Shown here: one piece after another, positions 1 through 48,732 of the stretch
How positions within the stretch are numbered: the first letter of the stretch is position 1
Layout of the letters: every line of letters begins with the position of its first letter
Source: Candidatus Levyibacteriota bacterium
Lineage (GTDB): Bacteria > Patescibacteriota > Microgenomatia > Levybacterales > UBA12049
DNA length: 48,732 nt
Reading direction: 5' to 3'
Assembly (NCBI GenBank): GCA_049519175.1
Contig: JBEKQZ010000001.1
Coordinates: 173,311 to 222,042 of the forward strand
Notes under the pieces: model-generated
Databases searched by the model: none
What the model was told of the DNA's origin: nothing
The model's input: only the letters and a program-made list of their open reading frames with translations
Position numbers and translations under genes: made by a program

Positions 1-1
1 T

Positions 2-535
2 CGCGGTTTTAATGCTGTCATTTTGGCTAGGTAAGTCACCGGAAAGTGTCGCTTGATTAGTGAGAAAATCGGAAGTTAAAACAAAATTATTGTCAACGAT
101 ATTCATGTTTATTTTTTGTGACAATCCGGCAGCATCGGTATTAGTCCATTCGTAGTTGGTGCCGGAAATTTGGGTTGGGTCAGACTTAAAACCGGCCGCG
201 TCAACTTTATCTTTAGCATTTTGCAGGCTTAAAAGGTCGGGCGTAAAAGCTTGTATTTTAAAAACTTTAACTTGGTTATCAAAAGTCGGAAGAGCTCCGG
301 TGAGGGTATTGATGGAGTAGGTTAGTTTTTTGTCGGTAACGCTTGCCGGAAAAAGCTGTGGTTCCAGTTTGCCAAAAGCGACGGTTGGCTTAGGCGGTGG
401 GGTAGGGAAAAACGTATTTTTAAGTATTAAAAACATTTGGATAAAAACTACCACAATCACCAAACCGGCAATAAACAACCCACCCCATTTTAAGATTTCT
501 TTGGTGTCGTAACTGGCTTGACTTAAGGTGAACAT
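2..535 (-). CDS. hypothetical membrane-anchored protein, C-terminally incomplete (continues past window start)
   Basis: Absent from the ORF track because no stop lies in the window. Hand translation from ATG 535-533 gives MFTLSQASYDTKEILKWGGLFIAGLVIVVVFIQMFLILKNTFFPTPPPKPTVAFGKLEPQLF... and stays open to nt 2. It has one N-terminal TM helix. TATACT (542-547, minus) lies 6 nt before the ATG. Track ORF 330..512(+) is its antisense shadow. Confidence 0.6.
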   Translation of the reverse strand, partial: MFTLSQASYDTKEILKWGGLFIAGLVIVVVFIQMFLILKNTFFPTPPPKPTVAFGKLEPQLFPASVTDKKLTYSINTLTGALPTFDNQVKVFKIQAFTPDLLSLQNAKDKVDAAGFKSDPTQISGTNYEWTNTDAAGLSQKINMNIVDNNFVLTSDFLTNQATLSGDLPSQNDSIKTA

Positions 536-573
536 ATATTGAGTATAGGAAAAAATTACGCTACAATGCAAGT

Positions 574-617
574 GAAGCATCGTTATGCTTCATGCAGATA
601 CGCACCGAATGGTGCGT
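574..617 (+). promoter_or_regulatory. two stem-loops in the gltX 5' leader
   Basis: GAAGCAT-cgtt-ATGCTTC (574-591) and ACGCACC-gaat-GGTGCGT (600-617) lie between a TACAAT box (562-567) and the AAAGGA/ATG 639 initiation region. Function unknown. Confidence 0.4.
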
Positions 618-638
618 CTGAAGAAAGGAATATGCCAT

Positions 639-1880
639 ATGGTCAAAGTTAGATTCGCTCCCAGCCCAACCGGCATTCCGCACGTCGGCAACACCAAAGC
701 CGCTTTATACAATTTTTTGTTTGCCAGAGCCAACGGCGGAGAGTTTATTTTACGGATTGAAGATACTGACCGAAAAAGAGTGGTTGCCGGCGCGGAAAAA
801 GCGATTCTGGAAATCCTAGAATGGTTGGGATTGCATTATGATGGGAAACCAATTCATCAATCGGAACGCCTGGAAATATACAAAAAATATGTTCAAGAGC
901 TGGTGGATAAAAAAATTGCTCACAAAAAGGAAGGAGCAATTTGGATTAAAATCCCCGAAGATAAAACTTTTGAGTGGATCGATAAAATCGGCAATAAAAC
1001 CATTAAATTTTTGGGAAAAGATGTCGACGAGTTTGTAATTTTAAAATCCGATGGTTTTCCGACTTATCATTTAGCCAACGTTGTCGACGACCATTTGATG
1101 GGAATAACCGATGTTATCCGGGGCGAAGAGTGGATCTCCTCAACGCCAAAACATTTATATCTTTACGAAAGTTTTAGTTGGCCAGTGCCAAATTTTGCGC
1201 ACATGCCGGTGATTTTGGGTCCGGATAAAACCAAACTTTCCAAGCGGCATGGGGCAAAATCGGTGCTGGATTATCGAAATGAGGGTTTTGTCAAAGAAGC
1301 ACTCTTAAATTTTATGGCGCTTTTGGGGTGGAATCCGGGCGGCGACCAAGAAAAAATGGATCTGAACTTTATGGTTAAGAACTTTAAATTGGAAGATGTT
1401 AATGCCGCCAGCCCGATTTTCGACATTAAAAAGCTGGAGTGGATGAACGGCGTTTGGATTAGAACCTTGGCGGAAAAGAATGAACTCAAAGAACGACTAG
1501 CAGATTTTTATAAGGATGATGAAAAAATTCAGGCGAAATTAAATGATAAAGGCGCAGAGATTCTCATTACTGCGGCGGCGTCAAGAATGAAGACTCTAGT
1601 TGATTTTCAAAACATTATTAGTATTGTAAGACAAAGAAAAATGACAAAAGAGGAAAAAGAAATTGCGGTAAAAATTCACGACTTTTTAATGCAAGAATTA
1701 GGAGAGGAGAATTGGGAGAATGAAAAATTTTTGGCTGCCCTCAAAAATTTTTCTAAAACCGAAAACGTGCCTTTCAAGCTAATTTATTTTCTCTTAACAG
1801 GTAAAGAACAAAGCATCGGCCTTTTAGAATTAAATCAAATTTATGGTAGAGAATTTTTCATCAAAAACCTAAAATCCTAA
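639..1880 (+). CDS. gltX: glutamyl-tRNA synthetase
   Basis: Track ORF 585..1880. Class I HIGH-type motif PSPTGIPHVGN, RIEDTD, and KMSKS-type motif KLSKRHG. Start moved to ATG 639 (MVKVRFAPSPTG, AAAGGA upstream) because the 18 extra residues from 585 fall inside the leader hairpins. Confidence 0.93.
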   Translation: MVKVRFAPSPTGIPHVGNTKAALYNFLFARANGGEFILRIEDTDRKRVVAGAEKAILEILEWLGLHYDGKPIHQSERLEIYKKYVQELVDKKIAHKKEGAIWIKIPEDKTFEWIDKIGNKTIKFLGKDVDEFVILKSDGFPTYHLANVVDDHLMGITDVIRGEEWISSTPKHLYLYESFSWPVPNFAHMPVILGPDKTKLSKRHGAKSVLDYRNEGFVKEALLNFMALLGWNPGGDQEKMDLNFMVKNFKLEDVNAASPIFDIKKLEWMNGVWIRTLAEKNELKERLADFYKDDEKIQAKLNDKGAEILITAAASRMKTLVDFQNIISIVRQRKMTKEEKEIAVKIHDFLMQELGEENWENEKFLAALKNFSKTENVPFKLIYFLLTGKEQSIGLLELNQIYGREFFIKNLKS

Positions 1881-1881
1881 A

Positions 1882-2466
1882 ATGCGAATTTTAATTGCCA
1901 AAGCAATTTCTAATATTTTATCCGCGCTGGCGGTTATCGTTGAAGCAACTTTTGTTTTATCCTATTTAGGAACAAAGAATTTATGGTTGTCTTTAGAGTG
2001 GACTTTGGTATCCTTGGCGTTTATCCTTGGGCTACTAGGAATCGTTTATTATTTTGTCAGGATAGGCAAATTTTCCGACTTAGACGTTTCGACTCAAAAA
2101 CAAAGACCGCTGCTGTTTTTATTAGATTTTATTTTTGCGCTGATTTACTTACCAACCCTTTATCTACTTCATGCACCAAGAGCACTCTTTATCGGAAATG
2201 TCGCCGTTTTTGCAATCGTCATTATTTTAATAGTAGTGAATAAATTTATTAAAGCCAGTGTGCATATGGCAGTGCTATCTGGAGCGCTGACACTTTTTGT
2301 TTTTATGGGCGGACCAATTTATTTATTAGGATTTTTTTTGCTTCCGGTTTTAGCTTGGGCAAGACTCACAACCAAAAGACACACGCTGAATGAAGTCGTT
2401 ACAGGAACAGCTTTAGGAATTTTAGTAGCAGTGCTTGTGGCAATTCTCCATTCGCCTAATTTATAG
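1882..2466 (+). CDS. polytopic membrane protein, possibly PAP2-type phosphatase
   Basis: 194 aa with about 6 hydrophobic helices. C-terminal ARLTTKRHTLNEVVTG resembles the PAP2 motif R-x5-H-x3-D (here E), and SVHMA is a possible PSGH-like motif. The function call is weak. Confidence 0.5.
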   Translation: MRILIAKAISNILSALAVIVEATFVLSYLGTKNLWLSLEWTLVSLAFILGLLGIVYYFVRIGKFSDLDVSTQKQRPLLFLLDFIFALIYLPTLYLLHAPRALFIGNVAVFAIVIILIVVNKFIKASVHMAVLSGALTLFVFMGGPIYLLGFFLLPVLAWARLTTKRHTLNEVVTGTALGILVAVLVAILHSPNL

Positions 2467-3618
2467 GGGAGAAACACAGCGGAAGCCAACGTCATCTATA
2501 TTTTCCGTATTTGCAGAGGGACTCATATGGATTGTAAATGCCCCGTCATCATCGAAATGCCTCCAATTTCCCCCACGAATAAATGCATAAAGCGTTGTGC
2601 TTGTGTCGTTTAGAGCACTATAATGATAAATTCTCCCGACACCATTATTGGCATTCCAGGCCGGATTTGAAGGCCGTATCGCATCGTATCCCAAAAAAGA
2701 TCCAGTGCCATTATCGGTGATAACGCTTGGTAAAGAGCCTGGTGCAAAATCGCTTCTTGTCCATCCTAGATTCAAGACGCCGTTAGAACTTGACATAGGT
2801 TCATCCTTTCTTTCAACCTGTTGGTCAACCCATTGCCAAACATTACCGGCAAAGTCCCAAAGGATATTGCCATTAGTCAAAGCCAATGTCCTTTTCTGTG
2901 AATTTTTCCCTCCGCAAGCATTTGAGCCATCGGTGGTCGTCCCAAAACAAGCCTGGTTATCATTTCCAGCAACAAGAGCGCCTATTCCACCAGCGCTGGC
3001 ACTTGCTTCGTTGAGGGCGTCGTTATGGCCGTTGGCTAAAATTTTACCTTTTGTCCCAGGAGAAAAACCACAGTTAGTTCCATTTCTGTCGCACCAATTA
3101 TCGGGAACTTGTTCAACATTTCTGGCGATTGTCATCCACTCGTTATTGGCGATTAAATACCAGCCCTTACTTTGACAATAAGCTTCTGCGTTGTTTTGGG
3201 TATTATCAGACATTGCGATATAGGTAATCGGAAAACCTGTTTTCGTGGAAACGATTTCCTTGTTGTTTTGTCCAGTGCAAGCACAGTTTTCGCCATTATT
3301 TTTATATACTCCGGCATATCCACCCGTAACGCTTAAACCAGAACATACATCTCCGGGCTGTGGACTGAGTCCGACACTGGGGTTTGCACTATACGCGCAT
3401 TTTGCATCATATTTCATAACGCAAAAATCTTCTGTTTTATAGAGTTTATTACCGGGGACCAGAATAAAACCTGTTGGACAAGATTTTTTGGAAATAACAC
3501 TAACGTTAGGCAAAACGCGAGCATACTTATTAACCTGCCGATTATTTAATAATATGGCGCCACTGATTAAAATAATTGCCAGAAGAGATAAAAAAATTAC
3601 CGTCAATGATCTTTTCAT
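2461..3618 (-). CDS. secreted/anchored SUMF1 (formylglycine-generating enzyme family) domain protein
   Basis: N-terminal signal anchor SLTVIFLSLLAIILISGAILL. C-terminal FGE-sulfatase hallmarks GNVWQWV, RGGNW and GFRCV, with a Cys-rich middle. TGCTATAAT (3628-3636, minus) lies 9 nt before the ATG. Confidence 0.8.
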   Translation of the reverse strand: MKRSLTVIFLSLLAIILISGAILLNNRQVNKYARVLPNVSVISKKSCPTGFILVPGNKLYKTEDFCVMKYDAKCAYSANPSVGLSPQPGDVCSGLSVTGGYAGVYKNNGENCACTGQNNKEIVSTKTGFPITYIAMSDNTQNNAEAYCQSKGWYLIANNEWMTIARNVEQVPDNWCDRNGTNCGFSPGTKGKILANGHNDALNEASASAGGIGALVAGNDNQACFGTTTDGSNACGGKNSQKRTLALTNGNILWDFAGNVWQWVDQQVERKDEPMSSSNGVLNLGWTRSDFAPGSLPSVITDNGTGSFLGYDAIRPSNPAWNANNGVGRIYHYSALNDTSTTLYAFIRGGNWRHFDDDGAFTIHMSPSANTENIDDVGFRCVSPL

Positions 3619-3641
3619 CTATGGGGGATTATAGCAGATAT

Positions 3642-3693
3642 CGAATTGTGCCCTGCTGAACGTACTGGTCTAGAACCGTTTAGTCGCTATAAC
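3642..3693 (+). repeat. R-family dispersed intergenic repeat, copy A
   Basis: tcGAATTGtgccc TGCTGAACGTACTGGTCTAGAACCGTTTAGTCGCTATAAC. The last 40 nt are 31/40 identical to copy B (hand alignment). Confidence 0.65.
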
Positions 3694-3956
3694 TAAAAGA
3701 CAGCGGCGTTTTGAAAAATTGTACTATATAAAAGTGCGTCTTCTGCAGCTTTTTTCTTTTCTTCTTTGTTAAGGTGGTCAAGCTTATTTAGAAAAATAGT
3801 TAGATATGGTTCTAAATTTCTATTATCCAACTCACTTCTTCTTTTTAAAGCTTCTATGTAAAATTTCTCTGCCATTATATTAGATCCTCTAAAATACCCA
3901 ATCGCAACACGTTTCAAATCCATTGCTAATGCTCCTAAAATTTGTTTGTTCCTCAT
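3693..3956 (-). CDS. hypothetical small helical protein (87 aa)
   Basis: Track ORF. It overlaps the upstream 112-aa ORF by 4 nt (ATGA), so the two are probably co-translated. No family recognised with certainty. Confidence 0.6.
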   Translation of the reverse strand: MRNKQILGALAMDLKRVAIGYFRGSNIMAEKFYIEALKRRSELDNRNLEPYLTIFLNKLDHLNKEEKKKAAEDALLYSTIFQNAAVF

Positions 3957-4291
3957 AGAATATTTTTGAAAAAAAACTTAGTTAAATCTTCAAACCTTTT
4001 TCTTAACTCTGGGTCTTGGATTTCATTACTTGTATTTTTGTCTACTGGTCTGACATTAATAAAAGAGTTACAGTCTATTGATTTTGTTTCGATATCAATT
4101 CCTCCTCCCCAAAGATTGGATTGCTTTGAACCTTCATCTAATAAAATCTTTTCTGACTCAAAATGCCTATCTGCGCCTGCTGAGCAAATTTTTCTTTCAA
4201 CATCAATAACTGTTTTAATATAAACATCAAATAATTCTCTTAATTTCCCAATTTCTTCTTTTGTAAAAGGTTCTGATTTAGTAATTATCAT
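3953..4291 (-). CDS. hypothetical protein (112 aa)
   Basis: Track ORF. TATAAT (4299-4304, minus) lies 7 nt before the ATG. First gene of a two-gene unit bracketed by repeat copies A and B. Confidence 0.65.
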   Translation of the reverse strand: MIITKSEPFTKEEIGKLRELFDVYIKTVIDVERKICSAGADRHFESEKILLDEGSKQSNLWGGGIDIETKSIDCNSFINVRPVDKNTSNEIQDPELRKRFEDLTKFFFKNIL

Positions 4292-4360
4292 TTAAGTTAT
4301 TATAGCTCTAATAATAAAATTTTGGAAGATTACATAACTGGATACTAGCTTTAGGGTTAT

Positions 4361-4410
4361 AGTCCGTGCTTGCTGAGCATACCGGTCTGGACCCGTTTTG
4401 TCGTTATAGT
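4361..4410 (+). repeat. R-family dispersed intergenic repeat, copy B
   Basis: agtccgtgct TGCTGAGCATACCGGTCTGGACCCGTTTTGTCGTTATAGT. It is 31/40 identical to copy A and 31/40 to inverted copy F. Confidence 0.65.
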
Positions 4411-4423
4411 TTATTCTTTTAAA

Positions 4424-4451
4424 TTGACTATTTCTCACAATTTAGTATTAT
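4424..4451 (+). promoter_or_regulatory. sigma70-type promoter abutting the start codon (leaderless)
   Basis: TTGACT (4424-4429), 16-nt spacer, TATTAT (4446-4451), then 6 nt to ATG 4458. Confidence 0.55.
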
Positions 4452-4457
4452 ATAGGT

Positions 4458-4997
4458 ATGGATGAAGCCGTGGATAATCAAGAGCCTAATGTTAGACCGC
4501 GGATCACCACAACAGAGATAGACTCAGATATTCCTCTTAATTCAAATCATGCCTTGGGGGAAATATTGACATTTTTAAATCCAGATAGAAATAAACCAAG
4601 TCGGTACTATGAAAGCAAAACAGCTACTCTTTTGCAATTCGGAGGAAAACTTGCACGGATTGAGATTTATGACTTAAGTCAGTCAAGAATAACAATGGGA
4701 ATAGTTATAATGAATGTAGATAAACACATCCCCAAATTTAAAGAAAAATTCCGAATTGTTGACTTGCCTAAGAAACCAGGTGACACAACAGGTTTATATA
4801 GACAGGTCTCAGGTGTCATGCAAGAAGTTTCAAATGCCACAGGTAGAGATGTCGTTCAAAAATTTTCTACCCAAGATCCTAAAATGATTGCGTGGATGAG
4901 AACAAACGCAACGCAATTAGGTTTTACAATAAATGAGGATTATCCTAATTTAATTTCAGCTTCGCGGGTATATTTGCCAATCTCACATTCTGCTTAA
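4458..4997 (+). CDS. hypothetical protein (179 aa)
   Basis: Track ORF with a promoter directly upstream. No recognisable motifs. Confidence 0.65.
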   Translation: MDEAVDNQEPNVRPRITTTEIDSDIPLNSNHALGEILTFLNPDRNKPSRYYESKTATLLQFGGKLARIEIYDLSQSRITMGIVIMNVDKHIPKFKEKFRIVDLPKKPGDTTGLYRQVSGVMQEVSNATGRDVVQKFSTQDPKMIAWMRTNATQLGFTINEDYPNLISASRVYLPISHSA

Positions 4998-5016
4998 AGA
5001 TTGACTGAGATTATGG

Positions 5017-5063
5017 CGAATTGGGTGTACATGCTTGCTGGCTCTAGTTGATGATTTCCGAAC
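5017..5063 (+). repeat. R-family dispersed intergenic repeat, copy C1 (divergent)
   Basis: cGAATTGggtgtacatGCTTGCTGGCTCTAGttgatgatttccGAAC shares the GAATTG opening and the GCTTGCTG..TCTAG..GAAC spine with copies A and B. Confidence 0.45.
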
Positions 5064-5132
5064 TTTTCAGTGGGAGTATCCAGAGATGATTTATCAAAAG
5101 ACACAGAAATATTTACAGATGTTTAATTGAAT

Positions 5133-5170
5133 AATTGGCTCTCCGTGATGGACGACGTTAGAACCTATTA
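5133..5170 (+). repeat. R-family dispersed intergenic repeat, copy C2
   Basis: AATTGgctCTCCGtgatgGACGACGTTAGAACCTatta. The 16-nt block GACGACGTTAGAACCT (5151-5166) is identical to copy D (6117-6132). Confidence 0.65.
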
Positions 5171-5214
5171 CATGATTATTTAAAATAGAATAATTCTCTG
5201 TGAGATAAGTTAAA

Positions 5215-5243
5215 TTGACAAATATTTAATCCTGTAGTATCAT
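5215..5243 (+). promoter_or_regulatory. sigma70-type promoter abutting the start codon (leaderless)
   Basis: TTGACA (5215-5220), 17-nt spacer, TATCAT (5238-5243), then 6 nt to ATG 5250. Confidence 0.65.
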
Positions 5244-5249
5244 CGCCTC

Positions 5250-6068
5250 ATGCCAGATGCAAAAGAACAATTGAGACAACAAATCTTGCTCGCGCGTGAA
5301 CAAGAAGCCAAGAGACGTAGTGATGAGGCAACTGCTCAAGCTGAAAAAGCAGCCAGAGAAGCCGAAGAACGAGCACGAATCCCAGAATCAACTATTATTC
5401 ATGACTTGCGCATGGAGTTTAGGGATCTTGTTTTAACTAGAATTATAAGACCGTCTATGGATGCTTTGAGTGATATTCTGACTGAAGATTCTTCTACTCC
5501 CTGGCAAACAGCTCACATAAATGAAGTTGCACATTATCAAGTGTTTGTCCCTTATTATTATCACGCGGCACTCACAAACGATGATGATAGATACTCAGTT
5601 CCTGAACACATTGAAGATAACTATAGTCCTGTAGATGGTATTACTCTTGCGAACGCTGACACTATTTTATTTGCGGGATTTATCGGACGCTCGTATTATC
5701 CGCCTTTTACCACATATAATCTAGATAGATGGTCTAGAGAACTGAATAATGAATTTGATAATGACAGCTCTTACTGTATAAAGTTTAGATTTGGAAACAA
5801 GCGCCTAGGTTGCAGTCTGGCTGATTCTAGTTACTATGATGACATGCAGATTATGAGCTCGCAATGGAGCGGTGAGACTACGCCTACAATGAGATTTCTG
5901 ATTGGTGAAGGTGCGCCAGAAACCTCAGGCAGAGAACGTGAAGTGGTCAAAGCATGGAATACAGATCTTTCACGTGGTCAACGGCTAACAGTCGCTCTTG
6001 CAGCAAAGTTTAATGAGGGATTAGCATCCTTTGTTGCTCGGCAAACCCCTGAAGCTAAAAGAAGATAA
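5250..6068 (+). CDS. hypothetical protein (272 aa) with N-terminal charged coiled-coil-like segment
   Basis: Track ORF with a consensus promoter directly upstream. N-terminus QQILLAREQEAKRRSDEATAQAEKAAREAEERAR; the rest is unrecognised. Confidence 0.7.
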   Translation: MPDAKEQLRQQILLAREQEAKRRSDEATAQAEKAAREAEERARIPESTIIHDLRMEFRDLVLTRIIRPSMDALSDILTEDSSTPWQTAHINEVAHYQVFVPYYYHAALTNDDDRYSVPEHIEDNYSPVDGITLANADTILFAGFIGRSYYPPFTTYNLDRWSRELNNEFDNDSSYCIKFRFGNKRLGCSLADSSYYDDMQIMSSQWSGETTPTMRFLIGEGAPETSGREREVVKAWNTDLSRGQRLTVALAAKFNEGLASFVARQTPEAKRR

Positions 6069-6093
6069 TTCTTCCGCTTTTGCCTTTAAAGCT

Positions 6094-6140
6094 GAATTGT
6101 TGAACTCCGAGAGATAGACGACGTTAGAACCTGTTTTATT
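6094..6140 (+). repeat. R-family dispersed intergenic repeat, copy D
   Basis: GAATTGttgaaCTCCGagagataGACGACGTTAGAACCTGTTTTATT lies 18 nt from the 3' end of tRNA-Gln. Confidence 0.65.
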
Positions 6141-6157
6141 TATAAGGATAAACGAAG

Positions 6158-6228
6158 CTGCCGGACTTAGATTCGAACTAAGATGAACGGATTCAGAGTC
6201 CGCTATCCTACCATTAGATGATCCGGCA
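6158..6228 (-). tRNA. tRNA-Gln (anticodon CUG)
   Basis: Hand-folded cloverleaf from the reverse complement: TGCCGGA TC ATCT AATGGTA GGAT A GCGGA CTCTGAA TCCGT TCAT CTTAG TTCGAAT CTAAG TCCGGCA G. All four stems pair. CCA is not encoded. TGGTATAAT (6239-6247, minus) lies upstream. Confidence 0.9.
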
Positions 6229-6287
6229 ATGTATTTAAATTATACCAAATTTAAGGGTAGGTTTGCCGTTTGATATAATTGTGTGGT

Positions 6288-6536
6288 ATGTTTTATGTTT
6301 ATATTCTCCGCACTTCCGCCAATACTTTATACGTTGGGCAGACAAATAATTTAAAGAAAAGAATTAAAGAGCATCAGTCAAAAACTATTAAATCTTCAAA
6401 ATATGTTCGTAGTTTCCCGTCTTTCAAACGCGTCTACTCCGAAACTTTCAAAACCCGTTCACAAGCTCTCAAACGCGAATATGAGTTAAAGCAACTCTCA
6501 AAAATTCAAAAGGAAGATTTAATCTCAAAGAAATAA
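6288..6536 (+). CDS. GIY-YIG nuclease family protein
   Basis: N-terminus MFYVYILRTSANTLYVGQTNNLKKRIKEH is a GIY..YVG motif. Start moved from 6279 to ATG 6288 because TGATATAAT (6271-6279) overlaps the track start. Confidence 0.8.
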   Translation: MFYVYILRTSANTLYVGQTNNLKKRIKEHQSKTIKSSKYVRSFPSFKRVYSETFKTRSQALKREYELKQLSKIQKEDLISKK

Positions 6537-6599
6537 AATTTAGCAATTATAATTTATTCTGCCCAACATATAGTCTTTATTTAAGAGTATACTAGATGT

Positions 6600-6998
6600 G
6601 TGAATAGTGTCTCCGCAGGCTTAATCCTCTTAACATACAAGGGTAAAGTGCTTTTGATGCATAAGCAAAAAAGCGTCATTGACGCAGAATTGCACCCGTG
6701 GTGTTTAATCGGTGGCATTAGGGAGAAAAAAGAATCTTTCCAAGAGGCTCTAAGCCGCAGGGTACAAAAAGAAGCGGGCATCAAAATCGGAAATGTTGAG
6801 TTTGTGTCCGAGTTTTGTTACCGTGCGGAGTTAACCGACGATAATGTCAATAAAATACAACGGAAAGAACATCAACTGCTTGATTTTTTTACCCTTAAGG
6901 AAGCCGATAAACTGTTTCTTTCCAACGAAACCGCTAAATTCATCACAAAGCATAACTCATTGGTAAATCCTATAGTGCCATTGACTTACTCTTCGTAA
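6600..6998 (+). CDS. NUDIX hydrolase
   Basis: Nudix box GGIREKKESFQEALSRRVQKEAGI (G-x5-E-x7-R..E.G). GTG start 6 nt after TATACT (6588-6593). Confidence 0.75.
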   Translation: MNSVSAGLILLTYKGKVLLMHKQKSVIDAELHPWCLIGGIREKKESFQEALSRRVQKEAGIKIGNVEFVSEFCYRAELTDDNVNKIQRKEHQLLDFFTLKEADKLFLSNETAKFITKHNSLVNPIVPLTYSS

Positions 6999-7019
6999 CC
7001 TGGTATAATAGACAAAGTA

Positions 7020-7057
7020 AAGGCAGATTGAAGTAATAAATCTGCTTTCAATATTTT
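7020..7057 (+). terminator. probable intrinsic terminator after the NUDIX gene
   Basis: AAGGCAGATT-gaagtaata-AATCTGCTTT stem (7020-7048) followed by a T-rich run, tttcaatatttt. Confidence 0.55.
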
Positions 7058-7156
7058 CGATTAGTTAAAGATAATAACCACAGAAATTTTTTAGAAATCA
7101 GTATCTTTCCCCGAATCGCATTTTATTAAGCAGCTTTATTCTTTCAATCCAAAATT

Positions 7157-8344
7157 ATGTATCACAAAAGATTTTACCCAAGGCATCAACAACAAAAAAA
7201 ACGTTTTGCGCCCAAAGCTTTACCAAACCACGAATTAATGGCGGCGATCCAGGCCGTTAAAATAGTTAATAATCAGAAATTAAACGTTCCTGAAGAAGTT
7301 TTCGTTCCCAAAAACGGTTTTGCCGATTTTCAAATTGTGCAGCAACTTAAAAATAATATTGCCGCCAAAAATTATTTAGTGCCAACACCGATTCAAGATC
7401 AGGCGATTGATCAAATGCTCAACAATCGTGACGTAATTGGCATTGCCAATACCGGAACGGGCAAGACAGCAGCGTTTTTAATCCCTTTAGTCAACAAAGT
7501 CTGCTTAAATAAAATGGAAAAAGTGCTGATCATCGCGCCAACCAGGGAACTGGCTTTACAGATTCAAGAAGAGCTCAAGGATTTTTCCAAGGGCTTGGGC
7601 ATTAGAAGCGTTTTATGCATTGGTGGAATGAGTTTATGGAGGCAAAAAAATGAGTTAAGACAAAATAATAATTTTGTCATCGGCACGCCGGGAAGAATCA
7701 AAGAGCTAATTGGCGAACGGAGCTTATTGTTATCAACCTTTCACAGTGTGGTTCTCGATGAAGCGGATAGAATGGTTGACATCGGTTTTATTAACGACAT
7801 CAAATATTTTATTTCCTTACTTCCGCAAAATAGGCAGTCATTATTTTTTTCCGCAACAATTTCCGGTAAAGTCAAAGAAATCTTAAACGCTTTCGTTGTC
7901 AATCCGGTGACAATTTCGGTGGAAAAACAAGCCACGGCGGAAAATGTCGAGCAGGACGTTATCAAGGTTACTAATAAAAACGAAAAAATCGACAAACTGC
8001 ATGATTTACTCTCGCAAGAAGGATTTGAAAAAGTGCTGGTTTTCGGACGGACAAAATGGGGCATGCAAAAATTAGCCAATGAACTAATCAGACGGGGTGT
8101 CAGAGTGGCGGTAATTCATGGCAACAAAAGTCAGGGACAAAGACAAAAAGCGTTGGAACAATTCAAGACTAATCAAATTTCGGTTTTAATCGCTACCGAC
8201 GTAGCTTCGAGAGGTTTGGATATTCCGGACGTTAGTCATGTTATCAATTATGATATGCCGGCAACTTATGATGATTACGTGCACAGGATTGGTAGAACCG
8301 GCCGCGCCGGAAAACCCGGTGTGGCTCTAACCTTCGTGGAGTAA
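7157..8344 (+). CDS. DEAD-box ATP-dependent RNA helicase
   Basis: PTPIQ, ANTGTGKTAAF, PTRELA, DEAD, SAT and HRIGRTGRAG motifs, in order. Confidence 0.95.
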   Translation: MYHKRFYPRHQQQKKRFAPKALPNHELMAAIQAVKIVNNQKLNVPEEVFVPKNGFADFQIVQQLKNNIAAKNYLVPTPIQDQAIDQMLNNRDVIGIANTGTGKTAAFLIPLVNKVCLNKMEKVLIIAPTRELALQIQEELKDFSKGLGIRSVLCIGGMSLWRQKNELRQNNNFVIGTPGRIKELIGERSLLLSTFHSVVLDEADRMVDIGFINDIKYFISLLPQNRQSLFFSATISGKVKEILNAFVVNPVTISVEKQATAENVEQDVIKVTNKNEKIDKLHDLLSQEGFEKVLVFGRTKWGMQKLANELIRRGVRVAVIHGNKSQGQRQKALEQFKTNQISVLIATDVASRGLDIPDVSHVINYDMPATYDDYVHRIGRTGRAGKPGVALTFVE

Positions 8345-8486
8345 AATAAATAATTACTCAAAATTCTTTTTGTCACCTTTCAATAGCAATAATTTCTCTT
8401 TTCAGCTACAATACGTGTTGGTAATCCAGGATTAGCTAAAAGAGTACCGATTAACAAAAATCATTACGTAGTAAGGCAGCGCGCTT

Positions 8487-9503
8487 ATGCTAAAAATTAA
8501 AGACGAGGGAATAATTCTTAAAACTTCAGATTTGGAATTTGAAAATAAAGCAGTTTGTAACCCAGCCTGTATCCAAGTGGGTAAAGTTACTCACATGTTC
8601 TATCGGGCAATCGATCGTAATAATATTTCCTCAATCGGCTATTGTCAGTTAAAAAATAATCAGGTTGTAAAAAGACTGAAAAAACCGGTGCTTTTCCCCG
8701 AGCATGATTACGAAAGAAACGGCGTCGAAGATCCCAGAATAACCTTTTTAGAAGGAACATATTATCTTTTCTACACCGCTTTCGATGGGGCGAATGCCCG
8801 TATCGCTTATGCGACTAGCAATGATTTAAACAATTTTGTCAAACAAGGGCTTGTTTCCCCGGATATTACTTATGATAAAGCCAGTCAAATCTTCCGCCAG
8901 AAGCAGTTAAAGGAAGAGTATTTTATCTCGAAATTGCATTTGGAAACAGAGTTTAAGGGGCTTAATTTTTTATGGGAGAAAGACGCTATATTATTTCCGA
9001 AAAAGATCAATCAACAATTTGCTCTGATGCACCGCATTCGTCCGGACATTCAGATTATCTATTTCAAAAACTTCAAAGACCTAACGGAAAATTACTGGAG
9101 GGCTTATTTGGAAAACTTAAAAAAATACATCATGCTTAAACCGAAATTCCAGTTCGAGAATCGATATATCGGTGGCGGTTGTCCGCCTATCGAAACCAAA
9201 GACGGATGGCTTATTATCTATCACGCGGCGCAAAATACATCTCTTGGAAAAGTTTATCATGCCGGAGCTGCTCTGCTTGACCTCAAAAATCCCCTCAAAA
9301 TCTTGGGGCGGTTAAATAAACCTCTATTTTCCCCGGTAACTCCTTGGGAAAAAAACGGTATTACCAATAACGTTGTTTTCCCTACCGGAGCAATAGTCAA
9401 AGCTGGAAGACTGCATATCTATTATGGAGCTGCGGACAAGTTAATCGCCGCAAAATCTATTGACCTTAACGAACTACTGACAGAGCTTAAAAAAACCGCT
9501 TAA
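8487..9503 (+). CDS. GH130-type glycoside phosphorylase/hydrolase (beta-mannoside-acting family)
   Basis: About 338 aa. NPACIQ, GVEDPRITFLEGTYYLFYTAFDG and IYYGAADK segments are typical of the GH130/DUF377 five-bladed propeller family. Confidence 0.75.
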   Translation: MLKIKDEGIILKTSDLEFENKAVCNPACIQVGKVTHMFYRAIDRNNISSIGYCQLKNNQVVKRLKKPVLFPEHDYERNGVEDPRITFLEGTYYLFYTAFDGANARIAYATSNDLNNFVKQGLVSPDITYDKASQIFRQKQLKEEYFISKLHLETEFKGLNFLWEKDAILFPKKINQQFALMHRIRPDIQIIYFKNFKDLTENYWRAYLENLKKYIMLKPKFQFENRYIGGGCPPIETKDGWLIIYHAAQNTSLGKVYHAGAALLDLKNPLKILGRLNKPLFSPVTPWEKNGITNNVVFPTGAIVKAGRLHIYYGAADKLIAAKSIDLNELLTELKKTA

Positions 9504-9507
9504 AACT

Positions 9508-11724
9508 ATGATTACCAACCGACAGAGTAAATCTTGGATAGTTTGTCTTTCCACTTTTCCGCCACGGCAGTGCGGCATCGCTACCTTTACGGCTGATCTT
9601 ACTAACGCTATTGACCAAATGTTCGGACCATCGGTTAAATCAAAGATTGTCGCGATGAACATAACGAATATCAGTGATTTGCCTTATTCCGACAAAGTAA
9701 TTCTTCAAATAAGCCAGCCTCGTCAAGAGGACTATTTTAACGCTGCCCATAAGCTGAACCGTCTTAAAAAAGTAAAGCTTGTCAACATCCAACATGAATT
9801 CGGTATTTTCGGAGGAGAGAACGGTTCATATCTGCTTTATTTTTTAAAAGAACTGCATAAACCGGTCGTCACTACTTTACATACCGTGCTTCCGAATCCT
9901 GATGAAAAAATGCTTAACGTAGTTCGGGAGATAATGAAATATTCAAAAATAATAATCGTCATGACCCGTTCCTCAAAGGAAATTCTAGTCAGAGATTATG
10001 GGTTAGATTCCAAGCGGATTAAGATTATCCCTCACGGAATCCATCATGTTCCCCATACTACCAGCGAAAAGGCTAAGTCTAGCTTCGGATTCTCCGGAGA
10101 AATAATTCTGTCTACTTTTGGGCTGCTTGGTCCCAGCAAAGGAATAGAATATGTCATTGAAGCTCTTCCGCCGGTAGTTAAAAAGTTTCCTAATATCCGC
10201 TTCCTTGTCGCCGGCGTCACTCACCCGGTTGTTTTAGGAAATACCGGGGAAATCTACCGTAATTTCCTTACCAAAAAAGTGAGTCAACTCGGTTTAAGTA
10301 AATATGTGTCTTTTTATAATACTTATTTTGACATCAATAAGCTTCTGCAATTTTTAGAGGCTACCGATATCTATCTTTCTCCGTCCTTAAACCCTCAGCA
10401 AACTGTTTCCGGTACTTTGTCTTATGCTCTTGGTAGCGGCCGTCCGGTTATCTCTACCGCTTTTGCCCAAGCTAAACAAGACATCACGGGTGAAGTCGGT
10501 ATTTTGGTTGATTTCAAAAAACCACAGGCTTTTACTGCTGCTATTATCAAATTAATCGGTCACAATAAATTACGTTTACAAATGGGTAAAAATGCCTATT
10601 TCCGCACCAGGCATATGACTTGGGAGAATGTTGCCCATTCCTATATGAAATGTTTCTCGGAAGTTTCGCCGCAGTTAAGCTCGGGACAAAAAAAGTTGCC
10701 CTCCATAAAACTGGAACATTTGCTTAAATTGACTGATAATTTTGGGATTATTCAGTTTGCCAAACTGACCGAACCGGATCTCTCCTCAGGATATACCTTG
10801 GATGATAACTCCCGAGCCTTAATCGTGGCCGCTTTACATTATAATAAATTTAGAACTCCTGCTTCGTTAAAACTGATTCCTATCTATCTTAACTTCCTTC
10901 ACTTCGTAGCTAAGCCCGATGGCTATTTTGATAATTATGTCAATGCAAACCATACTATTGATAAACCAAGAAATATTCAGGAAAATTTAGAAGATTCCAA
11001 TGCCAGAGCGCTATATGCACTTGCTTTAGTTTCAACTACCAAACGACTCCCCGAACACCTCAAAGAACAAGCTCATTTGCTGTTTAAGCAAAGTTTCCGG
11101 AAAAGTATTACTTTCTTAGCGCCTCGCGCTATGGCTTTTTATATTAAGGCTCTTAGTTGTTTACTTTCCGAACGAAACGAGTCCGAAACTCTCGCGGTAT
11201 TAAGATATTACTGCGAGCAACTCGTCGCTTTGTATGAGAAAAATCATTCGCCGGACTGGGAGTGGTTTGAGCATATTCTGACCTATTCAAATGCTCTTTT
11301 ACCGGAAGCGCTCATCCTCGGGTATAAAATAACCGGAGAGAAAAGATACCGTGAAGTAGCTAAAATAACCTTCGATTTTTTAATTAAACATACCTTTAAG
11401 GACGGTATTTATATTCCCGTTGGTCAAAGCGGCTGGTTTCCCAAGAAAGGGATGAGACAGTATTTTGACCAACAGCCTGAAGATACTGCTGCCATCATAG
11501 AAGCTCTCAGCGCCATGTTTGAGGTAACAAACAAAAAGCATTACAAAGAGCTGGCAAACACCGCCTTCAATTGGTTTTTAGGTGATAATGTGCTTGGGCA
11601 AGTTGTCTACGATCGCACCACCGGAGGATGCTATGATGGAATTGGAGAAAAATTTATTAACCTTAACCAGGGCGCCGAATCTACCATTTCTTATCTTTTT
11701 GCCCGTCTCTTTTTTGAAGGCTAG
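9508..11724 (+). CDS. GT4 glycosyltransferase fused to a large C-terminal helical domain of unknown function
   Basis: N-terminal ~390 aa follow a GT-B/GT4 pattern (STFPPRQCGIATFTADL ... SPSLNPQQTVSGTLSYALGSGRPVIST). The C-terminal ~350 aa are helix-rich, possibly an alpha/alpha toroid. Starts 4 nt after the GH130 stop. Confidence 0.75.
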   Translation: MITNRQSKSWIVCLSTFPPRQCGIATFTADLTNAIDQMFGPSVKSKIVAMNITNISDLPYSDKVILQISQPRQEDYFNAAHKLNRLKKVKLVNIQHEFGIFGGENGSYLLYFLKELHKPVVTTLHTVLPNPDEKMLNVVREIMKYSKIIIVMTRSSKEILVRDYGLDSKRIKIIPHGIHHVPHTTSEKAKSSFGFSGEIILSTFGLLGPSKGIEYVIEALPPVVKKFPNIRFLVAGVTHPVVLGNTGEIYRNFLTKKVSQLGLSKYVSFYNTYFDINKLLQFLEATDIYLSPSLNPQQTVSGTLSYALGSGRPVISTAFAQAKQDITGEVGILVDFKKPQAFTAAIIKLIGHNKLRLQMGKNAYFRTRHMTWENVAHSYMKCFSEVSPQLSSGQKKLPSIKLEHLLKLTDNFGIIQFAKLTEPDLSSGYTLDDNSRALIVAALHYNKFRTPASLKLIPIYLNFLHFVAKPDGYFDNYVNANHTIDKPRNIQENLEDSNARALYALALVSTTKRLPEHLKEQAHLLFKQSFRKSITFLAPRAMAFYIKALSCLLSERNESETLAVLRYYCEQLVALYEKNHSPDWEWFEHILTYSNALLPEALILGYKITGEKRYREVAKITFDFLIKHTFKDGIYIPVGQSGWFPKKGMRQYFDQQPEDTAAIIEALSAMFEVTNKKHYKELANTAFNWFLGDNVLGQVVYDRTTGGCYDGIGEKFINLNQGAESTISYLFARLFFEG

Positions 11725-11738
11725 AGCTGGTTAAATAG

Positions 11739-12176
11739 CTACTCAATGGTTTGCTGGCCGAGGGATTTTCGCATGGCGGAGTCAATCACTCTTTGCCCGA
11801 CAATAATATCCTGTTTTATTTGGTTCGGGATGTGCAATTTTTGGATTTGTTTAAAAGTAAACCACGAAAATGAGGCTTTTTTAGTGTTAGGGAAAGTTTC
11901 TAGCTTTCTAACGACGGCATAATGAAGAAAATTATTTTTTTTCTTATCTTCGTGGAAATAGCTGTAAATCGAGAAAATATTTTTCGGCTTAAGCTCTAAA
12001 CGAAGATAGGAAAAGACTACCCGCTTAAATGCTTCCGCGGTTGTCTCCTTACCTAAACACTCACCTTCAAATAAGGACCATTCGGTTCCCGAATCGGCAG
12101 TGCTTGATTGTTGCAAGAGAATTTGCTGAGTCTTGGGGTGATAAAGAAATCCGCTTGCATAAAAATCCTTATGCAT
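11739..12176 (-). CDS. hypothetical protein, possibly a degenerate NUDIX fold
   Basis: 145 aa. GECLGKETTAEAFKRVVFSYLRL loosely resembles a Nudix box but lacks the REx2EE core. Confidence 0.45.
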   Translation of the reverse strand: MHKDFYASGFLYHPKTQQILLQQSSTADSGTEWSLFEGECLGKETTAEAFKRVVFSYLRLELKPKNIFSIYSYFHEDKKKNNFLHYAVVRKLETFPNTKKASFSWFTFKQIQKLHIPNQIKQDIIVGQRVIDSAMRKSLGQQTIE

Positions 12177-12299
12177 TCATTACATTATAGCACAGTTTAG
12201 CCTTCTTTGTCCACGCAAAAGAGGATAAAAAGCAAGTTGACTGTCTTTAATAAAACATTTTTGCTATCATTAGGGTAGTAGTGGTTTAAGCATTTATTT

Positions 12300-14453
12300 A
12301 TGAATGATAACGGCAAGGTAGTTTTGGAAATTAAGACTCCCAGGAATACTGAAGAAACTTCGGAAGCAATGACCCAATTTCTCTCCAGCTTGGTTAATCT
12401 AAAACGCCAAATCGTCTATTTTTACCGACGCGGTATTCCCATTAGTTTGGAAATTGCCACTTTTGCGCAAACGACCCATTTTTTTATTGTCGTGCCGCAA
12501 AAATTCCAAACTTTTATCGAAGGACAATTAACGGCCCAGTATCCAAAAGCGCTGATTATCCGCAGTAAAGATTATCTGCCGGATATTTTTAATGCTTCGG
12601 GCAAACTCTATGAGGGAAGACTTAAGGTAAAACACGGCTCTTTATTTCCAATAAAAACCTATAAAGATTTTAAAGACGTTGATCCAATCAGTTCAATCTT
12701 GGGAATTTTGGCAAAGCTGGATAAAGACGACAAAGCGGTAATTCAATACTTACTGGTGCCAATCGGAACGGGTTGGCAGTCAAAAGGACAAGGGGCGATT
12801 CTTCGAAGCGATGACCCCGACAAGGAGAATCCGCTTACTCAATATAAAAAAATTATCACCGATAAAATCAGCCAAAACGGTTTCCGGGTCGGAATCAGAA
12901 TTTTAGTCAAAAGCGATAATCCCGGTTTGTTTTTCAATATCGTCAACGGCTTTTCGGTTTTTAATAACCCGGTTGGCAACAGCTTTTATTTAAGACGTCC
13001 GCATCTTTGGCAAAAAGCTCGGTTTGAAAAAGCGCTCATCAACCGGAGCAGATCTTTTATTCCGACCAATCAAGTCTTAAATGTTTCGGAAATCGCCAGC
13101 CTTTATCATCTACCGACAGAACAACTGGCAAAAATTCATAATCTTTCTTGGACGAAAGCCATCTTTTCCGAGCCGCCGGAAAATTTGCCAATCGCTCAAG
13201 GGCTAGAAGACGAGGACAAGCAGGAAATTAATTTTTTTGCCAACACCGAATTTAAAAATAAAGTCACCAATTTTGGCATCAAGAAAAAAGACAGGCGAAA
13301 ACATACTTATATCATCGGAAAAACCGGCGCCGGAAAATCGACTTTAATTGCCAATATGGCGATTAACGATATTAAAAACGGCGAAGGGGTAGCAGTGATT
13401 GATCCGCACGGAGATTTGACGGAAATAATTCTGGATTACATTCCGGCCAACCGCATTAATGACGTAATTTATTTAGACCCGTCGAATTCCTCCTCAAATA
13501 GTTTTCATCTTAATCCCTTGGAAGTCGGCGGGACACAGAAAGAATTAATCGCTTCAGGCATTGTTTCCATCTTTAAAAAACTTTACGGAAATTCCTGGGG
13601 ACCAAGACTGGAATATATTTTAAGAAATACTATTTTGACTCTTTTGGAAGTTCCCGACTCGACTTTTCTGGAAGTCCCCGGTTTATTAACGGATAAAAGC
13701 TACCGGGATAAAGTTGTGGCAAAGTTAAATGATCCGGTCTTAAAAAATTATTGGATTAATGAGTTTGAAACGATGACACCAAGGCTAATGAGTGAATCTA
13801 TTTCGCCAATTCTTAATAAAGTCGGCCAGTTTATTTCTTCAAACATTGTTAGAAATATTATCGGTTCGCCTAAATCGACAATTGATTTGGAGAAAATTAT
13901 GAATGAAGGGAAAATTATGCTATTGAATCTTTCCCAGGGGAAATTGGGAGAAGATAATTCTTCGCTTTTGGGTGCAATGATTATTACTAAATTGCAACTG
14001 GCAGCGATGAACAGGGTTGATTCGCCTGAAGAACAAAGAAAAGATTTTTATCTTTATGTCGATGAGTTTCAGAATTTTGCCACCAATTCTTTTATCAAAA
14101 TTTTGTCCGAAGCCAGAAAATACCATCTGGATTTAATTATGGCTAACCAGTATATGGCCCAAGTCCCCGAAGAAGTTAGAGCGGCAATTTTTGGTAATGT
14201 TGGCAGTTTAATTTCATTTATCGTCGGCGCGCAAGACGCCTTTTATTTGGCCAAAGAATTAGGAGAAAGGTTTAAAGAAGAAGATTTCTTGGCGTTGGGG
14301 AATTATCAAATTTTAACCAAACTTTCGATAGACAGCATTACCTGCCCGCCATTTTTGGCGCAAACTCTGCCTTTGCCGATGAGTAAAAACCAAAACCGCG
14401 AAAAAGTAATCCGCGTTTCCCAAGAAAGATATTCTAAGCCTCTAAAAGTGTAA
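12300..14453 (+). CDS. TraD/VirD4/HerA-FtsK-like P-loop ATPase with an unknown ~330-aa N-terminal domain
   Basis: Walker A IIGKTGAGKSTLI and Walker B FYLYVDEFQNF, then ARKYHLDLIMANQY. Domain order matches type IV coupling-protein-like ATPases. No TM helices noted at the N-terminus. Confidence 0.75.
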   Translation: MNDNGKVVLEIKTPRNTEETSEAMTQFLSSLVNLKRQIVYFYRRGIPISLEIATFAQTTHFFIVVPQKFQTFIEGQLTAQYPKALIIRSKDYLPDIFNASGKLYEGRLKVKHGSLFPIKTYKDFKDVDPISSILGILAKLDKDDKAVIQYLLVPIGTGWQSKGQGAILRSDDPDKENPLTQYKKIITDKISQNGFRVGIRILVKSDNPGLFFNIVNGFSVFNNPVGNSFYLRRPHLWQKARFEKALINRSRSFIPTNQVLNVSEIASLYHLPTEQLAKIHNLSWTKAIFSEPPENLPIAQGLEDEDKQEINFFANTEFKNKVTNFGIKKKDRRKHTYIIGKTGAGKSTLIANMAINDIKNGEGVAVIDPHGDLTEIILDYIPANRINDVIYLDPSNSSSNSFHLNPLEVGGTQKELIASGIVSIFKKLYGNSWGPRLEYILRNTILTLLEVPDSTFLEVPGLLTDKSYRDKVVAKLNDPVLKNYWINEFETMTPRLMSESISPILNKVGQFISSNIVRNIIGSPKSTIDLEKIMNEGKIMLLNLSQGKLGEDNSSLLGAMIITKLQLAAMNRVDSPEEQRKDFYLYVDEFQNFATNSFIKILSEARKYHLDLIMANQYMAQVPEEVRAAIFGNVGSLISFIVGAQDAFYLAKELGERFKEEDFLALGNYQILTKLSIDSITCPPFLAQTLPLPMSKNQNREKVIRVSQERYSKPLKV

Positions 14454-14468
14454 TTCGACTGCGGTTTA

Positions 14469-15521
14469 TTAACCGGTTAGTTTACTTAGATATGGAACTT
14501 TGTGGACCACAAATGCAATTGCAAAAGAAATAATTGTCACTGTTAAAAAATATAACGGGTCAAACCAAATCTGATAAATAATTTTCCCATTGGTTATTTG
14601 CAAAAGTTTTAATCCAACCGAATACCAAATCGCTTCCAAAATTATGACATGAATAAAAAAGACAAAGAAAGAAAGATGCGAAAGTTTTTTTATCAACTCA
14701 ATAAATTTCAATTTCCGGTCAAAAATCCAATACAAAAATCCGCTTAACAAAATCGTATATATTAAGATACTGGGTCGCCAGGAAGAATAAAACGTAAGAT
14801 AGTTGTGAGTTTTTAAGTAGCCGTTCAGGCCTTCGAAAAAAATAAGGGCCGCAAAAACTATTGTCCCAAAAAGCAAAAGCAACTTCCATTTCTTAATAAA
14901 ATTTTTAAATCTCTGTTGATTTCTGGCCAGGACAATTCCCAAAATAAAAACGTAAAAATTCATCAGCGCAATTCCGACCGGATAATAAATTGGTAGTGGC
15001 CTAATATCGTATTGATAATAAAGTATTAACAGTTGCAGTAATCCAAAAATAAGCAAAGCCCATTTGTTAATCAGAAATTCGCAAAAATTATGAATCAACG
15101 GGAAAAGCAAATAAAAAATTAACAAGGCCGGAATAAAATAAAGTTGATAAGACGCATTGCCTTGCAAAAGCGCGTTGAACAAATTTGGGTCACGGCCTTT
15201 ATAATAGACGAAAAAATAATAAATGGCACTCCAAAAAATGTAAGGAATAATAATCCGGCTAAATCTTTTTTGAAGATAAGCTAAATAGCTTTCGTGTAAA
15301 TGGTAATTTAATTCCAACACAAAACCGGAAATCATAAAAAAGAGCGGAACGGCAAAGCGAGCCACTTGATTTAGAAATAGCGTCCAGGGAATTTTAGTTA
15401 AAGCGTAGGAGGATGTTTCCAGAGTTCTGGTGGTCGTGTGAATAATAATAACCGCCAAAATGGAAATAATTCTTAAGATGTCGACGACCGGATTATAGAG
15501 TTTTTTCTTTTTTTCGTTCAC
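14469..15521 (-). CDS. acyltransferase family 3 membrane O-acyltransferase (OafA/YrhL-like)
   Basis: 350 aa with about 10 TM helices. N-terminal VDILRIISILAVIIIHTT motif with the conserved His. Confidence 0.8.
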   Translation of the reverse strand: MNEKKKKLYNPVVDILRIISILAVIIIHTTTRTLETSSYALTKIPWTLFLNQVARFAVPLFFMISGFVLELNYHLHESYLAYLQKRFSRIIIPYIFWSAIYYFFVYYKGRDPNLFNALLQGNASYQLYFIPALLIFYLLFPLIHNFCEFLINKWALLIFGLLQLLILYYQYDIRPLPIYYPVGIALMNFYVFILGIVLARNQQRFKNFIKKWKLLLLFGTIVFAALIFFEGLNGYLKTHNYLTFYSSWRPSILIYTILLSGFLYWIFDRKLKFIELIKKLSHLSFFVFFIHVIILEAIWYSVGLKLLQITNGKIIYQIWFDPLYFLTVTIISFAIAFVVHKVPYLSKLTG

Positions 15522-15563
15522 AAGCAGATTCTAACAAGAATTTATTTAAAATAACACACCCTT

Positions 15564-16256
15564 TTAGTAAATAGTGGCAGGCCGTTTTCCAGTTCTCCTC
15601 CAATTATGAACAACTGCTGTCCGTTTCTCGGCTGCCTCTGCAAATCTTTGGGCGATTCTGGTAAATACTTCTGCCATAATTGGGAATCGTCCGCCGTTTT
15701 GAGCTGTTTTAAAAATAGCTGCTAGACCCTGCGGACAATTATCGGCATCTTTTATTGCAACTATTACATCGCCGCTTTTTAAAACCACGATGCTCATAAA
15801 CCGGGTAAATCCATAACGATCCTCTTCTTGATCTCGTCCTTCCTGCTCAATGTCCGTAATGTTGACGACCATATGTCTAAACGCAGCAGTTTTATCGCCC
15901 GTTATAACTTTTATGGGAAGATGACTGATGAGAGCTTCTTGTTCTTTTGTTGGCGATCGATAATCTGTGGGAATTTGTCCATGGTGGTCTTCAAATATTT
16001 GAGCTACTCCACTGAATTCTTCTGGAATCATCGCAAAGCTTCCTCCGCCAGGGCGAGTATTAAATCGCATTCCTGGAATTATATCGTTTCTTCCCGTTAG
16101 CTCTATTGCGAAATCGCTTATGCCTAAGAAACTAAACGCTAAAGTATTTCCGCTTTCGTCATCACCGGGGATGTTACTAACGGTTGTTGAATGAGCTTCC
16201 TTAGTTATTAGGACTCCGTTGATATCGATAACGTCGGGACGTCTACCATTTTCCAC
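15564..16256 (-). CDS. hypothetical protein (about 230 aa)
   Basis: Track ORF 15564..16274. The TTG start at 16274 lies immediately upstream of, and the following codons run through, a TGCTATAAT box (16263-16271, minus), so GTG 16256, 6 nt after the box, is preferred. No motifs recognised. Confidence 0.6.
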   Translation of the reverse strand: MENGRRPDVIDINGVLITKEAHSTTVSNIPGDDESGNTLAFSFLGISDFAIELTGRNDIIPGMRFNTRPGGGSFAMIPEEFSGVAQIFEDHHGQIPTDYRSPTKEQEALISHLPIKVITGDKTAAFRHMVVNITDIEQEGRDQEEDRYGFTRFMSIVVLKSGDVIVAIKDADNCPQGLAAIFKTAQNGGRFPIMAEVFTRIAQRFAEAAEKRTAVVHNWRRTGKRPATIY

Positions 16257-16262
16257 AGGCAG

Positions 16263-16315
16263 ATTATAGCACAAGCGAATCCCGAGATTGATTTACGGGG
16301 AAGATATGGTATCAT
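16263..16315. promoter_or_regulatory. back-to-back divergent -10 boxes
   Basis: TGCTATAAT (16263-16271, minus) serves the 230-aa ORF. TGGTATCAT (16307-16315, plus) lies 7 nt before the purB GTG at 16323. Confidence 0.55.
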
Positions 16316-16322
16316 CACACTT

Positions 16323-17726
16323 GTGAGTAAAAGAGATTTGCTATCTGAGCTTAACGCAATTTCGCCTTTGGATGGGCGCTATAGACAAAAAGTCGAAGAG
16401 CTTTCCCCTTTTGTTTCGGAAATGGCGTTGATTAAACTTCGTGTTGAAATCGAAGCAAGATATTTAATTTCTCTCTCTGAAGTTGGTTTAATTAGAAAAC
16501 TTAAAGTTTCGGAAAAGAAATTCTTATTGGAGCTTGGTCAGAAAATGACCGACGAACAGGTTTTAAAAGTTAAGGAATTTGAAGAAATAACCCGCCATGA
16601 CGTAAAAGCGGTTGAAAAATTCTTAAGGAAAATATTTTCTAAAACAAGTCTAAAAGATTTGCTGGAATGGATTCATTTTGGTTTAACTTCGGAAGATGTT
16701 AATAACATTGCCCGCCGGTTAATGTTCAATCAAGCCGTAGAACGAGCTGTGCTTTCTGTTCTGAATCAGATAGTTGATGAGTTGGCAAAAATTGCCAGTG
16801 CATATAAGGAAACGCCGATGTTGGCTAGAACTCACGGACAACCGGCAGTTCCGACCACGCTTGGTAAAGAGATGATAAATATTGCCCTACGTTTAAACAG
16901 GCAAGTAAGAAAATTGGAAGCGCTTCGCTTGACGGGAAAACTAAACGGAGCAGTCGGAAATTATAACGCTCTGGAGTTAGCAGCGCCGGAAGTTGATTGG
17001 ATTGAATTCTCAAGAAAGTTTGTTGCGAGTTTAGGACTTGAACCAAACCTTGCCACAACCCAAATTAATCCCTACGAAGATGAAATCGAAATGTTTCAAG
17101 TAATCCAGCGGATCAATGGCATAGTCTTAGATATAGACCAAGACATGTGGAGATACATTAGCGATAATTGGTTTATTCAAGAAGTCAAAAAAGGAGAAGT
17201 CGGTTCCTCAACCATGCCGCAGAAAGTTAATCCGATTGATTTTGAAAACAGTGAGGGCAATGTTCAACTTGCAAATAGTTTTATTGAAGGGATGGTAAGG
17301 AAGCTAGCAGTATCAAGATTGCAACGGGATTTGTCGGACAGCACGACGGTTCGGAATATCGGAGTTGCGCTTGCCTACAGTCTTTTGGGATATAAAAGTT
17401 TATTGACCGGACTTTCCCGAGTTAATCCAAATGTTGAATTGTTAAAAAAAGTTTTAAATGAGAATTGGGTAATTCTTACAGAAGGTGTGCAAACGGTTTT
17501 AAGAAGAACTGGAGTAAAAGATCCATACTCTTTAATCGCGTCTCTCTCCAGGGGACAACATATCGGAAAAGACGAATGGCAAACTTGGATTGACGGTCTT
17601 GATACTAAAGCCTCAATCAAGAAACAGTTAGAAGTTTTAACGCCGGAAACGTATATTGGTAAAGCAGTGAAGCTAACGGAGTTGGCGCTTGGGGAAATAA
17701 AAAGCTCCAGAAAACCCCGAAAGTGA
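16323..17726 (+). CDS. purB: adenylosuccinate lyase
   Basis: Fumarate-lyase signature GSSTMPQKVNPIDFEN. About 467 aa with long-form PurB architecture. Confidence 0.95.
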   Translation: MSKRDLLSELNAISPLDGRYRQKVEELSPFVSEMALIKLRVEIEARYLISLSEVGLIRKLKVSEKKFLLELGQKMTDEQVLKVKEFEEITRHDVKAVEKFLRKIFSKTSLKDLLEWIHFGLTSEDVNNIARRLMFNQAVERAVLSVLNQIVDELAKIASAYKETPMLARTHGQPAVPTTLGKEMINIALRLNRQVRKLEALRLTGKLNGAVGNYNALELAAPEVDWIEFSRKFVASLGLEPNLATTQINPYEDEIEMFQVIQRINGIVLDIDQDMWRYISDNWFIQEVKKGEVGSSTMPQKVNPIDFENSEGNVQLANSFIEGMVRKLAVSRLQRDLSDSTTVRNIGVALAYSLLGYKSLLTGLSRVNPNVELLKKVLNENWVILTEGVQTVLRRTGVKDPYSLIASLSRGQHIGKDEWQTWIDGLDTKASIKKQLEVLTPETYIGKAVKLTELALGEIKSSRKPRK

Positions 17727-17763
17727 CAGGAATTCTTCAGGATATTTGTTGTATAATTTGATA

Positions 17764-18900
17764 ATGCAAAAAATTACACTGCGGTTGTATGCGCTTTTCT
17801 ATAGAAATGTTCTCAAAAGGGTATTTTTTCTGCTGGATCCGGAATTTGTGCATGAATTCATTATTGGTTACGGAGGGAAAATGGGCAATATTAGTTTCAT
17901 CAGATTTTTAGCCGGAAAATTTTTCTTAGTGCAACATAAAAGTCTCAATCAGGAAATTGCCGGGATCAAGTTTGTAAGTCCAATTGGTCTGGCCGCGGGA
18001 TTTGATTATGAGGGTAAGCTGATGCAGATTTTGCCTGCACTTTCCTTTGGCTTTCAGACAATTGGCACTATCACTAATCAAGCGTATGCCGGAAATCCCA
18101 AGCCGCGTTTGGGCAGATTGCCCAAATCAAAATCCTTGATGGTTAATAAAGGTTTTAAAAATCCGGGAATCAAAGAGATTGTGAAAAGATTGCAAGGCGG
18201 CCGGTTTAAGACGCCGGTGGGACTTAGTATCGGTAAAACAAACTCAATTACTAAAGACATGACGCAAGCGGAGGCGATTACCGATATTGTCAGCGCTTTT
18301 AAAATCGCTGATGGTTCAAGAGTCCCTTTTAGTTATTACGAATTAAACATCAGTTGTCCGAATTTGTTCGGAAAAGTCAGTTTTTATCCACCGGAAAATT
18401 TAAAACAATTACTGCAAGCGGTTACCGCGCTCAAATTAAAAAAGCCGATGTTTATTAAAATGCCGATTGTTAAAACGGATTACGAAATCAAAAAAATGCT
18501 CGATGTCATAATTCAATTTAAAGTTGCAGGAGTAATTTTTGGTAACGTTCAAAGTAACAGAAAAGACAAAATGTTAAATCAGGACGAAGTCAAAAAATTT
18601 CCGGTGGGGAATTTTAGCGGAAAACCGACCGAGCAACGCTCCAACGAACTAATTGCAATGGCCTATAAAAAATATGGGAAAAGACTTGTAATAATTGGTT
18701 GCGGTGGAGTGTTTAATGCTCAAGACGCCTACAAAAAAATTAGATTAGGAGCCAGTCTGATTCAATTAATTACGGGCTTAATTTTTGAAGGACCGCAACT
18801 GCCTGCGCAAATTAATTTGGAACTGCCGGAGCTTTTAAAACAGGACGGCTTCAAAAATATCTCCCAAGCCGTTGGCGCCAACTTCAAGTTGCGTTCTTAA
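17764..18900 (+). CDS. pyrD: dihydroorotate dehydrogenase, class-2-like architecture
   Basis: LLDPEFVHEF N-terminal extension, GLAAGFDYEG, GNPKPRLGRL, NKGFKNPG, ELNISCPN, GNFSGKP, GCGGVF, FEGPQL. Start set to ATG 17764, 6 nt after TATAAT (17752-17757). Confidence 0.9.
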   Translation: MQKITLRLYALFYRNVLKRVFFLLDPEFVHEFIIGYGGKMGNISFIRFLAGKFFLVQHKSLNQEIAGIKFVSPIGLAAGFDYEGKLMQILPALSFGFQTIGTITNQAYAGNPKPRLGRLPKSKSLMVNKGFKNPGIKEIVKRLQGGRFKTPVGLSIGKTNSITKDMTQAEAITDIVSAFKIADGSRVPFSYYELNISCPNLFGKVSFYPPENLKQLLQAVTALKLKKPMFIKMPIVKTDYEIKKMLDVIIQFKVAGVIFGNVQSNRKDKMLNQDEVKKFPVGNFSGKPTEQRSNELIAMAYKKYGKRLVIIGCGGVFNAQDAYKKIRLGASLIQLITGLIFEGPQLPAQINLELPELLKQDGFKNISQAVGANFKLRS

Positions 18901-18923
18901 AGCAAGTGTGTCTACAATAAACT

Positions 18924-19523
18924 ATGCTTAGAGAACAATTCCTTGGGAGAAATCCGTCTCATTTTACGCTAAATAAAGTTGTTGAAGCATTTATAATTTC
19001 GGAAACTTTTTTATGGTCCGCCTGGAATTTTGTCACTCCGATTTTTGCCATTTTTGTCGTTAACGATATTAAAGGAGGAAATATTCAGATTGCGGCGTCG
19101 GCTTTTAGTGTCTGTCTAATTTCCAGAGTCATCTTTGAAATAATCACCGGTCGGTATCTTAATAATAAAACTGATAAAAATAGGTTGCATTTAACTACCT
19201 TAGGGATGGCGATAATGAGCGTTGCCTACATAGGTTTTGCCTTTTCGCATACGATACCGTTACTATTTCTATTTTATGTGCTAATTGGTATTGGTTTTGG
19301 AGTGGCGTCTCCGGCTAAATATTCTCTTTTTACAACCCATATCGATAAAGAAAAATCGTCAACAGAGTGGAGTTTATATGACGCAATTACTCTAATCGGA
19401 ATCGCTTTGGCCACGGCTTTGGGGGGTTTTATCGCCAGTTTCTACGGCTTCCCCTTTCTTTTTATTCTGTCTAGCATAGTGAATCTGTTAGGAATCGTGC
19501 CTTACCTTTCCTATCGCCGTTAA
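18924..19523 (+). CDS. half-size MFS-like membrane protein (6 TM), possibly truncated
   Basis: 199 aa with 5-6 hydrophobic helices. The G-x3-GRYLNNKTDK loop resembles the MFS motif between TM2 and TM3. It ends in a 4-nt convergent overlap with the surface-protein gene. Confidence 0.5.
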   Translation: MLREQFLGRNPSHFTLNKVVEAFIISETFLWSAWNFVTPIFAIFVVNDIKGGNIQIAASAFSVCLISRVIFEIITGRYLNNKTDKNRLHLTTLGMAIMSVAYIGFAFSHTIPLLFLFYVLIGIGFGVASPAKYSLFTTHIDKEKSSTEWSLYDAITLIGIALATALGGFIASFYGFPFLFILSSIVNLLGIVPYLSYRR

Positions 19524-21598
19524 AATAGAAACATCCGAAGAGAAGAAAGTTTATCTTTAAGATCCGTGCTGGAAAGAAGCTCCTGAAGATATTTTCTTTT
19601 TTTAATTCCCCGGACAAAAACGTAAGCAAGTAAAATCATAAGCAAACTGAAAAGATAAGGAGTCTCCTGAGCGTTTTTGGCAGTAACCAGATTTGTCCCG
19701 GCTTTATTATGCGCGCCCAAAACCGTAACGTGCGGTGGTTGAAAGCTACTATAGGCAAAAGTGGCATTACTACTTAAAACATTAAAATTGCTATCGGCTG
19801 TAGCCGAAACGCCGCTATTATCGGGTCCGACATTGCCGGAAGCAATAGCTCTGGCAATATATAATCCACCTGCCACATTTTTAGGTAGTACAATGCCAGT
19901 GGTGACTTTAACGCCTTTTTGCGGTTGGATATCTCCCAGATTAAAATTGGCTGTTCCAATAGTTTGGCCGTTGGAAATTAGCTCAAGGGCAAGATTGGCG
20001 CCGTAAACTGTGCCCGTTCCGGTATTTTTAACTTTAAGAAAGAAAGTAACGGTGTCGCCCGGGTAAACAAAAGCGCCAACATTATTAGTATTTTCCACGT
20101 TCAACTGTCCGCCTTGCTCCTGAGGAGTATTTGAATCAGAGCTTCCCGTATTATCACTAGAAATAGTTGGTGAGACATCAGTATTTTGAATACTCAACGC
20201 CGCAAATTCACTTTGTCCGCCGATGTCGCCGGTCCAGTTGCCGAAAATATTGATAAAACCGAAAAAGCCAAACGAATCGATAAAATTAGTATTGATAAAA
20301 TTCATCAGCGAAATGACGCTAAAGGAATTGCCGGTGGAAATAGACGAATCGCCGCCGCTAATGGAATTGCCGCCGCTTGAGGCAAGCGATGAAACATTAT
20401 TGTCAACCACAACGGTATTATTAATAGTTGTTTGCGAAGAGTCGCTGGCAGTGCTTCCGTTGGGACTAAAATCGTAAAGCGCCAGACTGGCGCCGCCTTC
20501 GGTTGGGTCAAAATTCCCCCAGCCGATAAAATTGCCATTCCAAGTGCCTAAGTCGTTAATATACAAAACTTCGGCGTTGGTGCCTAAAACGTTGGTATTA
20601 ACAACGTTTAAGCTATTGACAGCACTTTGAGCATCTCCGGTAGAAATGGCGGTACTGCCGGTGGCAACAATCGAATTATTACCCGTGTCCGCCGTTGAGC
20701 TAAGATTGTTGGTGACAGCGGCGGTATTACTAGCATTGACGTCTACGCCGCAACCAGCGCAATTGGTCGAAGCATTTAGGTCTGGCAAAATGATATTGCC
20801 GTTTAAGTTGCCGAAGATATTAATGGTCACCAAATGAATTTGCGAATTTACCACCGTAAAATTCACCTGGTTTAGAAGTGACACCGCGCTATAAGCATTG
20901 CCGGTAGTAATGGTAGCACTTTGACCGGACGAATCAATTAAATTATCTCCGGTTAAAGCGGCGGAGGCAACGTCGTTGGTGATATAAGCATAGTTATTCA
21001 CGTTAGTTACGGAAACATTGATAACGGAATCTTCGGGGTGGGTAGAAATGGCGTTGGCGGCAATTGTAAACGGATCGGACAAATCAATACTACCGTCCTG
21101 AGAAACAAAAATGTTAATTGTCTGATTGACGACCGCTGAATTAACAGAATTAGTGTTGACGTCGTTGATAATAGCGATTGACGAAGTGGCGTCTCCGGTG
21201 TCGATTGTAGAACTGGGAGAAGATGGGGAAGTATTATCAGAATCTGATCCCGATGAATCACCGGTTGAATTAGTAAGGGAATTATCGCTTCCAGAAGAAG
21301 TAGCATTCTCGGTCTGCGCGCTGTCGGTTGCGGTTATCGTATTGTCTCCGGTATTGGCGTCTGATTGTAGATTAGAACTAACAGTAGCATTGTTAGAAAT
21401 GTCAACGGTTGGTGTCGGCGTTGGCGTGTCGGTCGGCGTTGGAGCTACAGTACTATCATCAGTAATAACCGGCGTGGGCGTTGGCGTATCGGTCGGCGTA
21501 ACCTCTTGAGCAAAAGATAGCGGCGGATAGATAACGTATAAAAACAGTAATAAAACTGTTAATAAAATTGACAATTGTTTTTTCAGTTTTCCTTTCAT
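19520..21598 (-). CDS. secreted, C-terminally TM-anchored VNTN-repeat surface protein (692 aa)
   Basis: Signal peptide ending LSFAQE, then a PT-rich linker. Four repeats end in TG[DN]A.S....N.VNTN. A CARDB/DUF11-like segment (VYPGDTVTFFLKVKNTGTGTVYGANL) follows. C-terminal TM helix plus a KKRK tail. Confidence 0.85.
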   Translation of the reverse strand: MKGKLKKQLSILLTVLLLFLYVIYPPLSFAQEVTPTDTPTPTPVITDDSTVAPTPTDTPTPTPTVDISNNATVSSNLQSDANTGDNTITATDSAQTENATSSGSDNSLTNSTGDSSGSDSDNTSPSSPSSTIDTGDATSSIAIINDVNTNSVNSAVVNQTINIFVSQDGSIDLSDPFTIAANAISTHPEDSVINVSVTNVNNYAYITNDVASAALTGDNLIDSSGQSATITTGNAYSAVSLLNQVNFTVVNSQIHLVTINIFGNLNGNIILPDLNASTNCAGCGVDVNASNTAAVTNNLSSTADTGNNSIVATGSTAISTGDAQSAVNSLNVVNTNVLGTNAEVLYINDLGTWNGNFIGWGNFDPTEGGASLALYDFSPNGSTASDSSQTTINNTVVVDNNVSSLASSGGNSISGGDSSISTGNSFSVISLMNFINTNFIDSFGFFGFINIFGNWTGDIGGQSEFAALSIQNTDVSPTISSDNTGSSDSNTPQEQGGQLNVENTNNVGAFVYPGDTVTFFLKVKNTGTGTVYGANLALELISNGQTIGTANFNLGDIQPQKGVKVTTGIVLPKNVAGGLYIARAIASGNVGPDNSGVSATADSNFNVLSSNATFAYSSFQPPHVTVLGAHNKAGTNLVTAKNAQETPYLFSLLMILLAYVFVRGIKKRKYLQELLSSTDLKDKLSSLRMFLF

Positions 21599-21643
21599 GC
21601 TTATACTGGATACAGAATATTAGTTACTATTAATAATTCTTCC

Positions 21644-21685
21644 GTCCCGGGGGAGAGTGCCTAAGGCATTCCTCTCCCCTGGGAC
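21644..21685 (-). terminator. long GC-rich hairpin between the two VNTN-repeat genes
   Basis: GTCCCAGGGGAGAG ... CTCTCCCCCGGGAC pairs at 13 of 14 positions, with an inner palindrome TGCCTAAGGCA. There is no clear U-tract, so it may be a terminator, a processing site or a stabiliser. Confidence 0.45.
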
Positions 21686-21701
21686 TAAAAAGAATTTCAG
21701 C

Positions 21702-22133
21702 TTAGAAGAGGCTAACGTTGGTATTAACAACGTTAATTACGCCTGCTCCAGAGCTCGCACTTCCCGTGGTGACCTTATTGGATCCGCCAAAGGTTGCGCT
21801 CGTACCATTGCTTCCTGACGAAGCACTTGAGCTAACATTGTTTACAACACCTGCATTATTGGATGTTTTTCCAAAATTGTTAACGTTGGTGTTAACAACA
21901 TTTAATGTACTCGCATTGGCAGTAGCACTGCCTGTTTTTACAGTGTTGCTACTAAAGAATCCCGATGCGCCGGTGGTGTTGCTTCCGGATGAAGCGTTTG
22001 AGCTAACATTATTAACAACAAACGCGTTGTTAGATGTTCCGTTCTGGGTATGTGCAAAAGCTGCGGTTGCAGAAACTAATAAAAGTCCTGCGGCTGCTCC
22101 TGTCACTATTAATTTTTTGATCATTTTATTCAC
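21702..22133 (-). CDS. small secreted VNTN-repeat protein (143 aa)
   Basis: Signal peptide MNKMIKKLIVTGAAAGLLLVSATAAFA. Two ~50-aa repeats (NNA.VVNNVSS.ASSGSN ... TGSA......NVVNTNV) are paralogous to the repeats of the 692-aa neighbour. Confidence 0.85.
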   Translation of the reverse strand: MNKMIKKLIVTGAAAGLLLVSATAAFAHTQNGTSNNAFVVNNVSSNASSGSNTTGASGFFSSNTVKTGSATANASTLNVVNTNVNNFGKTSNNAGVVNNVSSSASSGSNGTSATFGGSNKVTTGSASSGAGVINVVNTNVSLF

Positions 22134-22171
22134 CTCCTTCCTTTAGAAAATTTCAAGTTATATGTGCGATT

Positions 22172-22201
22172 TAAATAAAAAGGCACCCTCTTCGGGTGCC
22201 T
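22172..22201 (-). terminator. intrinsic terminator of the YezD-like gene
   Basis: Minus-strand AGGCACCC-gaag-AGGGTGCCT hairpin (22181-22201) followed by TTTTTATTT. Confidence 0.7.
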
Positions 22202-22239
22202 CCGTTTGCGGTCGGCATATCCTTTTTCCTTTCTTAAGA

Positions 22240-22476
22240 TTATTCTTCCGCGTGCATTTTATAACTCATTTTCTTAATTGTTTCTTCTTCATGGAACCCG
22301 TTGGTTTTGCGAATACAACGGTGGGTGATTTGTGTAACCGCATAGTCCTGAATCATAATTTCGACACTGCCGAAAGCGTCTACGTCTTTCATCGCATTAA
22401 TCAGCTCCTGCATTAAATGGTCGGAAACTACTTTGGTGGAATGAATATTGCCTTTGCCGTTTGTATGAGCCGTCAT
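22240..22476 (-). CDS. YezD/DUF2292-like small protein
   Basis: 78 aa. FGSVEIMIQDYAVTQITHRCIRK matches the remembered DUF2292 pattern (GsV.l.vqdG.v.qi....k.r). Confidence 0.6.
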   Translation of the reverse strand: MTAHTNGKGNIHSTKVVSDHLMQELINAMKDVDAFGSVEIMIQDYAVTQITHRCIRKTNGFHEEETIKKMSYKMHAEE

Positions 22477-22596
22477 AAATTATTCAGTTTATTTATCTAG
22501 CGTATTTGTTTTATGATTACACTATATGACGCAAATAATTACCGGTTCAGTAATAAAAATTACTTTCATTTTGTAATATAAGTTACAAAGTTAAGA

Positions 22597-22622
22597 GGTT
22601 GGGCTCCGTGGGATAGACGACA
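22597..22622 (+). repeat. R-family dispersed intergenic repeat, copy E (partial)
   Basis: ggttGGGCTCCGTGGGATAGACGACa. CTCCG + GATAGACGAC matches copy D at 16/19 positions. Confidence 0.5.
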
Positions 22623-22719
22623 TTATAATTTGAGAAATCTACAATAGAAGAGTTAACTTCGAATTCAGGTCCTAAATCGTAGATTGTGCGATGCGATTGG
22701 CTTTTTGTCAACTGGTATT

Positions 22720-25700
22720 TTAAGCTTTAGTATTTTTTCTTTTCTTGCGATAAATTAAATAGGCAAGTATGACAAGAATTATTAGGGCAAGCGATACATA
22801 GCCAAGAGTCCAATTCATAGAATTTGAAACTAAAGTTTGTTTGGTTCCGGTTGGGCTAACTGAAGGAGTTGGTTCGGCACTTTTAGTTGCCGTTCCTAAA
22901 ACTTCCGGTTGTGTTCCGGCTCCCAAAACCTCTCCTCCTGTTCCTCCTGTGTATGCTAAAGAAGTAGCAGCACCAAGCACGCCAGCAGTTAAAGAAGGCG
23001 AAGGCGCGCCTCCGCCGTTTCCGGTTGATGCTCCGTCGGACAAGCCGTCTCCCGGAAGCCCGAAGGTATAATAAGTTGCAAACGGAGTTTCATCGCTGAT
23101 TGCTTCCGGCGAGCCGTTGGAGATTGCTCGATAATAATAGGTTTGGTTTACAGTTACGCCGGTAATGGTGACGCTATGATTGATGACTTCAGGTGATGTG
23201 TCAAGCGTCCCTGTTGAATAGGTATAGCCGTAATTTGGTCCGGTTGTTAAATCCAGCGGGTCTGGATGAGAAAAAGTGTCATAGACAACTTTACTAGTCG
23301 TTGGGAAATTGGTGGTCCAGGTAATTGTTAAGGAATTATCTCCAGCGAGAGTTATCTGTTCGCTGGAAATAATTGGTAGTACACCATAAATTGCAGATAG
23401 AACGTTACTTACATTTCCGACATTGTCATAAGCAATGGCCTTAATCGTCATATCATGGTCAACAGTGATTGGTCCGGTATAAAGCGTGCTGCTGGTTTTA
23501 TCCGGAGTTGTTGTCCCATCAGTGGTGTAATAAATTCCGGCCAAGCCGCTACCGCTTTCAGTACTTATTAGAGTTACAAGCATACTCGTAACGTTATAAT
23601 CTCCAGCAGGTGGTATAGCACCTATTGTCGGAGCAGTTTCGTCAATTTTTACCTGATTAGCTGCAGTTTTGACATTTTCTTCGTTTCCTGCGTTATCTAC
23701 GGAGAAATATTTAATTGTATAAACTCCATCAGTATTTAATACGATTGAATTTCCGGAAAGCGAGGATGTTGTAGGAGTACTGCCGTCAGTTGTGTAATAT
23801 GTATTTTTGCAACCACTTCCGCCGGGATTATCTACGCAAGTTAAAGTTATTGTCGCGCTCGTGTGCCAATTTGAATCAGTACCGGAATCGGTAGTGACAG
23901 GGGCAACCATCGGAGTTGAATATTCTGTATAAGGATTGGTTTGTTGTACGTTGCCGGCTAAGTCATGAATATTTTGAACTCCCCATTGTTGTTCGGGTGA
24001 AATATACCACCCAGGAGTTGTAAAAGTTATAGTTGCAGTATATGAAGTTGAATTATACGAGATTGTGGCATGTCCAACTAAATTTCCACTTCCACCTGCT
24101 CCCGGCCAATTGTTCAAAAAGTAATTTGCCGGATTAGTCGCTTCAGTTGAATTTACATTTTCACTAAATACTGCTTGAAAATTTATTGCGCTTGGTCCCG
24201 GAGTTGGGAAAACTAAAGCAACGGTAGGTGCGGTATTATCGACAGTTACTTTCCATGGTGTGCTCCAAGCGCTTTTATTTCCTGCTGCATCAATTGCCCT
24301 AACCTGCCAATAATATATTCCTTCAGGAGTTCCTGGAGTTGGAATTTGGGAAGTTGGTAGCGCTCCTGATACATAGACAGGCGACGTAAAAGATCCATCT
24401 GGATTTAATGAATTACTGTTGGATGATTCATACTGATAAGTTACTGGAGTGCTTGGGTCGGTAACATCAGACCAGTCAATTAAAGTTTGTGTCGCTGTTG
24501 TTCTAAACGAATTATCAGCTGGACTTAGAGGTGTTGGAACCGGTGGGGCTGTCGTATCAATAGTCATTTTCCAAATGCTGCTCCAGACGCTTTTATTTCC
24601 CGCGGTATCAATGGCTCTGACCTGCCAATAATAAGTGCCGTCCTGTGCACCGGTTGAGTGAATCTGGGGACTAGTAAGATGATTCTGTTCGCTATTGCCG
24701 TTTGTAATTGAATCCCAAGCATTTATTAGTGATCCATTGCTGTCAACATTACTACTGCCTGAAGATTGAAACTCGTAAGTTATTGGATAGGTGCCAGTGG
24801 AAGCATCCCAAGTAAAATAAAAATCATTTGTGGTTTTATAGGAATTGTTTGGTTGTCCATTCGTTGGCACGCTCGGTAGTATTATTGGTGAAGTAGTAAA
24901 GTTCATAATCTCCCCGGGATACCATGTACTACCAACTAGAGCCCAAGCTACGTAATAATATTTCGTATTTGGCGTAAGACTTGAATAAGTATGGCTAAAC
25001 GCAGCGTTAGCTGGTTGAGTAAGGGAGTCAATACCATTCCATCCGCTTGGAAGTTCAGCAACAGGATTAGTTGAAGATGTAAATGGACCAGCAGAGGTTG
25101 TTCCCAACCAGAAAGAAGTGTCGTCTGCATTGAATGTGCTAACAGTGCCATTTACTGTTGCATTAGTTGTATTTACATTCGTTGCAGGGTTTGTGGTGGG
25201 ATTAGGGGTTGGAGCAAGTACAAAATCATATGTTGTTGATCCAATTGTGACTGTATCTACCCAAGCAACCGTGCCAACTCCAGGGCTTACGTTGTATGAG
25301 TCACCCATGCCTAACGTCAAGTAAACGCGGTCAACAGATGCCCCGGGATTAGCTGTAGCGACCTCCGCAAGTGTCATCATTGGGCCAGTGCCATCACCGT
25401 TATCGTCCATTAGCCGCCATTGTCCGGCAGCCGCATCAACCGTGTGCCATCCGGCCGGATTTGACATTGGCACGAACTGGTATTGAACACCGCCAACTAA
25501 TCTAATCCTGACCCATACTGGATTTGGTCCCGTTTGATTCTCGACGTCATAAGTGAGTGCCTGCAAAGCAAATGAAGAGATATCTACATTTGGAACCTGA
25601 AAGGCTAAAAGTCCTTCGTCTCTAAAATGTCCATCCGCTTCGGGGGTGATACCAGCTTTAATGATACCAGCCTCACGTTTATCATAGACTGCCGTTGATC

Positions 25701-26142
25701 CTGGAGATTCGCCAGCGGGGTTGGTCTCTGAATCGGGCGCATAATATGCAGCCCAGACGCCTGTTGTCCAATCAGGTTGTAAGTTGCTTACGAGAATTGT
25801 TGTTGTAACACTGTCAGTAAAATTGGTTGTGGCGACGATATTTCCATCAGAGTCTTTTAATTCCGCTTGGTAATTTGGGCGGTAATTGCCGTCTAATTGA
25901 TAGGCAAAAGCAAAAACTCCGTTTGCGTCAGATGCTACGCTAATATTCTTACTGGTTGGGGGATTGTCGGTTGAAGAAATAGTTAATGTATAAGCAGTAT
26001 TAGGTAAAAGATTGGAACCTGTTATTAAAGCCGTGTCAGTTGGTGCATAATCAGGCTTATCGGTTGTAAGACTTGCGCTCCCTTCCGAAACTACATCTCC
26101 CAAATCAATTGTCGGTGCCGAAACGTTTTTTAGAATTGTCAT
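22720..26142 (-). CDS. very large Ig/FN3-type surface protein with C-terminal TM anchor; apparently 5'-disrupted
   Basis: 1,140 aa. Repeated ~90-aa FN3-like modules (YYWQVRAID.AGNKS.WS). Two chitobiase/hexosaminidase-C-like motifs (YYTTDGSTPT, YYTTDGTTTP). C-terminal LALIILVILAYLIYRKKRK. There is no signal peptide at the annotated Met, and the frame is open upstream (see next feature). Confidence 0.85.
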   Translation of the reverse strand: MTILKNVSAPTIDLGDVVSEGSASLTTDKPDYAPTDTALITGSNLLPNTAYTLTISSTDNPPTSKNISVASDANGVFAFAYQLDGNYRPNYQAELKDSDGNIVATTNFTDSVTTTILVSNLQPDWTTGVWAAYYAPDSETNPAGESPGSTAVYDKREAGIIKAGITPEADGHFRDEGLLAFQVPNVDISSFALQALTYDVENQTGPNPVWVRIRLVGGVQYQFVPMSNPAGWHTVDAAAGQWRLMDDNGDGTGPMMTLAEVATANPGASVDRVYLTLGMGDSYNVSPGVGTVAWVDTVTIGSTTYDFVLAPTPNPTTNPATNVNTTNATVNGTVSTFNADDTSFWLGTTSAGPFTSSTNPVAELPSGWNGIDSLTQPANAAFSHTYSSLTPNTKYYYVAWALVGSTWYPGEIMNFTTSPIILPSVPTNGQPNNSYKTTNDFYFTWDASTGTYPITYEFQSSGSSNVDSNGSLINAWDSITNGNSEQNHLTSPQIHSTGAQDGTYYWQVRAIDTAGNKSVWSSIWKMTIDTTAPPVPTPLSPADNSFRTTATQTLIDWSDVTDPSTPVTYQYESSNSNSLNPDGSFTSPVYVSGALPTSQIPTPGTPEGIYYWQVRAIDAAGNKSAWSTPWKVTVDNTAPTVALVFPTPGPSAINFQAVFSENVNSTEATNPANYFLNNWPGAGGSGNLVGHATISYNSTSYTATITFTTPGWYISPEQQWGVQNIHDLAGNVQQTNPYTEYSTPMVAPVTTDSGTDSNWHTSATITLTCVDNPGGSGCKNTYYTTDGSTPTTSSLSGNSIVLNTDGVYTIKYFSVDNAGNEENVKTAANQVKIDETAPTIGAIPPAGDYNVTSMLVTLISTESGSGLAGIYYTTDGTTTPDKTSSTLYTGPITVDHDMTIKAIAYDNVGNVSNVLSAIYGVLPIISSEQITLAGDNSLTITWTTNFPTTSKVVYDTFSHPDPLDLTTGPNYGYTYSTGTLDTSPEVINHSVTITGVTVNQTYYYRAISNGSPEAISDETPFATYYTFGLPGDGLSDGASTGNGGGAPSPSLTAGVLGAATSLAYTGGTGGEVLGAGTQPEVLGTATKSAEPTPSVSPTGTKQTLVSNSMNWTLGYVSLALIILVILAYLIYRKKRKNTKA

Positions 26143-26514
26143 GCTAAGTTGTTCGTTGCCGGTTGTGATGTCGATTGGGGTGGCAGACGCAGTTGCGCCG
26201 GTTGGCGTCGGAGAGGTAGTGGGAGTTGGAGTTACAGTTGGCGAATTATTTACCGGGGGAGATAAATTGTCGGTTGACGTTGGTGTTGCAGTTGCCGTGT
26301 CATCAACTGCTGGTGTTGGGGTTGGTTCACTCGTTACTTCCGGTGAGGGGATATCGGTTGGAGTTGGTGTTATAGTGTCGGTTGGTGTTGGTGTTACAGT
26401 TTGATCAGGAGTTGGAGTTTCGGTTACGGATGGCGTTGGGGTAGCAGTCGCTTCGGGAAATCCTGATATGGTTCTAAAGACTATTGAAGCCGCTGGATAT
26501 GCGACATCTCCGAC
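26143..26514 (-). pseudogene. start-less in-frame 5' extension of the surface-protein ORF (PT-rich linker)
   Basis: Hand translation shows 124 sense codons contiguous with the 22720..26142 frame and no ATG/GTG/TTG: ...FPEATATPTPSVTETPTPDQTVTPTPTDTITPTPTDIPSPEVTSEPTPTPAVDD... The TAA at 26515-26517 closes the frame. Confidence 0.7.
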
Positions 26515-26575
26515 TTATGTTCAGAATGTCGAGGCAACACCAGAATTTCAACAAAATCTAGGAGGTAATCAATAA
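26468..26575 (+). pseudogene. C-terminal remnant of an N-acetylglucosaminidase-type cell-wall hydrolase
   Basis: MVLKTIEAAGYATSPTYVQNVEATPEFQQNLGGNQ*. The AGYATSPTY segment resembles the conserved C-terminal helix (AGYATDP.Y) of glucosaminidase/FlgJ-type domains. No upstream coding sequence exists (stop at 26402-26404 in that frame). Its stop overlaps the next ATG (TAATG). Confidence 0.45.
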
Positions 26576-27444
26576 TGCAACCTACAACTACTTCAACGTC
26601 AACTCAAACGATAAGCCCTAACTGGGGTAATCCAGATATTGTGGCTAAATTTAGAGCCGCTGCTATGCAGACTGGTGGGATTAGTCCTGAAAGATTGGAC
26701 CAATATATCCAATTTCAACAACAACAATATCAGCAACAAAATCAAAATACTATTACTGCCGTACAAGGACAAAATCAGGGAGGAGCTATTACACCTAATC
26801 AGGCTAGTACTAACCCTCAAGGAGCTTTAAATTTTCTAAATTCAGGTGGAACTCTTTTGAAAACTGGTCCCGATGCTCAAGCTCAGATAATTAATGATTC
26901 AAAAAACCTCTTCCAGAAAAATGTGGGGACAAATGGTTATGTAAGTCCTCAATTATATAACTCTCAAAAAGCAGATTATGTGGCTGCTGAGGGGAATGCT
27001 GCTAATTTTGATACTGCATTCCAAGATAACTATGTGAATCCCGATAATGTCTTATATGATACTCCAGGAAATAAAACAATCCGAGGAGCTTTGCCTATTG
27101 TAAAAAATGTCCTCGACTCATATCATAATTTAAGTATAACAGGTCCAATAGTACAAGATCTAGAAAACATACCAGTTGTAGGGAAATATATAGCGAATAG
27201 CAAACTCCTAGCGGCTCAATCCGCACATGATGCTTTTTTAAGCGGGCAGGCGTTAAAAATTAAATCATTAGTTCAACAGGGAGCTTCCCAGGGTTTTAGA
27301 AATATGGCTGTCTTGGACAACATCACCTCTATGCTTCCTTCAGCGGAAGACAGTAGTGATCTAGCAAATCAAAAAATGGATAAATTAAATACTTATATGG
27401 AAACCAATATGGGAATTGGTTTAAAAACTTTATATGGCAAATAG
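26575..27444 (+). CDS. hypothetical Q/N-rich protein (289 aa)
   Basis: Track ORF. A strong GGAGG SD lies 9 nt upstream, which is unusual for this window. No motifs recognised. Confidence 0.75.
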   Translation: MQPTTTSTSTQTISPNWGNPDIVAKFRAAAMQTGGISPERLDQYIQFQQQQYQQQNQNTITAVQGQNQGGAITPNQASTNPQGALNFLNSGGTLLKTGPDAQAQIINDSKNLFQKNVGTNGYVSPQLYNSQKADYVAAEGNAANFDTAFQDNYVNPDNVLYDTPGNKTIRGALPIVKNVLDSYHNLSITGPIVQDLENIPVVGKYIANSKLLAAQSAHDAFLSGQALKIKSLVQQGASQGFRNMAVLDNITSMLPSAEDSSDLANQKMDKLNTYMETNMGIGLKTLYGK

Positions 27445-28498
27445 TACTAATTGGGATCAAGAATTATATGGGAATTCAAGCAACCCGACAGGACAATCCT
27501 CCAGTGGTGGAGGGTTTTTAAGTAGCATTCTAAATGCTGTGGCAGGTCCTGTAATGAATGCGATTAAGAATCAACAAACTCAAGTCTCACAGTTACCAAA
27601 TGCACAAGGCAATCTACCTCAAGCTGTATCAAACGCAGCTAGTGCCACTGGGGATTTATTTAAAAATACTTTAGGTAATCCTCAAGTAGATGAATACGCT
27701 GGAGCTCTTGCTGCGGCACCAGCGATAGGGCCAGCAGCTGTAGGAGCTTTAGGACCAGTATTAGGTGGTGCAGCTACGGGTGGAGTGGCTGGCGAATTGG
27801 GAGGTATGTCTTCTGGACAATCTCCCGTAGGAGCTTTACCGATGGCAGCCGGAGGAGCTGTGACGGGTGGGGCGTTAGGTGCAGTTTCTAAGGTTTTACC
27901 TTTTCTAACCCAAAGTACAATTAATAATAAATATTCCCAAGTAATGCAAGATGCTGCCAGTGCAGGTAAAACAGCTAATTGGGAAAGCGATATTCAGAAA
28001 CCTATTTTGAATGATTTAGAAAAGAACTATAAATATGATCCTCGATTCGTAAAAGAAGTCAAAGGAGTATTAAATTCCCGAACTCCGGCTGCAACTATGG
28101 TAGAAACTCCTTATTCTGGACAAGCAAGCGCTGGTGAAACTGTCGAAACTCCCCAATTACAGGGAGCAGAACTTACTCCTCAAGATTTACATACTTTTAG
28201 AATGAGTTTAGACAATTCAATCCCACAAAACGCTTGGGGGAATCCAAATGTGAGGGATTTAGGGATTAAAGCTAATCAATATGTGAGGGGACAAGTTAGT
28301 GCAACCTTACATAGTTTAGTTCCTGAAACTAAGAATTTGGATAAAGTTAATAGTCTATATTATAATCCTTTCTTTAAAGGAATAAATCTAGGAGGACTTA
28401 ACTTAAAATATCCAGCAAGTATGACTGGTTTTCCTTCAGCAGCAGCTAATGTAATAGGGGGAGATTTATTATTGAAAAAGATAGGAGTCTTACGTTAG
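27434..28498 (+). CDS. hypothetical protein (354 aa) with a Gly/Ala-rich hydrophobic segment
   Basis: Track ORF overlapping the previous gene by 11 nt. The central AAAPAIGPAAVGALGPVLGGAATGGVAGELGG...AAGGAVTGGALGAV looks like a glycine zipper. Confidence 0.75.
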   Translation: MANSTNWDQELYGNSSNPTGQSSSGGGFLSSILNAVAGPVMNAIKNQQTQVSQLPNAQGNLPQAVSNAASATGDLFKNTLGNPQVDEYAGALAAAPAIGPAAVGALGPVLGGAATGGVAGELGGMSSGQSPVGALPMAAGGAVTGGALGAVSKVLPFLTQSTINNKYSQVMQDAASAGKTANWESDIQKPILNDLEKNYKYDPRFVKEVKGVLNSRTPAATMVETPYSGQASAGETVETPQLQGAELTPQDLHTFRMSLDNSIPQNAWGNPNVRDLGIKANQYVRGQVSATLHSLVPETKNLDKVNSLYYNPFFKGINLGGLNLKYPASMTGFPSAAANVIGGDLLLKKIGVLR

Positions 28499-28645
28499 CG
28501 CAGGTTTTTCGGGGCGTAGAGATAGAGAGACTATCATAAGAATTATAGAAAACAAACCAAGTAATGTACCGACTGGGGGATAAGAAATAAAAACTATGGC
28601 ACAAATAAAGAAAAATACAGCAAGAATATTCAATAAAGTTTTCAT
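28490..28645 (-). CDS. candidate 51-aa two-TM membrane peptide (holin-sized)
   Basis: Too short for the ORF track. Hand translation: MKTLLNILAVFFFICAIVFISYPPVGTLLGLFSIILMIVSLSLRPEKPALT*. TATAAT (28652-28657, minus) lies 6 nt before the ATG. Preferred over the overlapping track ORF 28446..28649, which looks non-protein-like. Confidence 0.45.
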   Translation of the reverse strand: MKTLLNILAVFFFICAIVFISYPPVGTLLGLFSIILMIVSLSLRPEKPALT

Positions 28646-28664
28646 ACATACATTATAGCATATT

Positions 28665-28787
28665 ATGGCAAAGATAGATAAATTTGAAGGGGAAACGTCA
28701 CAATCTTTAACAGATATTCGTTGTGATATTAAAGAAATTAAAGACTTTATGAGCTCTCAAGATAGAAGATTATCTTCTTGGGCATAA
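28665..28787 (+). CDS. candidate 40-aa ORF
   Basis: MAKIDKFEGETSQSLTDIRCDIKEIKDFMSSQDRRLSSWA*, with TATAGC 5 nt upstream. Weak evidence. Confidence 0.25.
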   Translation: MAKIDKFEGETSQSLTDIRCDIKEIKDFMSSQDRRLSSWA

Positions 28788-28888
28788 GCTTTTTGGGGTA
28801 AAATAACTAAGTAAGGAGAAAACGATTGAGCGATTATCGCAACAAGAGCAATTGCTGTCAGGATTTTCTTACCTAATGCCCATTTCAT
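28757..28888 (-). pseudogene. orphan signal-peptide ORF (displaced 5' end of the surface-protein gene?)
   Basis: MKWALGKKILTAIALVAIIAQSFSPYLVILPQKAYAQEDNLLS*. Promoter: TTGCAT (28936-28941, minus), 17-nt spacer, TATTAT (28913-28918, minus). The AYAQE end mirrors SFAQE of the 692-aa paralog. Confidence 0.5.
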
Positions 28889-29022
28889 CTTTTATTCAGT
28901 GAATCTTCAGCGATAATAACACTGTATATTTTAAAATGCAATGTCCTATAGCATAATGATATTAAACAACGGATTCTTCTATATAATAATAGCAGCGGCA
29001 AGCTCATTTCGGACCTTGAATA

Positions 29023-30291
29023 CTAGAGGAAATTGAAGATGTTGGGAAAGAAAAGTGAGAGCATATAGAAAGTTGACGCGGCCGCAATTGCCACCAAAGT
29101 AATGATCACGACGATATTAACCAATTTGTTATTAGCGTATTCTCCCAGCAGTTTTTTGTCATTGGAAAGAATAAACAGGAAAATAAAGACCGGGATAAGC
29201 AGCACCGCGTTAATTGCCTGAGTAACGACCAAGATGGTTATTAACGGTAAGAAAGGTAACATAACAATGGTTCCGCCGAGAATCAAAAGTAATAAAAATA
29301 TACCATAGAATTGGGGAGCTTCTTTGTATTTAAAGTTTAATCCCGACTCCATGCCAAACGCTTCGGTCATAACATAGGCTGTAGTCACCGGAACAATGGC
29401 CGCGCCAAAAAGCGAAGCGTTTAAAAAACCAAAAGCAAAAAGACCGGCCGCAAATTCTCCGGCTAAAGGTTTTAAAGCCAGGGCGGCCTGAGCCGCGTCG
29501 GTAATCCTAATACCTTTAGTAAACAGCGTGGCGGCGCAAGCAACGATGATAAAAAAGGAAATAAAATTGGTGAAAAAGCTGCCAACAAAAACGTCGCCTC
29601 TTTCGATTTTTAAGTCCTCTTTAGACAGCTTTTTATCCACAATATAGTCTTGGATAAAGAATTGTCCCCAAGGAGTAATGGTGGTGCCGATCACTGCCAT
29701 CAGCATTAAAACGTAAGCCCCGCTTAAGTTAATTCCGGAAGGAATGACCAAACTTTTCAGAGCCGAACCAAAATCCGGGTGAGCCAGTATCGCCGAGATG
29801 ATATAGCAAAGGTAGAAAACAGACATTAAAAGAAATAGCCGTTCAAGTTTTTTAAAGTTGCCTTTGGTGACGAATAAGAAGACGAAAGTAATGGCTGCCG
29901 GAACGGCAATGAATTTTGAAATATGAAAAATACTTAAAGCTGCCGCCACTCCGGCAAACTCCGCCGAAATAGTGCCGATGTTTGAGATAAAAAGACAAAT
30001 CATGACAAAAGTGGTCCAGCGGATACCAAACTTTTCCCTAATTAATGAGGCCAGGCCTTTGCCGGTCACTAGTCCCATTCTGGCGCCGATTTCTTGAGTG
30101 ATGGCTAAGGCGAAGGTGGTTAAAAGTAAAACCCATAACAGCGAATGTCCAAAATTTGCTCCCGCCACGGAATAAGTAGTGATGCCACCGGCGTCGTTGT
30201 CGGCGTTGCCCGCAATAATCCCCGGTCCGATAATCGCCAGGATCGGAATTAAAAATAAAAGCCTTCTTCTTAGCGGTTTAAATAATTTCAT
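29023..30291 (-). CDS. NRAMP/SLC11-related divalent-cation transporter with non-canonical (Mg-type) binding-site residues
   Basis: 422 aa with about 11 TM helices. TM1 GPGIIAGNADNDAGGITTYSVAG aligns to the canonical GPG....DPGN.....AG, so DPGN becomes DAGG. TM6 AVIGTTITPWG aligns to the canonical A.IG..VMPHN, so Met becomes Thr and His becomes Trp. Confidence 0.8.
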   Translation of the reverse strand: MKLFKPLRRRLLFLIPILAIIGPGIIAGNADNDAGGITTYSVAGANFGHSLLWVLLLTTFALAITQEIGARMGLVTGKGLASLIREKFGIRWTTFVMICLFISNIGTISAEFAGVAAALSIFHISKFIAVPAAITFVFLFVTKGNFKKLERLFLLMSVFYLCYIISAILAHPDFGSALKSLVIPSGINLSGAYVLMLMAVIGTTITPWGQFFIQDYIVDKKLSKEDLKIERGDVFVGSFFTNFISFFIIVACAATLFTKGIRITDAAQAALALKPLAGEFAAGLFAFGFLNASLFGAAIVPVTTAYVMTEAFGMESGLNFKYKEAPQFYGIFLLLLILGGTIVMLPFLPLITILVVTQAINAVLLIPVFIFLFILSNDKKLLGEYANNKLVNIVVIITLVAIAAASTFYMLSLFFPNIFNFL

Positions 30292-31465
30292 CGGTTTTGG
30301 TTTTTTCCTCTATTTTTGCCAATACGACACCGGTGGAAATAACGCCGATCGGTACTTTATTTTTATCAACCACCGGCAAAAGCCGTAAGTTATATCTGCC
30401 AAACAAACTAATGACCTGATTAAAATCAACCTCCGGATAGACAAATTTTCGCTCCGTCACCAAGTCTTTTAAAAGCGCCAACGAATCGCAATCAATAATG
30501 TCTTTGGTATAGACAACACCGACCAGTTTTTGGTCGCCGTTAGTAACCACAATGCCTTCCGGTTTTGTCGGTGCTTTATACAAAACGCCAAACACCTCTT
30601 TAATCGTCATCCCGCCGTCAAGACCGACAAAAGTGGTACGCATTACGCCGCCCGCTTGGTCTTCGCTAAAATCAAGTAGTCGTTCGACTTTTTGCGCACT
30701 CTCTGTCCCAACCAGGTTTAAAATTTCCCTGATTCTTAAAGGATTTAACCCATAAAAAAGATTGGCAATTTTGGTAATATGCATTTTATTGACGATTTTT
30801 CCCAACACCGAACTGGATAATTCTTCCAAAATGGCGTCTCTGGTGTGAAAATCGACTTCTTCAATGGCCATGGCCGCTTTTCTTGCCTCCAAGCTCTCCA
30901 CCACGCCACGCCTTTCTTTTGAGCCTAAATCTTCCAAAATATCGGCCAACTCGCTCGGATGCATCGCGTCTAATCTATTTTGCGTTAGGCTTATTTTGAC
31001 GTTGCCGGTTTGGTAGTCAAAAGCCTCAATCATTTGCCAAGGGATAATTTTTGGTTCAACGCGGAAAATCCGGGATAGTCCCAACCGTCTTAAAATTCCG
31101 GCAGCGCCAATATCAATTCCAACCACTTTTAGCTCGCCGTTACTTTCCAAAACAATGTCATTGACCCGGACCAATCTTTTGTCGTCAATATCAATTACTT
31201 GTTTATCCAACAAGTCTTCATTTAAATAAAAATCCCTTTCATCGAAAGGGAGTAGTGGAGCTTTGGCGTCGGTTAACATCGCGCCGTTTCGCTTAATGGA
31301 GAGAAAGGATGGGGAAATGGTCAGTTTGGTGCCGTCTTTTTTCAAAACGACTTTGAAAACAGAAGGATTGGGCGTGCTTTCCAAAACGGCAAAATCCACC
31401 ATCTCGCCGAATAGTTTATGTTCATAATAAACTTTTTTGTTTAATAATTGACTTAGATAAATCAT
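30278..31465 (-). CDS. soluble PRC-barrel + MgtE-N + CBS-pair protein (MgtE cytoplasmic module without the channel domain)
   Basis: Two PRC-barrel-like segments (LLNKKVYYEHKLFGEMVDFAV; LLDKQVIDIDDKRLVRVNDIVLE). MgtE_N-like PSELADILEDLGSKERRGVVESL. C-terminal CBS pair. No TM helices. The 3' end overlaps the NRAMP-like gene start by 14 nt. Confidence 0.8.
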   Translation of the reverse strand: MIYLSQLLNKKVYYEHKLFGEMVDFAVLESTPNPSVFKVVLKKDGTKLTISPSFLSIKRNGAMLTDAKAPLLPFDERDFYLNEDLLDKQVIDIDDKRLVRVNDIVLESNGELKVVGIDIGAAGILRRLGLSRIFRVEPKIIPWQMIEAFDYQTGNVKISLTQNRLDAMHPSELADILEDLGSKERRGVVESLEARKAAMAIEEVDFHTRDAILEELSSSVLGKIVNKMHITKIANLFYGLNPLRIREILNLVGTESAQKVERLLDFSEDQAGGVMRTTFVGLDGGMTIKEVFGVLYKAPTKPEGIVVTNGDQKLVGVVYTKDIIDCDSLALLKDLVTERKFVYPEVDFNQVISLFGRYNLRLLPVVDKNKVPIGVISTGVVLAKIEEKTKTDEII

Positions 31466-31595
31466 TGATATTGTAATTGTAGTTTCGTTTTGTCAAAAGT
31501 GTCAACCCCGCAAAATGCTGTTCAAAACGGATAAACCGGACGAAGCGCGCCAGCTATTATACTTTAAGTTGGTTAATTTTTGCTATAATCAATTC

Positions 31596-32342
31596 ATGTT
31601 AATTAAGACCAAAAGTTTTACGCTCGCTATTAATTCGAAAGGCGATCCAAACTCCGCAAAATTAGCCCTAGTACTTCCCGGTAAGTTAGACACCAAAGAT
31701 TATGCTCATATGATAAGTCATGTTGATTACCTCTCAAAACTTGGCTATTTCGCTGTATCATTTGATCCGTCGGGAACCTGGGAAAGCCCGGGCGACATTT
31801 CGCTTTATAACATGACCAATTACGCAAAAGCGATAGACGAATTAATTGAATATTATGGCAATAAGCAAACTTTCGTAATGGGGCATAGTAGGGGTGCGAC
31901 TATGGCAACTATTTCCGGCGTCAGAAATCCATACGCCACAGCCTTTGCTGCCATAATGTCTACCTTCAGAAAAGGAGGGTTTAATGAAAAAGTTGATTCC
32001 CAATGGAAAGAGAGTGGTTTTTGGACTTCAACGAGGGATTTACCGCCTGGCGGTGGTCCGAAAGAAAAAGAGTTTAATCTCCCATACAGTTTTTTCGAAG
32101 ATCAAATGCAATATAATTTAACAGATGATTTGACTAGTTCGACAAAGCCAAAGCTGTTTATATATGGTACTGAAGATGATATGGCGACGCCACAAATTGT
32201 CAGAGAAACTTATGAGAAGTTTTCAAAGCCAAAAGAGCTTTACGAATTAAAGTCAGACCACGATTACCGACTACATCCTGAGCTTATTGAAGAAGTTAAT
32301 AAAGTTATAGAAGATTTTCTCCGTAAATATAAGCAAGTTTAA
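31596..32342 (+). CDS. alpha/beta hydrolase
   Basis: Nucleophile elbow GHSRGA, a late D...H (SDHDY), about 248 aa. Start set to ATG 31596, 6 nt after TGCTATAAT (31581-31589); the track start 31515 lies upstream of that box. Confidence 0.8.
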   Translation: MLIKTKSFTLAINSKGDPNSAKLALVLPGKLDTKDYAHMISHVDYLSKLGYFAVSFDPSGTWESPGDISLYNMTNYAKAIDELIEYYGNKQTFVMGHSRGATMATISGVRNPYATAFAAIMSTFRKGGFNEKVDSQWKESGFWTSTRDLPPGGGPKEKEFNLPYSFFEDQMQYNLTDDLTSSTKPKLFIYGTEDDMATPQIVRETYEKFSKPKELYELKSDHDYRLHPELIEEVNKVIEDFLRKYKQV

Positions 32343-32371
32343 TTGCGTAATCGGATTTGTAATCTGTCCTC

Positions 32372-32405
32372 TTGACAGCTAGCAACTGGTGTGATAGAGT
32401 GCTAA
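32372..32405 (+). promoter_or_regulatory. lon promoter with an overlapping CIRCE-like element
   Basis: TTGACA (32372-32377), 17-nt spacer, TAGAGT (32395-32400). CTAGCAACT-N9-GAGTGCTAA (32379-32405): the right arm is a perfect CIRCE half-site, the left arm matches 5/9. Confidence 0.5.
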
Positions 32406-32421
32406 TACACTCAAATTAGCT

Positions 32422-34785
32422 ATGGAAAAAATAGTTCCAATCATACCAATCAGAGACGGGATAATTTTCCCCAACACCGACTCGGTTTTAACCTTCGGCC
32501 GGCCAAAAAGTTTGGCCGCTTTGGAGTCGTCTTTTAGTCAGGAAAGAATTGTTGGTTTTGTTCTGCAGAAGAATGGAAAACTTAACGAGCCGTCTCCAAC
32601 TGATCTCTATACCATTGGCACCTTATCGCATATCGAAAGAATGATTAAAAGTGATGGCGAGATTAACGCGCAAATTAAAGGATTATCCAGAGTTAGAATC
32701 ATCGAATATGTCTACGGATCGCCGTATTTAATGGCTAAAGTCAAAGAATTGGAAGAAAAAGTAGCGGATACGCCGGAAATAAAAGCTTTAACCAACCACT
32801 TAGTCGGCGAGTTCAAACGGGCGATAAATTTAGGTAAGTTTGTCGACTTTTTGGTGTTTATGAACGTAATGTCGGAAAATTCTCCTTCACAGTTGGCGGA
32901 TTTGGTGGCTTCGGTATTGGAATTAAAACCCGGTGAAAGGCAAGCGCTGTTGGAAGAATTGGATGTTAGAAAGCGCCTGGAAAAAGTCATCGAACTTCTA
33001 AGCCGCGAAATCAAAATATTGGAGCTGGAAAAGAAAATTGCTTCCAAAACGCAGGAGCGGTTTGAAAAAGGCGCCCGGGAAGTAATGCTTAGGGAAAGAC
33101 TCAAGACGATTGAAAAAGAACTCGGGGAAACTGATGAAGACAGCGAAACCAAAGAGCTAATGGATAAACTGCGAAAAGCGAAAATGCCCCCAGAGATTGA
33201 AGAAAAAGCCAAAAAAGAAATTACCAAACTATCGCAAATGAACCAGTTTAATCCGGAAGCCGGCTACATCAGGAATTATTTGGATTGGCTATTGGACCTT
33301 CCTTGGAGTATTGAAAGTAAAAGTACTATCGATATCAAACAGGCGGAGAAGATTTTGGACGAAGACCATTTCGGTCTGGAAAAAGCTAAAGAGAGAATCA
33401 CCGAATATTTGGCGGTGCATAAATTAGCCGGTAAAATGAAAGGTCCGATACTTTGTTTTGTCGGTCCGCCCGGCGTTGGTAAAACTTCCATCGGTAAGTC
33501 AATCGCCCGCTCTTTGGGCCGAAAATTCGTTAAAGTTTCTTTAGGCGGCATTCGCGATGAAGCCGAAATTAGAGGTCACCGGCGCACTTACGTCGGCGCA
33601 CTGCCCGGTAGAATCATTCAGGGGATTAAAGACGCCGGCACGAGGAATCCGGTCTTTATGCTGGATGAAATTGACAAAGTCGGAACCGACTTTCGTGGCG
33701 ATCCATCCTCGGCGCTGTTGGAAGCTTTGGACCCTGAACAAAATAATGCTTTCTCCGACCATTACTTGGAAGTTGCGTTTGATTTGTCTGACGTCATGTT
33801 TATTACCACCGCCAACGTTTTGGATACCATTCCGCCGGCTTTACGAGATAGACTGGAAGTGATTCACTTTGCCGGCTATACCCAACTGGAAAAATTTCGG
33901 ATCGCCAAGGATTTCCTCTTAAAAAAACAAATAGAGATGCATGGACTAAACTCTTTAAGAGTTGAGATATCGGATAATGCGATTAAATTTGTCATCGAGC
34001 ACTACACCAGAGAAGCCGGAGTCAGAACTTTGGAAAGAGAACTGGCCGCCATCCTTCGCAAGGTAGCCAAGCAAGTGGCGGAGGGTAAAAAAACCAAAGT
34101 CGTCGTCACCGAGAAGAACGTGACTAAATTCTTGGGGCCAATCAAAATTAATTCAACTTTAATCGAAAAAAAGGATGAGATTGGCATGTCAACCGGCATG
34201 GCCTGGACCGAAGCCGGGGGAGACATACTATTTATAGAAGTCGCTTTAATGCCCGGTAAAGGACAGCTAATTCTAACCGGACAGTTAGGCGACGTGATGA
34301 AAGAATCCTGCCAGGCGGCGATGAGCTACATCAGGGCCAGGGCCAGAGAGCTTGGTCTAAACGAAAAGTTTTATCAAAAAATTGACGTGCATGTCCATGT
34401 TCCGGAAGGCGCGGTGCCAAAAGACGGACCGTCGGCCGGAGTGGCAATTACGACTGCGTTGGTCTCGGCGCTCACCAAGATTCCGGTAAACAGGATGGTA
34501 TCAATGACCGGCGAAATCACTTTAAGAGGCAGGGTGCTGGAAATTGGTGGCGTCAAAGAAAAAGTCATCGCGGCGCACCGCGCCGGACTAAAAACTGTCA
34601 TTTTGCCCAAAGACAACAAGAAAGATTTGGAAGACGTACCAAAAGAAGTATTAAAAGATTTAAAGTTTATTTTCGTTTCCCACATGGATGAAGCCTTAGA
34701 AGTTGCCTTAACCAAACAAGTATCTCCGCAGACGGAAGTAAGGCATCAGGTTATTCATCCCAATCCTCCCGAACCAATCGATTAG
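32422..34785 (+). CDS. lon: ATP-dependent Lon protease
   Basis: LonA N-domain, AAA+ Walker A GPPGVGKTS, Walker B MLDEIDK, protease catalytic site PKDGPSAG. 787 aa. Confidence 0.97.
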   Translation: MEKIVPIIPIRDGIIFPNTDSVLTFGRPKSLAALESSFSQERIVGFVLQKNGKLNEPSPTDLYTIGTLSHIERMIKSDGEINAQIKGLSRVRIIEYVYGSPYLMAKVKELEEKVADTPEIKALTNHLVGEFKRAINLGKFVDFLVFMNVMSENSPSQLADLVASVLELKPGERQALLEELDVRKRLEKVIELLSREIKILELEKKIASKTQERFEKGAREVMLRERLKTIEKELGETDEDSETKELMDKLRKAKMPPEIEEKAKKEITKLSQMNQFNPEAGYIRNYLDWLLDLPWSIESKSTIDIKQAEKILDEDHFGLEKAKERITEYLAVHKLAGKMKGPILCFVGPPGVGKTSIGKSIARSLGRKFVKVSLGGIRDEAEIRGHRRTYVGALPGRIIQGIKDAGTRNPVFMLDEIDKVGTDFRGDPSSALLEALDPEQNNAFSDHYLEVAFDLSDVMFITTANVLDTIPPALRDRLEVIHFAGYTQLEKFRIAKDFLLKKQIEMHGLNSLRVEISDNAIKFVIEHYTREAGVRTLERELAAILRKVAKQVAEGKKTKVVVTEKNVTKFLGPIKINSTLIEKKDEIGMSTGMAWTEAGGDILFIEVALMPGKGQLILTGQLGDVMKESCQAAMSYIRARARELGLNEKFYQKIDVHVHVPEGAVPKDGPSAGVAITTALVSALTKIPVNRMVSMTGEITLRGRVLEIGGVKEKVIAAHRAGLKTVILPKDNKKDLEDVPKEVLKDLKFIFVSHMDEALEVALTKQVSPQTEVRHQVIHPNPPEPID

Positions 34786-34791
34786 TATTTT

Positions 34792-34804
34792 GAGTACCGC
34801 CAGC
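34792..34804 (-). repeat. left copy of the 13-bp direct repeat GAGTACCGCCAGC (att-like)
   Basis: Identical to 35930-35942. It continues into a decayed T-arm-like sequence (minus strand GCGGTTCAAAATAAGAATCGCTGGCGGTACTC). Confidence 0.6.
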
Positions 34805-34934
34805 GATTCTTATTTTGAACCGCTGTTAGCCCATTTTAATAAACTCATGGAAGTATATCGGGGCTTTGAGAAAGATGAGTAAGTATGGCGGTGCCGCACA
34901 ACTCAAGATATGCGATTCTAACCCATAAATAGTT

Positions 34935-35648
34935 ATGGGATTGACAATAATAAATCATAGTGATATAAAGCAAGGCATGACATGGATTAGAGAATCAGAA
35001 TTTAGAGGGATGGGTGAAGCGCAGAGAAAATTAGCCGCCTTACATCAAAAGCAATTAGATCAAGCTCATTTCAGTGGAGAAAATCCAGTCGCACCCGAAC
35101 AAATAGCAACATTCCTTGAGCCTTTCAAAGCCCCTATTGAGGCAATAGCTCAAGATTTACAAGGAGCGGGATATGTAGTTAAACCTACCGGTCCGGAATA
35201 TCTTTACGATTGGAATTCTAGAGACGACTCTCCAAGAAATGGCAAGAAGTATGAAACTAAATATGCACTTACCAGAACTAAGGATGAATCTTGGGGTTCT
35301 CATGGAGATAATTCACTTACAGCTTATTATGTTTTTGGACTAGAATGGGGCATTCAAAGGCCGGACGGAACAGATTTAGGAACTATCATGTTGCTGCCTA
35401 GGGTTAATGAAAGAACTCATTTTGCGGCAGCTGAATTTAGGGGAATTCCTAACCACAAATTAGTAGAATATAGATCTCACGATTTAGAGTATTCTACGGA
35501 CGCATCCGTTGTTAATTGGTCAGATCCTGAACAACAAGTAAATATGGTTGGAGCTTTACAAACAGTAATAGGCTCATGGATTGCAAGAGCGGAATCCCTA
35601 AGTACTCCTGAAGTAAGAACTGCAGGCGCTATAAAAGCGGGTAAATAG
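34935..35648 (+). CDS. hypothetical protein (237 aa)
   Basis: Track ORF with no motifs recognised. It sits inside the 1.1-kb segment bracketed by the 13-bp direct repeat. Confidence 0.65.
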   Translation: MGLTIINHSDIKQGMTWIRESEFRGMGEAQRKLAALHQKQLDQAHFSGENPVAPEQIATFLEPFKAPIEAIAQDLQGAGYVVKPTGPEYLYDWNSRDDSPRNGKKYETKYALTRTKDESWGSHGDNSLTAYYVFGLEWGIQRPDGTDLGTIMLLPRVNERTHFAAAEFRGIPNHKLVEYRSHDLEYSTDASVVNWSDPEQQVNMVGALQTVIGSWIARAESLSTPEVRTAGAIKAGK

Positions 35649-35741
35649 TATAACCCTCTCCAATACTTCTTGTCTCGCAAATATATCAAACTATATCATC
35701 ACTTAAGACACCCTTTTTATACTGTCTCATTTGTCTCATTT

Positions 35742-35920
35742 AGCCTCAAAAGCGAGACACCGCTATAATGATATAATGGGTCTAGACCGTTATGCTCAGG
35801 GAGATTGGATTCGAACGGTCTCAAATTCTACATCATAGCTTAAGTATTTTTTATTCAAATCACTAATAATTTAAAGCTAAAGGTTCGAGCCTCCCGGATG
35901 GGTGGTCTATTTTTGAGGCT
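35742..35920 (+). other. 179-nt element bounded by a perfect 10-bp inverted repeat; candidate small RNA or MITE-like unit
   Basis: AGCCTCAAAA (35742-35751) pairs with TTTTGAGGCT (35911-35920). Inside are TATAAT (35764-35769), an 8-bp stem AGACCGTT/AACGGTCT (35784-35791 / 35814-35821), and T-loop-like strings GGATTCGAAC and GGTTCGAGCC. Confidence 0.35.
35762..35801 (-). repeat. R-family dispersed intergenic repeat, copy F (inverted)
   Basis: The reverse complement CCCTGAGCATAACGGTCTAGACCCATTATATCATTATAGC is 31/40 identical to copy B. Confidence 0.6.
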
Positions 35921-35929
35921 ATATTTCCC

Positions 35930-35988
35930 GAGTACCGCCAGCAGGAGTTGAACCCGCGATTTCCAGCTCCGATGGTCGTTGCCATCGG
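35930..35988 (-). pseudogene. tRNA-like 3' fragment (hairpin + T arm + acceptor 3' strand) lacking a 5' half
   Basis: Minus strand: CCGATGG-caacga-CCATCGG agctggaaat GCGGG-TTCAACT-CCTGC TGGCGGT A. No complementary ACCGCCA exists between it and tRNA-Glu, which starts at 36001. Confidence 0.5.
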
Positions 35989-36000
35989 GAACGATCTTTG

Positions 36001-36073
36001 TGACGCTACCGGGATTCGGACCCGGAATTTCTAGGATGAGAACCTAGCGTCCTAGCCGTTAGACGATAGCGCC
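36001..36073 (-). tRNA. tRNA-Glu (anticodon CUC)
   Basis: Hand-folded: GGCGCTA TC GTCT AACGGCTA GGAC G CTAGG TTCTCAT CCTAG AAATT CCGGG TCCGAAT CCCGG TAGCGTC A. All stems pair (one G-U in the acceptor). CCA is not encoded. Confidence 0.92.
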
Positions 36074-36113
36074 ATAATTATATTATAGCATCAGGACTAT
36101 CTAAAAACTAACA

Positions 36114-36143
36114 TTTGACATTTCTGTCAAAATTAGTTATACT
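36114..36143 (+). promoter_or_regulatory. promoter of the efflux operon with a palindromic operator candidate
   Basis: TTGACA (36115-36120), 17-nt spacer, TATACT (36138-36143). A perfect inverted repeat TTTGACA-tttc-TGTCAAA (36114-36131) overlaps the -35 box. Confidence 0.6.
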
Positions 36144-36170
36144 ATCTAACAATTAGGTTATTAAAACAAT

Positions 36171-36602
36171 ATGGAAGACGAAATAAACGACCAAATCTTG
36201 GAAGCAATGTTCAAATTAACGAGAGACTTAAAAGGTAGTATCTCCGGAAGTTTTGAGCATTCCCATTTAACCATACTGCAATGTCAGGCATTAGAATGTA
36301 TTAAAAAACACGTTGGAACGCATATGGGAGATATTGCCAGTCATTTTGCCACTACCATGCCAACCGCCACAGCGCTGGTCGATAAATTGATTACGGCAAA
36401 ACTGGTCAAACGGGAGAATGACCTTAAAGACAGAAGAATTATCAGAATCAGTTTGACAAAACAAGGAGAAAAGTTGCTGGTCGAGGTCAGAAAACAAAGC
36501 GCAAATAAAATGAAAAAACTCTTGTCCTATCTTCCCAAACAAGACAAGCTGGAATTACTAAGGATTTTAGAAATTTTAGCCCAACAATCGGAAAATCTAT
36601 GA
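36171..36602 (+). CDS. MarR-family transcriptional regulator
   Basis: 143 aa. Winged-HTH region LTILQCQALECIKKHVGTHMGDIASHFATTMPTATALVDKLITAKLVKRENDLKDRRIIRISLT. Confidence 0.85.
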   Translation: MEDEINDQILEAMFKLTRDLKGSISGSFEHSHLTILQCQALECIKKHVGTHMGDIASHFATTMPTATALVDKLITAKLVKRENDLKDRRIIRISLTKQGEKLLVEVRKQSANKMKKLLSYLPKQDKLELLRILEILAQQSENL

Positions 36603-37708
36603 AAAAAATATTCAACAAACAAACTTTGAAGTATCTTATCGTGACAATTTTTGTGGTAATTATCGGCATTTTTGCCGTCACTTTTTTAGCTCACGCCGCT
36701 TCGTCCCCAAAAACTGAGACAGTAGCTGTGAACGCTATCTCAGAGCAAATTTTGGCCACCGGCAGTATCGTCGCCCAAACACAAGCGGTTTTAAATTTCC
36801 AAATCGGCGGAAAATTAATCTATTTACCGTTTAAGGAAGGAGACACAATTTACCAGGGGCAGACAATTGCCCAACTGGATTCCTACGCTTTGCAAAAACA
36901 ATTACAGATTGCGGCCAACGCTTATCAAACTACAGAAAATACCGCTAACCAAACTCAAGAAAACCAAAATGCCGGCGTTTTGGAAGGTCAACAAAGAACA
37001 ACCTTGGATACGACTAATAAGACCGCTTACTCGGCTGTGCCGGAAGTGGATGTTATTTACGATACGGTGAAAAGATTAGTTGACAACGCCAATTTGGCGC
37101 AGAATTCGGCCCAGTTGAGTGTTGACTTGGCTAATTACTCCTTGCAACTGGCGACCTTAACTTCTCCCATCAATGGTATTGTCTTGCATGAAGATGTCAA
37201 TACAACCGGTGTCAACATTACTCCGGTCACCACTTTTGTGGTTGCCGACCCGACCTCAATGGTATTTAGCGCTAATGTCAGGCAACAAGAGATTGATTTT
37301 ATCAGCGTAGGCAATCCCGTCACCGTAACGCTAGATGCTTTAAATGGCAAGACTCTGCAGGGAGTAGTCGATCGAATTTATCCGCAAAAGACAACGCTTG
37401 CCGATGGCGACCAGGTGTATAGAGTGGATATAAAAATTAATAATCTGCCGGCTACGGTCAAATTAGGACAAAGCGGCACAGTGCTCATCAAAAGTAATTT
37501 TAACCAACCAGTAATTTTGGTTCCTTCGTGGACCGTTCTTTCAGACTCATATATTTGGGTGTTGGATAATCAAACGCCCGTTCTTAGAAAAGTGACAACC
37601 GGAGATACGGTTAACGGACAAACCGAAGTTTTGAGCGGATTAAAAGATACGGACAAAGTGATTACCAATCCACAGTCTATTATTTCTAAGCGTTATTCAA
37701 TTATATGA
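36599..37708 (+). CDS. HlyD/membrane-fusion-protein family efflux adaptor
   Basis: N-terminal TM anchor, lipoyl-like hairpins (GDTIYQGQTIAQLD; SPINGIVL), a coiled-coil middle and a beta-barrel C-terminus. 4-nt overlap with marR. Confidence 0.8.
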   Translation: MKKIFNKQTLKYLIVTIFVVIIGIFAVTFLAHAASSPKTETVAVNAISEQILATGSIVAQTQAVLNFQIGGKLIYLPFKEGDTIYQGQTIAQLDSYALQKQLQIAANAYQTTENTANQTQENQNAGVLEGQQRTTLDTTNKTAYSAVPEVDVIYDTVKRLVDNANLAQNSAQLSVDLANYSLQLATLTSPINGIVLHEDVNTTGVNITPVTTFVVADPTSMVFSANVRQQEIDFISVGNPVTVTLDALNGKTLQGVVDRIYPQKTTLADGDQVYRVDIKINNLPATVKLGQSGTVLIKSNFNQPVILVPSWTVLSDSYIWVLDNQTPVLRKVTTGDTVNGQTEVLSGLKDTDKVITNPQSIISKRYSII

Positions 37709-38343
37709 AAAACTTAATTGCCAAAATTAAAAATCCTAAAGTCCTAAGAATAATGTTGGTAATTGTCGTGGCTGTTTTACTAATCGGTGGGTATGTATTT
37801 TACCAACTCTTAAGAGATAGGGTCAGTATTGAGGATTCCTTGGTGCAAGCTCCGATTGTGATGATTTCCCCTGAAGTGCCGGGAGCGATAACGGATATCA
37901 AAGTTTATGAAGGAGAGAGAGTTAAAAAAGGAGACGAATTGGCAATTGTCGGCACAAGCAGTCTAAATGCATATCAGGATGGCTTGGTGGTTGCAACCGA
38001 TAATGCCATCGGTAGTCTTGCCAGCTCGCAAACTCCGGTGGTTGAGATGATTAATTTTGCCGACATGCGCATTGCGGGGACAATCGACGAAAATAAAGGT
38101 TTGGATGAAGTGCAAATTGGTCAGGTGGTTTCCTTTACGGTGGATGCTTTGCCCGGGCAAACTTTCTGGGCATATGTCGATGAAATCAGTCCAACCGCCA
38201 AACAAACAGAGCTGCAATTCTCGGTTTCCAGTGAGAGACCAACCCAACAGTTTATCGTTTATGCCAGATTTAACGCTTATAACTATCCGCAAATTAAAAA
38301 CGGTATGTCTGCCAAAATGACAGTCTATACCAACACTCCTTAA
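37705..38343 (+). CDS. short HlyD/EmrA-like membrane-fusion protein
   Basis: TM anchor, VQAPIVMISPEVPGAITDIKVYEGERVKKGDELAIV lipoyl-like motif, and a beta-barrel end. 4-nt overlap with the previous gene. Confidence 0.72.
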   Translation: MKNLIAKIKNPKVLRIMLVIVVAVLLIGGYVFYQLLRDRVSIEDSLVQAPIVMISPEVPGAITDIKVYEGERVKKGDELAIVGTSSLNAYQDGLVVATDNAIGSLASSQTPVVEMINFADMRIAGTIDENKGLDEVQIGQVVSFTVDALPGQTFWAYVDEISPTAKQTELQFSVSSERPTQQFIVYARFNAYNYPQIKNGMSAKMTVYTNTP

Positions 38344-38348
38344 GCTCT

Positions 38349-39881
38349 ATGGAAAAGAAAACCAAAGCAGCTAGCGTTAAGGTAAAGCGGGGATTCCAAT
38401 CACACGAATGGATCATTCTTCTGACAGTCATGATCGCCAGCTTTTTAGGGAGGCTTGACGGAACAGTTGTCAACTTGGCCCTTCCCAAAATGATTTCCGA
38501 TTTTGGCATTACGGTTTCTGAAGCCAGCTGGATTGCCACTTCCTACATTATTGCCAACGCGATTTTTGTCCCTATTTTTGGCAAACTCGGCGATTTAATC
38601 GGCCGGAAACCCTTGTATCTTTTTGGCATCATCGGTTTTGTTATTTCTTCTATGTTTGCCGGGCTCTCCCAAAACCTTTCGCAAATGATTGTCTTCCGGA
38701 TTTTGCAAGCGATCACCGTTTCCATCGATTACCCTTTAGCGCTTTCAATTATTGCTTTTACTTTTGAAGATAAGCAGAAACGGGCTCAGGCAATGGGTCT
38801 GTGGTCGGCCGTTTTTGGCGTGGCGGCAGTATTTGGTCCGCTTTTGGGCGGGCCATTGATTGATCATTTTTCTTGGCGTTCGGTTTTTTACATCAACGTT
38901 CCAATTGGCATTATTGGTGCTTTAATGGCTTGGAGATATATTCAAGAGCCGGTCAAAAAGATTCGAGGGATTAAGAATTTTGACATTTGGGGATCACTTC
39001 TCTTGGGGGTTGCCCTGGGATCATTAGTGTTAGTTTTGGATCAGGGACAAAGCTGGGGTTGGCTAAGCACGAATAGCCTAGTTTCATATGTGGTTACCGC
39101 CGTCTCGTTTGTTGCATTTATTCTGGTTGAACAAAGACAGAAAGAGCCGGTTGTAGACTTGAAGTTTTTCCGAATTCCTGAGTTTTCGATATCTCTAATA
39201 GTGTCGTTTATCACTTTTATGGGAATGATCGGCGGACTTTTTTTACTGCCGATTTTCGTGCAAGGATATCTTGGTTACACCGTTACCAAGACCGGCTATC
39301 TTTTTTTACCGATGGCGGCAGGGATGATGATCGGCGCGCAAAGCGGCGCACGTTTATCAGCAAAGTTTTCCCCTAAATACGTAGTCTGCGCCGGACTGGC
39401 TTGGTCGGCTTTTATCTTATACCTTTTTTCGGGGATTGATTTAACTTGGTCGTTTGCTCATTTAGCAACATTATTAGGTCTCTTTGCTCTTGGTCTTGGT
39501 TTAACCTTTGCTCCAATCACCAATGCGGCCATCTCCACCGTTCCTCTCCACGAAGTTGGAGTGGCTTCTTCAATTTTGGCGCTGGTTAGAAATATTTCCG
39601 GAGCTTTCGGAGTAGCAATCTTCGCCACCATTCTTACTAACAGTGCAACCGCAGGCATCATCAGCGTGCAAAAATTCAGCGTGATTAATACTTTGAACCC
39701 GAACGTCTTACAACAGGCGGCGTATTTGATGGCGATTAAGGCCAATATCGTCTCTTTTAATGTCGTCTTCCTTTGCTCGGCGGCAATCACCGCGGTTGGA
39801 GCTGTCTCCGCGCTTTTTTTAAGAGAAACTACCAGGGAAATGGGCGGAAAAGTGGAAACGCCGACTGAAGGAATGATGTAA
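38349..39881 (+). CDS. MFS transporter, DHA2 (EmrB/QacA-like, 14-TM) drug:H+ antiporter family
   Basis: 510 aa with about 14 TM helices. LPKMISDFGITVSEASWIATSYIIANAIFVPIFGKLGDLIGRKPLY motif. Confidence 0.9.
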   Translation: MEKKTKAASVKVKRGFQSHEWIILLTVMIASFLGRLDGTVVNLALPKMISDFGITVSEASWIATSYIIANAIFVPIFGKLGDLIGRKPLYLFGIIGFVISSMFAGLSQNLSQMIVFRILQAITVSIDYPLALSIIAFTFEDKQKRAQAMGLWSAVFGVAAVFGPLLGGPLIDHFSWRSVFYINVPIGIIGALMAWRYIQEPVKKIRGIKNFDIWGSLLLGVALGSLVLVLDQGQSWGWLSTNSLVSYVVTAVSFVAFILVEQRQKEPVVDLKFFRIPEFSISLIVSFITFMGMIGGLFLLPIFVQGYLGYTVTKTGYLFLPMAAGMMIGAQSGARLSAKFSPKYVVCAGLAWSAFILYLFSGIDLTWSFAHLATLLGLFALGLGLTFAPITNAAISTVPLHEVGVASSILALVRNISGAFGVAIFATILTNSATAGIISVQKFSVINTLNPNVLQQAAYLMAIKANIVSFNVVFLCSAAITAVGAVSALFLRETTREMGGKVETPTEGMM

Positions 39882-39917
39882 TTTGTTTGTGGATTTTGTT
39901 TCTTGTATAATCTTGGT

Positions 39918-40676
39918 GTGAGTAAAATTTATCTTTCGGTGGTAATTCCTTCCTATAACGAAATGACCAATCTCCAAAAAGGCGTTTTGGATAAAGTCGC
40001 GCATTTTTTGGAAAGACAAAAGTATCAGTATGAAGCAATTATCGTTGACGACGGTTCTTCCGATGGCAGCGTTGAGTTTGTCGAAAAGTTTATTCAGGAA
40101 AATCCGCAGTTCAAGTTGTGCAGAAATCCGCATACGGGCAAAGCGGGTGCGGTCAGTGCCGGAATGCTTAAAGCGGAAGGTGAATATGTCTTATTTACGG
40201 ATATGGACCAAGCCACTCCAATTGAAGAAATAAACAAGTTATTGCCTTTCAAAGATCAATTTGACATCGTTATTGGTAGTCGGAATTCACAAAGAAAAGG
40301 CGCGCCATGGACCAGAGCCTTGATGGGGAAAGGGATGATTTTTTTAAGAACCCTGATTGTCGGATTAAGAGGAATAACCGATACGCAATGCGGCTTCAAA
40401 TTATTTAAAGGCCAAGTGACAAAACAATTATTTCCAAGACTTAGCGACTTGCATCACGGATATAAAAAAATTTCCGGTTCGTCCGTAAAGGCGGGATTTG
40501 ATGTCGAGCTATTATTGCTAGCGCGAAAAATGGGTTATAAAATAAAAGAAGTACCGGTCGAATGGCTGTATGTGGAAACCAGAAGAGTTAGCCCCGTAAA
40601 AGATTCTTTAGAGGCGGTTGATGATTTGATCAGAATTAAACTAAACGATATTTTGGGGAAATACAAAACTGTATGA
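39918..40676 (+). CDS. GT2 polyprenyl-phosphate sugar synthase-type glycosyltransferase (DPM1/CsbB/ArnC-like)
   Basis: LSVVIPSYNE, IIVDDGSSDGS, FTDMDQATP (DxD), QCGFKLF. Start set to GTG 39918, 6 nt after TATAAT (39906-39911); the track TTG 39903 immediately precedes and abuts the -10 box. Confidence 0.88.
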   Translation: MSKIYLSVVIPSYNEMTNLQKGVLDKVAHFLERQKYQYEAIIVDDGSSDGSVEFVEKFIQENPQFKLCRNPHTGKAGAVSAGMLKAEGEYVLFTDMDQATPIEEINKLLPFKDQFDIVIGSRNSQRKGAPWTRALMGKGMIFLRTLIVGLRGITDTQCGFKLFKGQVTKQLFPRLSDLHHGYKKISGSSVKAGFDVELLLLARKMGYKIKEVPVEWLYVETRRVSPVKDSLEAVDDLIRIKLNDILGKYKTV

Positions 40677-41854
40677 ATAAATTAAGGCTTCTTTTCCTCT
40701 CGTATTTCATTTTGCTCGTCGGATTTTTTGTTTACTCTTTTACGCAAGTGGATTTGAGTTTAACTTTATCAAAACTATCCATCTATCAAACCGTTGAAAA
40801 AGTTCTGCAATATCTTGGATTTTACCAACGTCCTCTTTCAACTTTAATTTTTATTATTATTGCCGGTCTTTTATTTCTTTTCTATTGTTCCTTCCTGTAT
40901 TTAGTAAAGAAGGGCCAGCTCAAGCTCAAAACTTTGACAATTCTTACTATTTTAACCGCCGTTATCCTGGTGTTTTCCTACAACGCTTTTTCTTACGACT
41001 TGTTCAACTATATTTTCGATGCCAGAATTGTTTCTGTCTATCATCTTAATCCGTATTTTTATAAAGCAACGGATTTTGCCAGTGATCCAATGCTTAATTT
41101 TATGCGTTGGACGCAGCGAACTTATCCCTACGGTCCAAGTTGGCTGATTTTAACCGTTCCTTTGACTTTTATCGGCATGAATTATTTTTTGTCGACCTTC
41201 TTTCTGTTTAAAATTTTAATGGTTCTGTCATTTCTGGGTAGTTGTTATCTAATCTACAAAATTTCAGAAAGGATTTTCCCCGAAAATAAATTATTCAATG
41301 TTGCCTTTTTCGCTTTTAATCCGCTGGTTTTAATTGAATGTTTGGTTTCGGCGCATAACGATATTCCGATGATTTTCTTTTTGCTCTTGGCAATTTATCT
41401 TTTCTTGCAGAAGAAAAAAGTGTTGTCTTGGATTAGCAATATTTTCTCAATCGGAGTTAAATTCTCCACCGGTGTGCTTTTACCATTGTTCATTCTCCTA
41501 GAATTTTTTGAGAGAACTGGCCGGAAAATAAACTGGGAAAAATTTTTTGTTGCATCAGTCGCGTTGTCACTTCTCACCGTTCTTATTGCCGGTCTTCGAA
41601 CAACGTTTCAACCCTGGTATTTGATTTTTCCGCTATCAATGGCGGCGTTTATAGCTCAAAAAAAATATGTTTTCATCCCGTCGTTGGTGGCGTCAATTTT
41701 TGCTGTTTCCATTTATGTTCCCTATATTTTGCTGACCGATTACGCCAAAGGTTATCCGCAAATCATCCAAAGTGTCGAAATAATTGGACTCATTATAGTT
41801 TTATTATTAACTGTTCTACTTGTTCTAAAGCAAACATTTCTCTCCAGGCGTTGA
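40673..41854 (+). CDS. polytopic membrane protein, probable GT-C glycosyltransferase (GT87/DUF2029-like)
   Basis: 393 aa with at least 10 TM helices. The early loop SYDLFNYIFDARIVSVYHLNPY resembles the acidic first-loop motif of GT-C enzymes. 4-nt overlap with the GT2 gene. Confidence 0.6.
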   Translation: MNKLRLLFLSYFILLVGFFVYSFTQVDLSLTLSKLSIYQTVEKVLQYLGFYQRPLSTLIFIIIAGLLFLFYCSFLYLVKKGQLKLKTLTILTILTAVILVFSYNAFSYDLFNYIFDARIVSVYHLNPYFYKATDFASDPMLNFMRWTQRTYPYGPSWLILTVPLTFIGMNYFLSTFFLFKILMVLSFLGSCYLIYKISERIFPENKLFNVAFFAFNPLVLIECLVSAHNDIPMIFFLLLAIYLFLQKKKVLSWISNIFSIGVKFSTGVLLPLFILLEFFERTGRKINWEKFFVASVALSLLTVLIAGLRTTFQPWYLIFPLSMAAFIAQKKYVFIPSLVASIFAVSIYVPYILLTDYAKGYPQIIQSVEIIGLIIVLLLTVLLVLKQTFLSRR

Positions 41855-41879
41855 TTAGAATAGATAGTTCTACTATAAT
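41851..41879 (+). promoter_or_regulatory. internal promoter abutting the start codon (leaderless)
   Basis: TTGATT (41851-41856), 17-nt spacer, TATAAT (41874-41879), then 6 nt to ATG 41886. Confidence 0.55.
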
Positions 41880-41885
41880 CTTTAT

Positions 41886-43418
41886 ATGAAGCTCATTCTT
41901 AAGTTTAAGTGGGAAATATTAGTCTCAATATTGTTAGCCGCAGCTTATTTTGTTCTCCGTTTAATTTTCTTAAACCGTCTACCAATCTTTACCGATGAAG
42001 CAATTTATGTCCGCTGGGCCCAAATTGCCCTAAACGATGCCTCCTGGCGGTTTATTTCCTTAACCGATGGCAAGCAGCCAATGTTTGTCTGGGTCGCAAT
42101 GGTAGTAATGAAGTTTATTCACGATCCACTGATTGCCGGAAGGTTAGTTTCGGTCGCGACCGGTTTTCTAACCATGCTTGGGTTATTTGCCTTAACCTTA
42201 GAACTGTTTAAAAATAAAAGGACTGCCTTTCTGGTTGCCGCTTTATATATTGTTTATCCTTTTGCCCAAGTCTTGGACAGGATGGCTTTATACGATAGCA
42301 TGGTAGCAACGTTTTATGTTTGGGCGCTATATTTTTCAATATTACTGGTTAGAAAAGTCCGCTTGGATATTGCCTATACGCTTGGTTTTATTATCGGTGG
42401 TGGAGTGCTGACAAAAAGCTCTAATTTTTTCAGCATTTATTTATTGCCGTTTCTTTTGCTTCTTTTTGATTTCAAACAGAAATTCGTCAAGAAGAAACTA
42501 GCTGATTTTATACTGTTTGCCGCTTTTGCCGCCGCTATTAGTTATGGCTTGTATAACATCTTAAGACTTTCTCCGTTGTATGACATGATTGCCACCAAAA
42601 ACGCGACCTTTGTCTACCCGTTTTCGCAGTGGCTACAACATCCGTTTCTCTATTTCCTAAGTAATCTTAACGGACTGACCAGTTGGTTATTACAATATTT
42701 AACGCCGACTTATATCATTCTGGTTTTGCTCGCGATTTTGTTCATTAATAAATTTTTCAAAGAAAAAATTGTTTTGCTGTTGTATTTTGCTTTGCCTTTT
42801 GTGGCGCTGGCGCTTTTTGGTAAGTTAATTTATCCAAGACACGTGTTTCTAATGAGTGTAATGCTTTTGCCGCTGGCGGCCTGGTCACTCAATTTCCTCT
42901 TTGCAGAAGCGGAAAAGCTTTTTTCCAAGCAAATTATCTATTCAAGAATCGCACAAATAATACTATTGTTAGTAGTGATTGCCTATCCGTTTTATGTTTC
43001 CACTCTTTTTGCGGTTAATCCTTTAAAAGCGCCGATTGCCGACGCGGACCATGGACAATACACAGATAGTTGGGCGGCCGGTTGGGGAGTCAAAGAAAGT
43101 GTTGCTTTTTTTGAAAAACAAGCCCAGAACCAAAAAATATTTATCGCCACCGAGGGGACATTTGGTTTGTTGCCCGAATCATTGGAAATGTATATGGTCA
43201 ATAATAAAAACGTCACCATTAAAGGATATTGGCCGGTGGATATTTTTCCCAAAAGCACTTTAAGTTATGCCGAAAAAATGCCTTCCTACTTTGTTTTTTA
43301 TCAACCACAGCACGTGGTGCTTCCGATTGATTTTCCGCTTAAATTAGTTCTTGAGGTTCAACAAGGAGATACTAATAATTATTACAGAGTTTATCAAATA
43401 ATCCCGCCCAACAGATAA
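41886..43418 (+). CDS. ArnT/PMT-like GT-C glycosyltransferase (GT83/GT39-type)
   Basis: 510 aa. First-loop motif LPIFTDEAIYVRWAQ (DE..Y), about 11 TM helices and a soluble C-terminal domain. Confidence 0.75.
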   Translation: MKLILKFKWEILVSILLAAAYFVLRLIFLNRLPIFTDEAIYVRWAQIALNDASWRFISLTDGKQPMFVWVAMVVMKFIHDPLIAGRLVSVATGFLTMLGLFALTLELFKNKRTAFLVAALYIVYPFAQVLDRMALYDSMVATFYVWALYFSILLVRKVRLDIAYTLGFIIGGGVLTKSSNFFSIYLLPFLLLLFDFKQKFVKKKLADFILFAAFAAAISYGLYNILRLSPLYDMIATKNATFVYPFSQWLQHPFLYFLSNLNGLTSWLLQYLTPTYIILVLLAILFINKFFKEKIVLLLYFALPFVALALFGKLIYPRHVFLMSVMLLPLAAWSLNFLFAEAEKLFSKQIIYSRIAQIILLLVVIAYPFYVSTLFAVNPLKAPIADADHGQYTDSWAAGWGVKESVAFFEKQAQNQKIFIATEGTFGLLPESLEMYMVNNKNVTIKGYWPVDIFPKSTLSYAEKMPSYFVFYQPQHVVLPIDFPLKLVLEVQQGDTNNYYRVYQIIPPNR

Positions 43419-43423
43419 TGTCC

Positions 43424-43470
43424 CGACGAATTTCATTCGTGCGGAATCCCGAATGGCAACGACCATCGGG
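43424..43470 (+). promoter_or_regulatory. two intercistronic stem-loops upstream of the YfhO-like gene
   Basis: ACGAAT-ttc-ATTCGT (43426-43440, extendable to 43424-43443) and CCCGAATGG-caacga-CCATCGGG (43448-43470). The second is nearly identical to the hairpin of the tRNA-like fragment at 35969-35988. GAAGAAAAGG precedes ATG 43481. Confidence 0.5.
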
Positions 43471-43480
43471 AAGAAAAGGT

Positions 43481-45868
43481 ATGAAAATTATATCTAAATT
43501 TTGGCCTTTTATTTTAATAGCCGTTGTAGTCTTAGCGTTTTTTTATCCGATTTTTAAGGGCAACATTCCTTTCCCCGGCGATCTTTTAGTCAATACTAAT
43601 CCTTACAGGTCGCAGTCTTTTTTAGGCTTTGCTCCGAATGGATATCCCAACAAGGCGCAAGGGCAAGATGTAATAGCCGAAATTTACCCTTGGCGATATT
43701 TTTCCGTTAATCAATTAAAGCAGGGCAATATTCCTTTTTGGAATCCCTATAATTTTTCGGGTAATCCGCAAATGGCCGATTTTCAGACAGCAATTTTCTA
43801 TCCGCTTAACTTTCTGTATTTCTTATTGCCCTTTAATATTTCCTGGACGCTTTTAATTATGCTTCAACCCTTGCTAGCCGCATTTTTCATGTATCTGTTT
43901 CTCAAAAAAGGGGTTGGGCTTAAGGATTTTCCTTCCCTGATCGGCGGCATTTCGTTTGGTTTTTCTTCATATATGACGGTTTGGATGGAGTATGGAAATA
44001 TCGGTAGCACTTTCTTATGGCTTCCGCTGGCACTTTTATTAACAAAATATCTTTCCCAAAAAATAAATCTGAAAAGTTTTCTGGCGTTGGTCGCGACCCT
44101 TTTTATTTCCATTTTGGCCGGCTATATTCAAGGAGTTTTTTATATTTACGTCCTTTGTTTCCTTTACTATTTATATTTAGTCCTCGTTCAAAAAAACTTT
44201 AAAAGTTATAAAAATCATATTTTGTTTCTGCTTTCGTTGGGGTTACCGTTTTTATTGACCTCGTTTCAAATTTTGCCGACCCTACAGCTTTTTTCCCAAT
44301 CTACGAGGGGAGCATATTCTCTTGCTCAAATTGCAAAAGATTTGGCGCCGCTTCAATATTGGATAACCATAGTTTTTCCGGATTTCTTTGGTAACCCGGC
44401 GACCAGAAATTATTGGATAGACGGAACTTATATTGAACGGGTAATGTCCCCCGGAATTGTAATTCTTTTCTTTGCAATCTACGCAGTTTTTAATAAAATT
44501 AATTTTGTCGAGAAAAAGTTTTTCTTGATAGTCTCAATAATTTCTTTAATTATTACAACTAATCTGCCTTTAATTAAATATTTTTACCTTATTCCAATAC
44601 CTGTTATCTCAACTACAATTCCGACAAGAGAACTGAGCATTTTTATTTTTAGTTTGATAGTTTTGGGAGCAATTGGTTTAGAATATTTTATTAATGAAAA
44701 ATATTTTCAAAAAATATTTGCATTCAATTATTTAGTTTTCTTTGGTTTTGTGTGGGGAGTTGTTCTTTTTCTAATTAAATTCTATCCGGCACTTTCTCAA
44801 AATTTAAAAATCACCGAACACAATTTAATACTGCCAAGCGTACTCATTCTATTAACAATTTTAGCGGTTTTCATAAAAAAAATTAACCTCAAGATTAGTT
44901 TGATCCTGCTTATATTATTGGTTGTGTTTGATCTTTTCTATTTCTTTAATAAAATTACGCCTTTTTCGCCCGGCGTTTTGGCATATCCGCAAACGCCAAT
45001 CATTTCTTATTTGCAAGAAAACGCGGGGATTAACCGATATTGGGGTTATGGTTCGGCTTATATTCAGGCAAATTATCAAAGTGTTGACCAAACTTTTTCG
45101 CCCGAAGGAAACGATCCTCTACATATCTCAAGATATGGAGAGTTACTTGCTTCATCAAAAGATGGTCAGTTGCCCCAGATGCTTCCTCGTCCGGATGCAA
45201 ACGTAGCGCCTGGATATGGGATAAACGATTTAAAAACAAATTATTTTCGGAAAAGAGTGCTTGATTTGTTGGGTGTTAAATATGTTCTGCAGTATCAAGA
45301 CGTAGCTGATGTTTGGTATCAGACCGATTTTAATACTTTTCCGCAGGAGCAATACCTTTTGGTAAATAAAATATTCCCTTGGCAGGTTTACGAGAATAAA
45401 AATGCGCTGCCAAGATTTTTTCTAGCAGACGATTATATTTTAGCGAAAAATAAGACTCAGGCTTTGGATTTGATTTACGAACGAAGCACTGATTTAAAAA
45501 AGACAGTAATCTTAGAAAGATTACCCAATCTTCAGCTCAATAAAAGTTCAAATGGAAAAGTCAGCTTGTTGTCTTATTCGGGAAATAAAGTTAGTTTTAA
45601 GACCAACGCTTCAGGTAACCAGCTATTGTTCTTTTCCGACAATTATTACCCCGATTGGAAAGCGACAATTGACGGTAAACCAACGGAAGTCTTACTTGCT
45701 GATTATTCGTTTAGAGCAGTCGCAGTTCCCAAAGGAGAGCATCAAGTGGAATTTTTTTATGATCCGAAAATATTTAAATTCGGTTTAGTAATAAGCTTGG
45801 GCACTTTATTGATAGTCGTAGCCTATGCTATTATTAGCGTAGTTCTGAAAAAGAATGAAGATAACTAA
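43481..45868 (+). CDS. YfhO-family GT-C membrane glycosyltransferase
   Basis: Track ORF 43418..45868. FPGDL..., YPW, WNPYNFSGNPQMADFQTAIFYPLNFL, many TM helices, a large extracytoplasmic C-terminal domain and a terminal TM helix. ATG 43481 is preferred because the preceding 21 codons coincide with the two hairpins and an AAAGG SD follows them. Confidence 0.8.
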   Translation: MKIISKFWPFILIAVVVLAFFYPIFKGNIPFPGDLLVNTNPYRSQSFLGFAPNGYPNKAQGQDVIAEIYPWRYFSVNQLKQGNIPFWNPYNFSGNPQMADFQTAIFYPLNFLYFLLPFNISWTLLIMLQPLLAAFFMYLFLKKGVGLKDFPSLIGGISFGFSSYMTVWMEYGNIGSTFLWLPLALLLTKYLSQKINLKSFLALVATLFISILAGYIQGVFYIYVLCFLYYLYLVLVQKNFKSYKNHILFLLSLGLPFLLTSFQILPTLQLFSQSTRGAYSLAQIAKDLAPLQYWITIVFPDFFGNPATRNYWIDGTYIERVMSPGIVILFFAIYAVFNKINFVEKKFFLIVSIISLIITTNLPLIKYFYLIPIPVISTTIPTRELSIFIFSLIVLGAIGLEYFINEKYFQKIFAFNYLVFFGFVWGVVLFLIKFYPALSQNLKITEHNLILPSVLILLTILAVFIKKINLKISLILLILLVVFDLFYFFNKITPFSPGVLAYPQTPIISYLQENAGINRYWGYGSAYIQANYQSVDQTFSPEGNDPLHISRYGELLASSKDGQLPQMLPRPDANVAPGYGINDLKTNYFRKRVLDLLGVKYVLQYQDVADVWYQTDFNTFPQEQYLLVNKIFPWQVYENKNALPRFFLADDYILAKNKTQALDLIYERSTDLKKTVILERLPNLQLNKSSNGKVSLLSYSGNKVSFKTNASGNQLLFFSDNYYPDWKATIDGKPTEVLLADYSFRAVAVPKGEHQVEFFYDPKIFKFGLVISLGTLLIVVAYAIISVVLKKNEDN

Positions 45869-47516
45869 ACAAAAATTATTAACGTTTTTTCTCCTTTGCG
45901 GAATTTTACTAATTGCACTTTTTGCCAGAACCTATCAATTGAGTAGTGTCCCAAATGGTTTTCATATTGATGAAGCAATTATTGCGGATAATGCATATTC
46001 GATTATGCATACGGGTCGTGATACTGATAATAATTTCCTACCCTTGCAAACAGAAGTTTTTGGAGATTATAACCCAACAGGATATGCTTATTTGGCAATT
46101 TTACCAATACGCTTTTTGGGATTAACTATTACTGCGGCGCGTTCGGTTGGAGCTATCTTGGGCGTTTTTGCTGTTTTGGCAGTTTTCTTTCTTGCTTACT
46201 CTATTTTTGAAAGAATTAATTTAAGTTTATTAACGAGTCTTTTTATTGCTCTCTCGCCTTGGGATATTGTTCTTTCCCGATCTACCGAGGAAACAGCCGC
46301 ATCGCTGGTATTTATCGTTCTGGGATTTGCTTGTCTTATCTGGAGCATAAAAAAGCAAAAAATACGCTATCTCTTGTTAGCAACAACGTCACTATTTATA
46401 AGTTACTTTATGTATTTTACTCCACGGCTTTTTGTTCCTTTACTTTTTCTGGCTTTCTTTATTCCCATAAAGTATTGGTATGAAAAAAGAAAAACCATAT
46501 TTACAAAAATATTTATCGGTTGCTTCTTATTTATTGGAATTACGGCATTTTTACTTGTCGTGGTAGTTAAAGGAGGAGTAAGCAGAGCTAATCAGATAAG
46601 CATTTTTAGTTTTCCGGAAACGCGCCTGGTCATGGAAGAGCAAATTCGTGAAGATGGAGTGCAGCACGTGTCTTTATTATCTACAAGAGTTTTTCATAAT
46701 AAAATTCTTGATTATAGCTTAACGTACACCAGTAATTATTTAAGCTATTTTACAGGAGAATTTTTGTTTATTAAAGGGGGTTTACCGATTTGGTTTAATG
46801 TGCCGGAAATGGGACTTATCTATTTGGTTGAATTGCCTTTTATAATTTTTGGTTTATATAATGTATTTCGAGAAAAAAGAAAATGGGGCTTTATATTGTT
46901 TCTCTGGTTATTATTATCACCCGTTGTAGCTTCTTTCACGGTTGATGACACGCCCAATATTAGACGGTCTCTTGTAATGGTTCCTGCGATTGAAATGTTT
47001 GCTGCTTATGGAGTAATTGCTGCCTTTGAAAAAGTTAAGAATAAATTAAGATGGCTTATTGTGTTTGTATTTATTATACTTTTTTCTTTAAACTCACTTT
47101 ATTTCTTCCATGAATATTTTATTCATTCGCCAATCCACCAAAATTGGTACAGGGATGAAGGTTTTGATAAAGTGATGGCCTTGGTAAAAAAGAATTATCA
47201 AAATTATGACAAGATTGTCGTGAGTAAATCATCTGGCGGCAACTATCCTTTAGTCCTATTCTACATGCAGTATGATCCGAGTCTGTATCTTCAAGAAGGG
47301 CATACTAAGGATAAGAATGATACGGGTTTTGGTAAATTTTTCTTTGTTAATACTGCTTGTCCGTCGGAGGATAAAGATCCCAATGTTCCCAAGGTTAATA
47401 AAATTATGTACATAGATGATGGTAAATGCAGAGATTATAAGGCTTTAACTGTGCTTAAGCATACGTATATATTGCATCTAGATGGCACTAAAGCTTTTAG
47501 AATAGTTTATGAGTAG
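45855..47516 (+). CDS. ArnT/PMT-like GT-C glycosyltransferase (second copy)
   Basis: 553 aa. First-loop FHIDEAIIADNAYSI motif, about 11 TM helices and a soluble C-terminal domain. 14-nt overlap with the YfhO-like gene. Confidence 0.7.
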   Translation: MKITKQKLLTFFLLCGILLIALFARTYQLSSVPNGFHIDEAIIADNAYSIMHTGRDTDNNFLPLQTEVFGDYNPTGYAYLAILPIRFLGLTITAARSVGAILGVFAVLAVFFLAYSIFERINLSLLTSLFIALSPWDIVLSRSTEETAASLVFIVLGFACLIWSIKKQKIRYLLLATTSLFISYFMYFTPRLFVPLLFLAFFIPIKYWYEKRKTIFTKIFIGCFLFIGITAFLLVVVVKGGVSRANQISIFSFPETRLVMEEQIREDGVQHVSLLSTRVFHNKILDYSLTYTSNYLSYFTGEFLFIKGGLPIWFNVPEMGLIYLVELPFIIFGLYNVFREKRKWGFILFLWLLLSPVVASFTVDDTPNIRRSLVMVPAIEMFAAYGVIAAFEKVKNKLRWLIVFVFIILFSLNSLYFFHEYFIHSPIHQNWYRDEGFDKVMALVKKNYQNYDKIVVSKSSGGNYPLVLFYMQYDPSLYLQEGHTKDKNDTGFGKFFFVNTACPSEDKDPNVPKVNKIMYIDDGKCRDYKALTVLKHTYILHLDGTKAFRIVYE

Positions 47517-47528
47517 TTTAAACTTCCT

Positions 47529-48732
47529 ATGCTGCAATCTATAAAAGCAAAATCGAAAATTATATTTTTAATACTCGCTTTAATATTAACAATGCCGGCT
47601 TTAATTGGACTTATTCATCCAGGATTTCCGGTTACCGATGACGGCGGTTGGATGGTCATCCGGTTCTCGGCGTTTTTCCAAACTTTAAGAAGCGGCGAAT
47701 TTCCCGTTAGATTCCTAATGCGCTTAAATAACGGTTACGGTTATCCGGTTTCCGATTTTTTATATCCACTGTTTATGTATTTTTCCGTTCCGATTCATCT
47801 TGTTGGCATTAATTTTGTCAATACCATTAAAACCTTATTAATTCTTTGCGTTTTTGCTTCTTCATTATTTACTTTTCTTTGGCTAAGAAAATTATTTGAT
47901 AATTTATCATCGTTGGTTGGGGCAGTTTTTTATACCTTTTTCCCTTACCACCTGTTTGATATTTACCAAAGAGGTTCGGTTGGCGAAGTTTTGTCGTTAT
48001 CAATCTTACCATTTGTGCTGTGGCAGATAGAAAGAAAAAGTTTATTCTGGGTTTCTGCCGGACTAGCTTTTTTAATTCTTGCGCATAATACTTTGGCAGT
48101 TTTATTGATGTTGTTAATTCTGCCGTATATGCTGTTGGATATCTGCATTTCAAAAAATAAAAGAAAGTCTTTCCGTTTTTACTTAATTACTTTATTAGTA
48201 GGATTTGGTTTATCCTCCTTTTTTTGGCTGCCGGCACTATTTGATTTGCAGTATACGATTTTTGCCAAAACGCAAATTTCAAACGTCGCTAATTATTTTG
48301 CCGGTTTTGGATTAATAGGGATAGCAGCGGTTTTTGTAATTTTGCTGACGGTTCTTCTGATTTTGTTCAAGCGAATTGAAATTAAAAAACACAGGTTAAC
48401 TATCATTATGTTGATTATCTCCATTGTCTCGATTTATCTTGCCAGTTCCCCAAGTGCCTTCTTGTGGAAATTTTTACTAAGCTCTTTTGTGCAATTTCCG
48501 TTCCGCTTTTTGTCCCTAACCATCCCAAGCATTTCCTTTTTGGCCGCTTGCACTATTTCAGTTTTTTCAAAAAAAATAAAAGTCGCATTAGGTTTAATAA
48601 TTGTAGTTTTAATATCAATTTCGGCAGTGTTTTATTTACTACCCAAAAGTTATCAAAATTTTCCCGACAGTTTTTACTCGACTAATCAAGATACTACCAC
48701 GGTAAAAAATGAATACATGCCAAAATGGGCTG
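47529..48732 (+). CDS. polytopic membrane protein, GT-C-like (COG5617-type), incomplete at window end
   Basis: Absent from the ORF track (no stop in the window). Hand translation from ATG 47529: MLQSIKAKSKIIFLILALILTMPALIGLIHPGFPVTDDGGWMVIRFSAFFQTLRSGEFPVRFLMRLNNGYGYPVSDFLYPLF... It stays open to the window end with many TM helices. Confidence 0.65.
   Translation, partial: MLQSIKAKSKIIFLILALILTMPALIGLIHPGFPVTDDGGWMVIRFSAFFQTLRSGEFPVRFLMRLNNGYGYPVSDFLYPLFMYFSVPIHLVGINFVNTIKTLLILCVFASSLFTFLWLRKLFDNLSSLVGAVFYTFFPYHLFDIYQRGSVGEVLSLSILPFVLWQIERKSLFWVSAGLAFLILAHNTLAVLLMLLILPYMLLDICISKNKRKSFRFYLITLLVGFGLSSFFWLPALFDLQYTIFAKTQISNVANYFAGFGLIGIAAVFVILLTVLLILFKRIEIKKHRLTIIMLIISIVSIYLASSPSAFLWKFLLSSFVQFPFRFLSLTIPSISFLAACTISVFSKKIKVALGLIIVVLISISAVFYLLPKSYQNFPDSFYSTNQDTTTVKNEYMPKWA

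Follow-up and report, generated by a model that had tools for sequence, protein, structure and literature searches.

We consider it likely that the interval from about 3642 to 6160 of the window, that is the complete stretch of 48,732 nucleotides of Candidatus Levyibacteriota DNA analyzed here, is a small accretion island on the 3' side of a tRNA-Gln(CUG) gene that arose by repeated site-specific integration, with a large serine recombinase (LSR) as the most likely enzyme. The evidence consists of an exact empty site in a sister strain, of repeat arms that are conserved and of a tRNA-specific geometry that recurs across genera. The features of the region are listed below; fam1 and fam2 designate two families of repeats.

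2461-3618, minus strand: SUMF1-like/FGE gene, 385 aa, secreted; outermost gene of the variable interval
3642-3693, plus strand: repeat A, fam1 junction (nhmmer E = 1e-13)
3659-4375, minus strand: unit 1, 717 nt, overlapping 87-aa and DUF5674 112-aa genes (ORF calls, Pfam)
3693-3956, minus strand: 87-aa gene of unit 1 (ORF call)
3953-4291, minus strand: 112-aa DUF5674 gene of unit 1 (Pfam E = 9e-22)
4361-4410, plus strand (4348-4410 with the right arm of unit 1): repeat B, junction by the empty site
4376-5040, plus strand: unit 2, 665 nt, fam1 arm and orphan 179-aa ORF; missing from sister contigs L170 and L171
4458-4997, plus strand: 179-aa ORF of unit 2 (ORF call)
about 5017-5063, plus strand: repeat C1, third arm type
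5041-6160, plus strand: unit 3, 1120 nt, orphan 272-aa ORF between fam2 copies C2 and D; missing from L170 and L171
5133-5170, plus strand: repeat C2, fam2, core GACGACGTTAGAACC at 5151-5165 (nhmmer E = 2.5e-10)
5250-6068, plus strand: 272-aa ORF of unit 3 (ORF call)
6094-6140, plus strand: repeat D, fam2, core at 6117-6131 (nhmmer E = 6.5e-12)
6157-6228, minus strand: tRNA-Gln(CUG), island anchor (ARAGORN and Rfam)
22597-22622, plus strand: repeat E, stray fam2 copy (nhmmer E = 2.3e-10)
35682-35801, minus strand (repeat F itself 35762-35801): long form of fam1 (nhmmer E = 2.4e-13)

The tRNA-Gln gene that the initial annotation had placed at 6158-6228 is present but starts at 6157 and lies on the minus strand. 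Its last four nucleotides, CAGC, read GCTG on the plus strand (6157-6160), and comparison with the empty site identifies this tetranucleotide as the exchange point. The same four bases recur within the island. In repeat A they occupy 3655-3658 and are followed by the fam1 arm AACGTACTGGTCTAGAACCGTTTAGTCGCTATAAC. Unit 1 closes with the conserved right arm GCTTTAGGGTTATAGTCCGTGCTTGCTG (4348-4375), such that repeat B consists, in this order, of the right arm of unit 1, GCTG (4372-4375) and the fam1 left arm of the inserted element. In repeat C1, the probable junction between units 2 and 3, GCTG at 5037-5040 precedes an arm of the third type, GCTCTAGTTGATGATTTCCGAAC. Unit 2 terminates with ...TACATGCTTGCTG and unit 3 with ...GGATAAACGAAGCTG at the tRNA, 17 nt separating repeat D from the tRNA-Gln 3' end. 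Both units carry promoter-like sequences of their own, TTGACT-17-ATTATA (read from the sequence) and TTGACA-17-TATCAT, respectively.

An exact empty site in a sister strain

Two independent contigs of a sister strain, L170 (Logan) and L171 (JGI, 153 kb), lack positions 4376-6160. They are ~100% identical to the window at 2600-4375 and 99.9% identical at 6157-12000, and the missing part corresponds exactly to the 179-aa and 272-aa units, with flanks that overlap by the 4-nt GCTG. The sequence to the left of B is thus joined directly to the tRNA-Gln 3' end, the junction reading ...TAGTCCGTGCTTGCTG|CCGGACTTAG (tRNA-Gln antisense) and the window ...GCTTGCTG|AGCATACCGG at the same place. The presence/absence breakpoint falls exactly at the edge of the repeat. 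Repeat B is therefore an insertion junction, proven by this comparison. Repeat A is unchanged in L171, and four other records carry the filled form.

Units 2 and 3 were seen missing only together, and by this comparison they would be the two newest units of the island. Metagenome contigs L166 and L169 begin at 5021 within repeat C1, contig L180 ends at 5155 inside the C2 core and contigs L167 and L168 end at 6136 within repeat D; these ends in C1, C2 and D count in favor of the insertion model. The D junction and the predicted circle junction yielded no match in the metagenome scans, in which the records searched may exclude this population, and the island at the second tRNA-Gln gene of the genome, tRNA-Gln(UUG), has no empty counterpart among four genomes of the same genus.

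The nature of the exchange also bears on the possibility that the repeats are remains of old integrations on which no enzyme acts any longer, units being gained and lost today by homologous or microhomology-mediated recombination between them, for example after natural transformation. Such relics would agree with a window devoid of recombinase genes, with the many copies that are degenerate or stray (E and F), with two further copies (contig C2:180292 and contig C3:45765) that are syntenic and stable between this genome and its relative G004, and with the fact that canonical serine integrases would not stack elements. On the other hand, the exchange in L171 occurred with only 4 nt of identity, exactly where fam1 conservation starts and the tRNA ends, whereas homologous recombination requires much longer identity. 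Furthermore, different genera share the arms but not the cargo, a pattern in favor of selection acting on the sites. We regard the relic explanation as unlikely.

Repeat families

All repeat copies of the initial annotation were recovered, beyond chance, at or near the positions given there. They had been taken for one degenerate repeat, but the seven-way alignment has a mean column identity of 48% and falls into two groups, which are separated by nhmmer models. According to these alignments the repeats are two to three families and not one. Fam1 (~40 nt) comprises A, B, F and two more copies in the genome (contig C1:451522-451565(-) and contig C1:452400-452433(-)), and fam2 (~35 nt) comprises C2, D, E and four more (contig C1:1452, contig C1:295438, contig C2:180292 and contig C3:45765). 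An identical 15-mer, GACGACGTTAGAACC, is common to six of the seven fam2 copies of the genome, and the identical block noted earlier for C2 and D extends over 23 nt at 91%, the 16-nt identity included. Repeat C1 fits neither model. One of its arms, GCTTGCTG, is also that of repeat B, and the other, GCTCTAGTTGAnnATnTCnGAAC, is found again in another genus (locus L108 of genome G126), where the C1-type arm again comes after the conserved right arm. In genome G076, a pair of similar spacing has a linker that shows no conservation with the one between C1 and C2.

The information profile reveals sharp conserved cores of ~35-40 nt, and conservation of fam1 begins exactly at GCTG. The GAATTG that had been described as the usual opening is indeed present in A, C1 and D but lies outside the core conserved family-wide. 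Repeat E is degenerate in its 3' part, with ATTATAATTT where others have GTTAGAACCT, and has no tRNA nearby. Repeat F is likewise a stray copy with no tRNA-Gln ahead; 118 nt of its long form (35682-35799) are 93% identical to contig C1:451447-451563 (blastn). Dispersed repeats of the REP or MITE type were rejected, as each genome has 5-7 copies, associated with two tRNA species, and as neither an inverted partner nor a hairpin is present.

tRNA geometry across relatives

The fam1 pattern yielded 66 matches, often in co-oriented clusters, in 37 of 121 genomes of the bacterial family, as compared to two for the reversed control. Where a tRNA gene is in reach, it is tRNA-Gln at 12 of 13 loci and lies ahead of fam1, with fam1 on its 3' side; at 11 of these 12 it is antisense to fam1. 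Repeat A has the same orientation relative to tRNA-Gln as the fam1 copies of other genera. For fam2, a tRNA-Asn gene lies ahead and antisense at six loci, and co-oriented arrays are found in genomes G004 (7 copies in 8.5 kb), G130 (7-8 in ~6 kb) and G015 (~19 in ~21 kb); the tRNA has the opposite orientation at two arrays (L129 and L057). Fam2 is the tRNA-Asn-type arm in relatives, yet here it sits in a tRNA-Gln island. Conservation of the right arm GCTTTAGGGTTATAGTCCGTnnTTGCTG extends to four other genera, where its partner is a real tRNA-Gln, fam1, a C1-type arm or a fam2-like arm. Together with the empty site in L170 and L171, this geometry supports the original proposal of serial site-specific insertions at the tRNA.

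With one mismatch allowed, the fam2 15-mer gave ~70 matches, the same as its reversed control, and evidence on fam2 was restricted to copies that are exact, clustered or conserved in their flanks. Local alignment of fam1 and fam2 with all 44 tRNAs of the genome was no better than with shuffled sequence, while 16 of 26 positions of fam2 and the antisense 3' half of tRNA-Asn appear alike by eye, with one gap. The description of the repeats as a false tRNA half is thus a contextual one, plain local alignment to tRNAs not being significant. In viral contigs, fam1 had no match and fam2 had 72 single matches, which is chance level; one of these has good flanks and lies on a contig of 52% GC with no recombinase nearby.

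Regulatory and integron-type explanations

A scan of the window against Rfam returned two tRNAs only and no family for the repeats. Predicted DNA folds of A, C2 and D are no better than those of shuffled sequences (z from -1.3 to +1.1), and around the junctions ungapped dyad symmetry does not exceed the null level. Small RNAs, terminators and attC hairpins were rejected because there is no stable DNA fold, except for a modest imperfect dyad in repeat B (z = -2.4).

The repeats could also be promoter-operators, terminators or small RNAs of unrelated genes rather than recombination sites. In fact, the other strand of fam1 contains a TATAAY box, four of the five fam1 copies of this genome are located 23-82 nt upstream of gene starts, and fam2 frequently comes after stop codons. 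Apart from the missing Rfam match and fold, a purely regulatory role is contradicted by repeat orientation, which follows the tRNA and not the neighboring genes, by the strain breakpoint exactly at the motif edge and by the identity of fam2 with the coding tail of recombinase genes (see below); it is very improbable. A promoter-operator on the other strand of fam1 (TATAAY plus GGTCTAGACC) was dropped as the main reading after the empty site had been found, and the fam1 arm may have a secondary role as promoter. The variation within fam2 is codon-like (CTC/CTG/TTG, CGN/AAG, NTN). A translated micro-ORF or leader peptide was rejected since descent from the ends of recombinase genes explains this variation better; some fam2 copies contain 25-nt insertions with stops.

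The initial annotation had also considered a cassette array. Integron-type arrays consist of attC-type sites that fold as single strands and are recombined by an IntI-type integrase. The locus resembles them, and CALIN, in its rows of mostly single-gene units separated by short co-oriented repeats, in units of either gene orientation and in cargo that differs between close relatives; such arrays may, moreover, occur without an adjacent integrase, and GTTAGAA of fam2 is reminiscent of the GTTRRRY core. The defining features nevertheless failed. Neither attI nor Pc nor R and L boxes are present, A, C2 and D lack the hairpin, and no inverse core (RYYYAAC) can be read upstream. No IntI-like gene was found in a PF00589 search of this genome and four array-bearing relatives. 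Every unit comes with a promoter, the arrays have their anchor at the 3' ends of tRNA genes, the conserved cores measure 35-40 nt compared to 55-140 nt for attC, and the candidate enzyme is a serine and not a tyrosine recombinase. A true integron is extremely improbable.

Candidate recombinases

Between 2461 and 6160, ORFs and Pfam searches revealed neither a recombinase nor a replication gene, and the lack of a recombinase gene noted earlier for the window as a whole was confirmed. Elsewhere in the genome, where a search for such a gene had been suggested, an LSR of 443 aa is encoded at contig C1:438139-439467. It lies at a distance of 98 nt from tRNA-Gln(UUG), and the junction reads CTGCTG|CCGGG. 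Two fam1 copies follow 13-14 kb beyond it on the same strand. This LSR may act at the tRNA-Gln(CUG) island.

LSRs of the bacterial family consist of Resolvase, Recombinase and Zn ribbon domains, and their genes terminate within genes for tRNA-Asn, Gln, His, Ser, Trp, Arg and Glu, in antisense orientation. Fam2 constitutes the last ~12-17 codons of some of these genes. A truncated recombinase ORF ends with ...LLKILDDVRTFLSNIY and the stop inside a fam2 copy, and a recombinase tail, ILNYADNQL.., runs into a real tRNA-Asn at locus L063 and into fam2 at locus L048. In genome G015, a recombinase gene fused to tRNA-Asn is followed by a fam2 array on the recombinase strand. None of these recombinase genes is linked to the present island. 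No recombinase ORF ending in fam1 was found; a family of small recombinases shows loose co-distribution with fam1.

Serine recombinases have a 2-bp crossover and tyrosine integrases a 6-8-bp overlap. An identity of only 4 nt at the exchange point would fit a serine recombinase better than a tyrosine integrase. With canonical serine integrases, attP does not recombine with a site that is already occupied; stacking in tandem therefore calls for a relaxed enzyme or some other route.

Classical integrative elements that target tRNA genes by means of a tyrosine integrase, with the repeats as attL/attR cores, nonetheless have to be considered. This genome encodes three tyrosine recombinases (PF00589), one of them near a tRNA cluster (contig C1:459929-460369), and most published tRNA-anchored islands use such enzymes, including 910 of the 937 tycheposons of Prochlorococcus (97%), a minority of which have large serine recombinases (Hackl et al., bioRxiv 10.1101/2020.12.28.424599). 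Against this stand the 4 nt in common at the exchange point, repeats that are not copies of the tRNA 3' end and the occurrence of fam2 as the coding end of serine recombinase genes. Furthermore, two of the three enzymes are Xer-like and present in every relative examined, and, apart from one tRNA-cluster integrase, the PF00589 matches in this genome and the four array-bearing relatives are all Xer-like, with no array near any of them. We consider a tyrosine integrase improbable at this locus.

Cargo genes

The bracketed ORFs had all been described as orphans. This holds for the 179-aa and 272-aa ORFs but not for the 112-aa gene, the product of which belongs to DUF5674. The DUF5674 pair has a paralogue at contig C4:33725-34325 and homologues in many relatives, flanked there by neither tRNA nor fam1. 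For the 179-aa ORF, 193 other genomes of the bacterial family contain one weak partial match (G132, E = 3.9e-6, 49 residues); for the 272-aa ORF, neither these genomes nor the protein collection searched contain a homologue. The SUMF1-like protein has a borderline Pfam FGE-sulfatase match (E = 4.5e-5). Its gene has no DNA match in 40 relatives, is missing from the same locus in G004 and G001 of the same genus and is present in sister contig L171. The gene may be the oldest cargo; its far end lacks a recognizable arm and its status as a unit is uncertain. PADLOC yielded no match for any cargo protein, and PHROGs none except for two weak ones (E = 1.2e-4 and 3.8e-3) of the SUMF1-like protein, neither with a known function.

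Comparison with known systems

The closest published analogue is the tycheposon, and the locus would be a compact version, probably driven by a serine recombinase, of the tRNA-anchored islands that other streamlined bacteria possess. Both involve streamlined genomes and islands beside tRNA genes in which successive integrations at the same site displace older elements outward, leaving short att-derived repeats between elements. Remnants and integrase fragments are scattered within tycheposon islands (Hackl et al., bioRxiv 10.1101/2020.12.28.424599). An island directly 3' of an intact tRNA and an empty site exactly at the repeat are tycheposon-type features found here. The repeats of tycheposons, however, are true partial tRNA copies, as opposed to conserved non-tRNA arms of 35-40 nt with 4 nt of identity, and tycheposons encode an integrase and a replication module, whereas most units described here are 0.7-1.1 kb in size and have one gene and neither of the two. 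The hosts also differ, a CPR bacterium here and Prochlorococcus there.

SCCmec and other SCC islands of staphylococci insert at the 3' end of rlmH (orfX) by means of the large serine recombinases CcrAB or CcrC. An LSR is the candidate enzyme here as well. In both systems elements integrate at the very 3' end of a conserved gene, which is left intact, and form tandem arrays with co-oriented direct repeats of the integration site; many elements lack a recombinase and depend, here presumably, on one in trans. The SCC target, in contrast, is a protein-coding gene, the elements span 3-60 kb and the repeats are copies of the target end, compared to a tRNA and a distinct conserved arm here. In Streptococcus thermophilus, ICEs and CIMEs accrete at the 3' end of fda through a tyrosine integrase. 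Tandem site-specific accretion and integrase-less, att-bounded elements that can be mobilized in trans are common to both systems; the enzyme class, the protein-gene target and the far larger elements set ICEs and CIMEs apart. Integrases of SSV-type archaeal viruses are tyrosine recombinases with attP inside the integrase gene, which is split in two upon integration. There too, the att site overlaps a recombinase frame and a tRNA gene and the product differs between the free and the integrated state, but in the serine recombinases considered here the exchange affects no more than the last ~10-20 codons.

Proposed mechanism and significance

Incoming elements would be 0.7-1.1 kb in size, without recombinase and equipped with one gene or gene pair and their own promoter. 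Each would use the terminal four bases of the tRNA, plus-strand GCTG, for recombination, leaving the tRNA intact and displacing older elements outward. At each junction, GCTG would then stand between the right arm that belongs to the older element and the left arm that the newer one brings. Left arms would be fam1 (A and B), another arm type (C1) and fam2 (C2 and D, and the tRNA-Asn islands of relatives). The enzyme would most likely be an LSR acting in trans; the LSR genes of this bacterial family abut or overlap tRNA 3' ends in antisense and, in some cases, end in fam2. We infer that the exchange is catalyzed by a serine recombinase, that units travel in circular form and that each of units 1, 2 and 3 came in on its own.

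Only tentatively do we extend this model to a gene-capture system of Levybacteria that might do the job of an integron with other parts. Single-gene, promoter-bearing mini-elements would contain hardly more than an attachment site of ~60 bp, composed of a conserved right arm and one of several interchangeable left arms. They would enter, stack up, leave and be swapped at the terminal bases of tRNA-Gln and tRNA-Asn through recombinases encoded elsewhere, the C-terminal tails of which would themselves be rewritten at each recombination.

CPR bacteria (Patescibacteria) have tiny genomes with few recognized mobile elements, and the route by which they gain or swap accessory genes is therefore largely unknown. 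The locus described here offers a concrete, testable mechanism, which comprises an exact empty site, defined arms 35-65 nt in length, an exchange point of 4 nt where the tRNA ends and genes for candidate recombinases. If the mini-elements are mobilized in trans, they would provide a natural source of compact serine-recombinase/att pairs and would rank with the smallest integrative elements known to carry cargo.

Results

Empty site in sister strains

The window spans contig C1:173311-222042 of a genome of 849 kb (G000; five contigs, about 40% GC). Its interval between gltX and a GIY-YIG gene holds the island and is made up as follows:

585-1880: gltX, left boundary gene of the interval
First after gltX: gene for a 194-aa membrane protein
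Minus strand: FGE/SUMF1-like gene, 385 aa
Minus strand: overlapping gene pair, 87 aa and 112 aa (DUF5674), unit 1
Plus strand: 179-aa ORF (unit 2), then 272-aa ORF (unit 3)
6157-6228, minus strand: tRNA-Gln(CUG)
6279-6536: GIY-YIG gene, right boundary gene of the interval

Other assemblies of the population were retrieved by exact-protein look-ups. Four records have the filled arrangement of the window, and in two independent ones, L170 (Logan SRR35552088) and L171 (JGI 3300051094, a 153-kb contig), the distance from the DUF5674 gene to the GIY-YIG gene is 212 nt. Here the DNA left of repeat B is fused straight to the antisense of tRNA-Gln (...TTTAGGGTTATAGTCCGTGCTTGCTG|CCGGACTTAGATTCGAAC...), the window itself reading ...GTGCTTGCTG|AGCATACCGGTCTGGACCC... 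at B and ...GGATAAACGAAGCTG|CCGGACTTAG... at the tRNA. In the blast comparison, the left and right segments share exactly GCTG (window 4372-4375 and 6157-6160), and identity to the window is about 100% on the left and 99.9% on the right, a divergent patch at 1400-2600 excepted. Given these near-identical flanks and the exact overlap, the 1,785 nt with the 179-aa and 272-aa units represent an insertion or a precise excision, in either case a very recent one.

The four nucleotides of the exchange point are the last bases of tRNA-Gln and lie exactly at the start of the family-wide conservation of the first repeat family (fam1, see below). The empty-site comparison thus resolves repeat B into three parts: the DUF5674 unit's right arm, GCTG and the left arm of the newcomer. 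Repeat A, which L171 has in identical form, is built in the same way (…GCCCTGCTG|AACGTACTGGTCTAGAACC…) and is thus an earlier junction of this type. Serial site-specific insertion at the tRNA, which the initial annotation had proposed from the layout of the locus, is supported by the empty site together with the conserved arms.

The divergent patch (window 1400-2600 versus L171:2850-4050; 65-72% identity) takes in the gene for the 194-aa membrane protein together with the 3' half of gltX and the end of the SUMF1-like gene. It has the appearance of an allele replaced through homologous recombination.

Cargo genes

The bracketed ORFs had all been taken for orphans. A search of 193 other family genomes upholds this for units 2 and 3: neither the 272-aa protein nor the 179-aa protein has a convincing homologue there, the latter giving one weak partial match (genome G132, E = 3.9e-6), and the former has none in a large protein collection either. 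The 112-aa protein is not an orphan, as it belongs to DUF5674 (E = 9e-22). Homologues of the pair formed by it and the 87-aa protein occur in many relatives, none of them adjoining a tRNA or a fam1 repeat; the pair is a conserved module that is widespread in this family and has no assigned function. A paralogous pair is present at contig C4:33725-34325 of the same genome (73% DNA and 84% protein identity), with neither a tRNA nor fam1 adjacent. For all cargo proteins, PADLOC returned no match and PHROGs two weak ones, both to the SUMF1-like protein and of no known function.

Two repeat families with exchangeable arms

All seven repeat copies described initially exist, but they do not form one degenerate repeat: a joint alignment has a mean column identity of 48%, and two groups are captured by separate nhmmer models. 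In G000 the fam1 model matches A, B and F as well as contig C1:451522-451565(-) and C1:452400-452433(-) (E = 1e-13 to 2e-3), and the fam2 model matches C2, D, E and four more copies (E = 6e-12 to 4e-4). An identical 15-mer, GACGACGTTAGAACC, is present in six of these seven fam2 copies, and the reported block of identity between C2 and D was recovered by sequence comparison. Information profiles across many genomes show a sharp core in each family, TGCTGAGCATnCCGGTCTAGACCCnTTnnnTCnTTATAGC for fam1 (46 copies) and TGCTCCnnGnnATGGACGACGTTAGAACCTATTT for fam2 (74 copies). C2 and D, which have a tRNA-Asn-type arm, bracket the 272-aa gene although the island sits at tRNA-Gln. Repeat C1 (distinct from contig C1) is matched by neither model. 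Because it has GCTTGCTG in common with B and because, in a different genus (locus L108, 19 of 23 positions identical), the conserved right arm is followed by its other arm, GCTCTAGTTGATGATTTCCGAAC, it may, with lower certainty, be read as the boundary between units 2 and 3.

A fam1 pattern of 18 fixed bases with up to two mismatches gave 66 matches in 37 of 121 family genomes versus 2 for the reversed pattern, and the matches frequently form groups of two to four with the same orientation. The fam2 15-mer with up to one mismatch was about as frequent as its reversed control (about 70 each), so that lone inexact fam2 matches prove nothing. Exact or clustered fam2 copies exceed the control (G000, 6 versus 0; G001, 6 versus 1; G002, G130 and G064, 5 versus 0 each), and conservation of the flanks outside the search pattern is also above chance. 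Co-oriented fam2 arrays set apart unrelated genes of either orientation; G004, of the same genus, has 7 copies in 8.5 kb, G130 has 7-8 within about 6 kb, and G015 has about 19 within roughly 21 kb. The G004 cargo includes what we take to be pyrD-like and NUDIX hydrolase-like genes.

Where a tRNA is in reach of fam1, tRNA-Gln (CUG or UUG) lies ahead in 12 of 13 loci and is antisense in 11 of these 12; tRNA-Asn lies ahead of fam2, likewise antisense, in six loci. Loci L129 and L057, with the tRNA oppositely oriented, are exceptions to this geometry. Conservation of the right arm GCTTTAGGGTTATAGTCCGTnnTTGCTG extends to G077, G076, G088 and G126, where the arm is joined to fam1, a C1-type arm or fam2-like arms, and in L171 its partner is the real tRNA. 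With partners as varied as these, the arms behave as interchangeable half-sites.

Link to large serine recombinases

The variation within fam2 is coding-like, one frame reading L-[RK]-x-[ILMV]-[DE]-D-[VI]-R-T-[YFW] with CTC/CTG/TTG and CGN/AAG alternations. In G072, an ORF truncated at its 5' end clearly resembles large serine recombinases and terminates with ...NLLKILDDVRTFLSNIY* in a fam2 copy. Full recombinases (Resolvase, Recombinase and Zn ribbon) of G015, G072, G007 and G001 have the tails ...LLRD*, ...LWLRD*, ...LLRDQDSNLEP* and ...QLRG*, respectively, and their stop codons fall within the antisense of genuine tRNA-Asn; the same overlap is found in relatives with tRNA-Gln, His, Ser, Trp, Arg and Glu. 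One tail, ILNYADNQL.., runs into a real tRNA-Asn in L063 and into fam2 in L048, diverging right after GCTCC. A fam2 array follows the tRNA-Asn-fused recombinase of G015 on the same strand, and in G002 a recombinase gene lies within the array.

In large serine recombinase genes of related genomes (loci L062, L063, L067, L069, L075, L078-L081, L087, L089-L091 and L093), the last 4-20 codons and the stop are tRNA antisense, examples being ...LDSNQNKRIQSPLSYH* and ...WRRGWDSNPR*; such a tail would have to change upon excision. A coding fragment of about 45 aa that shares 47-62% identity with the C-terminal end of the L070 recombinase ORF (..INAFQDLRYIGELRQRWNEIKKLQ..) recurs within fam2 arrays in several genera, in some cases immediately ahead of a fam2 copy (L017:1268-1396; L049:13324-13479; L052:8948-9082; L053:6108-6224 and 17792-17911; L055:4375-4506). 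In G000, the fam2 frame is that of the upstream plus-strand ORF in four of four cases; in two of them, at C3:45744-45790 and C1:295414-295460, one stop codon (TAA, TAG) lies between the ORF and ..LRGIDDVRT... Either this arose by chance (1 in 81) or it reflects the way in which cassettes are joined.

G000 has no recombinase gene at tRNA-Asn. The genome-wide recombinase search that the initial annotation had proposed led to a large serine recombinase of 443 aa at contig C1:438139-439467, beside the other tRNA-Gln (UUG), 98 nt away (junction ...CCTGCTG|CCGGG), with two fam1 copies 13-14 kb beyond it on the same strand. In other genera, genes homologous to this small enzyme are found at a distance of 100-250 nt from tRNA-Gln, Asn, Lys or Ser. 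G000 also has three tyrosine recombinases, two of them Xer-like and common to all relatives examined and one at another tRNA cluster; not one of the three lies close to an array.

Further variants at the locus

Contigs from this population start at 5021, at repeat C1 (L166, L169), or end at 5155, within the C2 core (L180), and at 6136, just beyond the D core (L167, L168). Assembly breaks off at branching paths, so that such contig ends suggest additional variants at the repeats, whose alternative partners were not recovered.

An IS of 1,077 nt (332-aa rve/DDE transposase, imperfect terminal inverted repeats, target duplication of about 5 bp) is present at window 4419-4424 in other samples of the population, namely in L167 (L167:1-1077), L168, L178 and L179, where it separates repeat B from the 179-aa gene's promoter. 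It was rejected as a cassette boundary, being an ordinary IS insertion beside B. The tRNA-Gln(CUG) gene itself is flipped: relative to its neighbours, its orientation is opposite in G000 (6157-6228) and in G004 (L012:5439-5510). In a third variant (L173/L174:1-150), the start of the GIY-YIG gene is present as an inverted fragment at the tRNA-Gln 3' end, and the T-arm has three substitutions. Beside tRNA-Glu(CUC) (36000-36073), an 86-nt copy (35878-35962, minus strand; 89.5% identity to contig C1:406118-406202) consists of the last 31 nt of tRNA-Glu(UUC) and 54 nt of downstream flank, and a further T-arm-like stretch lies at about 35802-35826. Both resemble remnants of past integrations at a tRNA-Glu.

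Discussion

Tandem accretion is the best-supported reading of the locus. Each element would integrate at the last bases of the tRNA, which would remain whole, and newcomers would displace older elements outward; each internal junction would thus be a right arm, GCTG and a left arm. An excised circle of units would carry the junction ...GGATAAACGAAGCTG|AGCATACCGG. Serine recombinases use a 2-bp crossover and tyrosine integrases a 6-8-bp overlap, so that 4 nt of identity at the exchange fit the former and not the latter, and a serine recombinase is the candidate enzyme. Stacking of elements would have to escape the usual restriction of serine integrases to attP x attB. Composite SCC islands (CcrAB) are the closest mechanistic analogue. 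A "false tRNA half" was rejected at the sequence level: alignments of fam1 and fam2 to tRNAs were no better than shuffles, and the idea therefore rests on context. Integron membership failed on every feature tested, and literature searches turned up nothing relevant on integrons or serine recombinases in Patescibacteria.

The closest published case is that of the tycheposon islands of Prochlorococcus, which are tRNA-anchored, with successive integrations displacing older elements outward, and contain partial tRNAs between elements, many remnants and a few large serine recombinases (Hackl et al., bioRxiv 10.1101/2020.12.28.424599). The cassette stack at tRNA-Gln is real, tRNA-anchored and recently active; what makes it valuable is its exact empty site and the connection to serine recombinases.

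Follow-up and report, generated by a model that had tools for sequence, protein, structure and literature searches.

Giant surface-protein gene of an uncultivated member of the Patescibacteria is split by a piece of a phage genome

The window analysed here, a stretch of 48,732 nucleotides from an uncultivated Patescibacteria (CPR) bacterium, carries a giant surface-protein gene that is split between its signal peptide and its body. The two pieces lie on the minus strand on either side of a segment with genes of its own (Table 1). The original prediction proposed that the 1,140-codon body, which is recovered in our ORF list, had been separated from its own signal peptide by an insertion of about 2.3 kb. 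We followed up this proposal by comparison with uninterrupted relatives, with phage contigs and with public assemblies.

Table 1. Coordinates of the features at the split locus, in window positions.
Feature	Position	Strand	Evidence
Surface-protein body, 1,140 codons; Ig-like, Fn3-associated and CHB_HEX_C domains	22720-26142	-	ORF and Pfam
Orphaned PT-rich linker of the surface-protein gene, lacking a start codon	26143-26453	-	Open frame; inside an L005 blastn block; protein alignment
Fragment of about 2.31 kb from a phage genome, inserted in antisense orientation; left boundary ambiguous within 26453-26457	26456-28767		Ends of host homology and phage homology
3' end of phage peptidoglycan-hydrolase (glucosaminidase) gene, about 39 codons and stop, cut by the left junction	26456-26575	+	tblastn, Pfam, DNA alignment
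Intact phage gene, 289 aa, all-helical	26575-27444	+	Homologues P0048, P0049, P0050
Intact phage gene, 354 aa, Gly/Ala-rich	27434-28498	+	Similarity to same-position gene of L007
Small hydrophobic ORF, 51 aa, presumed membrane protein	28490-28645	-	ORF list; position
ORF start, 34 codons, open up to the right junction; may be a cut phage gene	28665-28767	+	ORF list
43-codon ORF created by the insertion; last three codons and stop (LLS, stop) insert-derived	28757-28888	-	ORF list, junction alignment
Host part of the surface-protein gene's 5' end, 40 codons and 1 nt (signal peptide, AYA-QE site, Asp-Asn)	28768-28888	-	L005 blastn, junction alignments, hydropathy
Promoter-like TTGCAT-17-TATTAT 5' of the surface-protein gene; function inferred	28913-28941	-	Regex match; conservation in L005

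The body has Pfam matches to CHB_HEX_C_1 (2.7e-19), Fn3_assoc (1e-18) and Big_13 (5.9e-8), and ends in a hydrophobic segment followed by a basic tail. Upstream of its apparent start at 26142 the frame stays open for 124 further codons, up to a stop at 26515-26517, and holds no ATG, GTG or TTG; roughly 104 of these codons (103 by the earlier count) encode a PT-rich linker. On the far side of the insert, the 43-codon ORF, with the sequence MKWALGKKILTAIALVAIIAQSFSPYLVILPQKAYAQEDNLLS followed by a stop, encodes a signal peptide as had been proposed: a basic n-region and a hydrophobic core (Kyte-Doolittle mean up to 3.1) lead up to an AYA-QE site, and comparison with an empty site identifies the Asp and Asn codons after AQE as host sequence. 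The upstream element TTGCAT-17-TATTAT had been called a good promoter. It is present, and both hexamers and their spacing are kept in the related sequence L005; its -35 hexamer, however, is weak (3/6), which is why a consensus promoter scan does not list it. Removing 26452-28774 in silico yields, as calculated in the original prediction, a single ORF of 1,281 codons. The paralogous neighbour, a 692-aa protein encoded at 19520-21598, has the corresponding N-terminus, ...LSFAQE-VTPTDTPTPTP, without interruption.

Uninterrupted orthologues with the predicted contiguous architecture at the same chromosomal position support the reading of a split gene. Both L005 and L009, the latter a Patescibacteria MAG, carry the gene order Lon, MgtE, Nramp and contiguous surface-protein gene and thus provide the empty site at the syntenic locus; in each, a single reading frame runs from the signal peptide through the PT linker into the body. 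The L005 protein P0001, whose N-terminus reads MKWALGKKILTSIALVAIIAQSFSPYLVFSQKAYAQEDNQGNVTPTATDTPTP...EQISMTILKNVSAPT, is 73% identical to the repaired N-terminus across 96%. In L009, an intact ORF of 1,693 codons with signal peptide and PT linker follows directly after Lon, MgtE and Nramp. Four more homologues share this N-terminal layout. In an alignment of the repaired window sequence with five homologues (A2), the Met of MTILKN at 26142 corresponds to an internal residue in all of them, and is Phe in P0026. None of the orthologues starts at this Met, and neither was an unrelated full-length homologue of the 43-aa ORF found. Together these sequences describe a Patescibacteria family of PT-linker surface proteins, defined by a signal peptide ending in A-x-A-QE, a PT-rich linker and a conserved module (...TGNEQLSMTILKNVSAPTIDL...TDKPDYAPTDTALITG...), with a variable body that is Ig-like or otherwise extracellular. 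According to alignment A2 and the Pfam matches, the window copy fits this family only after the insert has been removed in silico. The L005 orthologue (ERZ25039466 contig_61105) carries a putative lesion of a different kind, a 1-nt frameshift near L005 position 11396.

The empty site in L005 also places the junctions. A blastn block of 2,751 nt (L005 7375-10118 against window 31516-28768, 92.5% identical) ends at the right junction, and a second block of 684 nt (L005 10132-10815 against window 26457-25775, 90.8% identical) includes the PT linker. The right junction therefore lies at 28767/28768 and the left one within 26453-26457, a few bases away from the earlier estimates of 28774 and 26452, and the insertion in the surface-protein gene is confirmed at about 2.31 kb. 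The string CTTC(N0-2)GGG, which had been put forward as a repeat shared by both junctions, does not survive this correction: it is absent from the true right junction, lying 6 nt away, and, counting both strands, the window has 15 copies of it, so that we regard it as a chance string with no significance. From the phage side, DNA homology to the hydrolase gene of the phage contig L008 starts at 26456. Host and phage homology overlap at the junction by 2 nt, possibly by up to 5 nt, as measured on distant relatives rather than on the donor. The loss of host sequence at the insertion site amounts to 13-18 nt at most; the host sequence at the left junction shows a 1-nt gap relative to L005, which leaves the ancestral site uncertain.

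The insert is an interior piece of a tailed-phage genome. It is collinear with the phage contigs L008, L007 and L006 and with the IMG/VR contig L011. The order hydrolase, 289-like gene, 354-like gene and small reverse ORF is common to the insert and L006, which is marked as phage by matches to SU10_adaptor (1e-9), CHAP (1e-6) and a phage integrase (5e-42). L011, found only via the L006 adaptor protein, shows the same order with two differences: the 289- and 354-like genes are fused into a 584-aa ORF, and an HNH-like ORF follows the hydrolase gene. At the left end, the hydrolase remnant matches residues 169-208 of the 212-aa L008 glucosaminidase (tblastn, 75% identity, E 6e-17) and positions 91-116 of the 123 in Pfam PF01832 (E 0.059). 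The left end of the insert thus lies inside a phage gene, cutting the hydrolase at residue ~176 of 212; the enzyme is probably virion-associated.

The 289-aa protein is 58, 47 and 36% identical to P0048, P0049 and P0050, each encoded directly 3' of a hydrolase gene. With the 584-aa ORF of L011 it shares 26% identity, in that ORF's N-terminal half (E 1e-12). Neither BFVD nor the PDB contains a significant match to its AlphaFold2 model, which is all-helical (pLDDT 70.5). The 354-aa protein is weakly similar to the same-position gene of L007 (E 4e-5). A word-indexed protein search did not return any match to it, not even itself, as low-complexity words swamped the query; a full HMMER scan of 1.84 billion representatives found 21 relatives, none with a PHROG or PDB annotation. 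Towards the right end, the 51-aa ORF has counterparts in place and strand in L006 (65 aa) and L011 (59 aa), with sequence similarity undetectable, so that the link is one of position. Similarly, the place of the terminal 34-codon ORF is occupied in L006 by a 74-aa XhlA-like gene (phrog_1193, E 0.0011). Identifying the 34-codon ORF with that gene would be a positional guess, since the two show no similarity. By the same positional reasoning, the right end of the insert probably lies inside a phage gene as well.

Searches for the donor returned distant relatives, the best at 58% amino-acid identity, and no close one. Neither the 289- nor the 354-aa protein matched any of 50,697 GenBank phage records in tblastn, a profile of the 289-aa family (A1) found nothing among IMG/VR and JGI metagenome contigs, and an exact 26-mer of the insert was not found in IMG/VR. 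The window holds no other phage genes.

Features that would confer mobility are absent. Domain scans detected no integrase or transposase in the insert and no integrase in its flanks, and a repeat search together with the junction alignments found no terminal repeats, direct or inverted repeats, or target duplication at its ends. An insertion sequence or transposon is ruled out by the missing transposase, terminal inverted repeats and target-site duplication. An intron or other structured RNA element is likewise ruled out, as an Rfam scan of 25900-29200 on both strands with E up to 1 gave no match, and a defence system by the lack of any defence-system hit. A site-specifically integrated prophage would have an integrase and attL/attR direct repeats at its ends, and an excisable element or a case of active lysogeny its own recombinase and bounding repeats; the insert has neither set.

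The allele is found beyond this assembly. Five other assemblies contain the left junction with 100% identity (SRR7028199, JGI 3300017931 and 3300038423, ENA ERZ27250043 and Logan SRR7028008), the right junction recurs at 100% DNA identity in SRR7028199 and JGI 3300039412, and the exact 43-aa product is encoded on 8 contigs from several samples. Metagenome contigs queried with the repaired junction, allowing a gap of 0-30 nt, yielded no uninterrupted allele.

We consider it likely that the locus is an insertional pseudogene created by capture of a phage fragment through illegitimate recombination. We infer this mode of joining from an insert whose left end, and probably also its right end, falls inside a phage gene and which comes without recombinase, attachment site, duplication or repeat. 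The original gene would have encoded a secreted, C-terminally anchored surface protein of ~1,290 codons. It was cut between codon 40 and the PT linker by a phage piece of 2.31 kb that lies antisense and that, as a linear fragment, would have been joined into a chromosomal break either by end-joining or by a microhomology-mediated template switch. The outcome would be a null allele: promoter and signal peptide would now make a 43-aa peptide, and linker and body would be left without start codon or export signal. With L009 as outgroup, a crude count over 425 codons assigns 26 synonymous and 8 nonsynonymous changes to the window branch and 34 and 23, respectively, to the L005 branch. On our reading the window counts give no sign of relaxed constraint, which is consistent with a recent event. 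The four reading frames of the locus (signal-peptide piece, body, 289-aa gene and 354-aa gene) are all unbroken. As insertional pseudogenes go, the locus is clean but ordinary, and it represents no new kind of system.

One could go further and see in the insertion a selected receptor knock-out. The phage would adsorb to the surface protein, its DNA would be fragmented in a failed infection, one piece would be joined into a break in the receptor gene, and the null allele would spread through the population, leaving 100% identity in many samples. The putative frameshift in L005 would fit recurrent selection against the surface protein. We hold this extension to be possible and on the whole unlikely. 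If true, the locus would name both host and receptor for an uncultivated CPR phage family, and would be an instance of phage DNA captured by end-joining in a lineage mostly without CRISPR.

Doubtful, too, is a decayed prophage that integrated site-specifically in the gene and was then reduced by deletion of most of its genome. Prophage decay is common, and the tyrosine integrase encoded by L006 suggests that the phage family is probably temperate. Such a remnant, however, should retain at least one attachment junction or have lost host flank, whereas here the left end cuts a structural gene of the phage and the right end probably cuts another gene, the ends lack direct repeats, and no more than 13-18 nt are missing from the host flanks. 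Moreover, the integrase of L006 lies ~2.2 kb past the region that matches the right end of the insert.

A regulated intervening element, comparable to skin in sigK, the nifD element or active lysogeny and excised to give phase variation of the surface protein, would explain why removal restores one open frame, why the frames of the signal-peptide piece, the body, the 289-aa gene and the 354-aa gene are all still intact, and why the allele is stable across samples. Nevertheless, we find it very improbable: no recombinase lies within or adjoining the insert, the true junctions have neither direct nor inverted repeats, the only motif proposed for them is the chance string 6 nt from the right junction, and host bases are apparently missing at the site.

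Two further readings have next to no standing. An assembly chimera of phage and host contigs is a concern with metagenomic data, and the original prediction had raised it; since both junctions recur at 100% identity in assemblies of other samples, with host sequence continuing correctly on both sides and no shared junction repeat, the junctions are not artefacts. Equally negligible is the case for two genuine genes, one for a small peptide that is secreted and one for a 1,140-aa protein that begins at MTILKN and stays in the cytoplasm, which matches the gene-caller annotation but conflicts with the single frame of signal peptide, linker and body in all homologues, the internal position of the Met, the homology of the 124 open upstream codons to the orthologues' linker, and a body made of extracellular-type domains with a C-terminal anchor.

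With capture of a phage fragment as the preferred reading, the public gene calls at this locus (the 1,140-aa "protein", the 43-aa ORF and an antisense 78-aa ORF) are pieces or artefacts of one disrupted gene, whose true protein family is that with signal peptide, PT linker and conserved N-terminal module. In PMC6509639, CPR bacteria are described as rarely carrying CRISPR, and the nature of their phages is called an open question. Phage-host links are scarce for these bacteria. The fragment gives physical evidence for the entry into a Patescibacteria cell of DNA from a little-known phage family, represented by L006, L007, L008 and IMGVR_UViG_3300044811_000028, and it links this family to a likely host. 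The locus also offers a clean natural example of foreign DNA joined to a chromosome without mobility machinery.

Several known systems resemble the locus in part. Cryptic prophages and their remnants likewise strand phage genes in a chromosome without the ability to excise or replicate; in contrast to them, this insert has no attachment site or integrase, measures only 2.3 kb and cuts a phage gene at its left end, probably at both. As at least one phage gene is cut and the host flanks are almost untouched, integration followed by decay does not fit. The skin element in sigK, the nifD element and the comK prophage of Listeria ('active lysogeny') each code for a recombinase of their own and lie between repeats. 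They share with our case a phage-derived insert that splits a coding sequence and whose removal restores the frame, and differ in precisely the recombinase and bounding repeats that are missing here. Insertion-sequence knock-outs of surface or receptor genes similarly inactivate a surface-protein gene and separate promoter and signal peptide from the body, but do so with a transposase, inverted repeats at the termini and a duplicated target site. For Escherichia coli, Chayot and colleagues reportedly described in 2010 how exogenous DNA is captured by end-joining. A further likeness is to the small variable segments studied by Touzain et al. (2010; PMC2884548), which are particularly abundant in membrane-protein genes and mostly ascribed to illegitimate recombination: here, too, the gene of an envelope protein has received an insertion of kilobase scale that brings no mobility genes, shows no repeats and has left no target duplication. 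Unlike in both of these cases, the donor DNA can be recognised as coming from inside a phage genome, and the host is a CPR bacterium.

A giant secreted surface-protein gene on the minus strand of the window is split by a phage-derived insert of about 2.31 kb (~26456-28767), and the locus belongs to a known kind, that of insertional pseudogenes or small variable segments. Both ORFs on which the original prediction of a once contiguous gene was built are present (see table). The body frame stays open for 124 further codons, up to a stop at 26515-26517, with no ATG, GTG or TTG among them, and about 104 of these codons form a PT-rich linker. The 43-codon ORF resembles a signal peptide, as proposed: its n-region (MKWALGKK) is basic, its core (ILTAIALVAIIA) is hydrophobic with a Kyte-Doolittle mean of 3.1, and it has an AYA-QE site. 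The promoter claimed for it exists as a pattern, but its -35 hexamer is weak, which is why the consensus scan does not list it. Removing 26452-28774 in silico yields one 1,281-codon ORF. Public gene calls also include a 78-aa ORF antisense to the linker (26168-26404, plus strand); its richness in Val and Gly is what reverse-complemented Pro/Thr codons would give, and it is almost certainly spurious.

Features of the split gene and the insert ends (window coordinates)
Feature	Position	Strand	Remark
Surface-gene body ORF	22720-26142	-	1,140 aa
Hydrolase gene 3' end, ~39 codons	26456-26575	+	matches C-terminus of 212-aa L008 glucosaminidase
34 codons abutting right junction	28665-28767	+	ORF continues into junction
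Signal-peptide ORF, 43 codons	28757-28888	-	n-region, core, cleavage-site features
Promoter-like TTGCAT-17-TATTAT	28941-28913	-	pattern match; upstream of 43-codon ORF

Contiguity is supported by the orthologues in two syntenic relatives, L005 and L009, since these carry signal peptide, PT linker and body uninterrupted, and by an N-terminal layout shared more widely. A search with the repaired N-terminus found the L005 protein P0001 (73% identity, 96% of the query covered), which begins MKWALGKKILTSIALVAIIAQSFSPYLVFSQKAYAQEDNQGNVTPTATDTPTP...TGNEQISMTILKNVSAPTIDL. The gene order of L005 follows that of the window (MarR, RND-like gene, Lon, MgtE, Nramp, surface gene), and blastn aligns its positions 7375-10118 with window 31516-28768 at 92.5% identity and 10132-10815 with 26457-25775 at 90.8%. 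L009 belongs to the GTDB collection and is a Patescibacteria MAG; its surface gene, which follows Lon, MgtE and Nramp directly, is an intact ORF of 1,693 codons that includes both the signal peptide and the PT linker. Four further homologues (P0013, P0017, P0019, P0026) align with the same N-terminal layout; the position of the window's "start" Met lies inside the protein in every one of them and holds Phe in P0026.

Several features of the neighbourhood vary. A 1-nt insertion (L005:11380-11400, about window 25250; GTC-ACA to GTCTACA, outside any homopolymer) splits the L005 orthologue into 468-aa and 744-aa ORFs; unless that assembly carries a sequencing error, this would be a second, independent lesion of the gene. 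Just 3' of the surface gene both relatives encode a sortase (L005:13764-14934, L009:10989-12468), at whose position the window has 78-, 143- and 692-aa genes (19520-22476). At its C-terminus the window's surface protein has a hydrophobic segment plus the tail KKRK, and an LPXTG motif is not obvious. The 143- and 692-aa secreted proteins (19520-22133, minus strand) have in common a repeated motif, TG[DN]A.S...N.[VI]NTN (e.g. SLNVVNTNV), which has no Pfam match and may represent an uncharacterised repeat family. The window also lacks a block resembling a mobile element that lies downstream in L005 (15940-20717) and comprises AbiEii, DUF6922, a serine recombinase of 538 aa, an Omega repressor and numerous small ORFs.

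Comparison with L005 also places the junctions. On the right, host homology resumes at GATTATC (28768, plus strand), which assigns the Asp-Asn codons behind AQE to the host; the edge predicted at 28774 was in the right neighbourhood, with the true one 6 nt deeper into the element. On the left, host homology stops at 26453, or reaches 26457 if a 1-nt gap is allowed, and DNA homology to the hydrolase gene of phage contig L008 begins at 26456; 2 nt, and possibly as many as 5, may therefore belong to both homologies. Thirteen nucleotides of L005 (AAGGCAACGTAAC) are missing from the window here; this site varies among orthologues (e.g. L009), and the difference may reflect bases lost at insertion or be lineage-specific. 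A repeat search of both junctions returned no target duplication or terminal repeat, and the CTTC(N0-2)GGG string once thought to mark them occurs 15 times in the window and lies off the right junction.

An assembly artefact is rejected, as the junctions recur at 100% identity in several assemblies and samples. The left one is spanned by contigs of JGI 3300017931, JGI 3300038423, ENA ERZ27250043 and Logan SRR7028008, the right one by a contig of JGI 3300039412. Both ENA ERZ27250144 k141_64433 (580 kb) and a Logan contig of 20 kb assembled from SRR7028199 match the window without a difference, and the 43-aa product, whose last codons derive from the insert, is called on eight contigs, including ENA ERZ27249792 and JGI 3300009760. 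Several assemblers and samples agree, though some assemblies may share reads. Separately, contigs from three different assemblies (L014, L016, L017) all begin exactly at window 25333, within the surface-gene body, which suggests a repeat boundary or strain variation; the domain there recurs in many other proteins at ~70% identity.

The phage origin of the insert follows from collinear phage contigs (L006, L007, L008 and the IMG/VR contig L011). Its left end matches residues 169-208 of the L008 glucosaminidase (tblastn, 75% identity, E 6e-17) and positions 91-116 of 123 in PF01832. Homologues of its 289-aa gene in L008 (P0048, 58% identity), L007 (P0049, 47%) and L006 (P0050, 36%) each immediately follow a peptidoglycan-hydrolase gene. 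The 354-aa gene is weakly similar to the L007 gene at the same position (E 4e-5); of 1.84 billion representatives, 21 are related to its protein, and none of these carries an annotation. Near the right end, a 51-aa reverse-strand ORF has counterparts in L006 and L011 that agree in position only, and the terminal 34 codons have no detected homologue. No other phage-like sequence was found in the window outside the insert, and RNA-family and defence-system protein searches gave no match.

The hydrolase at the shared position is a glucosaminidase in L008 and a peptidase M23 in L006, L007 and L011. Both types have a common N-terminal ~55 aa (44% identity, E 8e-6; L008:366-1004, L006:9123-9767) while their catalytic domains differ, as in the swap between L008 and L006 within one gene position, which points to a virion-associated enzyme whose catalytic domains can be exchanged. 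L006 (17.9 kb) encodes SU10_adaptor (1e-9), tail-protein PHROG (3.6e-5) and CHAP (1e-6) matches, an XhlA-like ORF (phrog_1193, E 0.0011) and a tyrosine integrase (4.7e-42). In L011 (IMGVR_UViG_3300044811_000028, 30 kb), which is syntenic with L006, one 584-aa ORF replaces the separate 289- and 354-like genes; its N-terminal half matches the 289-aa protein (26% identity, E 1e-12), and next come a 59-aa hydrophobic reverse-strand ORF and a lysis cassette. In the same part of L011 (13937-16897), the M23 hydrolase gene is separated from the 584-aa ORF by a 182-aa ORF resembling an HNH endonuclease.

The left end falls inside a phage gene, as probably does the right one; at most 13-18 nt of the host flanks are missing; and the insertion shows neither a recombinase nor an attachment site, and neither target duplication nor inverted repeat. 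From this we infer capture by illegitimate recombination. A linear phage DNA fragment, perhaps left by a failed infection or taken up as DNA, would have entered a break in the chromosome, either through end-joining or through a template switch mediated by microhomology. Site-specific integration with later decay fits poorly, as it predicts a leftover attachment junction or lost host flank. The features that define prophages, insertion sequences, introns and excisable elements were each checked, and as the locus shows none of them, these readings are rejected.

The promoter-like site and signal peptide would now give rise to a 43-aa product; linker and body have neither start codon nor export signal, so the split allele is most likely null. 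Over 425 aligned codons, with L009 as outgroup, the window branch carries 26 synonymous and 8 nonsynonymous changes and the L005 branch 34 and 23, all small counts. These few nonsynonymous changes on the window branch, together with reading frames that all remain open, host and phage alike, suggest a recent insertion; selection on the body may still be ongoing. It is also conceivable, though less likely, that the insertion was selected because it knocked out the receptor of this very phage; the L005 frameshift is compatible with such a reading but could be a sequencing error.

The analysis puts right how one disrupted gene is annotated, and it connects an unstudied family of phages with a host among the Patescibacteria. 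Few connections of this sort exist, since CRISPR is rare in these bacteria (PMC6509639). Small segments without mobility genes are frequent in membrane-protein genes and have been attributed to illegitimate recombination (PMC2884548); the insert described here is like them in carrying no mobility genes.
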